Shown piece by piece: positions 1 to 64,000 of a stretch of 64,000 nt of DNA (positions are counted from its first letter, which is position 1; every line of letters begins with the position of its first letter). This DNA comes from an uncultured Candidatus Binatia bacterium (lineage in GTDB: Bacteria > Desulfobacterota > Binatia > UBA9968 > CAXXLF01): NCBI GenBank assembly GCA_965218425.1, contig OZ244621.1, positions 2,048,001 to 2,112,000 of the forward strand, given 5' to 3'. The position numbers and the translations under genes are program-made. The notes below the pieces were generated by a model. The model worked only from the letters and a program-made list of their open reading frames with translations, did no database searches and had not been told where the DNA came from.

Positions 1-37
1 GGAGCCCATGCAGGACAGCGACAACGCCAAAAATGGT

Positions 38-67
38 ACCAGATAAGACCAGATAAGACCAGATAAG
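38..67. repeat. Tandem repeat, 3 x ACCAGATAAG
   Basis: Exact 10-bp unit at 38-47, 48-57 and 58-67. Confidence 0.9.
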
Positions 68-385
68 CGCGCCTGTTCGTATTCTGCCTCTAGTCTGTCC
101 GTCGCTGACACCGTAGACTAGCAAAGAAACTATCTTAGCCTTACTAAGAAACTATGTCGGCCAACTTTAATCCATTTATTCTATCATGGGCTACAATAAC
201 TGACCATCCGGACTATTTACAGTTCTACCTTCTTGATTCACTAGGCCCAATCTATGTTTATTGTTATAGGGTCCCTGAGCTCTTTAAGCGTGTTTAAGAA
301 GGGTATAAGCTTACGGGCAAATCAGAGAACAGGCATCCAGCGACTTACATACTTCCATCGGCTGAACTTCAACTAGGAGGCGATC

Positions 386-2977
386 GTGAGTGAGCAGGAG
401 AGAGTGTTGTTACCAGATGATGTCCGTCCCAAAAAATACCGGGTGACCTTAACACCCGACCTCACCCAGTGCACATTTAGCGGTAAAGTAGAGATCGAGG
501 TGCAGATTCAAAAATCCACTTCCCGTGTCGTGCTTCATGCCGCCGAGTTGGAGCTAAAATCGGGAGAGCTTCAGCAAAACGGTGCCACACGGGTCCCTGC
601 TAAGATTTTCCCGGACGAGAAGGCGGAAACAGCAACCTTTGAATTCGGGGACTCCCTCGCCACCGGGCCAGCCACCCTCAGTATCGATTTTACCGGCACG
701 TTGAATGACCAGATGCGGGGGTTGTACCGCAGTGAATACCTTATGGGTGGCGAGAAGCGAACAATGGCAGTGACCCAATTTGAGGCTACCGATGCCCGCC
801 GCGCGTTTCCCTGCTGGGATGAACCTGCCACCAAGGCCACCTTTGAGGTGACCCTGGTGGTTCCTGCGGACCGCGTGGCAATTTCCAACATGCCCATTGT
901 GGAGACGAAGACCGGTCAAGGCGGGCTGAAGGCAGTCCGGTTTGCCGAGTCCCCTATCATGTCCACCTACCTTGTGGCGTTCATCGTCGGCGAGTTTGAC
1001 TATGTAGAGGAAAAGAGCCGGGAAGGCGCGCTGGTGCGGGTCTATACACCCCTGGGGAAAAAAGAGCAGGGCCGGTTCGCATTGGACGTCGCTAGTCGAA
1101 CCCTTTCATTCTTCGACGAATACTTCGGTATTCCATACCCGTTACCGAAGATGGACCTGATCGCCATTGCGGACTTTGCCGCGGGCGCTATGGAAAACTG
1201 GGGTGCTGTCACCTATCGAGAGACGGCGATACTCGTGGATCCGGAACAGTCTTCGGAGGCCACACGGCAGCGCGTTGCAGTGGTCATCGCCCATGAATTG
1301 GCCCACCAATGGTTTGGTAATCTCGTGACCATGGAGTGGTGGACCCACCTCTGGCTCAATGAGGGGTTTGCCTCGTGGATCGAGTATCTGGCCGTGGATC
1401 AACTCTTTCCCGAGTGGCGAATGTGGACTCAATTTGTCTACGGCGATTTGAGCCGGGCGCTGGATCTTGACGGTCTGGAGAACACCCATCCCATCGAGGT
1501 AGAGGTAAAGGACCCCAATCAAATCAGCGAGATCTTTGACGCCATTAGCTACAGTAAGGGATCGTCGGTCATTCGTATGCTGGCGGCCTATCTGGGCGAA
1601 GAGAACTTTCGCCGCGGGTTGCATGGCTACCTAAGCCGGCATCAGTACGGCAACGCTACTACCGAGGACCTATGGCAGGCCCTAGGGGAAGCTTCTGGGA
1701 AACCCGTTAAGGAGATGATGGATACATGGACCAAACAGGGAGGCTATCCGGTTCTGTCGGTGCAAGAAAAAGACGGATCTTTAAAACTCAGCCAAGCCCG
1801 TTTCTTTCTCAGTGGGATCCCACGGAAAAAGAAAGACGCAACGCGGTGGTCAATACCGGTTGGAGTTATCGGTTCCGACATGTCTCAAGAGACTTTTTCC
1901 CTCTTGGGTAAACCGTCCGGTCAAATGAGTTTAACAGGCCAGAAAAATGGCTGGGTCAAGGTCAACAATGGGCAGACGGGTTATTACCGGGTGAAATACT
2001 CGACGGCCATGATGACAGGGTTGAGTCGAGCTGTTGAAGCCATGGAGCTATCCCCTGAGGACCGTCTCGGGCTGGAAAACGATGCCTTTGCGCTGGCAAG
2101 GGCTGGCCTGCTCTCCACTCAGCATGCCCTCAATCTGGTGGCCGCTTATAAGAACGAAACGGATTACACGGTGTGGGCCGACCTCTCCGCCGGACTGGAT
2201 GAGTTGGATGCGCTGCTGTGGGGGGATCCCTGTTACGGGAACTTCGAGGCCTTTGCGAGAAGTCTCTACGGTGGTGTGGCAGGTCGAGTCGGATGGGAAA
2301 AAAAGGCAGGGGAATCTCATCTGACAACCCTTCTTCGTAGCCTGGTCATTAGTGAGCTGGGCGGGTACGGTGATGCAGAAACCATTGATGAAGCCAAGAA
2401 CCGTTTCGCATGCCTTCAAAGGGATCCCAAGAGCCTCCCTCCCGACCTGCGTTTCCCCGTCTACCGGTTGTACGTGGAAAATGGCGATGAGACTTCCCAT
2501 GAGGCGGTGCTCGATCTTTTTCGTAAGGCCGACCTGCACGAGGAGCGGCTCCGTTGCCTGCGCTCCCTGGGCTACAGCCAAAAGCAGGAATTGCTCCAGC
2601 GCACACTAGAGTTCTCCCTTTCGTCGGAAGTGCGTGCACAGGACACACCTCTGCTGGTGGGTAGCGTTGCCGCCAATGGCCCGGGTCGTGATCTCGCCTG
2701 GAATTTCCTCAAGGGGCAATGGGCCGAGTTGGACCGTCGCTACGGTAAGGGAGGTTTCCTCCTGGGCCGTGTGATCTCGTCCACCACGTCCAATTTTTGT
2801 TCCGAGGAAAAAGCCAGGGAGGTGGAGGAGTTTTTCCGTTCCCATCCGGTGCCGGCCGCTGAAAGGACCATCCGCCAGTCAGTGGAGCGTATTCGTTCCA
2901 ACGCCATGTGGCTACAGCATGACGGCAAGCCTATTCGTCAGTGGTTGGAGCGCGCGTCCGAGTCCAAAGTCCGATGA
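386..2977 (+). CDS. pepN: M1 family zinc aminopeptidase (PepN/puromycin-sensitive type, ERAP1-like C-terminus)
   Basis: GAMENWG and HELAH-x18-E motifs, TQFEATDARRAFPCWDEP, YSKG; AGGAGG RBS before GTG. Confidence 0.93.
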   Translation: MSEQERVLLPDDVRPKKYRVTLTPDLTQCTFSGKVEIEVQIQKSTSRVVLHAAELELKSGELQQNGATRVPAKIFPDEKAETATFEFGDSLATGPATLSIDFTGTLNDQMRGLYRSEYLMGGEKRTMAVTQFEATDARRAFPCWDEPATKATFEVTLVVPADRVAISNMPIVETKTGQGGLKAVRFAESPIMSTYLVAFIVGEFDYVEEKSREGALVRVYTPLGKKEQGRFALDVASRTLSFFDEYFGIPYPLPKMDLIAIADFAAGAMENWGAVTYRETAILVDPEQSSEATRQRVAVVIAHELAHQWFGNLVTMEWWTHLWLNEGFASWIEYLAVDQLFPEWRMWTQFVYGDLSRALDLDGLENTHPIEVEVKDPNQISEIFDAISYSKGSSVIRMLAAYLGEENFRRGLHGYLSRHQYGNATTEDLWQALGEASGKPVKEMMDTWTKQGGYPVLSVQEKDGSLKLSQARFFLSGIPRKKKDATRWSIPVGVIGSDMSQETFSLLGKPSGQMSLTGQKNGWVKVNNGQTGYYRVKYSTAMMTGLSRAVEAMELSPEDRLGLENDAFALARAGLLSTQHALNLVAAYKNETDYTVWADLSAGLDELDALLWGDPCYGNFEAFARSLYGGVAGRVGWEKKAGESHLTTLLRSLVISELGGYGDAETIDEAKNRFACLQRDPKSLPPDLRFPVYRLYVENGDETSHEAVLDLFRKADLHEERLRCLRSLGYSQKQELLQRTLEFSLSSEVRAQDTPLLVGSVAANGPGRDLAWNFLKGQWAELDRRYGKGGFLLGRVISSTTSNFCSEEKAREVEEFFRSHPVPAAERTIRQSVERIRSNAMWLQHDGKPIRQWLERASESKVR

Positions 2978-3011
2978 GTCGCAGACCGTTCGGGTTATAG
3001 GGTCAAGCGCC

Positions 3012-6000
3012 ATGCGAGTTGTTTTAGGTCCCTTCCATCCGGATTTAGAAAATGCGTTGGTGGATGAGGTCCTCGGGCATCGAAAAAAAAATCTCCTTTC
3101 CCCGCTCTTGATCTTGGTCCCATCGGATCCCCTCCTTCATCGCCTAAAGATCCTCCTGGCCCGTGAGCGCCAATTGAACCTCCTCAACGTTCACATTCTA
3201 ACCTTTTACCAGCTTTCCAGACGTTTGTTAGAGGAAAATCACCAAGCTTTGGCACTTCCGTTGCGCGACGATGCCTTTGCCGAGGAAGCCCTGAGACACA
3301 TGATTCAGACGGATTTTCAATGGGAATCGGTTTTCTCTGGAATCGAGGCAAGGGAAGGTGGTTGCGGCGCTCTCTGGCAGACACTGCGCGATCTCAAAGA
3401 CGCCAAGGTGGATTACCAACCCACTATGGATGCGTTGGCGGAAGGGTATCTTAGTTCACCGGGCGTGACGAAGCTTCGGGATCTCTTTCGACTCCATGGA
3501 GAATACTCCTCTAGCGCGCGTGATTGGGGCATTCGAGACTATACGGACCTGGATGCCTTGGCCACCGAACAAGTGCCCTCCTCTGAGTATCTCCAACAGT
3601 TTTCGGCCATTGTCTACTACGGATTTTACGACCTCACCCAGATACAGCTGGACCTCTTCCAAACCGTGGCGCGCCACTACCCTACCACGTTACTGTTCCC
3701 ACTCATCCCAGGTCATCCCGCCTGGGCATTTGCCCAGCGTTTTTACGATCGTCATGTGCAAACCCTAGTGACAGGATCCCCTGTGGTTTCCACCGCCGGC
3801 GCTGACTCTCACAACGCTTTTGCCGCTATCCATCTTCGTCTCTTTAACGAAGAGGCGCGGGAGGCTCCAGAGATGGGTGGTTCATGCACGATTGTAAACT
3901 GCTCTGGTCAGAGAGACGAGGTCCTTACCACGGCAAAGGAGATCCTCAAGCTTGTTACCCATAAGGGCCTGGCCTTTGATGAAATAGGCGTGGTGGTACG
4001 TTCCCTGGATTCTTACCTGCCTTGGTTTAAAGACATATTCACTGATCATGGGATTCCCATGGCAGGTTATGCGAAGGGATCCGTCCTTCCATTCCCGTTG
4101 GTCAAGGCGGTTGTTCTCCTCACTGGGGTGTTATCAAAAGATTACCTTCGCTCGCATGTAATGGATCTGATCTCTTCTCCTTATTTTGATCTCCGGCCCT
4201 ATTGTGGAGAGAAGGTTACCCCTAGGAGCGACCTATGGGACCCCATGACACGTCGCTTGGGAATCACCAAAGGATTCGAGTCATGGCGTCGCCTGGAGCG
4301 CTATGTGGATCGGGGAATAGCCTTGCCACGCCAGGGCGATGAGGATGAAGAGCCAAGCGTAAGATCGGTTTCCCCAGAGCAGATCAAGATCCTCTTGACC
4401 ATCGTCACTGAGCTGCATGGAGATATGGCAAAGCTGCCCGGGGAAGCGTCGTGGTCGGAGTATGCCAACCGTTGGAAGGAGCTGCTAAACAAATATCTTG
4501 GCCTTGAAAAACGTGAGACGCTCTCAGCTCCCCCTTCTCTAGAGGAGCAAATCGTTGAAGTGATCTTGGACACATTGGAGGATCTGGTGGGCCTTGACGG
4601 TCTTGCTCCCCATGTAGGCCATTTGCATTTTCTACGGACGTTTCAGCGCTGGTTAGATCGCGCCAGCGTCCCCGTAACCGAGTGGAATCTTCCCGGTGTT
4701 TCCGTGTTGGATGCCATGTCGGCGCGTGGTCTTTCCTTTCGCGCCTTGTTCATCCTGGGTCTCAACGAGGGGATCTTCCCCCGTACCATTCGAGAGGACG
4801 CCTTTCTGAGGGATGCGACGCGCAGGAGTCTGGAGACGGTATTGGGTTATAAAATCAGCGAGAAGCTAGCAGCCTATGACGAAGAAAAACTCATTCTGGC
4901 CCTTCTGGTGGGTGCGGCGCGGGAATCCCTTTACTGTTTCTACCGGCGTTCCGAGGAAGGCGGCAGGGCACTGACTCCTTCCTGGTACCTGGGTGAGATC
5001 CGGCGGGCAGTATGGGGTCCCGAAACGGTCACGGCCTCTGTTAACGAAGAGGAATGCCCAGTTCAAGAGAGAAGCATCCCGCGAGGGATACTAGAGAGGG
5101 AAAAGGTGTCTCCTTTCGATGAAGCTCAGTGGCTCACGCCCAATGAGCTTGCCGTCTGTTTGGCCCTGCAGGGGCAGGACCCTGTCCCGGTACTCAAGTT
5201 GGCGGCGCAACCGCTGGGGATCCATAGTCGCGGGTTGAGGTCCATGCAACTATTGGAGGATCCTCGCCGGTCATTGGATCAACTGGACGGAATGATCGGG
5301 CCTGTCCCTGACTACTGGCAACGCTTGTTGGAAAGGGGGATTTCACCCACCGCCTTGGAACGCTATGCGAGGTGTCCTTACCAATATTTTGCCGCCGATA
5401 TCCTTGAACTCCACGAGATGGAAAGGCCGGAGGAGGTCTCTTCTTTGGGCCCCTCGGTCATAGGCCAACTCTCTCATACGATTCTCAAGTCCCTCTACAT
5501 CCAACTTATGGAGGAAGGGTATTTCACGAGGGAGCCGTCCAAAGGCGAATGGTCGAGTCGATGGGACGAGTTAACTCACAAGGCATTCTCGGATTATGCC
5601 GCGGAAAATCCGGTGGGCTATCCGGTGGCATGGGAAGTTTTGGGGGAGGAGCTGAGTCGTCTTCTACATCAAGTAGTAGAACAGGACCTCGACGAACTGG
5701 GTGTGTCAGGATTCCGACCCATGGCCTTTGAGCCGCAATGGAGGGGACGCTTAGAAGATGGATGGCCCGATCCGTTGGGTCGTCTCCCCATTGTGGGTTC
5801 GCCGGACCGGGTGGACTATGAACCATCAAAGTCACGCTATCGGGTAATCGATTACAAGCTTCGGATGGGAAAACGGGAATCGGCAGAAGATCACAATCTC
5901 CTTCAATCCGCCCTCAGGGGTAAGCGACTCCAGCTTCCCCTCTACATCCTTTTGGCGGCGCAGCATGCTCAGGCCGGGAAAAGAGGCAAGATACCGGCCA

Positions 6001-6317
6001 AAATTCACGGGGCTTTTTATCTGATCGCACCGCGCTGGCTGAACGGGCCGCTGGCTATTGAAGAGTTCCCTGAAAAGGGCTGGGATGATCCGTACAAGGA
6101 AAGACTCCAGGAAACCCTGGGATTTCTCCTAAAGGGAATTCAGCAGGGTCGATTTTTTATTTCTCCCGGTGATCATTGCAGAAACTGTGACGTGAGAGCG
6201 GCCTGCCGTAGAAATCACCGACCTTCACTTTGGCGTGCCGAAAAAGACCCGGCGGTGAGGTCCCATGGTGAATTGAATGAACAGAAAGCGGCGCTCACGC
6301 AAGGGAGACGCGGGTGA
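3012..6317 (+). CDS. addB: AddB/RexB-like helicase-nuclease subunit
   Basis: Degenerate helicase N-terminus; C-terminal RecB-family nuclease (DRVD...IDYK...LQLPLY); Fe-S staple cysteines RCPYQY and CRNCDVRAAC; overlaps addA. ATG 3012 chosen as start. Confidence 0.85.
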   Translation: MRVVLGPFHPDLENALVDEVLGHRKKNLLSPLLILVPSDPLLHRLKILLARERQLNLLNVHILTFYQLSRRLLEENHQALALPLRDDAFAEEALRHMIQTDFQWESVFSGIEAREGGCGALWQTLRDLKDAKVDYQPTMDALAEGYLSSPGVTKLRDLFRLHGEYSSSARDWGIRDYTDLDALATEQVPSSEYLQQFSAIVYYGFYDLTQIQLDLFQTVARHYPTTLLFPLIPGHPAWAFAQRFYDRHVQTLVTGSPVVSTAGADSHNAFAAIHLRLFNEEAREAPEMGGSCTIVNCSGQRDEVLTTAKEILKLVTHKGLAFDEIGVVVRSLDSYLPWFKDIFTDHGIPMAGYAKGSVLPFPLVKAVVLLTGVLSKDYLRSHVMDLISSPYFDLRPYCGEKVTPRSDLWDPMTRRLGITKGFESWRRLERYVDRGIALPRQGDEDEEPSVRSVSPEQIKILLTIVTELHGDMAKLPGEASWSEYANRWKELLNKYLGLEKRETLSAPPSLEEQIVEVILDTLEDLVGLDGLAPHVGHLHFLRTFQRWLDRASVPVTEWNLPGVSVLDAMSARGLSFRALFILGLNEGIFPRTIREDAFLRDATRRSLETVLGYKISEKLAAYDEEKLILALLVGAARESLYCFYRRSEEGGRALTPSWYLGEIRRAVWGPETVTASVNEEECPVQERSIPRGILEREKVSPFDEAQWLTPNELAVCLALQGQDPVPVLKLAAQPLGIHSRGLRSMQLLEDPRRSLDQLDGMIGPVPDYWQRLLERGISPTALERYARCPYQYFAADILELHEMERPEEVSSLGPSVIGQLSHTILKSLYIQLMEEGYFTREPSKGEWSSRWDELTHKAFSDYAAENPVGYPVAWEVLGEELSRLLHQVVEQDLDELGVSGFRPMAFEPQWRGRLEDGWPDPLGRLPIVGSPDRVDYEPSKSRYRVIDYKLRMGKRESAEDHNLLQSALRGKRLQLPLYILLAAQHAQAGKRGKIPAKIHGAFYLIAPRWLNGPLAIEEFPEKGWDDPYKERLQETLGFLLKGIQQGRFFISPGDHCRNCDVRAACRRNHRPSLWRAEKDPAVRSHGELNEQKAALTQGRRG

Positions 6318-9300
6318 TGTCAAGCGGTTTAGCCGACGGATTGGAACGCCAACGGGCCGCCACCACTTTCGACCAGAATATTGTCGTTACGGCAGGTGCC
6401 GGTACAGGAAAGACAGCCTTGCTGGTGAATCGACTGGTTCATCTCTTGATGCGCTCGCCTGACCCTGTGAAAGTGGACGAGCTTGTGGCTTTGACGTTTA
6501 CCAATAAAGCCGCCGACGAGATGAAAATCCGCTTGCGCCGGCGTCTCCGAGCCTATGGTGCCGTCAGACTTGATCAGGAACCTCTAGATACAAACCAAGC
6601 GGAGGTACATCGAGAAGTCCAGGGTTTTATGGAACGCTACCACCTGGGAAAAAAGGAGATCGACGGTCGCGCCAAGGAAGCGCTTCGTCATCTAGAGCGG
6701 AGCGAAATCGGCACTATCCATAGTTTTGCGTCTAGCCTCCTTCGACTGTACCCCCTTGAGGCGGGACTGGACCCACAGTTCGGCGAGGATGACGGGGCTG
6801 GTTTTGAAAGGCATTTTGACGAAAGCTGGAATCTCTGGCTCGACCGTGAGCTTTCTTCCCGGGGACCCCATAGGGAATCCTGGAAGGAGTTGCTGCGGAA
6901 GCTCCCTCTTGAGCGTATCCGTGAGCTGGCCTATGGATTGAGTCCGGAGACTGTGGACCTCCCTCGACTGGTCCAGCTAGTGCAGGGTCAAAAAGAACTC
7001 CAGTTGCATAGAACCTGGTTAAAAGACCTGGAACAAAAGGCCTCACGCCTCATAGAACGACATCCTGGGAATCGATCCGTTGAACAACAGGTGCGGGCTT
7101 CCAGACAAATGATTCGTGAGTTTTGCGCGCGGGGATCCGTTGGCTCCGGCGTCCTAGAGGCGGAAAGGGAACTCCTTGCCTCCGGAAAACCCATTACAGG
7201 TACAGGTCCCAAGGGTTGGAGTGAAGAGGAGGTGGAAGAGGCCAGGGGGTTGATTCGAGTGGCGCGTTGCCTGATGGGCATCGATCGGCAACTCTTGGGG
7301 CTTCTTTGTGATCTTGTGATCCCCTTTGTGGGGAGTTGCCGTGAGACTTTTGTCAGGGCCGGATTTATTTCATTCGATGGTTTGCTGGTGCGGGCAAGGC
7401 AGCTGTTGCGGCAACACCCGGAGATCCGGGAAGAGCTCAAGGGGCGGTTCAAGGCGATCTTGGTGGACGAGTTTCAAGATACGGATCCGATCCAGTGCGA
7501 GGTCCTGCTCTACCTGGCTGAAAAGAAGGGACAACAGGCTCAAGACTGGCGCAAGATCAGGCTAGAGCCGGGAAAGCTTTTTGTAGTGGGTGACCCAAAG
7601 CAGTCCATCTATGCCTTTCGGCGTGCCGACATCGAGGCCCATCTGCGCGTTGTTCGTGATGTCATACAAAAACAGAACGGCATCGAGTGTACTCTAACGA
7701 CAAGTTTTAGAAGTCATGAAGGGATTCTGGACGTGGTGAACGGCGTCTTCGCTCGTCTCATTCAAGCGCGTGAGACACTTCAGCCCCCCTATGCGTCGAT
7801 TCATCCGTTGGAGGAACCCGTGAGGGAAACAGCGGACCATCCATCGACACAGCTTCGCCATGTGGAGATGCGCAGAGTTGAAAGTGATGAGAATCTAAAC
7901 GCCGCCGCCGCGCGCCGTCTGGAGGGGGAGTCCCTCGCCCGCTGGCTTGCCGAAGAGGTTCTGGATAAAGCCGTGATCGTCCATAAGAATCAGACCCCGG
8001 TGCCGGCCAAGGCGGGACACGTGGCTATATTGATGCGCTCGCTGGTTAACGTGGACCAGTATCTGGAACCGCTGCGCAGGCGGGGAATTCCCTTTGTGGT
8101 GGAGGGTGAAAAGCACTTTTACGCCACGCAGGAAGTGATCGACATGGTGAGCCTGCTCCGTGCCATCGAAAATCCCTACGACCGACTGGCATTGGCGGGG
8201 GTGCTTCGGTCTCCACTGGGGGGACTCAACGACCGAGAGCTCTATGAACTCCACCAGCAGGGGCTCTTGGATTATCGTGCGGTGGCCTGGCCCAAGGGGC
8301 TACCCAAAAAAGGCGTTGCCTTCCGAGTCCGGGGTCTCTATCCCGTTCTTCTTCGACTCCATCGTGAGACTCGCCTGCTTTCCGTGGGAGACGCGGTAGG
8401 TGAAATCTTTGGCTCGCTGCCTGTGATGGTATTGGCCGCCAGTTCCCACCATGGGGAGCAGCGAGTAGCCAACCTAGAAAAGGTTCGTCTTCTGGCGGAG
8501 GAAATGGGACGGGAGGGACCGGCGACGTTGAAGGCGGTTATTGCCGCCTTAGAAGAGCGGGTGTCTGAGATGCAAGAGGAAAGTGAAAGCAGTCTCGTCG
8601 AAGAAGGCGTGAATGCGGTGAAGATCCTGAGCGTCCATAAGGCCAAAGGACTGGAGTTCCCGCTGGTGATCCTGGCCGGTTGCCAGGCGGGGGTGAACCG
8701 CCTGGCAAGTGAGCCCGTGGAGGTTTACCATGACTGGTCCACTGACCTGGTGGGTCTCCATGTGGATGAACTGTGGAGTCTGTCGGGGATTTTCCTTGAT
8801 GGAAAGAAAAGGCTCCGTGAACAGGAAGAGCAAAAAAGGGTATTCTATGTGGCTGCAACCCGTGCCCGCGAGCACTTGACTCTTTCCTGTGCCGCGACGA
8901 AGAGAAGGACACCCGGGAGCTTTCTATCTCTGCTGGAGGAGGCCACAGGGGAGATCCAGTCAGCCGCCGGGTCGAGAACCTTGAGTGCTGGTGCTGGCAA
9001 GATCAAGTTGCAAAGCCCACGGGAATCGCTAGAGCCGCCGGGCTCCGTTGATAGCGGGTCCAAGAACAAAGCAATGGAGTTCGACAGCGGGAGCTACGAA
9101 AAGTCGGTTCAGCAACGGCAAAAACGGTACCAGGAAACCATGGAGACCCCCCTCATTGTCAATCCCACCTTGCTCAAGAGAATGGAGCAAGACATATGGG
9201 ATCAGGACCCTCATGGCCGCAATGATCGTGGACTGAACGAGGAGGCCCTCCTCATAGGTGAGTTGGCCCACGGATTTCTTCAATGTTGGGATTTCTCCCA

Positions 9301-9778
9301 GGACCATCCGTATTCTCGTGATCACCTCTTATCTTTCCTAGACCGAAGTCTCCTTCAGCGTGGTGACCATGATCACCTGTCCGTTCAGAGGGAGCTTGAA
9401 GAGATATTTCATGTGTTTTTCAATTCCTCCGCTTACCAGGAGCTTAAAAGCTCTCACATCCTTGGACGGGAGCTTCCCCTGTTGATTCCCTGGGGGAATC
9501 AGATCATGGAGGGGGTCATGGACGTGCTCTACGAAAGAGAAGGCGAGCTCTACGTTGCAGATTACAAGACCGATCGTGTCCAGGGTCGGGATCTCACCCA
9601 GGTAGTGCATTCCTATGGCCACCAGGCCCGCATTTACAGTGAAGCCGTTCACCGCTGTATGCAGAGGGATGTAGTCGAATTTAAAATCGTTTTATTGCGA
9701 TTGGGAAAGGCAATTCCGATAAAAATAGAAACAGGGTCCTCGGTCTACGCAACACAAGAAGACAAGGAGGGAGTATGA
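6314..9778 (+). CDS. addA: AddA/RexA UvrD-like helicase-nuclease subunit
   Basis: AGAGTGKT, TFTNKAA, VDEFQD, VGDPKQSIYAFRRAD, HKAKGLEF, YVAATRAR; C-terminal nuclease DVL...ADYKT. Confidence 0.92.
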   Translation: MMSSGLADGLERQRAATTFDQNIVVTAGAGTGKTALLVNRLVHLLMRSPDPVKVDELVALTFTNKAADEMKIRLRRRLRAYGAVRLDQEPLDTNQAEVHREVQGFMERYHLGKKEIDGRAKEALRHLERSEIGTIHSFASSLLRLYPLEAGLDPQFGEDDGAGFERHFDESWNLWLDRELSSRGPHRESWKELLRKLPLERIRELAYGLSPETVDLPRLVQLVQGQKELQLHRTWLKDLEQKASRLIERHPGNRSVEQQVRASRQMIREFCARGSVGSGVLEAERELLASGKPITGTGPKGWSEEEVEEARGLIRVARCLMGIDRQLLGLLCDLVIPFVGSCRETFVRAGFISFDGLLVRARQLLRQHPEIREELKGRFKAILVDEFQDTDPIQCEVLLYLAEKKGQQAQDWRKIRLEPGKLFVVGDPKQSIYAFRRADIEAHLRVVRDVIQKQNGIECTLTTSFRSHEGILDVVNGVFARLIQARETLQPPYASIHPLEEPVRETADHPSTQLRHVEMRRVESDENLNAAAARRLEGESLARWLAEEVLDKAVIVHKNQTPVPAKAGHVAILMRSLVNVDQYLEPLRRRGIPFVVEGEKHFYATQEVIDMVSLLRAIENPYDRLALAGVLRSPLGGLNDRELYELHQQGLLDYRAVAWPKGLPKKGVAFRVRGLYPVLLRLHRETRLLSVGDAVGEIFGSLPVMVLAASSHHGEQRVANLEKVRLLAEEMGREGPATLKAVIAALEERVSEMQEESESSLVEEGVNAVKILSVHKAKGLEFPLVILAGCQAGVNRLASEPVEVYHDWSTDLVGLHVDELWSLSGIFLDGKKRLREQEEQKRVFYVAATRAREHLTLSCAATKRRTPGSFLSLLEEATGEIQSAAGSRTLSAGAGKIKLQSPRESLEPPGSVDSGSKNKAMEFDSGSYEKSVQQRQKRYQETMETPLIVNPTLLKRMEQDIWDQDPHGRNDRGLNEEALLIGELAHGFLQCWDFSQDHPYSRDHLLSFLDRSLLQRGDHDHLSVQRELEEIFHVFFNSSAYQELKSSHILGRELPLLIPWGNQIMEGVMDVLYEREGELYVADYKTDRVQGRDLTQVVHSYGHQARIYSEAVHRCMQRDVVEFKIVLLRLGKAIPIKIETGSSVYATQEDKEGV

Positions 9779-10029
9779 AGCTTTCGGTTAAATCTTTGAC
9801 CATCACATCAGCCGTCCTGTGGGGAGGCGTATGTCTGTTCGTCGCCCTGCTCAACGTCATTTGGCCCGGTTATGGCAAGGCCTTTCTCGATGTCATCGGT
9901 TCCATCTATCCGGGATACGAGGTAACGGGGTCCCTAGGTAGTGTCATTGTGGGTACTCTCTACGCCACGTTGGATGGGGCCGTGGGCGGCGCCCTATTTG
10001 GCTGGATCTATAACTTCTTTGCCAATTGA
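9775..10029 (+). CDS. Small membrane protein, function unknown
   Basis: 84 aa with two hydrophobic segments; GGAGG RBS; ATGA overlap with the addA stop. Confidence 0.75.
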   Translation: MKLSVKSLTITSAVLWGGVCLFVALLNVIWPGYGKAFLDVIGSIYPGYEVTGSLGSVIVGTLYATLDGAVGGALFGWIYNFFAN

Positions 10030-10181
10030 AAGTTGGTTTTACAGCTAACGGCGGTAGTGTGACCGACGCCGCAAATCGATATCGGGAGCCACCCAGTTTA
10101 AGCGACATGGTCGTTCGGACTGACGGAACCGAAAGGTCCGAGCTAACGTCTTTTCAACTTCGGCGGGCCGGGGAAATTGGG

Positions 10182-10211
10182 TTGCCTTTTGATCCATCAA
10201 TAGTCTAAACT
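10182..10211 (+). promoter_or_regulatory. Putative sigma70 promoter of the MarR-family gene (possibly leaderless)
   Basis: TTGCCT-N18-TAAACT ends 6 nt before GTG 10217; no RBS seen. Confidence 0.35.
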
Positions 10212-10216
10212 CGGCC

Positions 10217-10651
10217 GTGATGAACTTGCCGTTTTTGACCCGCTACAGTACAAGCCTCTGGATTCGGTTTCTCCGCTTCAACCTCCACTCCGGTAAGAAG
10301 CTCCAGGAGGATCTGGAGAAACAGGGACTCACCCCCCCGCAGTTTTATGTTCTGGCGACCATTGGCTATCTGGGAGGAGTCCCCTTTAACGAAATTGGTG
10401 CAAAAATGATGGTGACGGTGAGTAACCTGACAGGCATCGTGGACCGGCTGGAAGAAAAGGGAATCGTGGCCAGGGAGCGGGATAAACACGACCGTAGAGT
10501 GATCCACGTCAAACTTACAGAGAAGGGGAAGAAACTCTACAAGGTCTCCGTTGTTACTTTTGAAAATAGCGTGTCGAAATTCTTTTCCCCTCTAGATAGA
10601 TCCCAGCAAAAAGAGCTTTCCACCCTTTTGCGTAAATTGCTCGGCGCCTGA
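10217..10651 (+). CDS. MarR family transcriptional regulator
   Basis: LTPPQFYVL...SNLTGIVDRLEEKGIVARERDKHDRR winged-helix signature. Confidence 0.93.
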   Translation: MMNLPFLTRYSTSLWIRFLRFNLHSGKKLQEDLEKQGLTPPQFYVLATIGYLGGVPFNEIGAKMMVTVSNLTGIVDRLEEKGIVARERDKHDRRVIHVKLTEKGKKLYKVSVVTFENSVSKFFSPLDRSQQKELSTLLRKLLGA

Positions 10652-10679
10652 GACGACTCCTGCCCATAGGTTCCCATTG

Positions 10680-10735
10680 TTGACAATTGGTTAAAGGTCA
10701 AATAGTTTATATGTGATTATTTAACACGTTAACCT
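10680..10735 (+). promoter_or_regulatory. Sigma70 promoter with candidate MarR operator
   Basis: TTGACA(10680-85)-N17-TAGTTT(10703-08); palindrome TTAAC-AC-GTTAA at 10721-10732. Confidence 0.6.
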
Positions 10736-10854
10736 ATGGTCAGTGAGGCATGAATCTCCTTGATCCTGTAGTGAGGGAGGCCGTTAATTGAATTCCTTCA
10801 TGACGTTGCTACGGACGTAAGTTAATAATTTTTATACTAAGACGGTATAAAAAG

Positions 10855-11592
10855 ATGCGCAAAGAACCTCATTTTACGCCGGAGAGCTTGCTCAGTCGGA
10901 TCAATTTTAAGCCTGGAAGTCTGGGAACAATGGCACTCATACCCGGTCCGAAGGAGCGGGCCAAGATGCTGCTCGAAAATCTGGAGAATCCTTGTAAGAG
11001 CTTTACTTTCTTGGATCATGAGATGCATACGGGTTCGTGCAACGGGAAACGGGTGACCGTGGGAAATGGTGGGCGCTATGCGGCTGACACGGCCATCACA
11101 ACGGAACTACTCTGTGCAGGCGGTGTTGAATCGCTCATTCGAATAGGCAGCTGTGGAGCCTTGAATAGGAATGTGAAGATTGGTGACCTTGTCATCGTGA
11201 CAGGAGCCATTCGCGGTGAAGGCACATCGCCCTATTACGTGCCGCAAAATTTTTCAACTGTCCCCCATCCGGAAATCGTCCAGGTGCTGACTGAAGCCGC
11301 CAAAGCATTTGAGGTCACGACACACCTGGGCTGGGTGTATACAACAGATGCTTTGTTTCAAGAAACTCCGGAGCTCATGGACGGATTGGAGCGGCAGGGC
11401 ATCTCTGCCATTGATATGGTTACGTCATCTTTTCTCACCGTCGCTCAAGTTCGTAACAAAAAGGCGGGTGCCATCATGGCTGTTTCCGACGAGTGTTTCA
11501 GCGGGAACTATGGATTTCGCGACCCACGTTTTATCGATGCGGAAAACAAGATGATGGATGTGGCCTTCAAGGCCATCCAACTCATGAGTTGA
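10855..11592 (+). CDS. Nucleoside phosphorylase (PNP/UDP family), divergent
   Basis: LIPGPKERA, LIRIGSCGAL, AIRGEGTSPYY, TTDALF, VSD; canonical EME replaced by DMV. Confidence 0.85.
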   Translation: MRKEPHFTPESLLSRINFKPGSLGTMALIPGPKERAKMLLENLENPCKSFTFLDHEMHTGSCNGKRVTVGNGGRYAADTAITTELLCAGGVESLIRIGSCGALNRNVKIGDLVIVTGAIRGEGTSPYYVPQNFSTVPHPEIVQVLTEAAKAFEVTTHLGWVYTTDALFQETPELMDGLERQGISAIDMVTSSFLTVAQVRNKKAGAIMAVSDECFSGNYGFRDPRFIDAENKMMDVAFKAIQLMS

Positions 11593-11598
11593 CACCCC

Positions 11599-13107
11599 AT
11601 GGAGCAAAAAAGCCCGTTGTTCGCACCGGTGATCTGGGAAGGCGATCACTTCAGGATACTGGACGAGACCCTTCTCCCTTGGGAAACACAATACGTTACG
11701 GTAAACGAGGTGAGCCAGGCCATTGGCGCCGTGAAGGAGATGAAGACGCGGGCATTTGGCCAGGTGTTAACTTTTCTTTACTCTGCCGCTTTGATGGCGC
11801 GAACCACGAAGGAACGAATCCCCGAAGAGCTTGGAGGCCGCCTCAAAGAATTAGCCAATCGATTTTCGGAAGCTCGCCCGACCTTTAACTTTAAAAGGCA
11901 TACCGTCTTCTTTGATGAGTGCTTGAAAGAATTCCCCGCTGGTGAGGAGGTGGGGACCTGGTTGGAAAACAAGATCCATGAACGGATCGCAACGATTCTT
12001 AAGGCCAGAGACGGTAGAGCGAAGAGGGTTGCCCAATTGCTACCCAGTTCCTGTCGGCTCATGACCCATTGCAATATCAGCGGTGAGCTGGTGGCCATAG
12101 GCGAGTACTGCAAAGCCATGGGAAAGGATTTTAATGTTATTGCGACGGAAACCCGACCCTATCTTCAAGGGTCCCGGCTGACCGCTTGGGAACTGGCTCA
12201 GTCCGGCATTGGCGTGAAATTGATCCCTGACTGTGCCACTGCGCAGGTCATGTCCAAAGGGGAGGTAGATGCGGTGCTTGTGGGTTCAGATCGATGCGCG
12301 CAAAACGGTGATATCGTCAATAAGGTGGGAACCTATCCCCTTGCCTTGATGGCGAAGGAATACGGTATCCCGTTTTACGCGCTGGTCCAGGATCCTGGCC
12401 ATTTACCCGCGGGTAGATATGTTTCCATTGAAGAGCGACCCGTGGCCGAGTTGCTTAACTTCCAGGGTCGTTCCATTACTCTCGAAGGGGTCCGGGGAAG
12501 ATATCCTGCCTTTGATGTAACCCCTGCGGTTCTCATCTCCTATATGATCCGTTATGACGGAGTCTACACACCCGCGAGCTTTAGGGAGAAGTTTCAGCAA
12601 GGCTCTTCAGAAGGGGGAATTGAAACGAGGGGCAAAAAGCGGCTAGTCATCGTTTACGGTGTCCCGCGCAGCGATGACTATGCCCAGCTTTCCCACACCC
12701 TCAGGGATGAACAGGCGGATGGTTTTTTAATACCCGAAATGCGCCCCCAACTTTGGGGGGCCCAGGAGGTTGCACGAGAACTCATACAACGGGGAATGTC
12801 CACCACCCTGATCTCAGATAATATGATGGGTATCTTCTTTGCCCAGAAAGAAATTCGATGTGTTTATCTCTTTTATCAAAAGCTTGATGAGATAGGACCG
12901 GTGGGAATTTGTGGATCTTTGCTGACCGCACGTCTTGCGCAGGTTCACGAAATACCCGTAAAGTTGCTCAGATCTGGAGAGACCCAACAGCGGCCATTGG
13001 ACGACACCGTGACCACTTTTGTGGGGAAACGGGTTTGCCCGGAAGGAGTATCGCCTTATCCCATTGAGAAAGAAAGGATACCCTGGGCCCTGTTAAAGAA
13101 TACTTGA
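11599..13107 (+). CDS. MtnA/eIF-2B family sugar-1-phosphate isomerase with an extra degenerate C-terminal domain
   Basis: THCN, ETRPYLQGSRLTAWEL, DRCAQNGDIVNKVGTY, IEER, PAFDVTP; extra ~160 aa containing EMRPQLWG...ELIQRGMSTTLISDN. Confidence 0.85.
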   Translation: MEQKSPLFAPVIWEGDHFRILDETLLPWETQYVTVNEVSQAIGAVKEMKTRAFGQVLTFLYSAALMARTTKERIPEELGGRLKELANRFSEARPTFNFKRHTVFFDECLKEFPAGEEVGTWLENKIHERIATILKARDGRAKRVAQLLPSSCRLMTHCNISGELVAIGEYCKAMGKDFNVIATETRPYLQGSRLTAWELAQSGIGVKLIPDCATAQVMSKGEVDAVLVGSDRCAQNGDIVNKVGTYPLALMAKEYGIPFYALVQDPGHLPAGRYVSIEERPVAELLNFQGRSITLEGVRGRYPAFDVTPAVLISYMIRYDGVYTPASFREKFQQGSSEGGIETRGKKRLVIVYGVPRSDDYAQLSHTLRDEQADGFLIPEMRPQLWGAQEVARELIQRGMSTTLISDNMMGIFFAQKEIRCVYLFYQKLDEIGPVGICGSLLTARLAQVHEIPVKLLRSGETQQRPLDDTVTTFVGKRVCPEGVSPYPIEKERIPWALLKNT

Positions 13108-13125
13108 AGCGGGGCTATCGTATTG

Positions 13126-13716
13126 ATGAACACTATAGAGCGTGACATCATTTATTGGGGGCGAAGCCTTTATGAGCGCAAGCTCATCACCGGTTGGGGC
13201 GGCAATATCAGCCGGCGTATGGGCAAGAATCGTTTCTTAATCACAGGAAGAAATTCCCCGCTGGGGTTTTTGACGCCAAAGGACCTGGTGGAGATCAATG
13301 GAGAAGGTGCGCCGGTGAAAAAGATTCAGACACCTTCCAGCGAATCTCCCCTTCACCTGGCGGTCTACAAAGAAACGGACGCCATGGCGGTGATCCACGT
13401 CCATCCACCCACCATCGTGGTGTTTTCTCTTGCTAACGAAAGCTTCATTCCCTTGAGTTGGGAGGAGAGGTACATCCTTAAGGAAATCCCCGTTGTGCCC
13501 CAGCACACCCCTACCGTGAAGGACCCGACTCAAGTGGTGGAAGTGATACGCAACCGCCCCATCGTCATCCTGAAAGGCCACGGGACGATTGCTCGAGGAA
13601 AGGATCTTAGGGATGCCTTTCTTCTGACCGATCTACTGGAGGGCGCGATCCACTGCCAGTTTTTGAAAGACGGGATGTCCTCGGAGGAACAGGGTTCTAT
13701 TGGGAAACAAGGTTAA
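13126..13716 (+). CDS. Class II aldolase/adducin family protein
   Basis: GGNIS, PSSESPLHLAVY, VIHVHP, LKGHG metal-binding motifs. Confidence 0.9.
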   Translation: MNTIERDIIYWGRSLYERKLITGWGGNISRRMGKNRFLITGRNSPLGFLTPKDLVEINGEGAPVKKIQTPSSESPLHLAVYKETDAMAVIHVHPPTIVVFSLANESFIPLSWEERYILKEIPVVPQHTPTVKDPTQVVEVIRNRPIVILKGHGTIARGKDLRDAFLLTDLLEGAIHCQFLKDGMSSEEQGSIGKQG

Positions 13717-13734
13717 TTGAGGGAGGATTTTACC

Positions 13735-15267
13735 ATGGCGATTGATTCCAACCAAGCGGGATTTTTTGTTGGAGAAATATTAGAGCATACTGCCAAGCGA
13801 TACCCGGACAAGACCGCATTGATTGCCAAGGAGGGGGAGTTGACCTTCTCGCAGGTGAATGAGAAAGCCAGTTGGATCGCAGGTCATCTGCAGGCGGAAG
13901 GGATCAAGCCGGGCGACCGTGTCGGTTTGTTCCTGCTCAACTCCATTGCCTTTGCCCTCTGCTACTACGCGATCCAAAGGATTGGAGCGGTCTCCGTAGT
14001 CTTGGATGCACGTCTAAAGGGAAAAGAGCTTTCCGGGGTTCTGCAGGATGCCGACCTGAATCTTTGTATTACCCACCAGCGTCTCATGCCTGAGATCTCG
14101 CCCATTGTGGCGGAGCTAAAAAAGGTCCCACTATGGGCGGTTGAGGGTGAAGGAGAGCAAGCGTTTGAAAAAAGACTATCGGCGCCACCAAAGAATCTTG
14201 TGCAGACCAAGATTACTCCCGACCAAGACGCGGTGATTCTTTACACCTCGGGGACCACAGGAGAGCCCAAAGGGGTGCTGTTGAGTTACGTTAACTTGAC
14301 TCAATTCCCCTATTGTATGGGCCAGGTTTGGAAGACCGACGAGAAGACCGTCTTGGGCTGCGTCCTCCCCATGTCACATATCTCGGGTCCCATCTACTGC
14401 AATGAGATCATCGACAAGGGAAGTACCATGGTCATCTTCGACCAGATGAATCCCATGACCCTATTGGAAGGAATTCAAAAGCACCGGGTCACCTTCTTCC
14501 ATGGCATCCCTATAATCTTCCAGCTCCTCTTAGGTGTCCCCAATCTGAAATCCTATGACACCAGCAGCGTTGAGATCGTTGGCATGATGGGAATGTCGGT
14601 CCCGTTGCCGCTCATGCGTGCCTTCAAGGGCGCACAACCTCACATTAAAGCGATGCAGGGTTACGGTCTCACGGAAACTTCGCCTCTGATAACGGGCACT
14701 GAAATTCCAGACGCGGATCAAAAACTGGGCAGCATCGGTAAACCGGTTCCTGGAATTGAAGTAAGGATCATCAATGAAAAAGGTGATGACGTAGGTGAGG
14801 GAGAGGAAGGAGAGATTATTACTCGGGGTCCACATGTGATGAAAGGGTACTTCCGCAAAGCCGACGCCTCAGCGGAGAGAATACGCAAAGGGTGGCTCTA
14901 CACCGGCGATATCGCAAGGCGCGAAGGGGACGGCTATTTTTATCACCTGGGAAGAAAGGACGACATGATCATTACCGGGGGGATGAACGTCTATCCGGCC
15001 GATGTTGAGAACATATTGTATGAATTCCCACAGGTGCAGGAGGCAGTGGTTTTTCCCATTCCGGAGCCCAAGAGAGGAAACGTCATTGGAGCGGCCGTGG
15101 TGCCGCGCCAGGGACAGTCCCCAAATGCAAAAGAGATTCTTGCCTATTTGCGTTCGAATCTGGCGGCTTTTAAGGTGCCTCAAGAGGTGAAGATCCGTGA
15201 GTCCCTGCCCCGAACCTCCACCGGCAAAGTCATTCGAGATGCCTCCGTGCTGCTCTCGGACGGCTAG
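13735..15267 (+). CDS. AMP-forming acyl-CoA synthetase (ANL superfamily)
   Basis: YTSGTTGEPKG, QGYGLTETSP, TGD, GRKDDMI, LPRTSTGKV; GGAGG RBS before ATG 13735. Confidence 0.9.
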   Translation: MAIDSNQAGFFVGEILEHTAKRYPDKTALIAKEGELTFSQVNEKASWIAGHLQAEGIKPGDRVGLFLLNSIAFALCYYAIQRIGAVSVVLDARLKGKELSGVLQDADLNLCITHQRLMPEISPIVAELKKVPLWAVEGEGEQAFEKRLSAPPKNLVQTKITPDQDAVILYTSGTTGEPKGVLLSYVNLTQFPYCMGQVWKTDEKTVLGCVLPMSHISGPIYCNEIIDKGSTMVIFDQMNPMTLLEGIQKHRVTFFHGIPIIFQLLLGVPNLKSYDTSSVEIVGMMGMSVPLPLMRAFKGAQPHIKAMQGYGLTETSPLITGTEIPDADQKLGSIGKPVPGIEVRIINEKGDDVGEGEEGEIITRGPHVMKGYFRKADASAERIRKGWLYTGDIARREGDGYFYHLGRKDDMIITGGMNVYPADVENILYEFPQVQEAVVFPIPEPKRGNVIGAAVVPRQGQSPNAKEILAYLRSNLAAFKVPQEVKIRESLPRTSTGKVIRDASVLLSDG

Positions 15268-15424
15268 GGGCGTTCAGTTGCTTCGAAGGGACTTGATGAG
15301 CCGAAGGAGAGACTTTTCGTGTAACCAAATTGGGTCATGGTAGAACGGAGTCGGATAGATAATGCTGTCTATCTATATGGATGCCCCGCGAACGTATACA
15401 CGAGTCGGCTCGATGGCTGGTTAC

Positions 15425-15511
15425 CTACAGCTCTGGGACGGCTCTGGCAGCATGCCAGACTCTGGTAATTTCAATTATCTGTTCTTCGGGCTTGATTCTG
15501 TACACGATTCG
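15425..15511 (-). pseudogene. RelE/ParE toxin C-terminal remnant
   Basis: Manual translation RIVYRIKPEEQIIEITRVWHAARAVPEL*; in-frame TAA two codons upstream and no start codon. Confidence 0.65.
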
Positions 15512-15624
15512 ACTTTACCATTTCGCGGTCGCACGGCAAGACACAGGATGTCCACCGGCTCCTCAGTCGCCGCCGTTCTATCCAGGGTATTCCAATGCCG
15601 TGGGGTGAGTTTCTCGCACGGGGT

Positions 15625-16650
15625 TTACAGGGGAGGCTTTGATTCCGGGGAGGGAGATTCATCCTGCGAGGTGTTAACGAGTGCTCTTCGTCTCAAACGT
15701 GCGACCTTTTCGCGCGGTTCCCTGATATTCTCGCGGATGCCAAGCCAATTCCATTGATCCGGATACTGACGAACCATCTTCTCCAGGTGGCCTGAAAACA
15801 GGGTTACATTGGCCGTCACATCCTCCCGTAAAGCTCCCGTCTGCTGAAGTTGAAATTCAGGACTAATCTGCAGGGTCAGCCGGTTCTCTTGGTCACGGGT
15901 CATAAACATCGGTAAGAGTGATGCGCCAGCGCGCATGGCTAAAGTCACCGGACCTCGTGGGACAGGAAAACGCTGGCCAAATATCTCCACTTCGGGTCCA
16001 CTGGTTTTCAACTCGTCCGCAATCATGAGGACCACTTCATTTGCTTTTAATGCTCTAAGTACCTCTTGAACCGCCTGCCTGCGGGGCCGTGCCGAGATGG
16101 TTTTGATCCTTACCCGATGGCGGAGATCGTCCATCAAACGAGCAAACCCCTGATCCTTTGATTGCTTCACCACCACATTGAATGGGTATCCTTCCGCTTC
16201 GAGACGGGTACCGATCAATGTAAAGGTTCCCAGATGAGCGCTCAGCGCGATGACTCCCTTCTTTTTTTCCAGAGCTCGTTTTAGGTGTTTCTCTCCCACA
16301 AGGGTAACCGTAGAGCGAATCCTCTCTTTGGGGGCATCAATAGCCATGGCCGTTTCTTGAATTCCCCGGGCAAAGTTCCGCCATGCCTTGCGCACTAGTT
16401 CTTTTCTCTCCTTTCCGGTTGGAAACTCTTTACTCATGACAATGGAAAGATTTTGTTCCATTCGCTTTGGGTATTTCCAAAGAAGATGGGCTGTAAGGTT
16501 GGCCCCAACTCGAATGAATGTAGATAGAACGCTTTGCGGGGTCCAGGGGAGTAGCCGAACAAACCCCCTTACAAAGAATTCCCCTATTCGATATCGCAAC
16601 CAATAGGAATAATTTCGCAGCCCTTTTTTGATTTTAGTGGGTTGGGCCAT
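15625..16650 (-). CDS. Lipid A lauroyl/lysophospholipid acyltransferase (LpxL/HtrB family)
   Basis: ALSAHLGTF, MIADE, YPDQWNW motifs. Confidence 0.85.
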   Translation of the reverse strand: MAQPTKIKKGLRNYSYWLRYRIGEFFVRGFVRLLPWTPQSVLSTFIRVGANLTAHLLWKYPKRMEQNLSIVMSKEFPTGKERKELVRKAWRNFARGIQETAMAIDAPKERIRSTVTLVGEKHLKRALEKKKGVIALSAHLGTFTLIGTRLEAEGYPFNVVVKQSKDQGFARLMDDLRHRVRIKTISARPRRQAVQEVLRALKANEVVLMIADELKTSGPEVEIFGQRFPVPRGPVTLAMRAGASLLPMFMTRDQENRLTLQISPEFQLQQTGALREDVTANVTLFSGHLEKMVRQYPDQWNWLGIRENIREPREKVARLRRRALVNTSQDESPSPESKPPL

Positions 16651-16695
16651 GTGTAATAGGTTGGATCTTACGAAGGAATTTGGTGAATCTTAGTG

Positions 16696-16729
16696 AAAGG
16701 CGGTGGCCAAACTTCTCCACCGCCTTTTT
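16696..16729. terminator. Intrinsic terminator hairpin
   Basis: AAAGGCGGTGG...CCACCGCCTTTTT just downstream of the minus-strand operon end at 16747. Confidence 0.65.
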
Positions 16730-16746
16730 GATTTGGTTAATCCGCC

Positions 16747-17202
16747 TTACCGGCCTGCCGCTTTACGAATTCTCCGCACAGAACCGCGGGACACAAGGGA
16801 GCTCTTTTTCCGCCCCCTTTTCTGAGCCAATCGATAGACCTGAGCCTTGGGGCGTTTGGTCACATTTTTCTCTTTCCACCGCTGGAGCCCCTCTCGGATG
16901 TACGTGGGATTCAGACCAAGGGACTCACAGATATTGTCAAAGGAAAAGAGCCACTCGGTGGTCTCCGCGCTAATCCACTGTTCCGCCTCCCGCAACAGGC
17001 TCTTCCCGCGAGCGTCTCGAGTGAACGCGTACTTCTGAAAACAGGCCACCGCATCTTCCAGGACGGACAGCATGAGCTTTTTTTCCGGCTCTAGGTGCGT
17101 CTTCCTGCGGACGGTCTCAAGGTACTGGGCTGGAAGGACCGTGTCAGGTTGAAACAGAGAGGCTACCTTCTCTTCCAAGCTCAGGCTTGATTCATATGTC
17201 AT
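16747..17202 (-). CDS. Hypothetical protein with basic C-terminal tail
   Basis: Protein-like ORF (LMLSVLEDAV...FSFDNICESLGLNPTYIR) with an AGGGAG RBS, followed by a terminator. Confidence 0.75.
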   Translation of the reverse strand: MTYESSLSLEEKVASLFQPDTVLPAQYLETVRRKTHLEPEKKLMLSVLEDAVACFQKYAFTRDARGKSLLREAEQWISAETTEWLFSFDNICESLGLNPTYIREGLQRWKEKNVTKRPKAQVYRLAQKRGRKKSSLVSRGSVRRIRKAAGR

Positions 17203-17260
17203 AAAAACCACCTCCCTTTCGGCTACGGCCTGTCAGCAATTAATTCTCCAAGGGGCCGTT

Positions 17261-17644
17261 TCATGCCGCATTCGAAAGAGAAGCCGACGACAGCGCCCCG
17301 GAGGGAGTCAGCTTCGCATCTGCTAAGGTCGTACGCGCAAAAGTATCGATTATTTTTCGTTGGATCTCACTCCAGACCACTAATCCGGTGTATGGTTCGT
17401 CCATAAGAACGTTGAGGGTGATTTTGTGGTTGGGTCGCGCCAGGCTATAACCTCCATCATCGAAGCCGCGTTTGGATTTGACCAGTCCACTACGAGTCAG
17501 GTTTTGGATGATCTTTCCCAGGAATTTCCTTGGGAGACCTTGGTTCTCAGCGATTTCCCCGCTGGAGCGCTTCTTTTCCCGGTCCTGAGCGGCAAGGCAG
17601 GTCGCCGCACGTATGGCGTAATCTACTTTTCGAGGAATCTGCAT
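17261..17644 (-). CDS. Rrf2/IscR family regulator, apparently internally deleted
   Basis: VDYAIRA, FLGKIIQNL, LVKSKRG...GGYSLARP; the segment that normally carries the Cys ligands is missing. Confidence 0.75.
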   Translation of the reverse strand: MQIPRKVDYAIRAATCLAAQDREKKRSSGEIAENQGLPRKFLGKIIQNLTRSGLVKSKRGFDDGGYSLARPNHKITLNVLMDEPYTGLVVWSEIQRKIIDTFARTTLADAKLTPSGALSSASLSNAA

Positions 17645-17657
17645 GAACCCCATAGAA

Positions 17658-18851
17658 TTACCTCGTGGCCCCCACTGCCCTTGCCTGATCACCCACCTTC
17701 CCCAACGTTGAAAGACCCTGTAACCTTTTGACGATTCCCGGCATCTTTTCGTTTACAAAATCCACTTCTTCCACTGTATTATAGCGGCTCAGACTGAATC
17801 GCACCGCTCCTTGAATCCATGTGGGTGGCACCCCCATGGCCCTCAAGACATGTGATGGCTCCACCGATCCGGCCGTGCAGGCAGAGCCGGTGGAAGCGCA
17901 AATCCCGAATTCATCAAGAAGAACCAAAATTGCTTCTCCTTCCAAGAATTCAAGGCTCACGTTGAGCGTATTGGGAAGCCGCTCCCCTCGATGACCGTTG
18001 ACCCGGCAACCCACACTCGACACCAAGGACTTTTCCAATCGATCACGCAGGGCCTGCACCTGTTTCGTTTCTTTTGCAAGATTCTTGCGAGCCAGTTCGG
18101 CTGCCTCCGCCATTCCTATGATGCTTGCCACGTTCTCAGTCCCGGCCCTACGGTCCCGTTCCTGATGCCCGCCCACAATAAACGGACGGAAGGTGATACC
18201 CCTTTTTACATAAATGGCGCCCACCCCTTTGGGGGCGTGAAATTTGTGACCCGATAGGGTGAGCAAATCCACCGGACTATTTTTCACATTCAAAGGGATT
18301 TTTCCCGCCGCCTGCACCGCATCCACATGAAAGGGTATCCCTTTGGCCTTGGCAATCTCGCCCACGGCTTCAAAGGGGAAAATGACTCCGGTCTCATTGT
18401 TGGCGGCCATGACGGAAACGAGTGCCGTGTCGTCGCTCAAGGAATCCTTGAGTTCGTCCAGATCCAACACCCCATCCCCATCCACGTGAAGCCAGGTCAC
18501 GCGATATCCCTTCTTTTCGAGCTGCTGACAAAGACCAAAGACAGCGGGATGCTCCACCTGGGTCGTGACGATGTGGCGTTTTTCCGGGCGTGATTCGAGA
18601 ATGCCTCGGATGGCGGCGTTGTCGCCTTCAGTGCCACAACTGGTGAAAACCACCTCGATGGGATCAGAGGCCCCCAATAAAGCCGCTATTTTTTCCCTTG
18701 CCGCTTGAATCCTTCGCCCCACCTCGCTACCAAAACTATGGATGCTGGACGGGTTACCGTAAAGTTCCGTTAGGTACGGCTTCATGGCCTCAAAGGCCTC
18801 AGGCGCCACCCGTGTGGTGGCGTTATTGTCGAAATAGATTTGAGATCCCAT
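17658..18851 (-). CDS. nifS: Cysteine desulfurase NifS
   Basis: YFDNNATT, FTSCGTE, SGHKFHAPKG, STGSAC. Confidence 0.92.
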   Translation of the reverse strand: MGSQIYFDNNATTRVAPEAFEAMKPYLTELYGNPSSIHSFGSEVGRRIQAAREKIAALLGASDPIEVVFTSCGTEGDNAAIRGILESRPEKRHIVTTQVEHPAVFGLCQQLEKKGYRVTWLHVDGDGVLDLDELKDSLSDDTALVSVMAANNETGVIFPFEAVGEIAKAKGIPFHVDAVQAAGKIPLNVKNSPVDLLTLSGHKFHAPKGVGAIYVKRGITFRPFIVGGHQERDRRAGTENVASIIGMAEAAELARKNLAKETKQVQALRDRLEKSLVSSVGCRVNGHRGERLPNTLNVSLEFLEGEAILVLLDEFGICASTGSACTAGSVEPSHVLRAMGVPPTWIQGAVRFSLSRYNTVEEVDFVNEKMPGIVKRLQGLSTLGKVGDQARAVGATR

Positions 18852-18871
18852 AGGACTCCGGTTGCCCTACT

Positions 18872-19201
18872 CTAAACGGCAAATGAAGACCCACAACCGC
18901 AGGTCCGCTTTACATTTGGATTTTGGAAGACAAATCCCGATTGCATCAGGGTTTCCTGATATTCCAGTTCCGTACCCGTTAAATAGAGGAGGCTCTTTGT
19001 ATCAACGATGACCTTGGCGCCGGCATTTTCGAAAACGCGATCACCGGGTTTTGGGTTGTCGAAATCCAGCTTATAGTGAAGACCCGAGCATCCCCCGCCC
19101 ACAACTTTGACGCGCAACCCCTGGTCTTCTTTATTTTCAGAGACCATCATTCGTTTTATTTTGTCGGCAGCTTTATCGCTGATGGTAACTGCGGCTGACA
19201 T
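18872..19201 (-). CDS. iscA: A-type Fe-S carrier (IscA/HesB)
   Basis: GGGCSG and CGCGSSF motifs. Confidence 0.92.
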   Translation of the reverse strand: MSAAVTISDKAADKIKRMMVSENKEDQGLRVKVVGGGCSGLHYKLDFDNPKPGDRVFENAGAKVIVDTKSLLYLTGTELEYQETLMQSGFVFQNPNVKRTCGCGSSFAV

Positions 19202-19228
19202 ACCTAGGGCCTCCTGTGGAACGAGAGT

Positions 19229-20461
19229 CTAAAGGGTCCCTTCCTGTAGTTTCGAATTAGCTGCCCGATGCTTCGAAACATCCGGCTTCGCCCCGCCAAA
19301 AGGCGAGGACAAATCACGCAAGCGCGAGACTTCTTGTGCTACCCGGTCAATGGTGTAATCCACTTCTTCTTCGGTATTAAATCGGCCAAGGCCAAAACGG
19401 ATGGAGGCGTTGGCCAGGTCTTCCTTGACCCCCAAGGCCCGAAGTACATGGGAAGGTTCAAACACCGCCGAGGTGCAGGTGGAACCCGAGGAGACTGCAA
19501 TCTCCTTTAAACCCATCAGTAAAGATTCTCCATCCACACCTGCAAAACTCATATTCAGGTTGCCGGGGAGACGGTGAGTGGTGTCCCCATTGAGAAACAC
19601 CCCGTCAAGCCGGCTAAATATCCCTTCCTTAAGCCTCTCCCTCAAACGGTTGAGGAGAGGTCCTTCGTCCGCCATTTGATCTTGGGCCAATTGGCAGGCC
19701 TTACCGAATCCGATGATGCCGGGGACATTCAGAGTTCCGGAACGCACCCCCTTTTCATGTCCGCCGCCATGGATGATCGGGGTGATACGGATCCTTGGTT
19801 GTTTTGCCCTTACATATAGAGCGCCAATTCCTTTCGGGCCATAGATCTTGTGTGCTGAGAAGGATAATAGATCGATTCCCATTTCGGTTACGTCCATGGG
19901 AATTTTTCCTACTCCCTGGGTTGCATCGCAATGGAAGATAACACCTCTTTCCTTAGCGATTCGTCCAATCTCTGCCAAGGGATGGATCGTTCCTATCTCG
20001 TTGTTTGCCGCCATGATAGAGATAAGAATGGTGTTTCCCTTGATTGCTTCACGTAACCTTTCCTTATCCACGAAACCAGAGGAATCCACAGGGAGATAGG
20101 TAACCTTATAACCCTGTCCCTCCAACGCCTTGCAACTGTCCAAAACCGCTTTGTGCTCCGTGGCACAGGTTACGATATGGTTTCCTTTCTCCTTGTATGA
20201 CTCTGCAATTCCAATGATGGCTAAGTTGTCCGACTCAGTAGCTCCACTGGTGAAAACGATTTCCTGGGGAGACGATGCGCCTATTAGCTGTGCAATTTGC
20301 TCTCTTGCCTCATCAACTCCGGCCTCAGCCTCCCAACCAAACTGATGGTTTCGACTTGCGGCATTGCCAAACCTATCACAAAAATAGGGCAGCATTTCAT
20401 CCAACACCCTAGAATCAACCGGGGTAGTTGCATGATTATCCATATATACAGGTATCTTCAC
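19229..20461 (-). CDS. iscS: Cysteine desulfurase IscS
   Basis: [40 protein letters not shown] start at 20461. Confidence 0.92.
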
Positions 20462-20479
20462 CGTATCTTCCCCCCTGCT

Positions 20480-20555
20480 GATCAAGTTTAGTCAACAGGA
20501 GATACAAATTCAGACTTATTGGGTCTTATATATACGATGCCGACTGTGATGTCAA
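20480..20555 (-). promoter_or_regulatory. isc promoter with IscR/Rrf2-type operator(s)
   Basis: Minus strand TTGACA(20555-50)-N17-TATATA(20532-27), then ATAAGAC-CCAATAA-GTCTGAAT (GAC-N7-GTC, the IscR type 1 spacing) and a weaker TTGACTAAACTTGATCA. Confidence 0.6.
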
Positions 20556-20592
20556 GGCCATTTCTCATAAATTGGGTATCAAATGGTACATT

Positions 20593-23142
20593 TTAAACTA
20601 TTGTTTTATTTTGCTTCTTGAGTATTTTGCTTAGAAATTTTCCAGTGTACGATTTTGCTGTAGACGATACTTCTTCAGGTGTTCCTTTCGCTATAATTTC
20701 GCCTCCAGATTCACCGCCAGCAGGTCCTAGGTCAATAATATAATCAGCCGACTTGGCTACGTCCAGGTTGTGCTCAATGGTGATTACCGTATTTCCCAAT
20801 TCGGTAAGCCGGGTGAGTACCTCCAGAAGCTTCTTAATGTCAGCAAAGTGGAGCCCGGTGGTGGGTTCGTCAAGGATGTATAACGTTTTTCCTGTGGATT
20901 TCTTGCTTAATTCTCGAGCTAACTTAATACGTTGCGCCTCTCCTCCGGATAGTGTCGTGGCAGATTGCCCGAGGTGAATATAGCCCAGGCCCACATCTCT
21001 CAACGTTTCTAGTTTAATCCTTATTATTGGAATATTTCCCAAAAATTCCAGGGCCTGATTCACCGTCAGGTCTAAAACCTCCGAGATGTTCATGCCCTTA
21101 TACAGCACATCCAATGTCTCCCGGTTGTATCGGCGCCCATTGCAAACTTCACAAGTCACAAAGACATCGGGCAGGAAGTGCATCTCAATTCTAATAATCC
21201 CGTCTCCAGCGCATGCCTCACATCGACCCCCCTTTACATTGAATGAGAACCTGCCGGGTTGATATCCCCTCATCCTTGCATCGGGCAGTTGGGCGAAGAG
21301 ATCACGTATATGACTGAAAAGACCTGTAAAGGTGGCGGGATTGGAACGTGGAGTCCGTCCAATGGGGCTTTGATTGATATTGATGACTCTATCGAAATGT
21401 TCCCATCCCCCGATATCGTCGAAGCTCAGCTCCTTTCTCTTGGAAGGGAGCATCCGGGGGGCCAATGCTTTGTACAATGTATCCACCACTAAACTGCTCT
21501 TTCCCGAACCGGACACTCCGGTAACACAGGTCATCGCGCCAACCGGGAATTCCACGGTAATCCCCTTAAGATTATTTTTTCTAGCCCCTTTGATGATCAG
21601 GGTCCTGCCATTGCCGCGACGACGATGGCCTGGGGTGGGGATCACCTTGCGGCCTGAAAGGTAATCACCCGTTAAGGATTGAGCGGATTCCATTATCTCA
21701 TGGGATGTCCCTTGCGCGACCACCTCCCCACCGTTCACACCAGCCCCCGGTCCCATGTCGATGACATGATCGGCCTGAAGTATCGTCTCCTCATCATGCT
21801 CCACCACCAACACTGTGTTGCCTAATTCTTTGAGATCTTTGAGGATGGCCAGCAGGCGGGTGTTGTCTCTAGGGTGAAGCCCGATGGTGGGCTCATCAAG
21901 GATATAGACCACACCAGCAAGTCCAGATCCGATTTGGGTAGCGAGTCGAATCCTCTGTGCCTCTCCTCCCGAGAGGGTGGAAGAGCCGCGATCGAGGCTT
22001 AAGTAATCCAAACCCACCTGGTCGATAAAGTGTAGTCGACTGCTTATCTCCTTCAATATCCTCTGGGCAATGGTCTCTTCCTGAGCGTTGAGTTTCAGAT
22101 CAGAAAAAAACTTGAGGGTCTCTTTGATGGGAAGAGAGCTCACCTCTGCAATGTTCCTATTGCTTATCTTTACATGGAGACTCTCCATTCTGAGCCGCGT
22201 CCCGTTGCACTTTTCACAGGGACTGGGATTCAACGGTAGCTGAGCCTCTTCGGCCAGGGTTTCAGGATTGATTTTGCTACCCAGCCCACCGCATGCCGGG
22301 CACGCGCCCTGAGGACTGTTGAACGAAAACATGCGCGGACTGATCTCCGGGTACGATACCCCGCACTGAACGCAGGCGAATTTCTGGCTGAAGAGCATGG
22401 TCCTTGCGCCGTCTTCCCTTGTGCCGGATTGGATCTCTATCTTGATCACTTCATTGCCGTGACGGGAGGCGACCTCGAGTGAATCCGCCAAACGCTTTTC
22501 CATACCAGACCGCAATACGAGACGGTCCACCATCAAATCGATACTGTGGGGGACTTCCTTTTTAAGCCTGATGTCCTGATCCAGTTCGTGAATTTTCCCG
22601 TCAACTTTGATACGCAGGAAGCCGGCTTTGGCCAGGTGCCTAATCTCTTGACGGTATTCGCCTTTTCGTTTCACGGCGATGGGCGCCAGGATATGAATGC
22701 GGGTTTGCGGCGCAAAGGAGAGAACGCGGTCCACTACCTGTTGAATGGTCTGGGCGGATATTTCGTTTCCGCAGGAATAGCAGATGGGTCTACCAATCCG
22801 AGCGAACAGGAGCCTCAAGTGATCGTAGATTTCCGTAACCGTGCCAACGGTTGAGCGTGGGTTACGGCTCGCGGTCTTTTGCTCAATGGAGATGGCGGGG
22901 GAGAGCCCCTCAATGGAGTCCACATCGGGTCTTCCCAGTTGCTCGAGGAATTGGCGAGCATAGGCCGACAGGGACTCCACATAACGTCTCTGTCCCTCTG
23001 CATATATCGTGTCAAAGGCGAGTGAAGACTTGCCGGATCCAGAAACGCCGGTGACGACTACGAGGCTGTCACGAGGGATCTCAAGGTCAATGTCCTTTAA
23101 GTTATGGACCCTTGCCCCCTTGATGACGATCTTACCTGGCAT
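20593..23142 (-). CDS. uvrA: Excinuclease ABC subunit A (short form, 849 aa)
   Basis: Two [11 protein letters not shown]alker A motifs, two [20 protein letters not shown], zinc-finger CxxC pairs. Confidence 0.96.
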
Positions 23143-23269
23143 CTCTTACGTTAGCCGCAGATTAAAGCAGATTGGGGAACAGCATAGCGCAAAGAGCATG
23201 GCGTGCCTTGCTTCTTTGCGCGAGTCATCTTTGCTCAGGTTCCGGGATCCGAAATCCGACGGAAAATTT

Positions 23270-24634
23270 CTAATATTGTTGATCTTTCTGCAGCTCGTGC
23301 AATTTCCCTTCGATGATTTCACGGTACTGATCGAGCCGGGCTGCGCTCTTGGCTTCAAACCGCAGGACCAGTGCAGGTTGGGTGTTGGAAGCACGGATGA
23401 GACCCCAACCTTCGGGAAATTCGACTCGGACGCCGTCTACATCCACAACCTCATAGTGCTGGCGGAAATATTCCTTGGCCTTTTCCGTAAGACTAAATTT
23501 CAAGTCGTCCGGACAGTCAATCCGAATCTCTGGGGTGGACACGCTCTTCGGAAGATCGGCGAGTAGCGTCGACAAAGGGCGACCCGCTTGAGCTAAGATC
23601 TCAAGGAGGCGCAGGGAGGCGTATATGGCATCATCGTAACCAAAGTATCGGTCGGCAAAAAACATGTGGCCGCTCATTTCACCGGCCAAAAGCGCGTGGG
23701 TCTCCTTCATTTTGGCTTTGATCAGTGAATGGCCTGCCTTCCACATGATGGGCACTCCACCCCTCAGGGAAATGTCATCGAAGAGTCTTTGGGAGCACTT
23801 GACCTCGGAGATAATGACGGCCCCCGGATTTTTTTTGAGGATTTCTCGGGAGAAGAGGATCAAGATCTCATCCCCCCAGAGAATATTCCCGTTTTCGTCC
23901 ACGGCTCCGATACGGTCTCCATCGCCGTCATAGGCGATACCTAGATCCGCTTTTTCCTCTCTCACTTTTCCAATGAGGTCTTGGAGATTGTCTGGAATCG
24001 TAGGATCCGGATGATGAATGGGAAAAGTTCCATCCGGGATGCAGGCCACTTCCCAGACGGTGCAGCCTAATTGACGCGCTATGGGTGGCGCCACGGGTCC
24101 CGCCACTCCACTTCCGGCGTCCAGGACGACTCTTAGGGGGCGTTGCAAGGTGGGGATGTCGCGTAGAACATGCTCTTCGTAAACTGGAATAATGGCATAA
24201 CTCTCACTCTTTCCTCCCCCTCGCTCCCGGTAGTTTCCGGCCTCCATTTTTCTCCCCAGCTCTTGGATCTGGGAGCCGAAAAGGGTGTCTTTCCCAACAC
24301 AGACCTTGAATCCGTTGTACTCAGACGTGTTGTGGCTGGCGGTGATCTGGACGCCCCCGTCTAGATCGAGGTGAAAGAGTGAAAAATAAAGGAGAGGAGT
24401 TGGACAAATGCCGAGGTCATAGACATGAAGACCAGTAGAGCGGAGGCCTTCGATCACTGCGTTGGCGTAAACGTTGGATGTGGGGCGGTAGTCCCGTCCC
24501 ACGGCTACACGCTTGCCACCCTTTTCGCTGATGGTTGTTCCGTGTACCTTGCCGAGGAGCCGGGCAAATTCCTCATCAAAGTCCTTTTCCGCCAGACCTC
24601 GAATATCATACTCGCGGAAGATATATGGATTCAT
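23270..24634 (-). CDS. Phosphomannomutase/phosphoglucomutase
   Basis: [34 protein letters not shown]. Confidence 0.95.
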
Positions 24635-25644
24635 TTCTTTGGTCCCCTTTTTCTACGCGCGAGTTTGGATGCCAGTAAAATGGCTTCTTTCATACTTGTT
24701 CCGTCAGCCTTGTTTTTTCCAGCAATACCGTAGGCTGTACCATGATCGGCCGAAGTCCTTATGATGGGAAGGCCCAGGGTAAGGTTAACGCCGTCGACAA
24801 AATGAAGCAACTTGAGTGGTCCTAAACCTTGGTCGTGATACATGCAAACCACCGAATCGTAGTCGCCCCGGGCTGCCTGATAGAATAAGCTGTCGGCCGC
24901 GAAGGGGCCATGGGCTCGTACCCCTTGCTGCCGAGCGTCTTTTACCGCGGGGTGGATCACTTTTTTTTCCTCCAAGCCAAAAATTCCCTCCTCACCGGCA
25001 TGGGGGTTTAAGCCGGCAACGGCAAGGCGAGGACGGGGGATCCCAAAGTATTCACGCAGCGCCTTGTGGGTGAGCACCAACGTCGACCGCACCTTGCTTC
25101 GAGTGACCGCCTCGCTGACCTGGGTCAAAGGAAGGTGGACGGTAACGAGAACCACCTTCAAATTCCTCCCCAACAGCATCATCCGGCATTCTTTTGTCCG
25201 GGTCATCTCCGCGAGCATTTCTGTATGTCCCGGATAGCGGTGTCCTGCCAGGTGGAGGACTCTCTTACTGATGGGTGCCGTCGCCAATGCATCGGCGGTT
25301 CTACCAAGGACGAGCTCCACGGCAGTGCCAATATAGCGGTAGGCCGCCTCACCGCAAGGCCTAGACGGGTAGCCGGGTCTATAGTCTTTGCGAGAGAGTT
25401 TGGTGAGAGATAGAACGGGTACCATGCCTTGATGCCTCGGCAGAGAATGCCCAATCTGCCAGGGAACTAACTTAAAGGGTTGTTTTGTCTCCCGCCTTTG
25501 GGTGAATTGAAGAACTCCAAGGTCCCCAATAATTAGCGGATGGCATGCATTTCTAACCTCCGGGCGTTTGAGGGCCTTGAGGACCACTTCTGGTCCTACG
25601 CCTGCAGGATCACCTATGGTGATAGCCACAATGGGTTTGGCCAT
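24631..25644 (-). CDS. pdxA: 4-hydroxythreonine-4-phosphate dehydrogenase
   Basis: GDPAGVGPE, GHTE, LNPHAGE, MYHDQG, RTSADHGTA. Confidence 0.96.
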   Translation of the reverse strand: MAKPIVAITIGDPAGVGPEVVLKALKRPEVRNACHPLIIGDLGVLQFTQRRETKQPFKLVPWQIGHSLPRHQGMVPVLSLTKLSRKDYRPGYPSRPCGEAAYRYIGTAVELVLGRTADALATAPISKRVLHLAGHRYPGHTEMLAEMTRTKECRMMLLGRNLKVVLVTVHLPLTQVSEAVTRSKVRSTLVLTHKALREYFGIPRPRLAVAGLNPHAGEEGIFGLEEKKVIHPAVKDARQQGVRAHGPFAADSLFYQAARGDYDSVVCMYHDQGLGPLKLLHFVDGVNLTLGLPIIRTSADHGTAYGIAGKNKADGTSMKEAILLASKLARRKRGPKK

Positions 25645-25895
25645 CTTAACTTTCTTCTCTTACCCCGTGCCGCAAAATGCAGGTTATGTACCGTCCATCG
25701 ACCCGGGGCTCCCATCCACCTGAGACCCAGACGAAGGGTCGGCGGGCTGGGATGAGTTTCCTAATCTTATCCAGTTGGCCCTGGAGAGTTACCCGGGGTA
25801 TTAGACCGGTTTAGAAAGGGTTCGCCCGTCCAATGCTTTGGAAATGAAACCCTGGATTTTTCGGAATCGTTTAGCTCCTGGCAAGCCTCAGAGTC

Positions 25896-27188
25896 TCAAG
25901 GCGCCTTTGGCTGAGCCGTCCCTTCAGCCGGTGTGCTGGGCTCTGATAAGATGATAAAGTCATCGTCTGACCCGGTAGCCGACTCGGTTTGAAAAATCGG
26001 CTTACCTAATATACTGACGGTTCTCTCATCAGAGGTGAACTCCCCGTCCTCATCCTCCACCGGCGTGGATTTGAAGATGTAGGAAAAAGGGTTGAGTTTG
26101 CTCAATAAACTCCGTTCTTTAGGTTCCCTATTAGCCGCGGAGGCCATAAGGGCGTCCACCGTGCCCTGCTTCGTCTCCTCCGCACGAAAAACCACTCCAG
26201 GCACCTTTACGTCCACCTGATGATTTCTCCTTAGATCCGATTTGAGCCACTTCAAGAACTGTTCCTCTGAAACTTTGGCGTTGAGATCGGCCTTTATTTT
26301 TTCTTCAACTGAAGAAAGGGGCATTACGGTTCCGCGATTGCGGTCTTGCACCTCGAAGAGGTGAACCCCGAGACTCGTGCGGATGGGCTGACTGATATCC
26401 CCAACAGACATTTTGAAGGCCGCATTAGCCAGTTCACTGATTAGGCTGGCACGGTCCACCCAGCCAATTTCTCCCCCCTCGGAAGCCCCGGCGCCCTGAG
26501 AGTGTTTACGCGCTAGTTGAGCAAAGGATTCTCCGGCAAGGGCGAGTTTACGAACCTCCAGAGCCCTTGAGACCACTGCCTTTTCTTTCTCGGGGGTTGG
26601 AGGATCTGGAATTTGAAAAAGGATATGCCGCAGGCGGATTTTGTCCTTAGTGCGAAACTTGTTCTTGTTTGCTTGGTAGTATCGATTGACGTCTTCGGGG
26701 GTGATGGTTATTTTCTCTTTGACCTGCCTTCTGACCAATTTTTCTCTTTCCATCTGGGAACGTATGGATTCCCGGTATCGCTTCATATCCATGCCATCCC
26801 GGCGCAAGACCGCGACCAATTGGGCCTCTGTCAAGCCGTTTTTTTCCACAATCATTGCGATGAATCCGTTGATCTGTGCATCGTCCACGATTATCCCCAG
26901 TCGCTTGGCTTCAGCCGAAATGAGTTTATCCGTGATAAACTGTTCCAATATCGCCAATGATTTTGAGTCTTGGCTCATCTTGGAGAGCTCATGGGTGGGC
27001 ATTTTCGCGCCCGTCTTGGTCTTCGCGTATTGATCAAGGTCGGAAAGGGTATGTGGATCGCCGTCAACCACCACCACCACTTGTTCAACCAGCATCGCCA
27101 GGAGAGGAGTGTGGATTGGCAAAAGGAGGATCCACAGCGCCATGGAAGCGTGAATGACAGCAAGTCTAAATCGTAATTGACTGGTCAA
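25896..27188 (-). CDS. surA: SurA-like periplasmic peptidyl-prolyl isomerase
   Basis: Signal peptide, SurA N-domain, parvulin domain (LRHILF, FAQLARKHS, GGEIGW); lies between mfd and pdxA. Confidence 0.8.
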   Translation of the reverse strand: MTSQLRFRLAVIHASMALWILLLPIHTPLLAMLVEQVVVVVDGDPHTLSDLDQYAKTKTGAKMPTHELSKMSQDSKSLAILEQFITDKLISAEAKRLGIIVDDAQINGFIAMIVEKNGLTEAQLVAVLRRDGMDMKRYRESIRSQMEREKLVRRQVKEKITITPEDVNRYYQANKNKFRTKDKIRLRHILFQIPDPPTPEKEKAVVSRALEVRKLALAGESFAQLARKHSQGAGASEGGEIGWVDRASLISELANAAFKMSVGDISQPIRTSLGVHLFEVQDRNRGTVMPLSSVEEKIKADLNAKVSEEQFLKWLKSDLRRNHQVDVKVPGVVFRAEETKQGTVDALMASAANREPKERSLLSKLNPFSYIFKSTPVEDEDGEFTSDERTVSILGKPIFQTESATGSDDDFIILSEPSTPAEGTAQPKAP

Positions 27189-27218
27189 CCCTAGGCCCTC
27201 CTTTCCCTAATTAAATAG

Positions 27219-30200
27219 CTAACATACCTGATGGAGCTCTTGCAACATGGCCATCACCTCTTGAATGATGTTGCCCCAACCCTTGCCAGCAGGGGCGAAG
27301 GAGAAACGCCCGTCGGGAGAGAGCCGGTAGCGACCACCATCGTTGTTGATGAGTTTGAGCAGGCTGTTCACCTCCACGGGAGATTCGGCGTGAAAGAGTA
27401 GTGAGACCCTACCTTGTTGATAGCTAATCCGCTCCACCAGACACTCCTTCAGGGCTCGTCGGAGATCCATGACTTTAAAAAGGTTTTGTACCACCGGGGG
27501 GAAAGGTCCATAACGGTCCTGGAGTTCTTCTTGGATGGTCACCAACTCCTGGCTGCTTCCCAAGCCGGCTAACCGTTTATAGAAAAACAGTCTCTGATTT
27601 GTGTTGGGGATGTAATTAGCCGGGAGATAGGCTGGAATTCCCATTCGGATCTCCGGTTCCAGCCTGGGCACGACACCTTCCCCTTTGAGCCCCTTGACAG
27701 CTTCTTCCATCATCTGGGTGTATAGCTCTAAACCGACCGCGGCAATGTGGCCGGATTGCTCCTGTCCCAGGAGGTTTCCGGCCCCCCGGATCTCGAGATC
27801 GTGAAGGGCCAGCTTAAAACCTCCTCCCAGCTCGTCGATTTCTTGGAGTGCCATCAGTCTTTTCTGGGCATCGCGGGTGATGGTTCGTTCTCCCGGAATG
27901 AGGAGATAGGCGTAGGCTCGTTGGACCGATCGCCCCACGCGACCACGGAGTTGATAGAGCTGCGCCAACCCAAATCGATCTGCTCGGTTAATAAAAATGG
28001 TGTTGGCATTGGGGAAATCCATTCCCGATTCTATAATGGCAGAACAGACTAACATCTGAGTTTGGTTCTCATAGAAATCCACCATGGCCTTTTTGAGCTC
28101 TTTGGCCGGCATCTGGCCATGGGCCATCCCGATTTTAACCTCCGGAATCAGATCCATGAGTTTCTGGGCCATGCGATAGATGGTCTCCACCCGGTTGTGG
28201 AGGAAGAAGACTTGACCCCCCCGGTTGATCTCCCGGAGCACCGCGTCCCGGATGACGCCCTCATCGTACCTTGTGATGTAAGTACGAATGGCGAGTCTCC
28301 CGGCAGGTGGGCTCTCGATGATACTCAGGTCGCGGATGCCGATGAGGGACATATGAAGCGTACGTGGGATGGGCGTAGCCGTGAGGCTCATCACATCCAC
28401 CAATTGCCGCATCTTTTTCAGCCTCTCCTTGTGGATGACTCCGAATCGGTGCTCTTCGTCCACCACCATAAGCCCCAGGTCCTTAAATTGAACGCTTTTT
28501 TGGAGCAGGCGATGAGTGCCGATCGCAATGTCTACGAGCCCTTTGGTTAAGCCCTGAAGCACCTGCTGACTCTCCTTGGAGCTCACAAACCGGTTGAGGA
28601 TCTCGATCCTAACCGGATATCCGTTGAAGCGTTGGCGGAAGGTTTGCAGGTGTTGTTCTGCGAGAATGGTGGTAGGGGCCAAGACACCCACCTGTTTGCC
28701 GTTCATCACTGCAAGGAAGGCGGCCCTGAGGGCTACCTCGGTCTTTCCATACCCCACATCTCCGCATATCAGCCGATCCATGGGTTTCTTTTTCTGCAAA
28801 TCGGTGAGGGTTTCCTCGATGGCTCGTTCCTGGTCCGGGGTCTCCTCGAATTCAAATGAGGCCTCGAACTCACGGTAGAGTTGATCGGGTGCTAGATAGG
28901 AATTCCCCTCATGGACCTCCCGCACCGCATAGACGGCCATGAGATCTTTGGCCATGGCTAGAATCGACTTCTGAGTCTTTACCTTAACCTTTTCCCAAGA
29001 GCTTCCGCCGAGACGGTCCATGGAAGGGGGGGGGGCGTCACCGCTGATGTATTTCTGAACCAGGTTAATCTGATGTATGGGCAAATAAAGACGATCTCCT
29101 CCCTGATACTCCAGGTGGAGGAATTCGCCTTCAACTCCCGCTACCTTGAGAAATCTGAGTCCGCGATAGATTCCCACCCCGTGATCTATATGGACCACGG
29201 CATTGTCCTGCTTGAGTTCGCTCAGACTAGTAATAAAATGACTCGGGTGTGTCTTTTTCTTGAGCCGGTGAGATCTCTTTTTGGTGCCGAGGACTTCATC
29301 TACGGTGATCAGGATGAGCCCGTCCTCGGGCAATCGAAATCCCCGCGTTAGGTTTCCCACGACAAGCGCACGACAGGGCCCTTCACGGGCGAGCAAGGAA
29401 GGGAGCGGAGTATCAACCAATGGCACCTCCACCTCATAGTGTGCCAATAGACTCTGGATTCTGGTTGCCTCGCCCTCGGTAGGGGCCACGAAAACGACTC
29501 TTTCCTGCTGCCAATTCTTAAGATGGTTGATTAAAGGGACCAGTGAGGTTTCTCTGCTCGGGTGTGCCGAGATTTCCTGATGGAGGTCTGTATTGAGATG
29601 AGATTTTAGGGTCAGCACAGGCGCGCTGGATTGCCCTCGGGGCCGAAGGATATCGAGTGGCTCGCAGTAAATCCGGGCAAAGGCGGTGAGACTCTCCCGC
29701 CACTCCTCCTTGTTCATGTACAGTCTTTCTGTTGGGGGAGTGAGGCGACCTTCTTCCTTGGCCTTGGCGCCACGTTGCCAAATCAGCTTTTCGTACCGCT
29801 CCACCTCCTCCTCCAGTTGGGATTCTTGGTCGAGCCAGAGCAGGGACTCGGGGGGCAGGTGGGAAAATAGGGGGACCAGATGCTGGTAAAAATAGGGCGC
29901 GAGAAGCTCCATGCCCATAAAGGGGGCGCCACTCCTCAAAGATTCCACAAGGGAGTTCTTCTGTTTGCTTACCAAGTCCAATTCCTCAGCCCGTTCCTCG
30001 ATATCCCTGAGGATTCCTTGAATTTGTTTGGATCGAAGAGAAAACTCCTTCATGGGCAATAGTATGAGCTCCTGATGCTGCAATACGGACCTCTGGGTGG
30101 AGGGATCAAATTCCCGAATGGATTCTAGGTTGTCCGCAGAAAATTCCAGTCGCACGGGTCGAGGGTAGGCTGGTGGAAAGATATCGACGATTCCTCCACG

Positions 30201-30734
30201 GACGCTAAGGTCTCCGCGTTCTTCCACCAGGGGAACACTCTGGAAACCCCAGCCAATCAGATGCTCCAGCAGGTGCTCCCGTGAGATTTCCTCTCCAACC
30301 ACGAGGTAGCGGTAGGAGTTTTTAAAATCGTCCTTGGGGATAACCCTTTGCAGAAGTGCCGCAGGGGTGGAGACGAGAATGGGGGCGCGTCCTTCGATCA
30401 GGTGGTAGAGTCCTTCAAGTCGAGCCGCCACCAGTTCCAGGTGGGGTGAAAGGGCTTCAAAGGGTAGGACATCCCAGGATGGAAATAGATGGAGCCGCTT
30501 TTCCATAGGGGAGAGCCCTTCCTCTTCACCGAGAAAGAAGGCCAGGTCTTGGTATAGAACCTCGGCTTCCCTGGTGGTGGCGGCGATCAAAAGAATCGGA
30601 CGTTTTGTCTTTTCGGCAAGAAACGATAGGAGGTAGGCCCTGCCGCCACCCTTGAGGCCGTGGATCCTTTTTTCTCCGGTCCACTCTCCACCCATGAAGG
30701 TGTCGAGCTTTTCCTGCAATGGTGAATGGGTCAT
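27219..30734 (-). CDS. mfd: Transcription-repair coupling factor
   Basis: RGGIVDIFP, HIDHGVG, CGDVGYGKTEVA, DEEHRFG, TATPIPRTL, DLEIRGAGNLLG; ATG 30734 overlaps the upstream stop (ATGA). Confidence 0.96.
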   Translation of the reverse strand: MTHSPLQEKLDTFMGGEWTGEKRIHGLKGGGRAYLLSFLAEKTKRPILLIAATTREAEVLYQDLAFFLGEEEGLSPMEKRLHLFPSWDVLPFEALSPHLELVAARLEGLYHLIEGRAPILVSTPAALLQRVIPKDDFKNSYRYLVVGEEISREHLLEHLIGWGFQSVPLVEERGDLSVRGGIVDIFPPAYPRPVRLEFSADNLESIREFDPSTQRSVLQHQELILLPMKEFSLRSKQIQGILRDIEERAEELDLVSKQKNSLVESLRSGAPFMGMELLAPYFYQHLVPLFSHLPPESLLWLDQESQLEEEVERYEKLIWQRGAKAKEEGRLTPPTERLYMNKEEWRESLTAFARIYCEPLDILRPRGQSSAPVLTLKSHLNTDLHQEISAHPSRETSLVPLINHLKNWQQERVVFVAPTEGEATRIQSLLAHYEVEVPLVDTPLPSLLAREGPCRALVVGNLTRGFRLPEDGLILITVDEVLGTKKRSHRLKKKTHPSHFITSLSELKQDNAVVHIDHGVGIYRGLRFLKVAGVEGEFLHLEYQGGDRLYLPIHQINLVQKYISGDAPPPSMDRLGGSSWEKVKVKTQKSILAMAKDLMAVYAVREVHEGNSYLAPDQLYREFEASFEFEETPDQERAIEETLTDLQKKKPMDRLICGDVGYGKTEVALRAAFLAVMNGKQVGVLAPTTILAEQHLQTFRQRFNGYPVRIEILNRFVSSKESQQVLQGLTKGLVDIAIGTHRLLQKSVQFKDLGLMVVDEEHRFGVIHKERLKKMRQLVDVMSLTATPIPRTLHMSLIGIRDLSIIESPPAGRLAIRTYITRYDEGVIRDAVLREINRGGQVFFLHNRVETIYRMAQKLMDLIPEVKIGMAHGQMPAKELKKAMVDFYENQTQMLVCSAIIESGMDFPNANTIFINRADRFGLAQLYQLRGRVGRSVQRAYAYLLIPGERTITRDAQKRLMALQEIDELGGGFKLALHDLEIRGAGNLLGQEQSGHIAAVGLELYTQMMEEAVKGLKGEGVVPRLEPEIRMGIPAYLPANYIPNTNQRLFFYKRLAGLGSSQELVTIQEELQDRYGPFPPVVQNLFKVMDLRRALKECLVERISYQQGRVSLLFHAESPVEVNSLLKLINNDGGRYRLSPDGRFSFAPAGKGWGNIIQEVMAMLQELHQVC

Positions 30735-31102
30735 TGAGTAAGGAACCAGCACAACCGGATCTTGGGTGTCCGAGCCCGCGGGACGGCGGAGTTGGTCTCG
30801 CCGGCCTCCATCCGATTTGTCCATTTTTCCATGGAACGAATCAAGGATTTGACCCTGATCCCCAGGTAGGCGGGCTTATAGTTCTCGAGCCTAATGATGG
30901 CCAGGCGGACCATACGAACCGGGCCGGTGATCTCCCCAAATTCGTGGAAAATCCTGCAAGCCGCCGCTAGCTGCACCAACCCCTCCAGGAAAGGCTTGTG
31001 CTCCTCATCGGTGTGAAGGTAAAGATCCTCCAGGGATTCGTGGCATTCGAAAAAGCGACCGGCGTTAAACAAACCAATGCCTTCTTTCAGTCGAGCGTCC
31101 AT
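30731..31102 (-). CDS. DUF309 family protein
   Basis: GIGLFNAGRFFECHESLEDL...GLVQLAA signature. Confidence 0.85.
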   Translation of the reverse strand: MDARLKEGIGLFNAGRFFECHESLEDLYLHTDEEHKPFLEGLVQLAAACRIFHEFGEITGPVRMVRLAIIRLENYKPAYLGIRVKSLIRSMEKWTNRMEAGETNSAVPRARTPKIRLCWFLTQ

Positions 31103-31326
31103 TTTTCGTAACCTGGGTGACCCAAAATAAATCTAGCAACTCTCACCCCATGGCTCAAGGGTGAAGTTTGAGCTGTATGGGCAAACAGGGTCACTGTATT
31201 ACGCTTGATATCGGCTCGGGCTTCAACTAATATCCGGTACTTCTATTCAGGGGACAATATGCCGGAAGATCCGGATTCCAACCCTACAGGGAAGGACCCA
31301 GAGTTAAATCCAAGAGGAACAAAACC

Positions 31327-32040
31327 ATGTCATATCCGAAGGTGAAAGATAGAATAGAATCGTCACTGGATCACTACTGGGGAGGTATCAAAGAGCTGGT
31401 TGAGAATTATTTTTCCCACCCGAGATCCATGGAACAGGACGTTTACTGGTTGAGGGTCACCCTGTACAAAGAAATTAAATCCGTTCCTAAAATTTTACCG
31501 GTTCTCCAAGACCAGTATTCCAAGCTGGACCAAGAAGTAGACAGACACCTCTACGAAGGAATCGCCTACGAGTTGGCCGATGAGATTAAACATTACCGTT
31601 TGTTGGCGGACACTCTCGAATGGTTGACGGGTGAAAAGGTGGTTGCCAATCAATGTTCCCCGTCCCCCCAGCAGACTAAGCTGGAGGAGTTGCGCAAAAA
31701 CCTTGCGGAAGACCTTCGAATGGCTCCTCACCTCAATGTGGCCCATGAGACTGTGTTTGCATCGGTGATGAAAAACATATCCGGGGGAGAGCTGGAAAAA
31801 AGAATCGCTGATTCCTACCGACAGGTATTTTCCGATGAGGTAAATCACTACGAGCTGGGTTGGAAAGAACTACAGGCGGGTCATCTTGACGGTGAAAAAT
31901 TGGAACGGATCATCGCGGCGAATAAAAAAGTGGCCAGGCAGTATTTGGTGATGCGCAATGAGCTATTCGGAAACGTCCTGTCTGAAGAGAGACTCAAGGA
32001 GATAGACCGGGATGGCATCGAGTCCTATAGGCCTCGTTAA
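31327..32040 (+). CDS. Ferritin-like (di-iron four-helix) protein, function unknown
   Basis: Two DExxH motifs (DEIKH, DEVNH) in a helical protein; GAGG RBS. Confidence 0.65.
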   Translation: MSYPKVKDRIESSLDHYWGGIKELVENYFSHPRSMEQDVYWLRVTLYKEIKSVPKILPVLQDQYSKLDQEVDRHLYEGIAYELADEIKHYRLLADTLEWLTGEKVVANQCSPSPQQTKLEELRKNLAEDLRMAPHLNVAHETVFASVMKNISGGELEKRIADSYRQVFSDEVNHYELGWKELQAGHLDGEKLERIIAANKKVARQYLVMRNELFGNVLSEERLKEIDRDGIESYRPR

Positions 32041-32256
32041 ATAGGATCAAGAATTGAACCAGGGGCGGCGTGACGGAGTTGTCATCTGGTGTAAGTATCC
32101 TTAGCACTTCTGCAACGGAGGTTGAGTCATGCATTGCGATGTTTTTTTGTTGACATTTAGGTTGGGACATACTAGAGAAACTTTTTGCCAGCTTTGAGAC
32201 TACAGGTAACCAGCAAGCAGAAATTTAATTATTAAAAAAATGGGAGGTGAGAAGCT

Positions 32257-32526
32257 ATGACCAAGGCAGCATTGATCGCCGCGGTGGCGAAGGCGGCTAA
32301 GCTTAGTAAGAGAGCGGGAAGGAACGCTGTGGATGCAACCTTTGAAAGTCTCGCCCGCGCCATCAGGAAAGAGAAACGGTTTCAGGTGCCCGGGTTTGGC
32401 ACCTTTTCTGTCCGCTCGAGAAAATCGCGGAAGGGAAGAAACCCTCAGACGGGCAACGTTATCAGTATCAAGGCAAGTAAGACGGTTGGTTTCAAACCTG
32501 CCCCGTCATTGAAGAAAGGTCTGTAG
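32257..32526 (+). CDS. hup: HU family DNA-binding protein
   Basis: GFGTF, RKGRNPQTG, FKPAPSLK. Confidence 0.95.
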   Translation: MTKAALIAAVAKAAKLSKRAGRNAVDATFESLARAIRKEKRFQVPGFGTFSVRSRKSRKGRNPQTGNVISIKASKTVGFKPAPSLKKGL

Positions 32527-32548
32527 CTCTTTACAGTTTTAGGTTTCT

Positions 32549-32582
32549 GGCCACCATGACGAACCCATGGTGGCCTTTTTTT
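32549..32582 (+). terminator. Intrinsic terminator
   Basis: GGCCACCATG-N7-CATGGTGGCC followed by T7, after HU. Confidence 0.85.
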
Positions 32583-32711
32583 GTCTATAGTTGCGAACTT
32601 CTACGGAACCGTGGGGGAGACCCGGAAAACTGGTAGTCCCTGGCCCTTGATGGGGGGTCATGGGGCAAGTACAATAGGGCTTGGGCCGATTCTGCGGTTG
32701 AGGAGATAAGG

Positions 32712-33629
32712 GTGTCATCAAAAGGAAAACAGATTTGGATGGACGGTAAGATTGTTCCCTGGGATCAGGCCAAGGTTCATGTCTTGGTCCATTCGCTGCA
32801 CTATGGGACGGGTTATTTTGAAGGGATCCGCTGCTACCTTCTGGAGGATGGCCGATCCGCGGTCTTCCGATTGGCCGAGCACATTCGAAGGTTTTTTGAT
32901 TCGGGTCAGATATTGGGCTTCCCGCTTCCCTTTGGTCTCGAGGATATTGAACAGGCCATCCGACAGGTGATCAAAGGCAATGGTCTCAAGGAATGTTATA
33001 TCCGCCCCATTGCCTTCGTGGGTATGGGGGAGATGGGTCTCCATGCCCCGAGTAATCCGATTCATGTGGTGGTCGCCGCCTGGCCATGGGGCGCCTATTT
33101 GGGCGAGGACGGGATCAAAAACGGGATTCGGGCCAAAGTGTCGTCGTACACTCGTCATCACGTCAACGTGGCCATGACCAAAAGTAAAATCTCGGGTAAC
33201 TATGTCAATTCGGTTCTGGCCAAGAACGAGGTTAAACTGGCAGGTTATGACGAGGCCATTATGCTTGACACCGAAGGTTACGTCTCAGAGGGTAGCGGAG
33301 AGAATATTTTCATTGTCCGTGAGGGGCAAATCAAAACAACTCCCAATACTTCCATCCTGCCAGGAATCACGAGGAATTCTGTGGTGACCATTGCTCGGGA
33401 CCGTGAAATGTCAGTGTCAGAAGAGCGTTTTTCCCGGGATGAGCTCTACATGGCCGACGAAGCCTTTCTCACCGGGACTGCCGCCGAGGTGACACCCGTT
33501 CGTGAGGTGGATGATCGGAAAATTGGATCTGGCCGCCCCGGACAGGTCACCCTCGACCTACAAAAAGCTTTTTTCAATGTCATCAAAGGAAGAGATAAAA
33601 AGTACGCAGGCTGGCTAACCTACCTCTGA
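32712..33629 (+). CDS. ilvE: Branched-chain amino acid aminotransferase
   Basis: [44 protein letters not shown]. Confidence 0.95.
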
Positions 33630-33664
33630 GCTCGGGTCCAATTGGTATTCAATCCCGGGCAGGT

Positions 33665-34085
33665 TTGCACGATCCATCTGGGAGCCATCCGGCCATCAGC
33701 GCACGGAAAAACATAGGATCGAAACGGGAACTCACCACAAGGGTAACTCTGCTTCCTCGGGATACCAACTCCTGGGGCACCATCTTTGGTGGAGTTATCC
33801 TGGGCCATATCGATCCGGCCGGTGGTATCGCTGCTCAAAGATACGCGTCCGGGAGGTTTGTCACTCGAGCCATACGTGAGGTGGAATTCATATCACCCGT
33901 CTTATGTGGGGGATTTGGCGAGTTTTTACGCACGAGTGATTCGTGAAGGACGAGCCTCCCTCGCGGTAAGAATCGAGGTGGAGACCGAGCACCCGCGTCG
34001 TCCCGGGGTCCCGGTCAAAGTGACGGAGGCGGAAGTGACCTACGTGGCCGTCGATGACCACGGCAAACCGGTTTCCACCAAATAG
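33665..34085 (+). pseudogene. Hotdog-fold acyl-CoA thioesterase (YciA-like), frameshifted
   Basis: [15 protein letters not shown]...EFISPV in one frame continues as YVGDLASFY...VTYVAVD in another; one extra T near 33902. Start uncertain. Confidence 0.8.
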
Positions 34086-34161
34086 ATCTGAGTTAAATCG
34101 CTTCAGAATAGGTATCACAGGCTCATGTTGCCCTTTCGTTGGGTTCAATTATATTATCATT

Positions 34162-34264
34162 GAGCTCATGGGTATTTAGCCAGGTGACCTAGCCGGCCAC
34201 CTTCGGGTGGAGCCCTTCTGAGCGCGGTTAAGGGGGGCTCTGCCTTGTTCCTGTGCCCGTGCTT
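34162..34264 (+). ncRNA. Candidate structured RNA / 5' leader of archease-rtcB
   Basis: Closing stem 34167-74/34254-61, CCACC-TTCG-GGTGG hairpin, 10-bp hairpin 34210-19/34231-40, possible pseudoknot; no family recognised. Confidence 0.4.
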
Positions 34265-34290
34265 TTCAGGACTCACTCCTTGGATGTCTT

Positions 34291-34704
34291 ATGGCTACAC
34301 GGGAAATCGATCACACAGCGGATCTTGGGCTAGAGGTGCAAGGGCTAGACCTGCCGACTCTTTTTTCATCCGGGGGACAGGCCCTGTATAGAATTCTTGT
34401 GGACATCAAAGGAGTGAGGCCAGAGCAAGAAGTGGTCGTATCGGCCAAGGGTGAAGGTTGGGGGGAGCTCTTCCATGCTTGGTTGCGCGAGCTCTTGGCT
34501 CAGTTTAACCTCCACGGCTTTGTGGGAAGACAATGTGAGATCATAAGCCTCCATGAAGGTGCAGTGGAGGGTCTGGTAAAAGGAGAGAGATTGGATCTCA
34601 GACGGCATCGTTTTCATACTGAGATCAAAGGCGTCACTTATCATGATTTCAGAGTATGGAAGGAAAAAGGTCGCTGGCGGGCCAGGGTGATCTTTGATGT
34701 CTAG
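34291..34704 (+). CDS. Archease
   Basis: DHTADLG and TEIKGVTYH...FDV; directly upstream of rtcB. Confidence 0.93.
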   Translation: MATREIDHTADLGLEVQGLDLPTLFSSGGQALYRILVDIKGVRPEQEVVVSAKGEGWGELFHAWLRELLAQFNLHGFVGRQCEIISLHEGAVEGLVKGERLDLRRHRFHTEIKGVTYHDFRVWKEKGRWRARVIFDV

Positions 34705-36166
34705 AAAAGAGTCAACGACAAAAGAGCCCGTAGGACTCGAGCGAATTGGGGAGTGCCTCTGGGAGATCCCGCGCCGGGGAAAAATGAGGGTGCCTGGAAG
34801 GATCTTCGCGAGCGAAGAACTCCTGCCGAGTCTCAAGGATGACAATAGCCTGCGCCAGGTCATGAATGTGGCGAGCCTGCCTGGAATTGTGGGCTATTCG
34901 ATGGCCATGCCGGATATTCACTGGGGCTACGGGTTTCCCATCGGAGGTGTGGCCGCCATGGATTTGAAAGACGGCGTTATCTCACCCGGGGGCGTTGGCT
35001 ATGACATCAACTGTGGAGTCCGGTTGGTCAGGACGAACTTGGTTTTCAGTGAAATCGAAACAAAGTTGACATTCCTGATGGACTCTCTTTTTTCTCTGAT
35101 TCCCTCGGGAGTGGGTTCCGAAGGGGCTATCCCGAAAATTTCCAAAGACGAAGAAAAGCGATTGCTACGCCAAGGGGCGCGTTGGGCGGTGGAGCGGGGA
35201 TATGGGCGAGAGGAAGATCTCGAATGCATGGAAGACGAGGGGGCCCTCAAACTAGCGGATGCGGAGCTCATCAGTGAGCGTGCGTTGGAGCGGGGAGTCA
35301 AGCAGGTTGGCACCCTGGGTTCCGGGAATCACTTTCTTGAGGTGGGCAAGGTTGAAGAGATCTATATGACCCGGGAGGCAGAGACGTTGGGCCTTTTTCC
35401 CGAGCAGGTGGTGGTCCTCATTCATACGGGTTCCCGCGGCTTGGGTTACCAGACCTGCGAGGACTCCCTCAAGATAATGAGTAAAGCCGCCGTGAAGTAC
35501 GCCATTGAGCTCCCTGATCGTCAGCTGGCCTGCACTCCCCTGCAGTCTCCCGAAGGTGAAGATTACATGGCCTCCATGGCCTGTGCCGCCAATTACGCTT
35601 GGGCTAACCGCCAGGTGATTATGAGTCACGCGGAAAATGCGTTCCTTAAGGTTTTTGGGATCAGCCCTCGGGAACTGGGATTTTCACTTATTTATGACGT
35701 GTGTCATAATATCGCTAAGATTGAAGAGCATCAGGTGCAGGGAGAAACCCGTCGTGTCTGTGTCCATCGCAAGGGTGCCACAAGGGCGTTCCCGCCGGGC
35801 CACTCCTCAATTCCAAAAGCCTACCGGACCATCGGACAACCGGTCCTTGTTCCAGGTGATATGGGCCGCTATTCTTATCTCCTAGTGGGGACGCAGGAGG
35901 CCATGAGGTCGAGCTTTGGCAGCACTTGCCACGGGGCTGGGCGGGTCATGAGCCGAGCTCAATCCAAGCGGGTTAGCCGCAGCCTGAACGTCGACCAGGA
36001 GATGAAACGCTGGGGTGTGGTGGCACGGTACCAGGGACGGGCCACCATGGCCGAGGAGATGCCCCACGCTTACAAAGACGTGGCGGCTGTGGTAGAAACT
36101 ATGGACCGAGCGGCCATATCGAAAAAGGTCGCTCGATTTCGCCCCATTGGGGTGATCAAAGGCTAA
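34697..36166 (+). CDS. rtcB: RNA ligase RtcB (archease-dependent, archaeal/eukaryal-like type)
   Basis: MPDIHWGYGFPIG, GYDINCG, GSGNHFLE, IHTGSRG, HN, HRKGAT, HGAGR, EEMPHAYK. Confidence 0.96.
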   Translation: MSRKESTTKEPVGLERIGECLWEIPRRGKMRVPGRIFASEELLPSLKDDNSLRQVMNVASLPGIVGYSMAMPDIHWGYGFPIGGVAAMDLKDGVISPGGVGYDINCGVRLVRTNLVFSEIETKLTFLMDSLFSLIPSGVGSEGAIPKISKDEEKRLLRQGARWAVERGYGREEDLECMEDEGALKLADAELISERALERGVKQVGTLGSGNHFLEVGKVEEIYMTREAETLGLFPEQVVVLIHTGSRGLGYQTCEDSLKIMSKAAVKYAIELPDRQLACTPLQSPEGEDYMASMACAANYAWANRQVIMSHAENAFLKVFGISPRELGFSLIYDVCHNIAKIEEHQVQGETRRVCVHRKGATRAFPPGHSSIPKAYRTIGQPVLVPGDMGRYSYLLVGTQEAMRSSFGSTCHGAGRVMSRAQSKRVSRSLNVDQEMKRWGVVARYQGRATMAEEMPHAYKDVAAVVETMDRAAISKKVARFRPIGVIKG

Positions 36167-36226
36167 CCAAGCCAATTTGATATTCGTTGAATTTTGGATT
36201 ACTGAATCCGGGTAAAGATGACTCGC

Positions 36227-36495
36227 GTCCTTCGAGAACCTCAGGACCCCGAGGGGAATCGAGAGGCAAAGACGCTAAGGGCGCAAGGATAGACATCATT
36301 ACAAACTCGAAATTTGAAACAAATCCAAATGATCAAAATATATAAATTTCCAAACGATCCCGTTTCGGATTTTGATTTTTTTTAGGTTTGGCCGGTTCGG
36401 TTTGTTTGAGATTTCGAGCTTCGGATTTCGGATTTTAGTTCGGGGGCATTTCAGCGCAAATAGCTTTGTTGAAGTTCTTTCGTAGAAAATTTTAT
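36227..36495. repeat. Mosaic of miniature palindromic/heptamer repeats (REP/MITE-like)
   Basis: Inverted repeat 36306-23/36401-18 (16 of 18 match); 7-bp periodic TTTCGAG-CTTCGGA-TTTCGGA; related copy at 48447-48680. Confidence 0.6.
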
Positions 36496-36566
36496 CCATA
36501 AGAATCTTGGGAACGAACCTGCGTAAATTTCGTTTATAACTAGAAAAAATGTAGGAGGAGAAGGAG

Positions 36567-36839
36567 ATGACCTATATTATTGCGGAGCCTTGCGTGGACG
36601 TCAAAGACGCGGCCTGCGTGGATGTATGTCCGGTGGATTGCATTCACCCGACCAAGGATGAGACAGAGGAATTTGAAGAAGTAAAGATGCTTTACATCGA
36701 TCCTGAGGAATGCATCGATTGTGGAGCCTGTGAGCCCGTTTGTCCCGTGGAGGCAATCTTTGAAGAGGCCGCAACACCAGAGAAGTGGAAAAACTACATT
36801 GAAATAAATTCAGAGTGGTACCAGAAGAAAAAAGGCTGA
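36567..36839 (+). CDS. Ferredoxin (7Fe/8Fe FdxA type)
   Basis: [17 protein letters not shown] and [12 protein letters not shown]. Confidence 0.93.
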
Positions 36840-36912
36840 GAGCGTTTGCTCAGCAACTCTCCGACCTGCCCATCTGAAGCCCCCATTAAAAACACATGCT
36901 AATTGGAGCCCG

Positions 36913-37761
36913 TCATTGGACGTGGCTCCAGGCGTGGTAGGAACTGCGCACCAACGGCCCCGATTCCACGTGCCGAAAGCCGAGCTTTTCTGCCTTCGTC
37001 TTGAGTTCCTGAAACTCATGGGGGAAAACGTACCTTTCCACCTTCAGCTGATCTGTGGAAGGTCGAAGGTACTGCCCCAGGGTGACGATATCACAGTTCA
37101 TCTGCCTCAGATCCTGGAGGGTGACCATAACCTCTTCAAGGGTCTCGCCCACCCCCAGCATCAATCCCGACTTGGTTAGTATTCCTTCCCGCATTTCTTT
37201 GGCGGCCTTTAGGATGTCCAGCGAACGCCGGTAACAGGACCCCGGCCTAACCTTTTTGTAGAGTCGAGGAACGGTCTCGATATTATGGTTCAGTATATTG
37301 ATCCCTGAGCGAACCACTGTCTCTAGGGCACGCCGGTCTCCCTTGAAATCTGGAATGAGCACTTCCACACGAATCCCGGGATTAAGGTTTTTGATCCAAA
37401 AGACAGTCTTGGCAAAATGGGTTGAGCCTCCGTCGGGAAGATCGTCCCTGTCCACGGACGTCACCACAATATGGCCTAAGCCAAGGTCTTTGACCGCAAG
37501 GCCGACTTTTCGAGGTTCTTCCGGGTCCAAAAGGCTCGGCTTGCCTTTGCTGATGGCGCAAAAGCGGCAGCCGCGGGTGCAAATATCTCCGAGGATCAGG
37601 AACGTGGCGGTGTTGTGCTCCCAGCATTCACCTGCGTTGGGGCAATGTGCCTCTTCGCAGACGGTGTGGAGGTTGTGCTTTCTCAGAATTCGCTTGAGGC
37701 GGAGGTAGTGGGCGCTGCCCGGGGCTTTGACTTTGATCCAATCCGGATGTCTTCGTGGCAT
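36913..37761 (-). CDS. lipA: Lipoyl synthase
   Basis: CEEAHCPNAGEC, CTRGCRFC, RSSY. Confidence 0.97.
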   Translation of the reverse strand: MPRRHPDWIKVKAPGSAHYLRLKRILRKHNLHTVCEEAHCPNAGECWEHNTATFLILGDICTRGCRFCAISKGKPSLLDPEEPRKVGLAVKDLGLGHIVVTSVDRDDLPDGGSTHFAKTVFWIKNLNPGIRVEVLIPDFKGDRRALETVVRSGINILNHNIETVPRLYKKVRPGSCYRRSLDILKAAKEMREGILTKSGLMLGVGETLEEVMVTLQDLRQMNCDIVTLGQYLRPSTDQLKVERYVFPHEFQELKTKAEKLGFRHVESGPLVRSSYHAWSHVQ

Positions 37762-38396
37762 AGCTTACCAATCCCTGCGTAACGAAATCGCGTGATGAAG
37801 CATTCGATGAAAGCCTCCTTTACCTTTTCCAGGTCAACCTCTTCTCCTAACTCGCGGTTCATGGATGTGACTTCGGCCCAGGGGAGACCACAGGGGATAA
37901 TCCGTTTGAAGTAAGTGAGATCGGAATTCACGTTTAAAGCTGCCCCATGATAGGTGACGCCCCTGCGCACGGCAATGCCAATGGAGGCGATTTTTTTGTT
38001 TTCAATCCATACCCCTGTCCAGGGATGACGCCTGGTGGCCGAGATGCCGAATGCCTTAAGTGTCTGGATGAGCGTCGTTTCGAGATTACGAAGGTAGGTG
38101 TGAACCTTTCTTCGAAGAGTGGATTTGAGGTCCACCAGGGGATAGACCACCAACTGGCCGGGACCGTGATAGGTGATGTCTCCTCCCCGGCCGGTTGAGT
38201 GAACGGGCACCTCACCCGGATCCAGTAGATTTTTCACTTTGCCCCCAAGGCCAATGGTATAAACATGAGGATGCTCGACCAACAGGAGGGTGTCTGCAAG
38301 TTGACCGCTCTGCTTCTGTTTGAGGAGATTTTCCTGAACAGACCGCGCGGCCGCATATTCCAACTGGCCAAGGTCATTGACGAGAAGTGTTTGCAT
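37683..38396 (-). CDS. lipB: Octanoyltransferase
   Basis: EHPHVYTIG, RGGDITYHGPGQ, KIASIG, IIPCG; 3' end overlaps the lipA start. Confidence 0.94.
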   Translation of the reverse strand: MQTLLVNDLGQLEYAAARSVQENLLKQKQSGQLADTLLLVEHPHVYTIGLGGKVKNLLDPGEVPVHSTGRGGDITYHGPGQLVVYPLVDLKSTLRRKVHTYLRNLETTLIQTLKAFGISATRRHPWTGVWIENKKIASIGIAVRRGVTYHGAALNVNSDLTYFKRIIPCGLPWAEVTSMNRELGEEVDLEKVKEAFIECFITRFRYAGIGKLCHEDIRIGSKSKPRAAPTTSASSEF

Positions 38397-38547
38397 CAAA
38401 TTAGGACCACAGGAAACCAAGGATTGTGTAACCTAAATCATGTCGTGGAAAAATTGCAACAATTGCGTGTTCTCGTCGTGCAATGCAGCAACCCACCCCA
38501 AACGGAAGGGAAGCTATGGGAGGGAGATTGGATGTTCGAGGGGGAGC

Positions 38548-39483
38548 CTACATCAACTCTTTGATCAGGGACTTGGCGTCTTCTTGGGAGATTCCCAATG
38601 AGCGACGTGCCATGGGCCCATCCGCCAGGACCGGTTCGAGCTGATCCAGCGCGGGTAAATCCTCGCGCTTCCAGAATAGCCCTATGGGGATCTCATCGCC
38701 CCACATGTAGGCCTTTTCCATTGCGGCCTTGAAATCTTGTGGGTCGTGTCCCATATCTTCGAGCTTTCGGGCGCGCTGTTTGAAAAAATCATGTCCGTTG
38801 TCAAGGTTGTAGGTTACGCAGGGGCTGAAGGCGTCGATGAGGGCAAAGCCTCTGTGCTCAATGCCTCCCTTGATAAGTTCGGCCAGGTGTTTGACCTGAC
38901 CCGTGTAACCTCGGGCGACGTATGTGGCCCCAGCCGCAATGGCGAGGGGAATCGGATTGATTGGATTCTCTACGCTTCCAAACGGTGTGCTTTTGGTGCT
39001 CATTCCCTTGATGCTGGTAGGCGAGATCTGGCCAGTGGTCAAACCATAAATTTGGTTGTCCATGACGATGTAGGTCAAATCCGCGTTTCGTCGCATGGTG
39101 TGAACGAAGTGGTTGCCCCCGATGCCATATCCATCACCGTCTCCGCCGGCGGCGATGATCTTGAGTTTGTGATTGGCCAACTGGGCGCCCGTGGCCACCG
39201 CCAGGGCTCGTCCATGGAGAGTGTGCATGCCATAGGCGTTGACGTAACCTGGCAAGTTCGATGAGCAGCCAATGCCGCTCACGGTCATCACCTCGTGGGG
39301 GTGAAGCCCCAACTCCACGATGGCTTGTTTAAGGGCGACGAGCACTCCGAAGTCGCCGCATCCGGGGCACCAGTCGGGTTCAACCAATCCTTTGAAATCT
39401 TTGACGGTTAGTTTGGGCCGTTGCAGTTGCGACCCTGTCGGCCCCCCTGCTCTGCTTTCAATTTCTGCCATGGGCGTGCTCAT
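38548..39483 (-). CDS. 2-oxoacid:ferredoxin oxidoreductase beta subunit
   Basis: WCPGCGDF, SGIGCS, HGR, GGDGD, YGLTTGQ, SPCVTYN. Confidence 0.94.
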   Translation of the reverse strand: MSTPMAEIESRAGGPTGSQLQRPKLTVKDFKGLVEPDWCPGCGDFGVLVALKQAIVELGLHPHEVMTVSGIGCSSNLPGYVNAYGMHTLHGRALAVATGAQLANHKLKIIAAGGDGDGYGIGGNHFVHTMRRNADLTYIVMDNQIYGLTTGQISPTSIKGMSTKSTPFGSVENPINPIPLAIAAGATYVARGYTGQVKHLAELIKGGIEHRGFALIDAFSPCVTYNLDNGHDFFKQRARKLEDMGHDPQDFKAAMEKAYMWGDEIPIGLFWKREDLPALDQLEPVLADGPMARRSLGISQEDAKSLIKELM

Positions 39484-39492
39484 GATTTCTCC

Positions 39493-41280
39493 TCAAACTG
39501 TAATCTCGTGAACCGGTACATACTGCGTGGATTTGCCGGCAAGAATCTTTTTCACCCCGTCCACAATATGATGGGGCATGAATGGCTCGCCGTCGTACTT
39601 CCGGATGTGGCCATCCGCCTCGATGCCGGTCTCTGACCTGAGATACCTGGCAAATTGGCCGCTATAGTTGTTTTCGACGATGATGGTTTTTTTACTCTTG
39701 GAAAGAATCGAGACGATTGCCTTGGCATGAAGGGGAACGATCCACTTGATTTGAAGATGGTTGGCGACGATCTTTTCTTCTTTGAGTTGCTCCCATGCTT
39801 CGCGCATGACACCTTCGGTGGATCCCCACCCAACCAGGGTTACATTGGCTGTGGCGGGTCCGAACAGTTTGGGCGCCTTCAGCAGCGGAAGAACCCCCTT
39901 CATTTTACGCATGCGTTTCTCGTGGCTGGCCTGCCGCTTGTGGGGATTGGTGAATTCATCACTGATGAGCACGCCGTCTTCATCGTGATCATCGGTGGCC
40001 ACCACATGGACATAGCCGGGTGTTCCAGGAAGGGCGCGCGGCGATATGCCGCTCTTAGTGAGGAGGAAACGCTTATACCCGCCGTTCGCCGCAGGCGTAC
40101 TACCGTTGAGTCCAATGACTTCACCACGGTCGATGGGGACGTTGAAGTCTAAGTCTGCGGGATCCACGCTGGACCGCCCTTCGGAAAGGAGGAGATCGGT
40201 GAGGATAATGCCTGGGCATTGAAATTTGTCCACCAGATTGAAGAGCTGGGGGACTGTTTTGAAACAATCGGGGATATTGGTTGGTGCAACGATGATTCTA
40301 GGATAGTCTCCCTGACCGGCCCCCAACGCCTGCCAGAGATCACCTTGCTCGGTCTTCGTGGGAACGCCGGTGGCCGGGCCCGCTCGTTGGACATTGATGC
40401 AGACTAGAGGGATCTCCATCATTGATGCTGAGCCGAGTCCTTCGGTCATGAGGGCGAAACCGCCCCCCGAGGTGGCGCACATGGCACGGCAGCCTGCGTG
40501 TGCGGCACCCGTTGCCATATTGACAACTCCCAGTTCGTCTTCCACCTGCCGCACCATGATCCCCAACTGGCGGGCGTGTCGTGCCATCCAGTGGAGAACT
40601 CCGGTTGAAGGACTCATGGGATAGGCGCAGTAAAATTTCACACCAGCCGCCGCACCGCCCATGGCCAGGGCTTGATTGCCCTCGAAAAACGCGAGCTTTT
40701 TGCCGGTATCAGGCAGGGTAAAGGGAAACGGTTTGAAATGTCGAGCGGAATAATCGTAACCTGCCCGCGCCACCCCGACGTTTTCATCCACCACAGCCTG
40801 CCCTTTTCTTTTGAATTGGAGGGTGAGGATCTCCTCGAGGATACTGAAGTCAACCCCGATGAGTTGTAGGACGGCGGAAAGGGCAATGGTGTTTTGGACC
40901 AAGTCTCCCTTAATGGCAGGAGCCAGTTCCTTGACCGAGAAGGGACAGAGCTGTGCTCCTTCGTTGGGGGTTCCCGGTTTGATTTTGTCGCTGTTGAAGA
41001 GGATCGTGGATCCCGACTTCATGAGTCTGAGATGGCGATCCATGGTGTCCTGGTTTAAGGGAATCAGCACGTCGAGTTTGTCTCCCATGCTGAGCACGGG
41101 TTTGTCGCTGGTACGGAGCGTCAGAAAGATATGGCCGCCGCGAATAATTGACTGGTAGGCGTTGTAAGCGTTTAGGTGAAGTCCGCGGCGTACGAAAATC
41201 CGTGCCAGGATATCTCCAGGCGTTGCAATTCCCTGTCCGGCCGCGCCGCCGATTGCAATGGCAAGATCAACTTTGCTCAT
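39493..41280 (-). CDS. 2-oxoacid:ferredoxin oxidoreductase alpha subunit (gamma-fused)
   Basis: GGAAGQG, YPMSP, EDE, TSGGG, QRAGPATG, VENNYSGQ. Confidence 0.94.
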   Translation of the reverse strand: MSKVDLAIAIGGAAGQGIATPGDILARIFVRRGLHLNAYNAYQSIIRGGHIFLTLRTSDKPVLSMGDKLDVLIPLNQDTMDRHLRLMKSGSTILFNSDKIKPGTPNEGAQLCPFSVKELAPAIKGDLVQNTIALSAVLQLIGVDFSILEEILTLQFKRKGQAVVDENVGVARAGYDYSARHFKPFPFTLPDTGKKLAFFEGNQALAMGGAAAGVKFYCAYPMSPSTGVLHWMARHARQLGIMVRQVEDELGVVNMATGAAHAGCRAMCATSGGGFALMTEGLGSASMMEIPLVCINVQRAGPATGVPTKTEQGDLWQALGAGQGDYPRIIVAPTNIPDCFKTVPQLFNLVDKFQCPGIILTDLLLSEGRSSVDPADLDFNVPIDRGEVIGLNGSTPAANGGYKRFLLTKSGISPRALPGTPGYVHVVATDDHDEDGVLISDEFTNPHKRQASHEKRMRKMKGVLPLLKAPKLFGPATANVTLVGWGSTEGVMREAWEQLKEEKIVANHLQIKWIVPLHAKAIVSILSKSKKTIIVENNYSGQFARYLRSETGIEADGHIRKYDGEPFMPHHIVDGVKKILAGKSTQYVPVHEITV

Positions 41281-41776
41281 GGTTGTTTCCTTCAAATAGC
41301 GACCGATTTCCAGTGCAGGAGGCCGGTCCCTTCTCGTTAATACAATTTTGAATGAATACGTTCACTAGCCGTAGGCGGGTCCTAAATAGTTGGTAGTCTT
41401 TCCCACCGCTCTATCCCCAGGGAAACCGTAACCGCCCCGATAACCAACCTGTTAGCTTATAGCACTAAATTCGGTAAGCCCCAACAACTTTAGGGCCCGT
41501 TTTCAGGCACTTCCCATTCTTTATTCCTGATGGCTTACTTTTTCAAGGGGAATCGACGAAAACTTAATTATATTTACACTAACGCGAGGCGTGATGGTTA
41601 GGTTCCCTGCCTGTGGATAACTAACCAATTTAGCCCTCGTTGTCGCTATATCCTTAGCAGGGAAAGAAAGTATCACGATCCACCTTTGCAAGCCTACTTC
41701 GCCCTTTGCTCCTTGACTTGGTAGTTTGGCGGGATTATTTAGAAGTTTAAATCCGATTAGGAAAGAAGATCTATTT

Positions 41777-41980
41777 ATGACCGGAACGATTAAGAAACTG
41801 GCGCGGGATAAAGGTTTTGGCTTCATTGTCCCCGATGATGGCGGCGATGATGTGTTTTTTCATCGGGGCAGTCTAGCTCCTAGAGGCCAATTTGAGGATA
41901 TCGACGAGGGGGACAGCGTACAGTTTCAGACTCGTAAAGGTGAAAAAGGTCCGGTGGCTTTTGATTTAAAAGTTCGATAG
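41777..41980 (+). CDS. Cold-shock domain protein
   Basis: MTGTIK...KGFGFI...DVFFH (RNP1/RNP2). Confidence 0.93.
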   Translation: MTGTIKKLARDKGFGFIVPDDGGDDVFFHRGSLAPRGQFEDIDEGDSVQFQTRKGEKGPVAFDLKVR

Positions 41981-42003
41981 CAAACGCCAAAGGAGGCTTA
42001 GCC

Positions 42004-42489
42004 ATGGAGGAAGGCGCGAAAAAGACGGCATTGCGCATGATCCCGTATGGGATGTTCGTTTTGACTACGAAGGACGGTGACGGGAAAGATGTGAGCGCGG
42101 CCACCATTAACTGGGCGACACAGACTTCGTTCAAGCCGCCCCTGGTGGCCATTGGGGTCAAGGCCGACTCCGGTGTCCACCGGCATATCAAAGGCACCAG
42201 CGTCTTTGCTGTTAACGTGATTGGAAAGGATCAAAAAGATTTGGCCTTTAACTTCTTCAAACCTCACCAAGTTCAGGGGGACACCATCGGTGGCGAGAAA
42301 TTTCAGCTTGGTAAAGAAACCGGTTGTCCGTTGCTGCTAAATTCACCTGCATGGTGGGAGTGCAAGGTGGTGGGGGAAGTGGCAAAGGGAGATCATACCC
42401 TGTTTGTGGGGGAAGTGGTGGATGCAGGTGTGCGACGGGAGGACCAGACAATTCTGATGCGAGACCACGGCCTTAACTACGGTGGTTAG
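42004..42489 (+). CDS. Flavin reductase-like protein
   Basis: QTSFKPPLV, FAVNV, GDHTLFVGEV; GGAGG RBS. Confidence 0.9.
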   Translation: MEEGAKKTALRMIPYGMFVLTTKDGDGKDVSAATINWATQTSFKPPLVAIGVKADSGVHRHIKGTSVFAVNVIGKDQKDLAFNFFKPHQVQGDTIGGEKFQLGKETGCPLLLNSPAWWECKVVGEVAKGDHTLFVGEVVDAGVRREDQTILMRDHGLNYGG

Positions 42490-43366
42490 GTGGGCCCGCC
42501 CCGTTGCGATCGGATGGCCAGCTTGGTTGCAGCAAATGCCATTGGGTCGGGGCTTCCCGCACCATGGCTTCAAGAGCATGGGCGAGGCGTTGAGTTCGTA
42601 TTCGTAGGCGCTGTTCGAGACTTCCTGTGGTGGCTGGTTCAAGGGACGGGTAGACAACGGTCCGGTGGCCACACTCGGGTTGAAAATAGACAGCCAGGGG
42701 GAAAATAGGGGCCCCTGTCAGTTGTGCCAATGTGGCCGGGCCCGCGGGGAGCGTGGTTTCCTCGTTAAAGAACTGGACGGGGACTCCGGTGCCGGTGACG
42801 TCGCGATCGCTCAGGAGCGCCACCGCTCCTCCGGCCCGCAATCTCTTCACTAAAGCCCATGTGGAGGTGCCGCTTTCATCCGCAAAAAACACCTCGATTC
42901 CCAATTCCCTCTGCAACTCCACGACATATTCTCTAGTGCGTCGGCGGCCCGGGACCTGGACCACAACGGTGAGAGGGATCTGCTCCCGTAGTGCCACGGG
43001 TCCTGCCATGTCCCAGTTGCCCAGATGAGGGAAGGCCAGTATCATTCCCCGACCTAGGTCTCGAGCCTTGCGTAGTTGTTCGATTCCGTCAACTGTGATG
43101 TAATGGTCCACCTCCTTGACCCCGTGAGATCGGGTCCAGAATATCTCAGCCCAGTAGCGACCGTAATTGGCGAACACCTCTCTGGCTGCCTCACCGGGAT
43201 CGGCTCCGGATCCCAGCACCCGCCCCATATGTCGCATGGCCATTCGCATCCGTCGCCGGCAAAAATAGGAGGCAAGATAACCGCAGAAACGGCCCAATTT
43301 TATGGCAACAGGCTCAGACAGAAGTCCCGTCATGCCTGTTACGCTACGGATAAATAAATAATTCAC
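42473..43366 (-). CDS. PatA-like (phosphatidylinositol mannoside/lipid A) acyltransferase
   Basis: PHLGNWDMAG, DRDVTGTGVPVQFF, PAGPA, PTQWHLLQP; start uncertain (GTG 43366). Confidence 0.8.
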   Translation of the reverse strand: MNYLFIRSVTGMTGLLSEPVAIKLGRFCGYLASYFCRRRMRMAMRHMGRVLGSGADPGEAAREVFANYGRYWAEIFWTRSHGVKEVDHYITVDGIEQLRKARDLGRGMILAFPHLGNWDMAGPVALREQIPLTVVVQVPGRRRTREYVVELQRELGIEVFFADESGTSTWALVKRLRAGGAVALLSDRDVTGTGVPVQFFNEETTLPAGPATLAQLTGAPIFPLAVYFQPECGHRTVVYPSLEPATTGSLEQRLRIRTQRLAHALEAMVREAPTQWHLLQPSWPSDRNGAGPPNHRS

Positions 43367-43806
43367 AAGGTTAATCTCGTTAAGACCGTCGGGTCCCAAT
43401 CTAGTGGAAAGGCAGCAAGACGGTGAGGAAAGTGAGCCCTGAGATCGAACACATTCGATTTCCCTCGTACGGCCTGCTGAACTAACTCTATCCATATCAT
43501 ATTAGATCTTTGTTGACACCCACCAGGATGAGCAGGTAGTTTCCCGACTTGAACAGGTGGTTCTTGAAGTAAGTGGCCATAAGGCGACCGAGGGGTGAGT
43601 TCTGAAGAGCGCGGGCACAGGAACGTAGAGGTTGCGTTCAGGCCCGGGCGGCGAAAATCGCCGCCTTTGGAGTGGACAGGGTGGTGGCCTGCAAGGCACT
43701 GGCGCATTGCCCGGACTCGCAAGAGCTCGGCCCGAGGGTGCCCGGCTACATCATTTGTCTAGATACTGACGAACTCGATAGCTCAGTTAAAGGGAGGTTC
43801 TTCGTG

Positions 43807-45219
43807 ATGAAGATGTTTTTGGCAGGTCAGTGGGTAGAAAAACCGAGAGTGATTGAGGTGAAAAATCCCTACGACGGCACATTGATCGACACGGCGCCCA
43901 GAGGGGAAGGGTCCGATGTAGAACGTGCACTTGCCTTCGCCGAACAGGGGGCCAAGGTCATGGCGAGGCTGTCCGCCTATGAACGCTGGCGAATCCTCAG
44001 GAAAACGGCCGATCTGATTGCGGCGCGCACCGAAGAATTGGGACAGATAATATCGAAGGAAGAGGGGAAGATCATCGCCGAAGGTCGCGCAGAGGCTGGA
44101 CGAGCGGTGGAGACTCTTATGGGTTCGGCGGAGGAGGCAAAGAGGATCCATGGAGAGACCATCCCCCTGGATGGGGACCCAAGCGGTGTCAAAAAGCTAG
44201 GATTTACCCTGAGGGTGCCGTGTGGCGTGGTGGCGGCCATTAGCCCCTTTAACTTTCCCTTGAATTTGGTTTGTCATAAAGTTGGGCCAGCCCTGGCCGC
44301 GGGCAACTCGGTAATCATCAAGCCGGCAACGGATACGCCCCTCTCTGCCCTCAAACTCACCGAGATCCTCCTGGAAGCGGGGCTCCCCCCTGAAGGCGTA
44401 CAGTGCATTACCGGCCCGGGCGGCGAAATCGGTGATCGGCTGGTTTCAGATCATCGAGTGCGCAAGATTACCTTTACGGGCAGCCGGGACGTTGGGGAGC
44501 GGATTTGCCGCCTTGCGGGAATCAAGAAGGTGACCATGGAACTTGGTTCCAATTGTCCTTTGATCGTCATGCCGGACGCCGACCTGGAAAAAGTGGCTGC
44601 GGCCGTCGCTTCCACCGGGTATGCCAATGCCGGCCAGGTTTGCATTTCAACCCAGAGGGTCATCACGGCGGGCAAGGTCTATAGTGATTTTCTCAAAGTC
44701 TTAAATTCCAGGGTGGACGGCCTCACGACTGGAAACCAACTGGATGAAAAGACCAAGGTGGGTCCCATGATTCGTGAGGATGACGCCATCCGTGTGGATC
44801 AGTGGGTGCGGGAGGCCGTGGGAGGCGGGGCCCGCGTAACGGCAGGTGGGCGGAGACAGGGCGCCGTATACGCACCTACGGTGGTGGCCGATGTCAATCC
44901 GGAAATGCGAATTTCTTCCGATGAGCTGTTCGGCCCGGCGGTGGCGGTGACACCCTTCGAATCCATTGAGGAAGCCCTAGAGCTGGCAAACCGTACCGTC
45001 TACGGTCTGTCCGCCGGCATATTTACCGAAAACCTTGACTGGGCCATGAGATTCGCCCGGGAAGCGGAGTCGGGAAATCTTCACATCAACTGGGGCCCCC
45101 AATGGCGCGCGGACCTAATGCCTTATGGAGGGTTAAAGGATTCGGGATTTGGCAAAGAGGGACCCCGTTACGCCGTGGAAGAGATGACGGAACTAAAAAT
45201 GGTGGTCTTTCACCTATAG
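43807..45219 (+). CDS. NAD(P)-dependent aldehyde dehydrogenase
   Basis: PFNFP, FTGS, ELG, GQVCIS, ELFGP, YGGLKDSG; GGAGG RBS. Confidence 0.94.
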   Translation: MKMFLAGQWVEKPRVIEVKNPYDGTLIDTAPRGEGSDVERALAFAEQGAKVMARLSAYERWRILRKTADLIAARTEELGQIISKEEGKIIAEGRAEAGRAVETLMGSAEEAKRIHGETIPLDGDPSGVKKLGFTLRVPCGVVAAISPFNFPLNLVCHKVGPALAAGNSVIIKPATDTPLSALKLTEILLEAGLPPEGVQCITGPGGEIGDRLVSDHRVRKITFTGSRDVGERICRLAGIKKVTMELGSNCPLIVMPDADLEKVAAAVASTGYANAGQVCISTQRVITAGKVYSDFLKVLNSRVDGLTTGNQLDEKTKVGPMIREDDAIRVDQWVREAVGGGARVTAGGRRQGAVYAPTVVADVNPEMRISSDELFGPAVAVTPFESIEEALELANRTVYGLSAGIFTENLDWAMRFAREAESGNLHINWGPQWRADLMPYGGLKDSGFGKEGPRYAVEEMTELKMVVFHL

Positions 45220-45235
45220 CGCGGAGACTCTAACG

Positions 45236-46687
45236 GTGAAGGATATAGACCGGATAGCCAAGGAGCTGCTTGCTGTGGTTGGCAAGGACGGGGTTGTGGT
45301 GGACCCCGATGAGCTCAGGGTCTACGAAACGGATGGTTTGACTGTTTTTAAAGCCCGTCCAGACATCGTCGTTCTGCCGCGCTCTGCAGAGGAAGTTGGC
45401 AGGGTGGTGGAGGTCTGTCACCGAGAGCGATGCCCCTTCGTGGCGAGGGGCGCGGGGACCGGGTTGTCTGGGGGCGCCCTCCCGTTGGATGGTGGAGTCT
45501 TGATCGGTCTCAACCGTGTCAACCGGATCTTAGAAATCGACTTGAGGGATCAGCGCGCCGTGGTGGAGCCCGGTATGGTCAATATCTGGCTTACGAATTC
45601 TCTCGCACCGCGGAACTACTATTATTCTCCCGATCCGGCCAGCCAGACCGCATGCAGTATAGGGGGCAACGTGGCAGAAAACTCCGGGGGGCCCCGCACG
45701 CCGAAGTATGGCGTCACCACCAATCACGTCCTCGGCTTGGAAGTGATCCTCCCCACGGGCAAAGTGGTTCAAATTGGAGGAAAGACCTTGGATCCCCCTG
45801 GCTATGATTTGACCGGGGTCTTTGTGGGTTCCGAGGGGACCCTAGGGATTGCCAGTAAGGTAATCGTGCGTATTATGCGCAAACCGGAAGCGGTTCAAAC
45901 TCTGTTGGGCGTCTTCGAGACCATTGAAGATGCCTCCGCCGCCGTTTCCGGGATCGTGGCCCGAGGGATTGTTCCGGCAGCCGTGGAGATGATGGATAAC
46001 CTGAGTATACGGGCCGTAGAGAAGGGAGTGGGCGCGGGCTATCCCCTCAATGCGGGGGCGGTTTTACTCATCGAAGTGGACGGGCCGAAAGATGAAGTGG
46101 CGGCCGTGGTGGACCCCATAATTGAGGTCTGCCGAGAAAACCGAGTGCGAGAAGTGAGAGTGGCCAAAGATGAAAATGATCGATTGCAACTCTGGAAGGG
46201 TCGAAAATCCGCCTTTGCCTCAATGGGTCGGTTGGGTCCCGATTACTATGTCCAGGACACCGTCATCCCGAGGACGAAGCTCCCTCCCATCATGAAGATG
46301 ATCGAGGAGCTTTCCCGAAAGTATGGCCTGCGAGTTGCCAATGTGTTTCACGCAGGTGACGGCAACCTCCATCCCCTGATGCTCTACGACTCTCGCAACG
46401 AAGGGGAACTGCGCAAGGCGGAGGAAATGGGAAGCGAGATTATTAGGGCCTGTATCGATATGGGAGGGAGTCTCACGGGTGAGCACGGCATCGGGCTGGA
46501 GAAACGGGAATACATGCCCATGATGTACACGGATGACGATCTGGAGGCCATGGCCAAGGTCAAAAGAGTCTTTGACCCCGACGGATTGCTGAACCCCGGA
46601 AAGATTTTCCCCTCAACGAACTCGAATCACACGACAGGGATATCGACGCAAAGTGATATTTTGCACAGGGTGTTGGGACACCATTAA
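45236..46687 (+). CDS. glcD: Glycolate oxidase FAD subunit GlcD-like
   Basis: RGAGTGLSGG, PDPAS, GSEGTLG, FHAGDGNLHP, GEHGIG, LNPGK. Confidence 0.88.
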   Translation: MKDIDRIAKELLAVVGKDGVVVDPDELRVYETDGLTVFKARPDIVVLPRSAEEVGRVVEVCHRERCPFVARGAGTGLSGGALPLDGGVLIGLNRVNRILEIDLRDQRAVVEPGMVNIWLTNSLAPRNYYYSPDPASQTACSIGGNVAENSGGPRTPKYGVTTNHVLGLEVILPTGKVVQIGGKTLDPPGYDLTGVFVGSEGTLGIASKVIVRIMRKPEAVQTLLGVFETIEDASAAVSGIVARGIVPAAVEMMDNLSIRAVEKGVGAGYPLNAGAVLLIEVDGPKDEVAAVVDPIIEVCRENRVREVRVAKDENDRLQLWKGRKSAFASMGRLGPDYYVQDTVIPRTKLPPIMKMIEELSRKYGLRVANVFHAGDGNLHPLMLYDSRNEGELRKAEEMGSEIIRACIDMGGSLTGEHGIGLEKREYMPMMYTDDDLEAMAKVKRVFDPDGLLNPGKIFPSTNSNHTTGISTQSDILHRVLGHH

Positions 46688-46696
46688 GCGTCAATC

Positions 46697-48055
46697 GTGC
46701 ACTCTCAAAAGAAACTGCTGGGACGATTGAACGAAATTGTGGGCGAGGCGAATGTTGTGGCAGGTGATGGGGTTTCCGCCTGCGCTGTTGATGGAAAAGT
46801 GCCTCAGGCCATGGCCTTCCCGGCATCGGTGGAAGAAGTCTCAGCGCTCATGGCCTTTGCCTCGACTGAAGGGCTTAGGGTAACCCCGTGGGGGAGTGGA
46901 ACGAAGATCAGCCTCGGAACGGCTCCAGATGGAGTTGATCTTGTCCTTGGTCTTTTCCGCCTCAGCGCATTGGTGGCCCACGAACCGGCCGATATGACTG
47001 CCACCTTCCAAGCGGGCATCGCACTCAGAGAGGCACAGGAGATGCTCGCACATAGCGGACAGTTTATCGCCCTCGATCCCCCATATTTCGAAAAGGCAAC
47101 CATCGGTGGGATCTTGGCGACCAATTCCAGCGGGCCTCGGAGGCTTCGCTATGGAAGTGCCAGGGATCTATTGATTGCCGTCCGGGTCGTGCAAGCCGAC
47201 GGCAAGATCATCAAAGGCGGGGCGAAGGTGGTGAAGAGTGTTAGTGGCTACGACATGAATAAGCTTTTTATCGGCTCGCTGGGGACCTTGGGGATAATCG
47301 CGGAAGCCACCTTCCGGCTATACCCGGTTCCCAACGTTGAAAAGACCTGCCTGATTCCATTTGCTTCAGTGGATGGCGCATGTGAAGTGGTTGCCAGGGT
47401 TCTCGATTCTTCCCTGCTTCCCTCTGCCGTGGAGCTGCTCTGCCCCGTGGCCTCGCGTCTGGCGGTTGGTCCGGCGGGTCTTTCTTGGCCGCAAGATCGT
47501 TATGGCCTGGCGCTGGCCATCGGTAGCGTGAGTCCAGAGGCGGTTGACGCCCAGCTCGAAGGAGTGGCGCGGATCTCCGGAAATGATCAGGGCAACGAGG
47601 GGTACAGATTGGAGGGCCGGGACCATGATTCCTTCTGGCGGGCGACATGCGGGATTTCCATGGGAGATCACTTCCAAACCGTCCTCAAGTCAAGTGTCCT
47701 CATAAGTCGAGTAGCCGACGCGGTGAGGTTAGGGCAAAATTTGGCTGCGCACCTGGGTCTGGACGTTGCCATCGTAGCCGAGGCGGGTTCTGGAATCGTC
47801 CGATACCATTTTGCCCGTCAAGGGGACGCCTCCCTTGGGCTTCATCAAGGGGTCGGCGAAGCCGTGAATCAGCTTCGAACCTTCGCTCAAGACTGTGGAG
47901 GGAGCCTCGTCGTTACCGAGGCGCCGCCCGATGTAAAAGGTGATGTCGATGTCTGGGGTCCGGTGGGGAGCGCTCTTCTTTTAATGCAGGGGCTTAAAAG
48001 GCAGTTCGATCCAAAAAGAATTTTGAATCCGGGAAGATTCGTGGGAGGAATCTAA
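46697..48055 (+). CDS. glcE: Glycolate oxidase FAD subunit GlcE-like
   Basis: GPRRLRYG, GGAKVVKSVSGYD, FDPKRILNPGR; lies between glcD and glcF. Confidence 0.85.
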   Translation: MHSQKKLLGRLNEIVGEANVVAGDGVSACAVDGKVPQAMAFPASVEEVSALMAFASTEGLRVTPWGSGTKISLGTAPDGVDLVLGLFRLSALVAHEPADMTATFQAGIALREAQEMLAHSGQFIALDPPYFEKATIGGILATNSSGPRRLRYGSARDLLIAVRVVQADGKIIKGGAKVVKSVSGYDMNKLFIGSLGTLGIIAEATFRLYPVPNVEKTCLIPFASVDGACEVVARVLDSSLLPSAVELLCPVASRLAVGPAGLSWPQDRYGLALAIGSVSPEAVDAQLEGVARISGNDQGNEGYRLEGRDHDSFWRATCGISMGDHFQTVLKSSVLISRVADAVRLGQNLAAHLGLDVAIVAEAGSGIVRYHFARQGDASLGLHQGVGEAVNQLRTFAQDCGGSLVVTEAPPDVKGDVDVWGPVGSALLLMQGLKRQFDPKRILNPGRFVGGI

Positions 48056-48117
48056 CGCAAGACAGATAGCGGTAAGGCGCCGGTCGGTTCTGAGTAGCGA
48101 GTTTGTATACTACTTAG

Positions 48118-48680
48118 GTTCTCCTCGGGGAGCGATTCTCCGGCCGTGGGCAACAGGCCGGTGAATATCTGAAGCTTCACGTTCGATGCCCACGGCCTTA
48201 CGTCTCGCTCCCCTGCGTCGCTGATTGCCATCGGGCGCAGGGGGCCCGGCGCGAAGAAAGGGAGACGTCCGATACTGGAGGTTCGAAGCGCATTGGCATG
48301 ACGGATAAAATGACGCGGCCTCGAGGCATGAACCTGTCGGCTCCCGCTGAGGGCAGGCCCCCGAGCCCAGAAATTCGCGGTTTTGTAAACGGCGCGCTGA
48401 GCGGGTTTGGGGCTGAACGCTGAGGGCTGGACCAAGAGCGCCAAGAATAGATTTCAATACAAATTCGAATAACCAAAGTACAAAACAAAAGTATCAACCG
48501 GTTTGTCTTAAGTAGCCGTCTTTTCGTACTTGCAAGAAATGTCAGAGCGCTTGTTCAATGTTTTGAGCATTAATCATTTGAGATTGTGGAATTGTTTAGG
48601 AATTCGTGCTTCGAGTTTGGGATGTTGACTCGAGGCGGTCTTCGCGCGGAATACTTTAGCGAGGTCGTTCTGTTTAACAT
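48118..48680. repeat. Non-coding insert of palindromic MITE-like elements between glcE and glcF
   Basis: Nested inverted repeats; 39-nt motif shared with 51752-51790; heptamer element shared with 36305-36495. Confidence 0.55.
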
Positions 48681-48703
48681 CCAATCGGCAGAGAGCTAAA
48701 AAT

Positions 48704-50005
48704 ATGGACCAACGTGAGCAGCCCGCAAGCGCCTTCCATCGGCTGGACCGGCCTGACTCCGAGCTCTACTTGGACTGTGTGCACTGCGGATTCTGTCTTC
48801 CCGCCTGTCCCACCTATCTCGTGCTCGGTAACGAGATGGACAATCCGAGGGGGCGCATCTATCTCATCCGGGCGGCTTCAGAGGGTAAGATCAAGATCAC
48901 CGACAACTTCGTCAAGCATATGGATCTCTGTCTGCTCTGTCGTAATTGCGAGACGGCCTGTCCCTCCGGGGTGAAGTTTGGTTTCCTTATGGAGTCGGCC
49001 AAGGGGCAAATTGAAACCCATTATAAGTACGCTCCTGTGGAACGATGGTTCCGTGAATTCATCCTCGGCACCTTTACCCACATAGGTCGTTTAAACGCCA
49101 TGAGCAGACTGCTGCGTTATTATCAGAGATCTGGACTCCAGAGAGTAGTGCGGAGCTCTGGGTTATTGAACCTGTTGGGCCGGGCGGGTCGGATGGAAGC
49201 CCTTCTTCCTCCCGTTGCCAAAGTGAGCGAGGATCTGCCTGCGGTGATGCCTGCCCGAGGTGAGAGCCGTGGCCGGGTGGGTCTCCTGCTGGGATGCGTC
49301 CAACGTTATTTTTTCCCCGGGGTGAATATTGCAACGGCGCGGGCCTTGAGGGAGTACGGGTATGACGTCGTGGTGCCGAAGCGGCAGGGCTGCTGCGGCT
49401 CGCTTCTTGTCCACGAAGGCGCGAGGGAAAGGGCCAAGGAGTTGGCAAAGAAAACCATGGATGTCTTTGAACAGTCGGGAGTGGACATGATCGCAGTCAA
49501 CGCTGCGGGGTGCGGCTCGGTTATGAAAGAGTACTGGGAACTGTTCCAAGGCGACCCGGCCTACTCTCAAAGGGCCGAAGCCTTTAGTAAGAGGGTGTTT
49601 GACGTGTCCCAGATCCTGGCCCAACAACCCCTTGCCGTGGGTCTTGGAAGGCTTGACCTTACGGTCACCTATCATGACGCCTGCCATCTCGCCCATGGGC
49701 AGAGGGTTAGGCAGGAACCCAGGTCCCTCTTGCAGGCAATTCCCGGGCTTCGACTCGTGGAGCTTAGGGAGTCTGACTTCTGTTGTGGTAGCGCAGGAAT
49801 CTACAATCTACTTCACCCGGAATTGGCCCAGGAGTTCCTCCATAGAAAGATCGAGCGAATCAAAGAAACGGGCGCCGATGTGGTGGTGAGCGGTAATCCG
49901 GGTTGCTCTCTCCAGATGGAAATGGGCCTGAAACAACAGGGCATGAACCTTGCGGTGCTGCATCCAGTGGAGCTTATCGACCGGTCGTTACATGGCAAGG
50001 GGTGA
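48704..50005 (+). CDS. glcF: Glycolate oxidase Fe-S subunit GlcF-like
   Basis: CVHCGFCLPACP, CLLCRNCETACP, two CCG domains. Confidence 0.88.
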   Translation: MDQREQPASAFHRLDRPDSELYLDCVHCGFCLPACPTYLVLGNEMDNPRGRIYLIRAASEGKIKITDNFVKHMDLCLLCRNCETACPSGVKFGFLMESAKGQIETHYKYAPVERWFREFILGTFTHIGRLNAMSRLLRYYQRSGLQRVVRSSGLLNLLGRAGRMEALLPPVAKVSEDLPAVMPARGESRGRVGLLLGCVQRYFFPGVNIATARALREYGYDVVVPKRQGCCGSLLVHEGARERAKELAKKTMDVFEQSGVDMIAVNAAGCGSVMKEYWELFQGDPAYSQRAEAFSKRVFDVSQILAQQPLAVGLGRLDLTVTYHDACHLAHGQRVRQEPRSLLQAIPGLRLVELRESDFCCGSAGIYNLLHPELAQEFLHRKIERIKETGADVVVSGNPGCSLQMEMGLKQQGMNLAVLHPVELIDRSLHGKG

Positions 50006-50009
50006 GGAA

Positions 50010-50288
50010 ATGTATAAAGCTATCGATCTTTCAAAGGCCGTGCCTCCGAACACGGTAGCCATAACCTTTCGTTACGAGATCACAAGCGGCGCTGAAGAAG
50101 CGCTCCCTGTGGCCTGGCTGGCGGACAACGTCCATGGAGAGAACCCCATCCGTTTGGCCGGTGGTTCTGGCCGTGTTACAGTCCGTTTGCAGACGTCGCA
50201 AAAACTCTACTACAACCTTGCCGGTTTGCCCTCCCACCTGAACCTGTGGATTGTGGAATGTAGGGAGCTTGGAAGGCAAGCTTGTTAG
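50010..50288 (+). CDS. Hypothetical protein (92 aa)
   Basis: ATG 4 nt after the glcF stop with a GAGG RBS; no family recognised. Confidence 0.55.
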
Positions 50289-50343
50289 ACGCTATCTCTT
50301 TTTGAGGTCGATTGATTCCTCCTGCGCAGCAAAAGGATATTGC

Positions 50344-51066
50344 ATGAGGGCGGACGGAAGAAAAGAAAAAGAACTTAGACCGGTCTCCATTACACCGGGT
50401 TTTATTAAGCACGCCGACGGTTCGGCCCTGATTGAGGTGGGTGCTACACGGGTCATCTGCACTGCCAAGGTGGAGAGCAAGGTGCCCGTTTTTCTGCGCA
50501 ACACCGGCAAGGGTTGGATCACCGCAGAGTATGGAATGCTTCCCTCCTCATCACCGGTCCGTATCCCGCGTGAAGCCGCCAGGGGCAGGGTCGGGGGAAG
50601 AACCCACGAAATTCAAAGGCTCATCGGTCGAAGCCTGCGGGCCATCGCCAATCTAGAGTCCTTGGGAGAAAGGACCGTCTGGATCGACTGCGATGTGATT
50701 CAGGCGGACGGCGGCACACGCACGGCATCCATCACCGGGGCCTATGTTGCCCTGGTGGAAGCGGTGCGCCGATCATCGGAAAAGGGGTTCACGGAAGATA
50801 GTCTCATCAAGGATACGGTTGCGGCCGTTAGTGTGGGAATGGTGGACGGCAAGGTGCTTCTAGACCTCAACGCGCAAGAGGACAGTCACGCGGAGGTGGA
50901 CATGAACTTTGTGGTGACCGGATCGGGAAAATTCGTCGAGGTGCAGGGGACGGCGGAACTCACCCCGTTTAGCAAGGCGAAACTGGACCGTATGCTCGAG
51001 GTTGCCCAGAAGGGGATTCGGGAACTTCTGCAGAGGCAACAAAAAGTTCTCAAGTCCGTTGCCTAG
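50344..51066 (+). CDS. rph: Ribonuclease PH
   Basis: [40 protein letters not shown]. Confidence 0.97.
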
Positions 51067-51077
51067 GCCTTGGTTCC

Positions 51078-51692
51078 GTGGCCGTCCTACTAGTGGGAAC
51101 AACCAATGCGGGGAAGCTTCGCGAAGCAACCTCGATCCTGTCCAATCTTCCGTTGCGGCTCCTTTCCCTCGCAGAATTTGTCACCTGGCCAAAGGTGGTG
51201 GAAGACGGCAACAGCTTCGAAGAAAACGCTCTCAAGAAAGCGCGCATCTTGGCTGATTTCTCCGGTTACGTTACCCTGGCGGACGATTCAGGGCTGGAGG
51301 TGAGTGCCCTGGGAGGGGCGCCCGGCGTACGGTCGGCGCGTTTGTGCGGGGAAGAGGGCAACGATGAGAAAAACAACGAGTTGCTGTTGCAAGAATTGGA
51401 CGGGGTTTCGGAGGAAAAGAGAGACGCTCGTTTCGTGTGTGTGATTGCGTTTTGTGAGCCCCGAGCCTCCGGCGGCAAGCAATACCTTTTTCGCGGGGAA
51501 TGCGAGGGAAGGATCGCTTTGTCCCCCAAGGGGGAGGAAGGGTTTGGTTATGATCCGCTCTTTTTCTATCCTCCCATGGGCCTGACCTTTGCCCAACTGG
51601 ACTCGAAAACCAAAAACCGGGTGAGCCATCGCGGAAAGGCACTGAGGAAGCTAAAGGAAGAGCTGCCTTTGCATGTTCCCCTTGGACGGTAA
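51078..51692 (+). CDS. rdgB: dITP/XTP pyrophosphatase
   Basis: TTNAGK, ADDSGL, PGVRSAR, GFGYDP, SHRGKA. Confidence 0.96.
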   Translation: MAVLLVGTTNAGKLREATSILSNLPLRLLSLAEFVTWPKVVEDGNSFEENALKKARILADFSGYVTLADDSGLEVSALGGAPGVRSARLCGEEGNDEKNNELLLQELDGVSEEKRDARFVCVIAFCEPRASGGKQYLFRGECEGRIALSPKGEEGFGYDPLFFYPPMGLTFAQLDSKTKNRVSHRGKALRKLKEELPLHVPLGR

Positions 51693-51751
51693 CCGGCTCT
51701 CCTTCAAGATGATCATTTCTGTCAGAGCTATGGCTGATGTCGGGCGCCAAT

Positions 51752-51790
51752 CTCCCCAGCGTCGCACTCCGGTTTGGGGCGCAGGGGGCC
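51752..51790. repeat. Second copy of a 39-nt hairpin motif
   Basis: CTCCCC(A/T)GCGTCGC-N11-GGGCGCAGGGGGCC, also at 48208-48246. Confidence 0.7.
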
Positions 51791-51944
51791 TGGCCGCCGA
51801 GGCTGTCGAAGTTCTTGACCCGTTGGCGCCCCTATATTTGAGATGCAGGCAAACGAACGTTGACCCCGATCATGACCTGTGCACTTTAGTCACTTCCGTT
51901 CTTCGACGGTGCGAAACAGTATTCAATCAGGGTTACCTTCAGGG

Positions 51945-51972
51945 TTGAAATCGTCTCGTCCGAGTGTACAAT
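51945..51972 (+). promoter_or_regulatory. Sigma70 promoter for the tRNA cluster
   Basis: TTGAAA-N16-TACAAT ending 17 nt before tRNA-Pro. Confidence 0.55.
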
Positions 51973-51989
51973 TAGCTGCTTGGTCCTGA

Positions 51990-52066
51990 CGGGGCGTAGC
52001 GCAGCCAGGTAGCGCACCTGCCTTGGGAGCAGGGGGTCGGCCGTTCAAATCGGCTCGCCCCGACCA
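51990..52066 (+). tRNA. tRNA-Pro(TGG)
   Basis: Cloverleaf; anticodon arm CCTGC-CTTGGGA-GCAGG; GTTCAAAT; CCA end. Confidence 0.97.
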
Positions 52067-52139
52067 AACTTCAGTTGGCAGCAGGCAGGTTAAAGCCTGC
52101 TTTTGGTCTTCCGCCGTCTGCATCCTGCGAACTTATCTG

Positions 52140-52216
52140 GCGCCAGTAGCTCAGGTGGATAGAGCAACGGCCTTCTAAGCCGTAGGTCGGGGGTTCGAAT
52201 CCCTTCTGGCGCGCCA
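52140..52216 (+). tRNA. tRNA-Arg(TCT)
   Basis: Anticodon arm ACGGC-CTTCTAA-GCCGT; GTTCGAAT; CCA end. Confidence 0.97.
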
Positions 52217-52232
52217 AAATGGCAGGAGATGT

Positions 52233-52310
52233 GGTGAGTGTAGCTCAATAGGTTAGAGCACTGGACTGTGGCTCCAGGGGTTGAGGGTTCAAGTCCCTTC
52301 ACTCACCCCA
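52233..52310 (+). tRNA. tRNA-His(GTG)
   Basis: G-1; anticodon arm CTGGA-CTGTGGC-TCCAG; GTTCAAGT; CCA end. Confidence 0.97.
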
Positions 52311-52338
52311 ATTTTTACCGTTCACCGCAGACGGGTGA

Positions 52339-53316
52339 CCGCGGTGGCTCGCCGGCGTGGCGGTTTCTCGCAACGTGGGCGACGGCTCGTACCGCATAGC
52401 CAAGGACATGTCGAGCAGGCTTGAGGGCTCGCTGACGAGCGTGCACCCTTATCTGCGCCTGTCGGCGAACGAACGTCTGTCGTTGTGGGGCCTGTTCGGC
52501 CATGGGCAGGGCGAGTTGACGCTGGCCGCGGACCGGACCGGGGACGATATAAAGACCGACATCAAGATGACCATGGGGGCCTTGGGAGCGCGTGGCGTAC
52601 TTGTGTCGGCGAAAGAGACGGGGGGCTTCAAGGTCGCGGTGCGTGCGGACGCGCTGTTGGTGCGGATGAAGTCGGGCGCGACGCGGGACATACTGGCGGC
52701 GGAGACGGAGACGAACCGGCTGCGGCTGGCGCTGGAGGGCTCACGGGCGTTCGAGCTGACCTCGGGCGGGGCGGTGCTGACGCCGTTGCTGGAGGTTGGC
52801 CTGCGCCATGACGGGGGCGACGCGGAGACGGGGACCGGTGTGGAGCTGGGCGGGCGTGTCCGCTATGCCGACCCGGCGTGGGGCCTGACGATGGAGGCGC
52901 AGGTCCCCGGTCTGATCGCCCATAAGGACAGCGGCTACGAGGAATGGCGCGCAGGCGGCTCGATCCGTCTCTCTCCGCGGTCCGACGGGCAAGGCCTGTC
53001 GTTCAGCCTGCTGCCTTCCTATGGCGCGGCCGGCAACGGCGCCGAGCGGCTGTGGGAGCAGGGCATAGCGGCGAACGACCATACGCCGTCGGCCCGCCTT
53101 GAGGCGGAACTCGGCTACGGCCTGCCGGCGCTCGACGGCCTGCTGACGCCCTATGGCGGGCTCGGGCTATCGGAGGGCGGCGACAAGAGCTACCGCGCAG
53201 GCGGTCGCTTCGTGCTCGGCCAGATGCTGGAACTCAGCCTCGAAGGCAACCGCCGCGAGGGCGCGGCTCGCGCTCCCGAGCACGGCCTCGCCCTGCGCGC
53301 GGGTGTGCGCTGGTAG
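52339..53316 (+). pseudogene. Autotransporter-type beta-barrel fragment, 5'-truncated
   Basis: Amphipathic beta-strand pattern ending LRAGVRW; GLRHDGGDAETGTGVELGG; in-frame TGA at 52336; no signal peptide or passenger; GC-rich. Confidence 0.75.
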
Positions 53317-53679
53317 GCGCACGCCCCGGCCGCAAGCATCCGGGCCTTGGGCGCACGGGCGTCTCGCCGCGTGCCCGGTCTGTTTCACGGCGGGGGGCGC
53401 GCCCTTGTTCACGGCCCGGGTGATCTGCATCGGGCTGTGGTGGGAAGGCTTCGGTACCTGCAAAACAGTCCCGAGATGGTTCGCTCGTTGTTTCCGGCGC
53501 CCGATACCTGCTTACCCCTAAGCCGCATAGTCCCTAAATTGCGGACTCCTTAGCAACACTGCCGCTTACTGCTCTGTACAGAACTGTGTCGGATTTTCGT
53601 TTCCATCGGTCTTTGAAAATCCTGACAGGCGTGCTAAAAAATTGGACTCGCAAACAAACTTGACCGTTGGACGCGTCAT

Positions 53680-53755
<76 letters not shown>

Positions 53756-53762
53756 AATTTCC

Positions 53763-53786
53763 AGCCGCCAGCTTTGGCGGTCTTTT
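53763..53786 (+). terminator. Intrinsic terminator after tRNA-Lys
   Basis: GCCGCCA-GCTT-TGGCGGT followed by CTTTT. Confidence 0.55.
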
Positions 53787-54658
53787 AGTTAACGCGAGCC
53801 CCCGTGGATTGCCTTTTCGGGGACTTGTCCTATCTGGCGCTTCTTCAAGCACTTGCGCCGCTCCACACATAATCCCCGATTCTCTGTCTCGAAAATAAGC
53901 TTCTGGAGTGCACTTGCAACCGGGGGGGTGCGCACTGATATCTAAAATATCATTTACTGATTCTCCTATCCTCCTTTTTTCGAGCCGCCTTGTTTAACAC
54001 CCCGGTTGCATACGGTCACCCGAAATCGCTATCCCCCAGTAAACAACGATGGTGACCGAAGTCTCGATACCAGAAGGCGGCCAGCTCCAGTGGGAGGGGC
54101 TTCGGTCCTTTATATCATCATGACCGTCCCCTCCTGGGGCGTCTGAGATGCAGGTTGGCCGGGGCGACTTAGGCGACTGCCTAACTAACCCCCAGGGAAG
54201 GATTGACGAACACAGGATCCAGCTTCAGATCCTCAGTTTTTCGTTCCCCAATCCCGGACAGGACGTCTTCATTAAATGTCTATTATTACCAAAATGGCTT
54301 GTGGTGCTCTCGTAGTGGGCTGTAGCGGCGTTTCTCCAGTAACAAGAGGAAGTCCGTCATAATCGCCCAATGCTCGTTGATGAGAGACTCAGGTTCGCGT
54401 ATGCTATCGTAGTTGAGAATCGTGCGGGCACCGACACAAGCGGAACGCTTCCCCGCATGCGGCGTACTGCTCAGGGTGTGCGAGACCCGGGGCTAACCAC
54501 ACGCTGCAGGACTCCTCCCCCGCGCTGGCACCTGGGCGGTCCGGAAATCACCGGGCTACCTTCCAGCAACAGAGACCGCATCGACCGGGGCCGCTGTGGC
54601 ACCACGGACGGAGCCGGACACGGTTAGTTAGTCGTTGGCGATGGAGGACGATGAGGCT

Positions 54659-56776
54659 ATGGCAATGAATACAGTCGATGAATCCGGCATTCTGGATCAT
54701 CTCGTAAAGGATGCGGGAAACTCCAAGGACATGAAAACGTCCTTTCGCGAGCGCTCGACAAGAGTCGGGGCGGTCTACACGATGACTTACAACCGAGCAA
54801 CGGTCGCCATCTACGACTTCGACCGCGAAAAGGCAGGCGGACTCCCCAAAGGCGGCTTTCTCATGGCTGCCAAACAGAGAGGGGATGAGAGCTTCATCTT
54901 GCTTCGGATTCTGAAGGAGGCTAGGCTCCCGAACACGACGGCCAACGATCAGACCCGCCAGCAAAGCGTTGAAAGCACCGCGAACGAGAGGCCGTGGCCA
55001 GAGGCATTGGACCCTTGGATGAAAGATCGGATGTCCATTCATGGAATCGAATGCCGCCTGCTCGGTACTTTCACTGCGGCGGAGGGCAGAGGGTACCAGT
55101 ATGCAGAAGACACTGACAACTACTTTGCTGTGAACGACTTGATGGTGTGGAAACCAGACCAGAAAACCCTTGACACGATCGTCAATTACCGGCATCGGCG
55201 AAATCCAATTTCAATGGGTGACAATCGCAGAAAGATCGGTCAAACCCGATTCGCGGCTGCCGAGAAGGACACTGCAACCAAGGCAGAGATGTGCCTGGAT
55301 CCGACAGACCTGCTCCAACGCCGGACCGTCTATCTGGGCATGTCGCGATCCGGGAAGTCGAACGCCATGAAGGTAACCGCGGAAGCGATCTATCAGCTCC
55401 GCGAGGCAAATCCGGAGAACAAAATTGGACAGTTGATCTTCGACCCCAACGGGGAGTATGCGCAGGACAATCTGCAAGACGGTCCAGGACTCCACAATAT
55501 CCACAAAGCCATCAACCGGCAAAGGAAAACCGAAGTTGAGACGTATGGACTTTTCCAGACGCCTTCGGATCCGGATCGGAAGATCATGAAGATCAACTTC
55601 TTCGGTGATCCTATTCCTCAGCAGTGGACGACTGCAGGGGTAAAAGCCGCACTCGATCAGATGCTCGCAGGCCGCGAGATCATCCAGGAGATAATGGCAG
55701 ACGAGAGCGCCCGGTACACGACCGCGTTCCGCGAAGTGGATCTCTCCGTCCCACCAACAGCTGACGCGGATCTGGGCGCCCAAATCCGGTACCGGAGGGC
55801 CGTGCTCGTGCATCAGACGGCGCTGGCCGCTGCGGGACTGGATCCACCACAATGGTTTCCGTCCATCAGCGGGCTCTTCAACAAGGATTTAATCTCAGCC
55901 ATGAAGGGAGCTCAGAACCAAGATAGCGATCACAGCGTCAAATACGACCAAGCTTCAACGATCTTGGAGTCGGCAGGAAAGAAAAATGGCCAAGTATCTT
56001 GGAATCAGTTGGAGACAATTTTCAGTGCGCTCAACCAGTTCATCAGTGACAAGCAGAGCTACTACGTGCGCTTTGAGACCGATTACATTCACAAATCGAA
56101 GAGCGGGGATAATTGGGCCGATCCGAAATTCAAGAATCTCCTTCGCATTTTCGAGACTCAGAATGGTCCTCGTTCCTTTCAGCGGGCTTATGAGCAACAT
56201 GACCCAAACGCTGCCAGAGATTTCGCGAATGATGTAGTCGAAGACCTACAGCACGGGAAGCTCGTAATCGTCGACCAGTCCACCGGGGACCCGGAGCAAA
56301 ACCGAAAGGCGGCAGAACGCATTATGTGGAGAGTGTTCCGCGCGCAACAGGAAGCCTTCAGAAATGCCGCGGGCACTGGGGACCTGAACGCAAACAAAGG
56401 CCACATCCTGGTCTATGTCGAAGAAGCGCACAACCTGCTTCCCCGGGCAAACGCCGCCGACAACCTGCGAACGGTGTGGGCGCGTTCGGCCAAGGAGGGT
56501 AGCAAGATGAACATCGGAATGGTGCTTGCTACACAGGCGCCAAGCTCAATCATGCCCGAGATTCTCAGCGAAACGGACAACTGGATTCTCGCTTACCTGA
56601 ACTCGGAGAACGAGCGCAGAGTGATTTCTGGATACATGGATTTTGAAGATTTTCTGGAACAAATCGGACAAGTTAGTGAGCCCGGTTTCGTGCGAATGCG
56701 CACGTTATCCCTCGCATATACCGTGCCTGTTCAATTTGACCGGTTTCGCCTGGACATTCCGGGTGTACAGGACTGA
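54659..56776 (+). CDS. HerA/DUF87-family ATPase with N-terminal HAS-barrel-like domain
   Basis: Walker A GMSRSGKS, IFDPNGEY, Walker B YVEEAHNL, AKEG, LATQAPS; start uncertain (54635-54665). Confidence 0.85.
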   Translation: MAMNTVDESGILDHLVKDAGNSKDMKTSFRERSTRVGAVYTMTYNRATVAIYDFDREKAGGLPKGGFLMAAKQRGDESFILLRILKEARLPNTTANDQTRQQSVESTANERPWPEALDPWMKDRMSIHGIECRLLGTFTAAEGRGYQYAEDTDNYFAVNDLMVWKPDQKTLDTIVNYRHRRNPISMGDNRRKIGQTRFAAAEKDTATKAEMCLDPTDLLQRRTVYLGMSRSGKSNAMKVTAEAIYQLREANPENKIGQLIFDPNGEYAQDNLQDGPGLHNIHKAINRQRKTEVETYGLFQTPSDPDRKIMKINFFGDPIPQQWTTAGVKAALDQMLAGREIIQEIMADESARYTTAFREVDLSVPPTADADLGAQIRYRRAVLVHQTALAAAGLDPPQWFPSISGLFNKDLISAMKGAQNQDSDHSVKYDQASTILESAGKKNGQVSWNQLETIFSALNQFISDKQSYYVRFETDYIHKSKSGDNWADPKFKNLLRIFETQNGPRSFQRAYEQHDPNAARDFANDVVEDLQHGKLVIVDQSTGDPEQNRKAAERIMWRVFRAQQEAFRNAAGTGDLNANKGHILVYVEEAHNLLPRANAADNLRTVWARSAKEGSKMNIGMVLATQAPSSIMPEILSETDNWILAYLNSENERRVISGYMDFEDFLEQIGQVSEPGFVRMRTLSLAYTVPVQFDRFRLDIPGVQD

Positions 56777-56781
56777 ACGCG

Positions 56782-58089
56782 ATGCCGTACGAGGATGAGC
56801 GGGCGGGTCTAGCGGCAATTCGGGCCATCGCCCAAAGTGGGGTAGTCGACGAGTTTCGTACCCGGATGGCTGAGCGCCATGACGGTACTTTGCCCGAGTC
56901 TCCGCCATTCCAACTCTGTTCTAGTAGAAGAGCGAGGACGCATGTTCTGGCTATTGATGGTTCGAATCTCTATGAGCCAATCCCCGGCGCCTTGCCGTGC
57001 ACCGAAGCCGGGCTGGTTTCCTTGGGCGTTGTGATCATCGATACACAAAAGCTTAGGACTTTGGAACGACTTCCGAACAGCGGGGCCGCGGATCCGAGGG
57101 AGCTGCAGAGCACGGAGAAAGGGGAGACCTGGGGAACGATGCTGCCTGGGCAGAATGCCGCGAGACAAGACGGAACCGGTCCGAGAATGTGGTTCAGGGA
57201 GATCATCAATCACGAACTTGAAAGTGCCAATCTTGGCGGTGAGAGCTTCGCCGAGACGCTGCACGCGCTTCTCCGCAATAGCAGAGAGGTCACATGTCCA
57301 GACCCGGACTGCGGGTCCCGAGTTCGCCTCCCCGAACCGGAACAGTCGGGCTCCTGCCCGAAGTGCAAAGGTCCCGTGTGGCTCGCAGACGGGCTGCGAA
57401 TTCACGAGCAGTTCGTTGAGAATCATCCGGTGGGCGAATGCCATGCGCGCTTCCGGGACACCCTGGAACTCCTCGCTCTTGTAAACTCACTCCGCCATCT
57501 TGTTAAGACCGAGCAGGGGCGTCGCGCCATTGCCAATACGGCATTCGTTATGGATGGTCCGCTTGCCGCCTTTGGGACCATTGCAGTTCTTTCCAAGGCC
57601 GTCAGGGGAGAACTGCGGCGTGTTCAGGAGGCGCTGGATGTCCACTCGTGTAGATCGGACTTGCTGGTAATGTCCGGTATCAAGAGCGGGCCGTTTGTGG
57701 AGCATGCTGCAGAACTCGACCGGGCACCTGAGCCTGGCCGGAGAATCCCACCGAACCACGTGTGGCTTCCAGACAATGGCTACATCCGGTCCCACATCAT
57801 TGCTGGAGCTTCGGAACAGTCGAAGCCGTGGGGCGAGCTGACGTATTTTGGGCGTCCTGTCGTCTTCAAGACTGTCAACGGCCAGCGACTCGTTCTCAAT
57901 CTTGCGCAGCCTGAAGCCGAACCACCACTCACTGAGGCCTCGCGCCCCCGCGTACTGGACGATGCCATTGCGACGGCGGGATCACTTGGTGTCGGCGCGC
58001 ACCAATTCCTTCCGCTTCGTCGCGTTCACGCCCAGGCCGCCATTCCGTTACGAAGCGGTACCGACCTCATCAAGAGTCTCGCACCTTGA
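56782..58089 (+). CDS. NurA-like nuclease with zinc-ribbon insert
   Basis: VLAIDGS, FVMDGPL, GIKSG, C-terminal His (RRVHAQAAI); CPDPDC...CPKC; begins 5 nt after the ATPase stop. Confidence 0.75.
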   Translation: MPYEDERAGLAAIRAIAQSGVVDEFRTRMAERHDGTLPESPPFQLCSSRRARTHVLAIDGSNLYEPIPGALPCTEAGLVSLGVVIIDTQKLRTLERLPNSGAADPRELQSTEKGETWGTMLPGQNAARQDGTGPRMWFREIINHELESANLGGESFAETLHALLRNSREVTCPDPDCGSRVRLPEPEQSGSCPKCKGPVWLADGLRIHEQFVENHPVGECHARFRDTLELLALVNSLRHLVKTEQGRRAIANTAFVMDGPLAAFGTIAVLSKAVRGELRRVQEALDVHSCRSDLLVMSGIKSGPFVEHAAELDRAPEPGRRIPPNHVWLPDNGYIRSHIIAGASEQSKPWGELTYFGRPVVFKTVNGQRLVLNLAQPEAEPPLTEASRPRVLDDAIATAGSLGVGAHQFLPLRRVHAQAAIPLRSGTDLIKSLAP

Positions 58090-59285
58090 CCCAGTCTCAG
58101 CGCATCGCAGAGTCGCGGGCCTCACCTTGGCCACGCGACACGGCAGCTCACCGATGGTATGGGTTCGGTCGCTACTACGCGATGTTTCCTCCCACATTCG
58201 CCTACGACGCGATCAGTGGTCTGACCCGATCCGGAGAGCCTGTTCTGGATCCATTCTGCGGGCGCGGGAACGGCCCTTTCACCGCAACCGTTTTGGAACG
58301 TCCCGCCCTGGGCATCGACGTCAATCCCGTGGCATGGCTCTTTACAGCCGTGAAGCTCGAGCCCGAAGCGAATCGAGACCGACTCCTGCGCCGCTTAAAA
58401 GAGGTCGCCCGCGCAACCCGGGCCCAGGACCGGCGCGGGCGGAGTCGTTTCGAAAGGATGGCATGGGCCCCTGATGTGCGGGCCTTCCTCAAGGCCGCCC
58501 GCCGTGAACTCGATTGGAGGCATTCAGTCACCGACCGCACGCTGATGGCCTTCATCGCGCTCCATATGCAGGACAAGCTTGGGGCCGGACTCTCAAATGG
58601 CCTCTGGCCAACTATCGCGTGCTCGCCCCGATATGCGGTTACCTGGTGGACCGAAAACGGTTTCCAGCGGCCTCCCAAAGTCGAGCCCGTGACTTTACTC
58701 GCGGACAAAATCATTCGTCGATACTGGTACGGGATACCGAAGCAAGCACCCGGATCGGTGGTGCTCTCCGACGCGCGCGACGCCCTACGGAGGAAATCTG
58801 CAATAAACGCAGGGCTTCTGATTACATCACCGCCTTACAATGGCGTTACTGACTACTGGAACGATCATTGGATTCGGCTATGGATCCTCGGGCACGACAT
58901 GCGAAAGGATTGGAAGCGTTCGTCGAGGCACGAGAACAAGGGGGACTACCAAAAGCTCATTCACAACGTTTTTCGGCAGGCGCTGCGACACCTCGCGAAC
59001 GACGCCGCTATTCTCGTACGAAGTGACCTGCGTCGGCAAACGGCACGGACTTGCCTAGAGGCCCTGCGGAAGACCTGGCCGCGCCGAAGACTGCTTTATC
59101 GGACCAGTGCGGCGCCTCATAAGGGGATCTCCATTTACCATGGGCGAGGAGGAAGCAGGGCGAGGGAATTCGATCTTCTGATTCCGGGCAAGCGGGGCGA
59201 AGCGTGGGGGGCAACCCACGGTTTCCAGCCATTCGAAGAGGAAGATCGTCAGGCCATGGATCTTGGTTACCCTTTACCGCCCTGA
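58086..59285 (+). CDS. Amino-DNA methyltransferase (SPPY, probably N4-cytosine; motif I before motif IV)
   Basis: YYAMFP, LDPFCGRG (motif I), GIDVNP, ITSPPY (motif IV); TTG start overlaps the nuclease stop. Confidence 0.85.
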   Translation: MTQSQRIAESRASPWPRDTAAHRWYGFGRYYAMFPPTFAYDAISGLTRSGEPVLDPFCGRGNGPFTATVLERPALGIDVNPVAWLFTAVKLEPEANRDRLLRRLKEVARATRAQDRRGRSRFERMAWAPDVRAFLKAARRELDWRHSVTDRTLMAFIALHMQDKLGAGLSNGLWPTIACSPRYAVTWWTENGFQRPPKVEPVTLLADKIIRRYWYGIPKQAPGSVVLSDARDALRRKSAINAGLLITSPPYNGVTDYWNDHWIRLWILGHDMRKDWKRSSRHENKGDYQKLIHNVFRQALRHLANDAAILVRSDLRRQTARTCLEALRKTWPRRRLLYRTSAAPHKGISIYHGRGGSRAREFDLLIPGKRGEAWGATHGFQPFEEEDRQAMDLGYPLPP

Positions 59286-59318
59286 TCCGGAGCATTGAAT
59301 CGACTGGCGCACTAAGGA

Positions 59319-59580
59319 GGTCAAGTCCCAGTTTCAGTTGAAACAGAGCACAGGCGGTTGAATGTGTCAGCTCGTCATGACGAGCTGTTTGATACTGGGC
59401 TTGGCTTGTATGGCTTGCCGGAGGGTCGGTTAGGTGGTGGTAGCCTTTGACCTGGCGCAGACGCGGTTCGATGTTGAGCAACGTCGTGGCTACCCCGGTG
59501 ACGCTGGGATGAGTTGGTCTAGCGCCGCACGTTATGCGTCAACTGCTGCAGGAGACTATTGATGTTCTCAGTTGGTACTG
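59319..59580 (-). mobile_element. IS256-family transposase 3' remnant with terminal repeat
   Basis: Frameshifted reading ENINSLLQQLTHNVRR*TNSSQRHR/VATTLLNIEPRLRQVKGYHHL/LRQAIQ, followed by TTTCAACTGAAACTGGGACTTGACC. Confidence 0.7.
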
Positions 59581-59631
59581 CGATAGGAATCTTCAGCATG
59601 GGCAGCGCGAGCCTTCATCGCTGGTGCCGCA

Positions 59632-59730
59632 GCTCCTCGACTTTGTGCGTGAACCCCTGCCGGCGCCATACGAGCGACGTCCCATCAGCAACGGGGTGAA
59701 CAGGTCGTTAACGACGACCCGGACATCCCA
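59632..59730 (+). pseudogene. Possible SRAP (SOS response-associated peptidase) C-terminal remnant
   Basis: LLDFVREPLPAPYERRPISNGVNR/VNDDPDI resembles the SRAP C-terminal PVS..VN...NDDP pattern. Confidence 0.35.
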
Positions 59731-60064
59731 GTCCCCATGTCTCAGCAGCGGCTGATTTGACCCTGAAAGGCGGAAGTCGTCTTGACGCCGCGTCTGCTTT
59801 TGCTGACATAAGTCAGAATAGGGGGAATTGGCCTCAGCTTTGCTTCCGTCGCGGCGGACCTGCCCGACTTTCCATAAGCCTTTCAAATACAAGACGTTAT
59901 TCTCTCGGGCATGACGGTGAGTGGTTATGAAGAGAGGTGCACATGGCCCACCAAACACCAGCCTGATGATTCCCGCACCCATTGCCTCTTCCCTGAAGGA
60001 ATCTTAAGTGTTCATAAGAGGATTATTGTAAGTCGGAAAGGAGCTCTCAAAAAACAGGCGGTTC

Positions 60065-60092
60065 TTGACATGGCTTCAGGTTGTTTCATACT
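60065..60092 (+). promoter_or_regulatory. Sigma70 promoter for tRNA-Leu/tig
   Basis: TTGACA-N16-CATACT. Confidence 0.55.
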
Positions 60093-60177
60093 GTCCTAAT
60101 CCTGGGCTTCGGTTAAGGATGAGTTTCTCAATCGTTCAGGAGGCGGACCCGCGAAGTTAGGTGACCCGAATGCGGAT

Positions 60178-60260
60178 GCGAGAGTGGCGGAATTGGCAGA
60201 CGCACTAGACTTAGGATCTAGCGGGTAACCGTGGGGGTTCGAATCCCCCCTCTCGCACCA
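60178..60260 (+). tRNA. tRNA-Leu(TAG)
   Basis: Anticodon arm CTAGA-CTTAGGA-TCTAG; variable arm; GTTCGAAT; CCA end. Confidence 0.97.
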
Positions 60261-60311
60261 TAGATCCTTCTCTCCTATTTTTAGGTCATTGGAAGCATCA
60301 GAGGATTTAAG

Positions 60312-61637
60312 ATGAAAGTTGACGTCGATATCCTTGGTCCCATTCAGCGGAAGATTCACATAGAGATCCCCGGTCAAGCGGTGCGCGACGAGTTTTCCCG
60401 CGTCTACGGGGCCCTCAGCCAGAGGGCCAAAATCAAGGGTTTCCGGCCGGGAAAGGTTCCACGAACGGTTCTTGAGGGGATCTATGGCGAGGAGGCAAAA
60501 AGCCAGACCCTTTCACGTCTTGTGGAGCAGTCGCTACGTGACGCCGTGAGGGAAAAAGGGTTGCACGTGGTCTCCCCACCCGAAGTGGAACCCGGCGAAT
60601 TGGTGGAGGGGAGTCCATTTACCTTTTCCGCCGTTGTGGAGATCAAGCCGGAAATCGAGCTCAAAGACTACCTTGGATTGGAAGTGGAACGGATAAAAAT
60701 GGCGGTGGAAGATAGTCGGGTGGATGAGGCTTTGAGCGGCTTCCAAGATGCTCATGCTCATCTGCAGCCCGTCGAAGATCGCGACGTTGTGGAACATGGG
60801 GACTGCGTGCTCCTGGATTTTTCCGGTGCGGTTGACGGGAAACCGTTCCCGGGAAGCCGGGGGGAAAACACGCTGCTTGAGGTGGATGGGCAAAGCGCGC
60901 CATCCCAGTTTGAACAGGCCATGATCGGCTTGAAAAAGGATATGGACCATAATATTAGTGTGACGTATCCCAAGGATCATGGAAATCCAGAGTTGGCGGG
61001 AAAAGCGGTTGACTTTCGCGTGCGCATTAAAGATATTAAGAAAAAAATATTGCCGCCGCTCGACGATGACTTCGCCAAAGACTATGGCGAATGCGCGTCC
61101 CTTGCCGAGTTAAAAGACAAAGTGAGGGCTCGCCTGGAGTCGGAACTCAGAGAGATTCAAAATAGAGAGTTGAAGGAACAACTGCTCACCCGGTTAATCG
61201 ACACGCATCCCTTTGAAGTTCCAACCGCCATGGTGGATCAACAGCTTCGATATCTCATGGAACGGCGCCAACGCCGGGTCGAGTCAGGCGGATCCACCGA
61301 CGCGGGACAGACACCCCCCACAGAGCAACTGCGTAAAGAGCTAACTCCCCAGGCCCAACGACAAGTCCAGGTCATGCTCCTGGTTGAAAAAGTCGCGGAA
61401 CGGGAAAAGATCGAAGTGCCCGATCAAGAGGTTCAGCAGAGAATTGACGAGGTGGTGCGCTCAGTGAAGGACCGGGGAACTGTGGTGCGAGACTTCTATC
61501 GGCGAACCGAGGCCCGGGACGAGCTGCGCTCTCAAATGGTCTTCGATAAGACTCTGAATTTCTTATTAGAAAAGGCCAAGGTGGAAGAAACGGAGCTTTC
61601 CGAAACAAAGGTTGATGAGGGCCGTAAAAAAGGATAA
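60312..61637 (+). CDS. tig: Trigger factor
   Basis: GFRPGKVP signature, FKBP-like domain, LDDDFAK; upstream of clpP. Confidence 0.95.
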   Translation: MKVDVDILGPIQRKIHIEIPGQAVRDEFSRVYGALSQRAKIKGFRPGKVPRTVLEGIYGEEAKSQTLSRLVEQSLRDAVREKGLHVVSPPEVEPGELVEGSPFTFSAVVEIKPEIELKDYLGLEVERIKMAVEDSRVDEALSGFQDAHAHLQPVEDRDVVEHGDCVLLDFSGAVDGKPFPGSRGENTLLEVDGQSAPSQFEQAMIGLKKDMDHNISVTYPKDHGNPELAGKAVDFRVRIKDIKKKILPPLDDDFAKDYGECASLAELKDKVRARLESELREIQNRELKEQLLTRLIDTHPFEVPTAMVDQQLRYLMERRQRRVESGGSTDAGQTPPTEQLRKELTPQAQRQVQVMLLVEKVAEREKIEVPDQEVQQRIDEVVRSVKDRGTVVRDFYRRTEARDELRSQMVFDKTLNFLLEKAKVEETELSETKVDEGRKKG

Positions 61638-61670
61638 AATAACTTCCGCATCAAGAGGAAAGTTTGAATT

Positions 61671-62273
61671 ATGAATTTCATCCCAATCGTGGTCGAGCAA
61701 ACAGGACGGGGAGAACGAGCCTATGATATCTATTCTCGCCTGCTCAAGGATCGAATCGTTTTTCTGGGCAGCGTGGTGGATGATGACGTGGCCAACGTGG
61801 TCACGGCTCAGCTCCTTTTTCTGGAGTCCGAGGACCCGGAGCGGGATATTTATTTTTACATCAATTCGCCTGGGGGCTCCGTCACAGCGGGTCTGGCCAT
61901 CTACGATACCATGGAGTATGTTAAACCTCAGATATCCACGGTTTGTTTGGGCCAAGCGGCCAGCATGGGGGCGCTGCTTTTGGCCTGTGGCGCCAAGGGA
62001 AAGAGATACGCGTTGCCCCATTCTAGAATTATGATCCATCAGCCTCTGGGCGGCTTTCAAGGCTCTGCAACCGATGTGGATATTCAGGCGCGAGAAATTT
62101 TGAGAATGAGAGAAGAGCTCAATGCGATTTTGATGAAACATACGGGTCAGACTCTCAAAAAAATCGAAAAAGATACGGATCGAGACCTCTTTATGACGGG
62201 GAAGCAAGCTTTGGAATACGGGATCGTGGATGAAGTCATATCCAGTCGTTGGGACATAGATCAAAAGAAATAA
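61671..62273 (+). CDS. clpP: ATP-dependent Clp protease proteolytic subunit
   Basis: [29 protein letters not shown]. Confidence 0.98.
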
Positions 62274-62285
62274 AGGAACTCTTCT

Positions 62286-63539
<1,254 letters not shown>

Positions 63540-63551
63540 GGGGGATGAGTT

Positions 63552-64000
63552 ATGCTATTTCGTAACGATAAAAAAGACGACAAAGAGCAGGGCGGCGACG
63601 AAACCCAGGTGCCGCTGTTGCCGCTGAGGGATATTATTGTTTTTCCTCACATGGTGGTGCCTCTGTTCGTGGGGCGGCACAAATCCATCCGGGCCCTGGA
63701 GGAGGCAACTCAAAAACAGGGACCCATCTTTCTGTCATCTCAGAAAGACGCCAAGACCAACGACCCCACTGAAACCGATATTTATCCCATCGGCACCTTG
63801 GGTACGGTGGTTCAAATGTTGAAGCTTCCTGATGGGACGGTGAAAGTGCTGGTGGAAGGAAAGAAGCGGGCCAAGGTGGTGCGTTATCTGACCCATCCGG
63901 ACTTTTTTCTCGTAGGTGTCGAGGAAATTCAGGAGGTGGCGGATCGAACCCCGGAGGTGGAGGCTTTGATCCGTGAGGTTCACACCACTTTTGAAAACTT
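63552..64000 (+). CDS. lon: Lon protease (N-terminal part; runs off the window end)
   Basis: Manual translation PLLPLRDIIVFPHMVVPLFVGR...LKLPDGTVKVLVEG; follows clpX. Confidence 0.93.
   Translation, partial: MLFRNDKKDDKEQGGDETQVPLLPLRDIIVFPHMVVPLFVGRHKSIRALEEATQKQGPIFLSSQKDAKTNDPTETDIYPIGTLGTVVQMLKLPDGTVKVLVEGKKRAKVVRYLTHPDFFLVGVEEIQEVADRTPEVEALIREVHTTFEN

Follow-up and report, generated by a model that had tools for sequence, protein, structure and literature searches.

A conserved Candidatus Binatia operon with DHAP-shunt-like enzymes and an acyl-CoA ligase may process a SAM-derived nucleoside

The window analyzed here is a stretch of 64,000 nt from an uncultured Candidatus Binatia bacterium (GCA_965218425.1, contig OZ244621.1, positions 2,048,001 to 2,112,000). 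Five open reading frames at 10217..15267, all on the + strand, code for a MarR regulator, a nucleoside phosphorylase, an isomerase, an aldolase and an ANL ligase (Table 1); all five genes are present at the positions given by an initial annotation of this DNA. The 18-nt gap that this annotation described between the aldolase stop codon (13714-13716) and the ligase ATG (13735) is also present, and the remaining gaps between the operon genes are 6 nt and 18 nt long. The ligase ATG is preceded by the Shine-Dalgarno-like sequence GAGGGAGG, and judging from the short gap the ligase is almost certainly co-transcribed with the aldolase. Conservation of the cluster could be established by inspection of related loci: of the 55 that leave room to tell, 54 have the ligase gene after that of the aldolase. 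This operon is real, conserved and uncharacterized. We found no published description of the cluster in the literature searched, and a review from 2026 on lipid radical SAM enzymes uses the word "aldolase" 0 times.

Table 1. Features of the operon (positions within the 64,000-nt window)
Feature	Position	Strand	Size or elements	Evidence
MarR-family winged-helix regulator	10217..10651	+	144 aa; starts GTG 10217, ATG 10220	PF01047, 61 bits (cutoff 24.6)
Operon promoter and putative MarR operator	10680..10742	+	TTGACA, TAGTTT, half-sites, inverted repeat	
NP-I (DeoD/Udp-type) nucleoside phosphorylase paralog	10855..11592	+	245 aa	PF01048, 124 bits
MtnA-like aldose-1-phosphate to ketose-1-phosphate isomerase domain	11599..12603	+	residues 1 to ~335	PF01008, 176 bits
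Extra C-terminal domain of the isomerase	12604..13107	+	residues ~345-502	self-BLASTP E 2e-6, weak PF01008 match
Class II (zinc) aldolase, short form without SCP2	13123/13126..13716	+	196-197 aa	PF00596, 135 bits
ANL-superfamily acyl/aryl-CoA ligase	13717/13735..15267	+	510 aa from ATG	PF00501, 286 bits; PF13193, 66 bits

The regulator contains the winged helix-turn-helix of the MarR family and matches no named NCBIfam equivalog at cutoff. Of the 40 related loci that extend far enough to be judged, 39 encode a MarR protein in the same orientation at most 2.2 kb upstream. Downstream of its gene, a TTGACA box (10680-10685) is followed by a 17-nt spacer, a TAGTTT box and the half-sites TTAAC-AC-GTTAA. 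The palindrome noted in the initial annotation proved to be an inverted repeat with 14-nt arms (10681-10694 and 10729-10742) within a conserved promoter, so that a MarR gene and a palindromic operator do sit at the head of this operon. Across 32 distinct sequences (42 loci), the promoter reads TTGACA-N16/17-TATAAA followed by GTTAA-N4-6-TTAAC-like half-sites, and a generic promoter scan did not list the TTGACA site at 10680. From this arrangement we infer that MarR would bind the palindromic operator. No riboswitch was detected in the leader of about 110 nt (10743-10854) by Rfam at E ≤ 1 in a search of 9700-15800.

The phosphorylase falls below every NCBIfam cutoff. It scores highest with uridine phosphorylase (108 bits against a cutoff of 280) and DeoD (107 against 230), and the methylthioadenosine phosphorylase (MTAP) model TIGR01694 is absent from its 12 NCBIfam matches at E ≤ 0.001, which supports the earlier assignment to the PNP/UDP type rather than to MtnP. 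Its best relatives in the PDB are uridine and purine nucleoside phosphorylases, and an ESM Atlas look-up returned generic PNP_UDP_1 clusters only. The models for HpnG (TIGR03468, 30 bits vs a cutoff of 187) and futalosine hydrolase (TIGR03664, 24.9 vs 124.7 bits) were not reached either. The motif changes claimed for this protein hold as well: the DeoD-type ribose motif E-M-E is replaced by D187-M-V189, and the positions of His4 and Arg43 are occupied by R and L. The exchange of the ribose-binding Glu for Val recurs in 46 of 46 orthologs, and G31, R35, R96, S99 and D212 are invariant in the same set. Position 15 aligns with His4, which we take to be the 5'-contact of E. coli PNP; 40 of 46 orthologs have M or L there, and 6 of 46, including this lineage, have R.

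The isomerase gene (11599-13107) codes for 502 residues, including a C-terminal domain that had been overlooked in the initial annotation. With 229 bits the protein remains under the cutoff of the MtnA model TIGR00512 (279), and with 130 bits far under that of the ribose-1,5-bisphosphate isomerase model TIGR00511 (314). The isomerase domain itself superimposes on 1t9k with a Foldseek TM-score (target) of 0.85, and alignment with the MtnA structures 1t9k and 2yvk shows that the catalytic Cys and Asp are retained, with active-site roles that we assume to be those of B. subtilis MtnA. Altered motifs had been noted for this enzyme too, and we could trace them to a clade-specific deletion of 7 residues in the loop after the catalytic Cys and to the replacement of RGAPAIG by TRAFGQV. 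The extra domain repeats the second half of the IF-2B Rossmann-like domain in degenerate form and has the conserved motifs PEMRPxLWG, ISDNMMG and GICGSLL; in other lineages it forms a separate open reading frame of about 155 residues. The model of the whole protein has a pLDDT of 91 and a pTM of 0.91.

The E, H-x-H and H positions of the aldolase align with the catalytic Glu and the zinc-binding His triad of fuculose-1-phosphate aldolase (2fk5). The match to the B. thuringiensis entry 6btd, presumably DrdA, amounts to 46 bits only, and that to the haloarchaeal ribulose-1-phosphate aldolase model NF053831 to 59 bits vs a cutoff of 300. The ligase contains both the AMP-binding and the C-terminal domain of ANL enzymes, with the motif YTSGTTGEPKG and a C-terminal GK. 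It scores best with models of long-chain-fatty-acid--CoA ligases; the best NCBIfam model (NF004837) gives 421 bits at a cutoff of 476, so that no specific subfamily can be assigned. Among solved structures, a feruloyl-CoA synthetase and fatty-acyl-CoA synthases are closest to it, and it resembles medium/long-chain and aryl ligases.

Compared to most relatives, the cluster of this genome is a reduced form. Most related clusters also encode a CCG iron-sulfur protein, a small conserved protein (u107) and an SCP2 domain on the aldolase. This SCP2-fold extension of about 140 residues occurs in 69 of 73 related loci, is a true lipid-binding fold (TM 0.84 to 2cx7), and is missing here; tblastn found no remnant of it elsewhere in this genome. 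The same search for u107 returned only one marginal match (E 0.008), which stems from an N-terminal open-reading-frame extension reaching into the end of the ANL gene. The best candidate for a CCG remnant was rejected, being 32% identical and located inside a different protein of 681 residues. Since Arg15 of the phosphorylase is also found in 3 loci that keep CCG, we dropped this residue as a marker of the reduced lineage; at least two of these three loci retain the SCP2-type aldolase, and in the third the aldolase length is ambiguous. Genes for a Mo-hydroxylase (2Fe-2S, MoCo and FAD subunits) and for a PPTase lie downstream in about 10 loci each. Because a gene on the opposite strand separates them from the operon, we treated them as lineage synteny and made no use of them.

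Elsewhere, the genome encodes genuine MtnA (428 bits, cutoff 279) and MtnP (316 bits, cutoff 275) enzymes, of which the operon isomerase and phosphorylase are paralogs. The genome has only 2 members of PF01048, the operon enzyme being the sole DeoD/Udp-type, and 5 of 5 other module-bearing genomes checked contain further members. Paralogy alone proves little, since passages of PMC6079011 describe dedicated 5-deoxyribose trios beside methionine-salvage genes in Bacillus.

The module is tied to a single family of radical SAM enzymes. Of 401 genomes of the phylum, 15 contain phosphorylase orthologs, and an ortholog of the radical SAM enzyme (E ≤ 1e-110) occurs in all 15 of these but in only 17 of the 401 overall, counts that refer to related genomes rather than independent samples. 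In 10 of the 15 genomes no more than 5 kb separates the two genes, which are often immediate neighbors. The family is B12-binding and comes closest to the models for BchE (213 bits) and HpnJ (152 bits), with every score well short of the cutoff. This association points to a SAM-derived nucleoside as the substrate. Neither a radical SAM gene nor a gene for an aldehyde-oxidizing enzyme is part of the operon described here, and the radical SAM link in this genome is one of co-occurrence only. The gene in question (G000:C1:13879-15393) lies 2 Mb away and is followed by genes of a TRAP transporter (DctPQM), a type that imports carboxylates. As a general feature, TRAP adjacency had to be discarded: it holds in this genome and in that of locus L001 only, and in other Binatia relatives the radical SAM gene lies beside genes for an SDR, an FAD oxidase and a TenA-like protein, or has other neighbors.

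Extended clusters in other genomes are arranged in the order radical SAM enzyme, phosphorylase, isomerase (two subunits), aldolase-SCP2, aldehyde dehydrogenase and, further along, ANL ligase, which matches the order of the pathway proposed below. The aldehyde dehydrogenase gene directly follows that of the aldolase, or else an aldehyde:ferredoxin oxidoreductase is encoded in the cluster, and ANL ligases are present in up to three copies. This position of the ligase downstream of aldehyde oxidation suggests that its substrate is the acid to which the aldehyde fragment is oxidized once cleavage has taken place. The initial annotation had proposed a modified nucleoside with a carboxylate activated by the ligase; its DHAP-shunt-like chemistry stands, but we find no support for a ligase acting on the carboxylate of an intact nucleoside. 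Extended clusters also carry HAE3/MMPL, LolA-like and DUF1302 proteins, a set that resembles the AmeABCD transporter for apolar compounds as portrayed in parts of PMC6394551.

With confidence that stays slightly short of even, we propose that a 5'-substituted 5'-deoxyadenosine is the product of the radical SAM enzyme and that the operon trims it to adenine, DHAP and an aldehyde that is then oxidized and activated with CoA. The B12-binding enzyme would act on SAM, most likely by addition of the 5'-deoxyadenosyl radical to a substrate. Judging from family chemistry, the DeoD-type phosphorylase would remove the purine to give a 5-substituted ribose-1-phosphate, the MtnA-like isomerase would convert this compound to the ribulose-1-phosphate, and the class II aldolase would release DHAP and X-CH2-CHO with carbons 4 and 5 of the ribose. 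An aldehyde-oxidizing enzyme encoded outside the operon would provide the acid, and the ANL ligase would form X-acetyl-CoA. MarR may repress at the palindromic operator until the pathway acid or its CoA ester appears. Acetaldehyde would not require an SCP2 domain, and the presence of this domain on the aldolase of 69 of 73 relatives counts for a different product. This lipid argument does not apply directly to the present genome, because its aldolase has no SCP2; here, the TRAP-adjacent radical SAM gene and the short aldolase are consistent with a side chain that may bear a carboxylate. A more specific version, possible but doubtful, is that the ribose of SAM serves as a two-carbon donor: adenosylation of an apolar or aromatic compound at an unactivated carbon would lead via R-CH2-CHO to R-acetyl-CoA, with the reduced, MarR-controlled operon of Binatia as a variant for soluble substrates.

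The main rival is disposal of 5'-deoxyadenosine. Most B12-radical SAM enzymes release this by-product, which would itself suit such a module and thus speaks against our preferred reading. A DHAP shunt dedicated to 5'-deoxyadenosine and/or MTA would produce adenine, DHAP and acetaldehyde (or methylthioacetaldehyde), followed by the acid and its CoA ester. The trio of phosphorylase, isomerase and aldolase is the defining shunt architecture, for which parts of PMC6079011 document dedicated paralogs elsewhere. Retention of the catalytic residues in all three enzymes, the mostly hydrophobic residue 15 of the phosphorylase, compatible with a small apolar 5' group, and the short aldolase of this genome all agree with such a shunt. 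We nevertheless consider it rather unlikely, given that the module tracks one radical SAM family and not the general radical SAM load, that SCP2 would have no role if the product were acetaldehyde, that the ligase is of long-chain/feruloyl-type likeness with up to three copies per cluster, that the genome already has MtnP and MtnA, and that the isomerase has a remodeled Cys loop and an extra domain.

Catabolism of an exogenous or otherwise-made modified nucleoside, with a carboxylate on the side chain or base that is activated by the ligase and sensed by MarR, seems improbable to us. The TRAP genes, Arg15 and an operon devoid of aldehyde dehydrogenase agree with this idea, and MarR regulators commonly sense organic acids, but the TRAP link is lost in other Binatia relatives, Arg15 is not diagnostic given its occurrence in CCG-keeping loci, and extended clusters place an aldehyde-oxidizing enzyme ahead of the ligase. 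Still less probable is the catabolism of ordinary nucleosides, in which ribose-1-phosphate would be converted via ribulose-1-phosphate to DHAP and glycolaldehyde, with the ligase being incidental or acting on glycolate. The sole DeoD/Udp-type phosphorylase of the genome could serve this function, an aldehyde dehydrogenase and a GlcDEF-like cluster are encoded 30 kb downstream of the operon, and the aldolase weakly matches the ribulose-1-phosphate aldolase model. However, the scores with this model and with that for ribose-1,5-bisphosphate isomerase are far below the cutoffs, the ribose-binding Glu is replaced in every ortholog, and radical SAM co-occurrence, SCP2 and the transporter sets would be left unexplained.

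Three known systems resemble the preferred reading in part. The DHAP shunt and 5-deoxyribose salvage (MtnP, or MtnN with MtnK/DrdK; MtnA/DrdI; Ald2/DrdA) share the three enzyme families and the operon order, and passages of PMC6079011 support the same predicted sequence from nucleoside via sugar-1-phosphate and ketose-1-phosphate to DHAP and aldehyde. Unlike in these systems, the phosphorylase here is not MtnP, the isomerase lies below the MtnA cutoff, lacks 7 residues at the Cys loop and comes with a further domain or subunit, SCP2 is usually fused to the aldolase, the ANL ligase, MarR and in most loci the CCG protein are fixed members, and the module goes together with a single B12-radical SAM family. 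In the fluoroacetate pathway of Streptomyces cattleya, a PNP, an isomerase and an aldolase are followed by an aldehyde dehydrogenase, and X-acetaldehyde is further oxidized to X-acetate. The upstream part of this pathway, a SAM-derived 5'-substituted 5'-deoxyadenosine that is degraded to DHAP and X-acetaldehyde, is covered by passages of PMC6079011 on the conversion of 5'-fluoro-5'-deoxyadenosine to DHAP and fluoroacetaldehyde. Here, the first enzyme would be a radical SAM enzyme instead of a fluorinase, and a CoA ligase follows; the Streptomyces enzymes were compared by description.

In the futalosine pathway, MqnB removes the base after MqnE, a role equivalent to that of HpnG. HpnH followed by HpnG at the start of the hopanoid side chain, and MqnE, are precedents in which, according to parts of PMC13459092, a radical SAM enzyme adds an adenosyl group to an olefin and, in the first case, the PNP-family HpnG removes the base. 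As in the proposed pathway, the product retains part of the ribose, and the HAE3 transporter of the extended clusters has its counterpart in HpnN. The present phosphorylase is neither HpnG nor futalosine hydrolase by the scores given above, neither pathway has an equivalent of the isomerase and aldolase steps, and the radical SAM enzyme, which is similar to BchE and HpnJ, binds B12, whereas HpnH and MqnE are not known to do so. We searched this genome for squalene-hopene cyclase without a match and for HpnH with a best match of 42.8 bits vs a cutoff of 225; we therefore reject endogenous processing of hopanoid side chains for this genome.

Even on a plain reading, the operon defines a distinct and widespread clade of proteins whose annotations as "MtnA" or "uridine phosphorylase" are probably wrong, and it offers a clean set of promoter, operator and regulator for ligand testing. 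The radical SAM partner that always travels with the module across genomes hints at new chemistry. If this link is functional, 5'-substituted adenosines would have a fourth role besides those known from hopanoids, futalosine and fluoroacetate, with the nucleoside as a mere carrier from which another molecule receives two carbons. Such a role could account for the activation of inert apolar or aromatic compounds, or the priming of polyketide synthases, by some uncultured anaerobic and soil bacteria. Should the ribose of SAM indeed be the two-carbon donor, the module would provide a new oxygen-independent activation of inert hydrocarbons, terpenes or aromatics, or a means of polyketide priming.

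All five open reading frames proposed by the initial annotation, for a MarR regulator, a DeoD/Udp-type phosphorylase, an MtnA-like isomerase, a class II aldolase and an ANL ligase, are present in the window on one strand (table). The four enzyme genes are separated by gaps of 6, 18 and 18 nt, and a strong Shine-Dalgarno-like stretch serves the ligase ATG at 13735. The genome (G000) is a single contig of 4.46 Mb, in which the operon has unrelated flanks: AddAB and a small ORF of holin_4 type lie on its upstream side, and downstream come an LpxL-like gene in convergent orientation and an Isc/NifS cluster. Elsewhere in the window, genes for an aldehyde dehydrogenase, two GlcD/GlcE-like FAD-linked oxidases and a CCG / 4Fe-4S protein resembling GlcF come one after another, apparently a cluster of glycolate-oxidase type that brings its own dehydrogenase. 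The window also holds, in a row, a HerA/DUF87-like ATPase, a 435-aa protein without family and an N6/N4 DNA methylase, which may form a defence island.

Coordinates of the operon and of other features (C1, contig of G000; L017, L130 and L148, stretches of G000; L001 and L124, related loci from other genomes or metagenomes)
Feature	Position	Strand	Family
MarR regulator	10217-10651	+	PF01047
Inverted repeat in promoter, 14 nt	10681-10694 / 10729-10742		
NP-I phosphorylase	10855-11592	+	PF01048
IF-2B/MtnA-like protein, 502 aa	11599-13107	+	PF01008
Class II aldolase	13123/13126-13716	+	PF00596
ANL ligase	13717/13735-15267	+	PF00501 + PF13193
Possible glycolate-oxidase-type cluster	43672-50005	+	
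Possible defence island	54635-59285	+	
Radical SAM ortholog	C1:13879-15393		
Neighbourhood near radical SAM / TRAP locus	C1:24001-34000 (L130)		
Third IF-2B paralog, 333 aa	C1:1392460-1393461 (L017 1411-2412)		
Operon of related logic	C1:1855833-1860608 (L148 8834-13609)		
Group II intron	L001 4329-5061		RF02005, RF00029
HD-CE protein, 703 aa	L124 16822-18933	+	

The genome contains three genes of the IF-2B family and two of PF01048. Bona fide MtnA (TIGR00512, 428 bits vs cutoff 279) and MtnP (TIGR01694, 316 bits vs cutoff 275) are encoded elsewhere, and the operon proteins score under all curated cutoffs; the operon enzymes are paralogs, distinct from this housekeeping set. The closest alignments of the operon phosphorylase are to uridine phosphorylases and DeoD-type purine phosphorylases. 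Among 46 distinct orthologs, G31, R35, R96 and S99, which we take from E. coli PNP to be the four phosphate ligands, are invariant, as is D212, presumably the purine-side Asp. The E-M-E stretch, presumably the ribose motif, reads D-M-V in all 46. Leu occupies the position matching Arg43, and the one matching His4 holds Met or Leu in 40 orthologs and Arg in the other six; the roles of these two residues are likewise assumed from E. coli PNP work. In the isomerase, the catalytic Cys and Asp are conserved, TRAFGQV stands where canonical MtnA has RGAPAIG, and the Cys is followed by a deletion of 7 residues that is specific to the clade. These changes bear out the altered motifs that had been noticed in the first two enzymes. 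The aldolase retains its Glu and three His. As to further paralogs, the third IF-2B protein is under all NCBIfam cutoffs and its gene adjoins ligA, class II aldolase paralogs number 13, and another operon of related logic encodes an aldehyde dehydrogenase (486 aa), an ANL ligase (515 aa), a class II aldolase (232 aa) and an unknown 330-aa protein, with neither phosphorylase nor isomerase.

The five-gene cluster is conserved. The order phosphorylase-isomerase-aldolase-ligase is common to each of the 10 genomic relatives of full length (51-88% identical), and MarR was seen in eight of them; the remaining 5 loci from this search are ordinary Bacillota MtnA genes without operon neighbours. We then counted gene presence at 91 loci (10 genomic, 80 metagenomic and the window), scoring a locus for a gene only if its contig has room to show that gene. 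The ligase lies directly 3' of the aldolase at 54 of 55 such loci (1.1 kb away at the other) and MarR upstream at 39 of 40. Most relatives carry more: a CCG / 4Fe-4S protein 5' of the phosphorylase (45/49), a ~140-aa C-terminal extension on the aldolase (69/73) and the small conserved protein u107 3' of the ligase (24/41). The aldolase extension has the SCP2 fold, since its profile matches only SCP2-type PDB entries (best E 2.4e-7) and its model matches T. thermophilus SCP2 (TM 0.84, rmsd 1.6 Å); the model also resembles UbiJ and the SCP2 domains of alkylsulfatases. Because the CCG protein, the SCP2 extension and u107 are all missing from the window, as from its closest relative L001 and from the related locus L039, and no copies were found elsewhere in G000, the window is a minimal five-gene core.

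The C-terminal part of the isomerase (residues ~345-502) duplicates, in degenerate form, the second half of the Rossmann-like domain (self-BLASTP E 2e-6) and has strongly conserved motifs of its own. An alignment of both domains shows that this copy does not keep the LQG, GxDR and NK motifs of the N-terminal domain, which we take to hold MtnA's phosphate-binding Gln and Lys and its catalytic Asp. The AlphaFold model of the whole 502-aa protein is confident (pLDDT 91, pTM 0.91), and residues 1-340 of the model can be superposed on structures of MtnA. A word-index search with the extra domain returned 285 proteins; among the 120 listed, most have 480-530 aa, the rest look like shorter fragments, and the names are 'MTR-1-P isomerase' or none. 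When 1.84 billion cluster representatives were searched with a profile, 92 proteins matched at E<=1e-10. Because these are mostly stand-alone (145-170 aa), with few ~500-aa fusions, the fused, Binatia-type isomerase is a derived form of an enzyme with two subunits. A full fused-type cluster with proteins 51-71% identical also sits in a MAG whose label, Candidatus Acidiferrales, places it outside Binatia (L010); either the genes were transferred or the binning or the label is at fault. Beside one extended cluster (L124), a 703-aa protein combines an HD-CE domain with a C-terminal IF-2B-like stretch.

The promoter region is also conserved. At 42 loci (32 distinct sequences), marR is followed by TTGACA, 16-17 nt, TATAAA, and then GTTAA-N4-6-TTAAC-like half-sites. 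The window has TTGACA at 10680, TAGTTT 17 nt on, and then TTAAC-AC-GTTAA, and the palindrome reported for this promoter is indeed there as an inverted repeat (table). A generic promoter scan did not list the site at 10680, and no Rfam family matched in the operon leader. MarR would bind at this putative operator. In L001, marR and the operon promoter are separated by an ORF-less group II intron (RF02005 91.7 bits, RF00029 47.9 bits), an insertion that is absent from the window.

When the extra-domain profile was run against 401 genomes of the GTDB phylum to which G000 belongs, other families proved to have homologs of ~155 aa that stand alone. In the neighbourhoods of these homologs (10 stretches from 9 genomes), the phosphorylase (43-47% identical) and an isomerase N-part with a separate C-part are always present, and the aldolase-SCP2 in eight. 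A gene for a B12-binding radical SAM protein of 486 aa occurs in seven stretches, directly adjoining the phosphorylase gene in six and with one intervening gene in the seventh. Five stretches have an aldehyde dehydrogenase directly 3' of the aldolase, five have one to three ANL ligases, and six have an HAE3/MMPL transporter, mostly with LolA-like and DUF1302 proteins. This set has the same make-up as that reported for AmeABCD, the transporter of apolar monoterpenes in Castellaniella (PMC6394551), and DUF1302 and DUF1329 genes of Pseudomonas putida are reported to show fitness phenotypes on fatty esters (bioRxiv 10.1101/2020.07.04.188060). Five further or overlapping stretches carry type II PKS-like genes (two ketosynthases, ACP, cyclases, SDR, an Amidohydro_2 protein, aldehyde:ferredoxin oxidoreductase and PPTase).

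Orthologs of the phosphorylase (E<=1e-45) occur in 15 of the 401 genomes, from 9 families, and all 15 are among the 17 with a radical SAM ortholog (E<=1e-110), counts that overstate independence because the genomes are related to one another. The two genes lie <=5 kb apart in 10 of the 15, and both orthologs are absent from all 12 same-class genomes outside this order. The radical SAM ortholog was also found in four of five Binatia-type relatives reached via their loci. In G000 it lies 2 Mb from the operon (45% identical full-length, E 3e-133), with the TRAP transporter genes dctPQM 3' of it and an adjoining Amidohydro_2 gene; its neighbours differ from genome to genome. The protein is closest to the BchE and HpnJ models, far under both cutoffs. 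The surroundings of the G000 locus look like a neighbourhood for aromatic-acid metabolism: besides three further Amidohydro_2 genes they include genes for an ANL ligase, an O-methyltransferase, a zinc alcohol dehydrogenase and a protein resembling arylmalonate decarboxylase.

How might this module work? For the trio, the chemistry can be read from two established routes, the DHAP shunt and the salvage of 5-deoxyribose (PMC6079011). Its tie to the radical SAM enzyme has two possible explanations. We favour a pathway in which the radical SAM enzyme would adenosylate its substrate in the manner of HpnH and MqnE (PMC13459092). The module would then trim the adduct to X-CH2-CHO, which would be converted to the acid and on to the CoA ester. 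The less favoured alternative is that the module disposes of the 5'-deoxyadenosine by-product of the radical SAM enzyme. Against disposal speaks that the module tracks a single family of radical SAM enzymes and not overall radical SAM content, and that further phosphorylases or nucleosidases of PF01048 are already present in all six module-bearing genomes examined. The usual lipid-binding SCP2 domain on the aldolase, ligases of fatty-acyl/aryl type, sometimes several per cluster, and apolar-compound transporters in the cluster also argue for adenosylation, under which each gene of the compact clusters fits a linear pathway.

Some points count against adenosylation. To our knowledge, the adenosylating enzymes known so far are not B12-dependent, and the window lacks the SCP2 domain, an aldehyde-oxidising gene and a radical SAM gene. 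Dedicated paralogous 5-deoxyribose trios also exist (PMC6079011). We nevertheless prefer trimming of an adenosyl adduct to an acid and then a CoA ester over the initial proposal of a modified nucleoside whose carboxylate is activated by the ligase. Part of that proposal stays alive, since two features of the G000 lineage, its TRAP neighbour and the absence of SCP2 through loss, hint that the substrate there is more polar and may bear a carboxylate.

Our literature searches, as far as the texts were accessible, found no paper that describes this cluster. New here are the genome-wide co-occurrence, the unlinked radical SAM ortholog in G000 and the reduced core in the window.

Follow-up and report, generated by a model that had tools for sequence, protein, structure and literature searches.

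The window that we analysed (the whole stretch of 64,000 nucleotides) contains three intact and co-directional genes on the + strand. The first of these (54659-56776, with an ATG at 54659 and an in-frame TTG at 54635) encodes a TdpA-like HerA-family ring ATPase of 705 amino acids. The second gene (56782-58089) encodes a TdpB-like, NurA-fold nuclease of 435 amino acids, and the third (58086-59285) encodes an SPPY DNA amino-methyltransferase of 399 amino acids. The ATPase and nuclease genes are separated by 5 nt, and the TTG start codon of the methylase gene overlaps the stop codon of the nuclease gene by 4 nt (TTGA). The tight linkage that was reported in a preliminary description of this DNA is borne out by these ORF coordinates.

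The three genes lie in a 6.29-kb island (53757-60043, with no strand assigned) that contains only this cassette and two non-coding-looking flanks of 0.88 kb and 0.76 kb. The island is bordered on the left by the 3' end of tRNA-Lys(CTT) (53680-53755, + strand). To its right is tRNA-Leu(TAG) (60178-60260, + strand; both tRNAs are from ARAGORN) and then tig-clpP-clpX. Homology to G001, which is from the same genus, and to G002, which is from the same family, stops at 53756/53757, and conserved host DNA is back at about 60044. Because G001 and G002 have the two tRNAs (tRNA-Lys to the stretch before tRNA-Leu) only about 195-210 bp apart, which is an empty site, we view 53757-60043 as an insertion, and the preliminary description was right to call it a tRNA-Lys island. 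The adjoining IS debris that was also described is not supported. In the island, we did not find a direct repeat of the end of tRNA-Lys, a remnant of an integrase or transposase, or any domain-bearing ORF besides the three genes. The 13 stop-to-stop frames of both flanks had only chance-level matches to Pfam domains at E ≤ 1. When we searched the genome with the flanks, they were not repeated elsewhere: two stretches of about 80-100 bp resembled the part of the left flank that is nearest the tRNA (73-76% identity), and there were no other matches.

A simple scan of the island for promoters and terminators gave counts at the level of shuffled sequence, with no promoter-like site upstream of the first gene, and is uninformative. 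This would fit with the cassette being a silent, unexpressed passenger in this genome. However, all three frames are intact and keep every motif that is invariant in the family, and the in-frame stops that mark decayed copies elsewhere are absent here, so we consider a silent passenger to be very unlikely. The sequencing runs that hold the locus (nine, in three studies) include none from RNA and give no evidence either way on expression.

The ATPase contains a Walker A motif (G227-x-x-R230-x-G232-K233-S234; 55337-55360, + strand) and a Walker B motif (Y586-x-E588-E589-A590-H591-N592; 56414-56434, + strand), and 97% or more of 72 sequences retain its motifs. It matches DUF87/HerA in Pfam above the cut-off (E = 5.3e-9), which confirms the family that it was first assigned to. 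It also matches the HerA models in PADLOC (E values down to 2.5e-16) and the mad8 model (3.9e-12), while its matches in NCBIfam are far under the cut-offs (54.7 vs. 800 bits). Its top sequence match in the PDB is TdpA (3.3e-16, over two stretches), and the next chain is at 2.8e-8. The AF2 model of the ATPase (pLDDT 82.3) aligns to TdpA by VIA with Z = 30.8 (519 of 560 residues, 22% identity). Other HerA proteins align with Z = 21-29, the nearest of which is within about 2 Z units of TdpA, and the C-terminal domain of DndH (7es4) aligns with Z = 23.2. TdpA belongs to TdpABC, which is described in excerpts of two papers that cite it as a phosphorothioate-based, restriction-modification-like (R-M-like) defence system of thermophiles (PMC12914056, PMC13223576).

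The nuclease is similar to Pfam's NurA at E = 0.002 and 18.1 bits, which is under the 21-bit cut-off. When we compared a profile of the nuclease family to the PDB, TdpB was the best match (2e-4, three colinear stretches) and nothing else was below 0.23. TdpB also ranks first (9e-8) when the AF2 model of the nuclease (pLDDT 93.1, pTM 0.92) is searched by Foldseek. By VIA, the model aligns to TdpB with Z = 20.4 (306 of 358 residues, rmsd 3.6). The best of the canonical NurA proteins, that of Sulfolobus, is six units lower at Z = 14.1, and those of Thermococcus, Pyrococcus, and Deinococcus give 13.2, 12.3, and 10.9. As judged from sequence profiles and predicted models, the ATPase and the nuclease have TdpA and TdpB (cryo-EM entries 8wet, 8wfd, and 8y1k) as their nearest relatives of solved structure, ahead of canonical HerA and NurA. 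TdpA and TdpB make up the restriction component of TdpABC. An et al. 2025 (Nat Chem Biol) reportedly found that TdpA is a hexameric DNA translocase that bears a dimer of the NurA-fold nuclease TdpB. The preliminary description had identified a HerA with a NurA-fold nuclease; the folds and the DGS, DGPL, and histidine motifs are as it stated, but the plain "HerA + NurA" label is not apt, as TdpA/TdpB are nearer.

The conserved residues of the nuclease include D59-G60-S61, D203, E229, D258-G259, K301, and H416. Across 91 sequences, D59-G60-S61 and D258-G259-x-L261 are retained in 97% or more. All 28 close relatives share H416, which is also found in no fewer than 90% of 66 relatives. The conserved D59, D203, D258, and H416 would fall in the active site of the NurA fold. 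The nuclease also has a four-cysteine, zinc-ribbon-like insert (C172, C177, C192, and C195; 57295-57366, + strand). The four cysteines of this Zn ribbon, a feature that had been noticed before, are invariant in the 28 close relatives, and three of them (C172, C177, and C192) persist in at least 90% of the 66 diverse relatives. The region of the insert takes up about 135 profile positions (91 to 226), as compared to about 65 residues of TdpB (88 to 153), and has weak matches to IBR/parkin zinc fingers.

The methyltransferase has motif I (D55-P56-F57-x-G59-R60; 58248-58265, + strand) N-terminal to motif IV (T247-S248-P249-P250-Y251; 58824-58838, + strand). Of 80 sequences, at least 97% retain the motifs DPFxGRG and TSPPY, including S248-P249-P250-Y251. 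It matches N6_N4_Mtase in Pfam over two stretches (2.6e-9) and MTase_II in PADLOC (8.1e-18), so it was correctly recognized as an SPPY methyltransferase. A profile of the methylase matches 2zie (1.7e-9) and the match is circularly permuted. The SPPY motif predicts that the product is probably N4-methylcytosine, or possibly N6-methyladenine. A check against PADLOC, which the preliminary description had suggested, gave models for the ATPase (HerA) and the methylase (MTase_II) but not for the nuclease, which had no matching model in NCBIfam either.

The trio is conserved as a unit. In genomes, the order ATPase-nuclease-methylase is complete at 16 of 16 loci (55-67% identity), and a genome from the same class has the same gene order at 32-39% identity. 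In metagenomes, we scanned with a 20-sequence sub-alignment, and the 80 loci that we found represent one sister clade at about 30% identity (28-41%), not the whole family. The ATPase was present at all 68 of these loci with at least 600 bp upstream, and the methylase was present at all 72 with at least 400 bp downstream. The proposed survey of neighbourhoods thus supports the linkage of the methylase (16/16 genome loci and 72/72 metagenome loci). The cassette is three genes at all of the genome and metagenome loci, and we found no fourth conserved gene beside the trio. An archaeal plasmid has the same order of ATPase, nuclease, and methylase, and plasmid copies of the cassette do occur. There is one 823-aa nuclease::methylase fusion, which could be an indel in the assembly.

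The family is present in 4/401 and 6/301 genomes of two phyla, or about 1-2%. It is absent from the same-genus genome G001, and a search for the nuclease in 40 relatives found, besides the bacterium's own genome (G000), one weak match (E = 4.9e-4). Separately, G347 (locus L023) has a 25%-identical nuclease at the end of a contig, followed by IS66, and its context is lost.

The HerA and NurA folds are common to this pair and to canonical HerA-NurA, and Deinococcus HerA-NurA acts in recombination (excerpts of PMC12977600), so the pair could be a canonical repair or end-resection machine that is linked to a methylase by chance. Several observations argue against this. As was noted at the outset, the island has no mre11 or rad50 among its genes, and the host has intact AddAB in the same window (AddB at 2919-6317 and AddA at 6314-9778). 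The cassette is on an insertion that the same-genus genome lacks, and its prevalence is 1-2%. Also, canonical NurA proteins are clearly farther from the nuclease in structure than TdpB is. A repair machine is, in our view, highly improbable.

The three genes also diverge together (Mantel r = 0.93-0.97 over 61 loci, and 0.79-0.94 within clades), and the 4-nt overlap between the nuclease and methylase genes is found at 54 of the 93 junctions that we measured. These results bear on the idea that the pair is triggered by something besides missing methylation, such as phage DNA ends or a phage protein. The methylase might then act in regulation, shield the DNA during transfer from other restriction systems of the host, or be an orphan with an independent function. 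Triggering by phage DNA ends or by a phage protein has reportedly been proposed for SIR2-HerA and DUF4297-HerA. HerA-effector defence systems without methylases are established, according to excerpts of three papers (PMC11291478, PMC11472057, PMC11514289), and their existence would favour this idea. On cyanobacterial plasmids, a pair at 26% identity is accompanied by an exonuclease-STAND protein but lacks a methylase, and there is no known mechanism by which a ring ATPase would read base methylation. However, a methylase is found at every locus with room for it, in two deep clades; it co-diverges with the nuclease (r = 0.91-0.97); its start so often overlaps the nuclease's stop; and TdpAB, the closest relatives, are modification-gated. 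We therefore think that another trigger is quite unlikely. In a Vibrio prophage, the ATPase-nuclease pair lies between the integrase and the excisionase, beside a non-homologous Dam-class methylase. This suggests that the modification partner is swappable, although a Dam-type methylase may serve the phage for other reasons.

Defence or mobile genes neighbour the cassette at 9 of the 16 genome loci, and the other seven have metabolic or transport neighbours only. Among ORFs that flank the metagenome loci, 22 of 124 match non-generic PADLOC models, as compared to 0 of 33 ORFs from the window; for this comparison, generic models were excluded post hoc and the control is a single window. Without the exclusion, the counts are 30/124 and 4/33 (p = 0.16). 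The matches that we dismissed as generic were to GajB, mad3, RtcR, and DndA-type models, because AddA, a UvrA-like ABC ATPase, and two class-V aminotransferases from the window match these same models.

Could the cassette instead be a selfish addiction module, akin to a type II R-M selfish gene, that acts mainly by post-segregational killing to maintain itself or its carrier element, with little anti-phage benefit? The cassette is compact and lacks a mobility gene; it travels by itself, and its flanks differ from locus to locus. It occurs on plasmids, and its nuclease and methylase are tightly coupled. In decayed copies, the motor or the nuclease has an in-frame TGA while the methylase is intact. 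But these properties are compatible with defence, since classical R-M systems do both, and dedicated defence genes often adjoin the cassette. One copy is also in the int-xis accessory slot of a prophage. We consider addiction with little benefit against phage to be unlikely.

We propose that the cassette is a mobile, horizontally acquired, and self-contained three-gene unit and that it encodes an R-M-like immune system, the methylation-based counterpart of TdpABC. Both parts of this prediction, taken together, are probably correct. The core of the preliminary reading, an R-M-like system with a NurA-type effector that is driven by a HerA, is supported computationally by the strict linkage, the insertion, and the neighbours. 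In the mechanism that we envision, the methyltransferase would replace TdpC and would methylate host DNA at a target motif. The motor-nuclease complex would load on DNA, translocate with ATP, and degrade unmarked DNA such as that of a phage or plasmid, and self DNA would be protected by its methylation at the step of loading, translocation, or cutting. The conserved four-cysteine insert, in a region that is about 70 residues longer than TdpB's, is a candidate DNA binder or reader of the mark. Tight translational coupling would ensure that the methylase is made whenever the nuclease is. A point against this mechanism is that the mark sensed by TdpAB is on the backbone, where it contacts the pore, and the sensing of base methyl groups by a ring translocase has no explanation.

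We also put forward a broader idea, which is possible but which we hold only tentatively and rather doubt. The TdpAB-type motor and NurA-fold nuclease might be a general modification-gated chassis that has repeatedly been paired with sulfur modification by TdpC, with the permuted SPPY amino-methylase, or with the Dam-class methylase of the Vibrio prophage. If so, the methylase form, found in roughly 1-2% of the sampled genomes from two phyla as well as on an archaeal plasmid, would constitute a major class of ATP-dependent R-M system that has no name yet, and the four-cysteine insert would be its methylation reader.

Classical R-M systems have helicase-type motors and PD-(D/E)XK nucleases. If unmethylated DNA is restricted by the cassette, then there is a widespread class of R-M systems in which an FtsK/HerA ring translocase is combined with a nuclease of the RNase-H-like kind. 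The Tdp machine would then be one branch of a broad family, rather than a thermophile oddity that is tied to phosphorothioation, and the question would arise of how a pore-type motor senses base methyl groups. Such cassettes would hinder the transformation of environmental bacteria, and their methylases would supply new specificities. The prediction is also relevant to the debate, raised in the excerpts of PMC12977600, as to whether archaeal HerA-NurA is a repair or a defence machine.

Several known systems share parts with the cassette. SIR2-HerA and DUF4297-HerA act in anti-phage defence through an effector that is driven or activated by a HerA-family hexamer, and their folds match the ATPase with Z = 22-29. 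But SIR2 or DUF4297 stands in the place of the NurA-fold protein, and both a modification gene and self-marking are lacking. We found no Pfam or PADLOC match to SIR2 or DUF4297 on the genes that adjoin the ATPase. Canonical HerA-NurA from archaea and Deinococcus (e.g., 2ygk, 3tal, 7f6d, and 9x1m) has both folds and, presumably, the same hexamer-plus-dimer architecture. It is farther in structure (Z = 10-14 for the nuclease, as compared to 20.4 for TdpB), and its genes, which have no methylase among them, accompany mre11-rad50 or form a core repair operon. The excerpts of PMC12977600 describe HerA-NurA complexes as degrading double-stranded DNA processively.

Type I and type III R-M systems, as well as Dnd and Ssp, combine a modification enzyme with an ATP-driven, translocating restriction component, and the C-terminal domain of DndH is a structural relative of our ATPase. 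However, the motors of types I and III are of the SF2 helicase type and their nucleases are PD-(D/E)XK enzymes, in place of the FtsK/HerA ring and the RNase-H-like NurA fold. Classical type II systems have a methyltransferase with an AdoMet-binding motif I and a catalytic motif IV, as the cassette does, but their endonuclease is sequence-specific and motor-free, whereas the cassette has a ring ATPase with Walker A and B motifs and a NurA-fold nuclease. MADS (mad1-mad8) is based on methylation and contains ATPase-nuclease modules (excerpts of PMC13662399), and our ATPase matches the mad8 model. We rejected membership in MADS: its operon has eight genes instead of three, mad8 is the sole mad model that the cassette matched, and the nuclease has no match.

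In the defence libraries and literature that we searched, which did not extend to subscription journals or to supplements on bioRxiv, no methylase-linked HerA-NurA or Tdp-like system is named or described; PMC7251087 mentions only a HerA-endonuclease I hotspot. The preliminary description's view that the trio is an unnamed system holds in this sense, but its kind, a modification-gated system, is already known from TdpABC. Like TdpABC, the cassette has three genes, and the third is a single DNA-modification enzyme. The nuclease also shares the N-terminal MPYxxE and the DGxLA and AHxxA motifs with TdpB. Identity between TdpAB and the pair in the window is only 13-22%, and both proteins are longer here: 435 amino acids, with the conserved four-cysteine insert, vs. 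375 for TdpB, and 705 vs. 586 for TdpA. The bacterium of this window is also not known to be a thermophile. The third gene differs as well: TdpABC has a phosphorothioate synthase (TdpC) in this position, and the cassette has an amino-methyltransferase of the S-adenosylmethionine type. By domain content, a methylase takes the place of a TdpC-type gene in the window and at the 16/16 genome and 72/72 metagenome loci. The mark would be a methyl group on a base instead of sulfur in the backbone. On the sequence comparisons and the predicted structures, then, a modification-gated restriction machine of the HerA/NurA type has already been described in TdpABC, and the trio appears to be its methylation-linked variant rather than a wholly new principle.

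The cassette has the layout that the preliminary description gave it: three co-directional genes, with a 5-nt gap after the first and a TTGA overlap after the second. On the + strand, ORF calling places the HerA-family ATPase at 54635/54659-56776, the NurA-fold nuclease at 56782-58089, and the DNA methylase at 58086-59285; the TTG start of the methylase overlaps the TGA stop of the nuclease by 4 nt. The ATG at 54659 is likely the start of the ATPase gene because a GGAGGA box lies 10 nt before it. In Pfam, the ATPase matches DUF87/HerA (5.3e-9), the methylase matches N6_N4_Mtase (2.6e-9), and the nuclease matches NurA at E 0.002 (18.1 bits, under the cut-off of 21). PADLOC identifies the methylase as MTase_II (8.1e-18) and matches the ATPase to HerA models (down to 2.5e-16) and to mad8 (3.9e-12), and PADLOC-DB 2.0.0 has no matching model for the nuclease. 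NCBIfam 20.0 has no name for any of the three proteins (the top score for the ATPase was 54.7 bits, versus a cut-off of 800).

A survey of homologous loci found that the methylase is strictly linked to the other two genes. At all 16 genome loci with a nuclease that is 56-67% identical, the genome contigs carry the three genes on one strand in the order ATPase-nuclease-methylase. The record titles name 13 MAGs of Dehalococcoidia or SAR202, one member of Pseudomonadales, one of Longimicrobiales, and one that is unclassified. No fourth gene cluster is common to more than two of these 16 loci, and the pairs that do share one include the near-identical contexts L017 and L018. A genome from the same class as the window's (G150) has the trio at 37/32/39% identity. 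For metagenomes, the scan started from 20 representatives of a sister clade that share ~30% identity with the nuclease of the window; 596 matching stretches yielded 392 confirmed relatives, of which we kept 80 loci. The ATPase is encoded in 68/68 of the metagenome loci with at least 600 bp upstream and the methylase in 72/72 of those with at least 400 bp downstream, and every locus in this set that is missing a partner is at a contig end. The 4-nt overlap of nuclease and methylase is present at 54 of the 93 junctions that we measured. Pairwise identities of the three proteins are strongly correlated (r 0.93-0.97 over 61 loci, and 0.79-0.94 within each clade). This shows inheritance as one block and would not by itself prove physical interaction. 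When we looked for longer forms, one contig had an 823-aa nuclease::methylase fusion, which may be real or may reflect an indel.

The cassette lies on an inserted island, as had been claimed. The order tRNA-Pro, -Arg, -His, -Lys, -Leu, tig is kept in a genome of the same genus (G001) and in one of the same family (G002), and in both of these, only ~195-210 bp separate tRNA-Lys from the DNA before tRNA-Leu. In the window, tRNA-Lys(CTT) has its 3' end at 53755 and tRNA-Leu(TAG) starts at 60178; homology to the two relatives ends at 53756/53757 and restarts at ~60044-60059. Therefore, 53757-60043 is a 6.29-kb insertion directly behind the tRNA gene. Among 40 relatives, the nuclease had, besides the window's own genome, only one weak match (E 4.9e-4, residues 170-274). 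The IS debris that the preliminary description placed beside the cassette was not confirmed, because the flanks of the island show nothing recognisable: we found no repeat of the tRNA-Lys end in the island, no Pfam domains in 13 stop-to-stop frames taken from both flanks, and no second genomic copy of the flanks apart from two short matches (73-76% identity). These matches are to ~80-100 bp right behind tRNA-Lys (53765-53884), which may be a common tRNA-trailing element, and a terminator-like hairpin is at 53764-53781, at the tRNA-proximal end of the left flank. Between tRNA-His and tRNA-Lys, the window has a 319-aa ORF (52357-53316, +) of ~70% G+C (genome ~56% G+C) with no Pfam match. G001 has an ~11-kb insert in its place, so the tRNA cluster is an integration hotspot on either side of tRNA-Lys.

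We also considered what lies beside the cassette elsewhere. Scanning 115 flank ORFs from the 16 genome loci identified mobile or defence-type neighbours at nine; the remaining seven have only metabolic or transport genes. The neighbours are AAA_21+DUF4276 with Schlafen; a phage integrase; a D12 methylase; two transposases; a ResIII helicase; type I HsdM/HsdS with DUF4365; AIPR; an Eco57I-type enzyme with TIR-TPR; and MT-A70/Macro/Uma2. For the metagenome loci, we compared 124 of 169 flank ORFs, from 38 of the 49 flank-bearing loci, with PADLOC at E<=1e-15, and 30 ORFs in 22 loci matched. Generic models (GajB/UvrD, mad3/ABC ATPase, RtcR) account for eight of the 30 matches; among the remaining 22 are Septu PtuAB, an AbiP2 reverse transcriptase, dGTPases, parts of type II/III/IV R-M systems, and several PDC candidates. 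As a rough control, 33 window ORFs outside the island gave four matches, all generic (AddA, a UvrA-like ABC ATPase, and two class-V aminotransferases). By Fisher's test against this single-window control, the suggested enrichment of defence genes held after post-hoc exclusion of the generic models (p = 0.005) and not with all matches (p = 0.16), so the flank content is consistent with defence islands and is not proof of them. At one metagenome locus (L033), a second HerA-type ATPase (336-2393; PADLOC HerA 1.8e-33) is just upstream of the cassette's ATPase. In the window itself, AddAB is intact, as the preliminary description stated, and at 17661-23142 (-) two adjoining class-V aminotransferase (cysteine desulfurase-like) genes and a UvrA-like ABC ATPase match the DndA/SspA and mad3 models of PADLOC (down to 1e-172). 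These models also pick up housekeeping genes.

The cassette type recurs across genomes, metagenomes, and an archaeal plasmid, and the window holds one member of a family. An exhaustive search of representatives found 420 clusters of the nuclease (at 50% identity) at E<=0.001, or 223 at E<=1e-10. Counting the seed genomes, the family profile identified members in 4 of the 401 genomes that we sampled in the window's phylum and in 6 of the 301 sampled in the phylum of another homologous locus (L010). On a plasmid of the archaeon Halorarius halobius, DUF87 and a hypothetical protein are annotated together with a DNA methyltransferase; this enzyme shares 22% identity with the methylase of the window (2e-15) and retains the SPPY motif. 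In two prophages of Vibrio cyclitrophicus, the ATPase-nuclease pair is directly between integrase and excisionase. In the one that we inspected, which is temperate (L109; PQ189353.1, 1-6053), the ATPase is annotated as two CDS, and the pair adjoins a Dam-class (D12) methylase on the opposite strand, which is not related to that of the window. This variant, borne by a prophage, has a methylase of another family. Cyanobacterial plasmids encode a 26%-identical pair. On the one that we inspected, the Tolypothrix plasmid NZ_CP050441.1 (L110, 3467-10378), an HTH regulator precedes the pair, which is followed by a 114-aa ORF and then by an 816-aa protein that joins an RNase_T exonuclease to a STAND-type NTPase. 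This locus has no methylase and may represent a separate, sensor-coupled branch within the family. Thus, the deep family joins the motor-nuclease to differing partners; in the two clades that we examined, this partner is the SPPY methylase.

Some copies may be decayed. In G150, the ATPase of the diverged copy (locus L022) has an in-frame TGA at 7727-7729, at the position of the family-invariant W486 of the window's protein, and the adjacent nuclease and methylase genes are intact. This looks like a decayed restriction half with the methylase retained, or it could be an assembly error. In classical R-M systems, the restriction half can likewise decay while the methylase persists. Also, the nuclease match has one in-frame TGA in two of eight distinct genomes scored (G442 C1:515287-516606 and G630 C1:3239491-3240834), which may be pseudogenes or long-read assembly errors. 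At L009, which is in G442, ORF calling missed the nuclease gene, in keeping with the in-frame TGA.

To assess conservation, we used 72 ATPase, 91 nuclease, and 80 methylase sequences, including the window's, with a threshold of >=97%. At this level, the ATPase conserves Walker A residues (G227, R230, G232, K233, S234), Walker B residues (Y586, E588, E589, A590, H591, N592), and Q626; the nuclease conserves D59-G60-S61, D203, E229, D258-G259, K301, and H308; and the methylase conserves D55, P56, F57, G59, and R60 of motif I and S248-P249-P250-Y251 of motif IV. The expected DGS and SPPY motifs are therefore present, and the histidine towards the C terminus of the nuclease is H416 (unchanged in all 28 close relatives and conserved to at least 90% in 66 diverse ones). 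Motif I of the methylase comes ~190 residues ahead of motif IV, and the methylase profile matches the beta-class Thermus enzyme 2zie (1.7e-9) with circular permutation (profile 220-258 pairs with chain 24-56, and profile 26-75 with chain 218-267). An invariant serine in SPPY is commoner in N4-cytosine than in N6-adenine amino-methyltransferases.

The ATPase and the nuclease are both most similar to components of TdpABC. Among all solved structures, the ATPase sequence is most similar to TdpA (8wet, 8wfd, 8y1k; 3.3e-16, in two stretches spanning Walker A and the Walker B/sensor region), and the second-best chain is a SIR2-HerA ATPase (2.8e-8). Its model (pLDDT 82.3) has an N-terminal beta-barrel, a RecA-like core, and a long helical insert. 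TdpA is also the best match by fold (Z 30.8, 519 residues, 22% identity), followed by other defence and archaeal HerAs (Z 29-21); the C-terminal domain of DndH matches at Z 23.2. A profile of the 66 diverse nucleases matches TdpB first (2e-4), in three colinear stretches that take in the N-terminal MPYxxE, the DGxLA motif, and the AHxxA motif, and no other solved structure matches under E 0.23. The AlphaFold model of the nuclease is confident (pLDDT 93.1, pTM 0.92), and Foldseek ranks TdpB at the top (9e-8), then NurA of Thermococcus, Deinococcus, Sulfolobus, Thermotoga (TM1739), and Pyrococcus. With VIA-align, the nuclease matches TdpB at Z 20.4 (306 residues, rmsd 3.6), canonical NurA at Z 14.1, 13.2, 12.3, and 10.9, and Argonaute PIWI and endonuclease V at Z ~8. 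Thus, the pair is a homologue of TdpAB. The preliminary description was correct about the HerA and NurA folds; however, canonical repair HerA-NurA is more distant. One difference from TdpB is a predicted zinc-ribbon-like insert, which would bind zinc. We read it as absent from TdpB because conserved cysteines (C172, C177, C192, C195) lie in a region of ~135 family-profile positions, versus ~65 residues in TdpB; all four are invariant in the 28 close relatives, and three show at least 90% conservation among the 66 diverse ones.

We propose that the methylase takes the place of TdpC, so that methylated DNA would be spared and unmethylated DNA would be shredded by the motor-nuclease. The phosphorothioate mark reportedly stops TdpAB on self DNA (attributed to An et al. 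2025). If a pore-type motor reads base methyl groups, candidate readers would be the nuclease's cysteine insert and the ATPase's long helical one. According to PMC12977600, double-stranded DNA is translocated by HerA-type hexamers into a dimer of NurA and degraded there. The literature that we searched, limited to papers outside subscription, described no methylase-linked HerA-NurA or Tdp-like system, so such a system might have been mentioned elsewhere, for example in the Tdp paper or its supplements. The cassette combines effector homology to TdpAB, intact catalytic motifs, strict methylase linkage, and mobility, and the homology, linkage, and mobility support in substance the earlier R-M-like reading of a coupled methylase and a HerA-driven nuclease. 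We consider it a real and widespread candidate defence system, with no categorically new principle. TdpABC is described as a phosphorothioate-based R-M system whose mark is made by a single gene, tdpC (PMC12914056), and is counted among the PT-based R-M systems (PMC13223576); the cassette is best regarded as a methylation-linked form of this TdpAB-type, modification-gated restriction machine.
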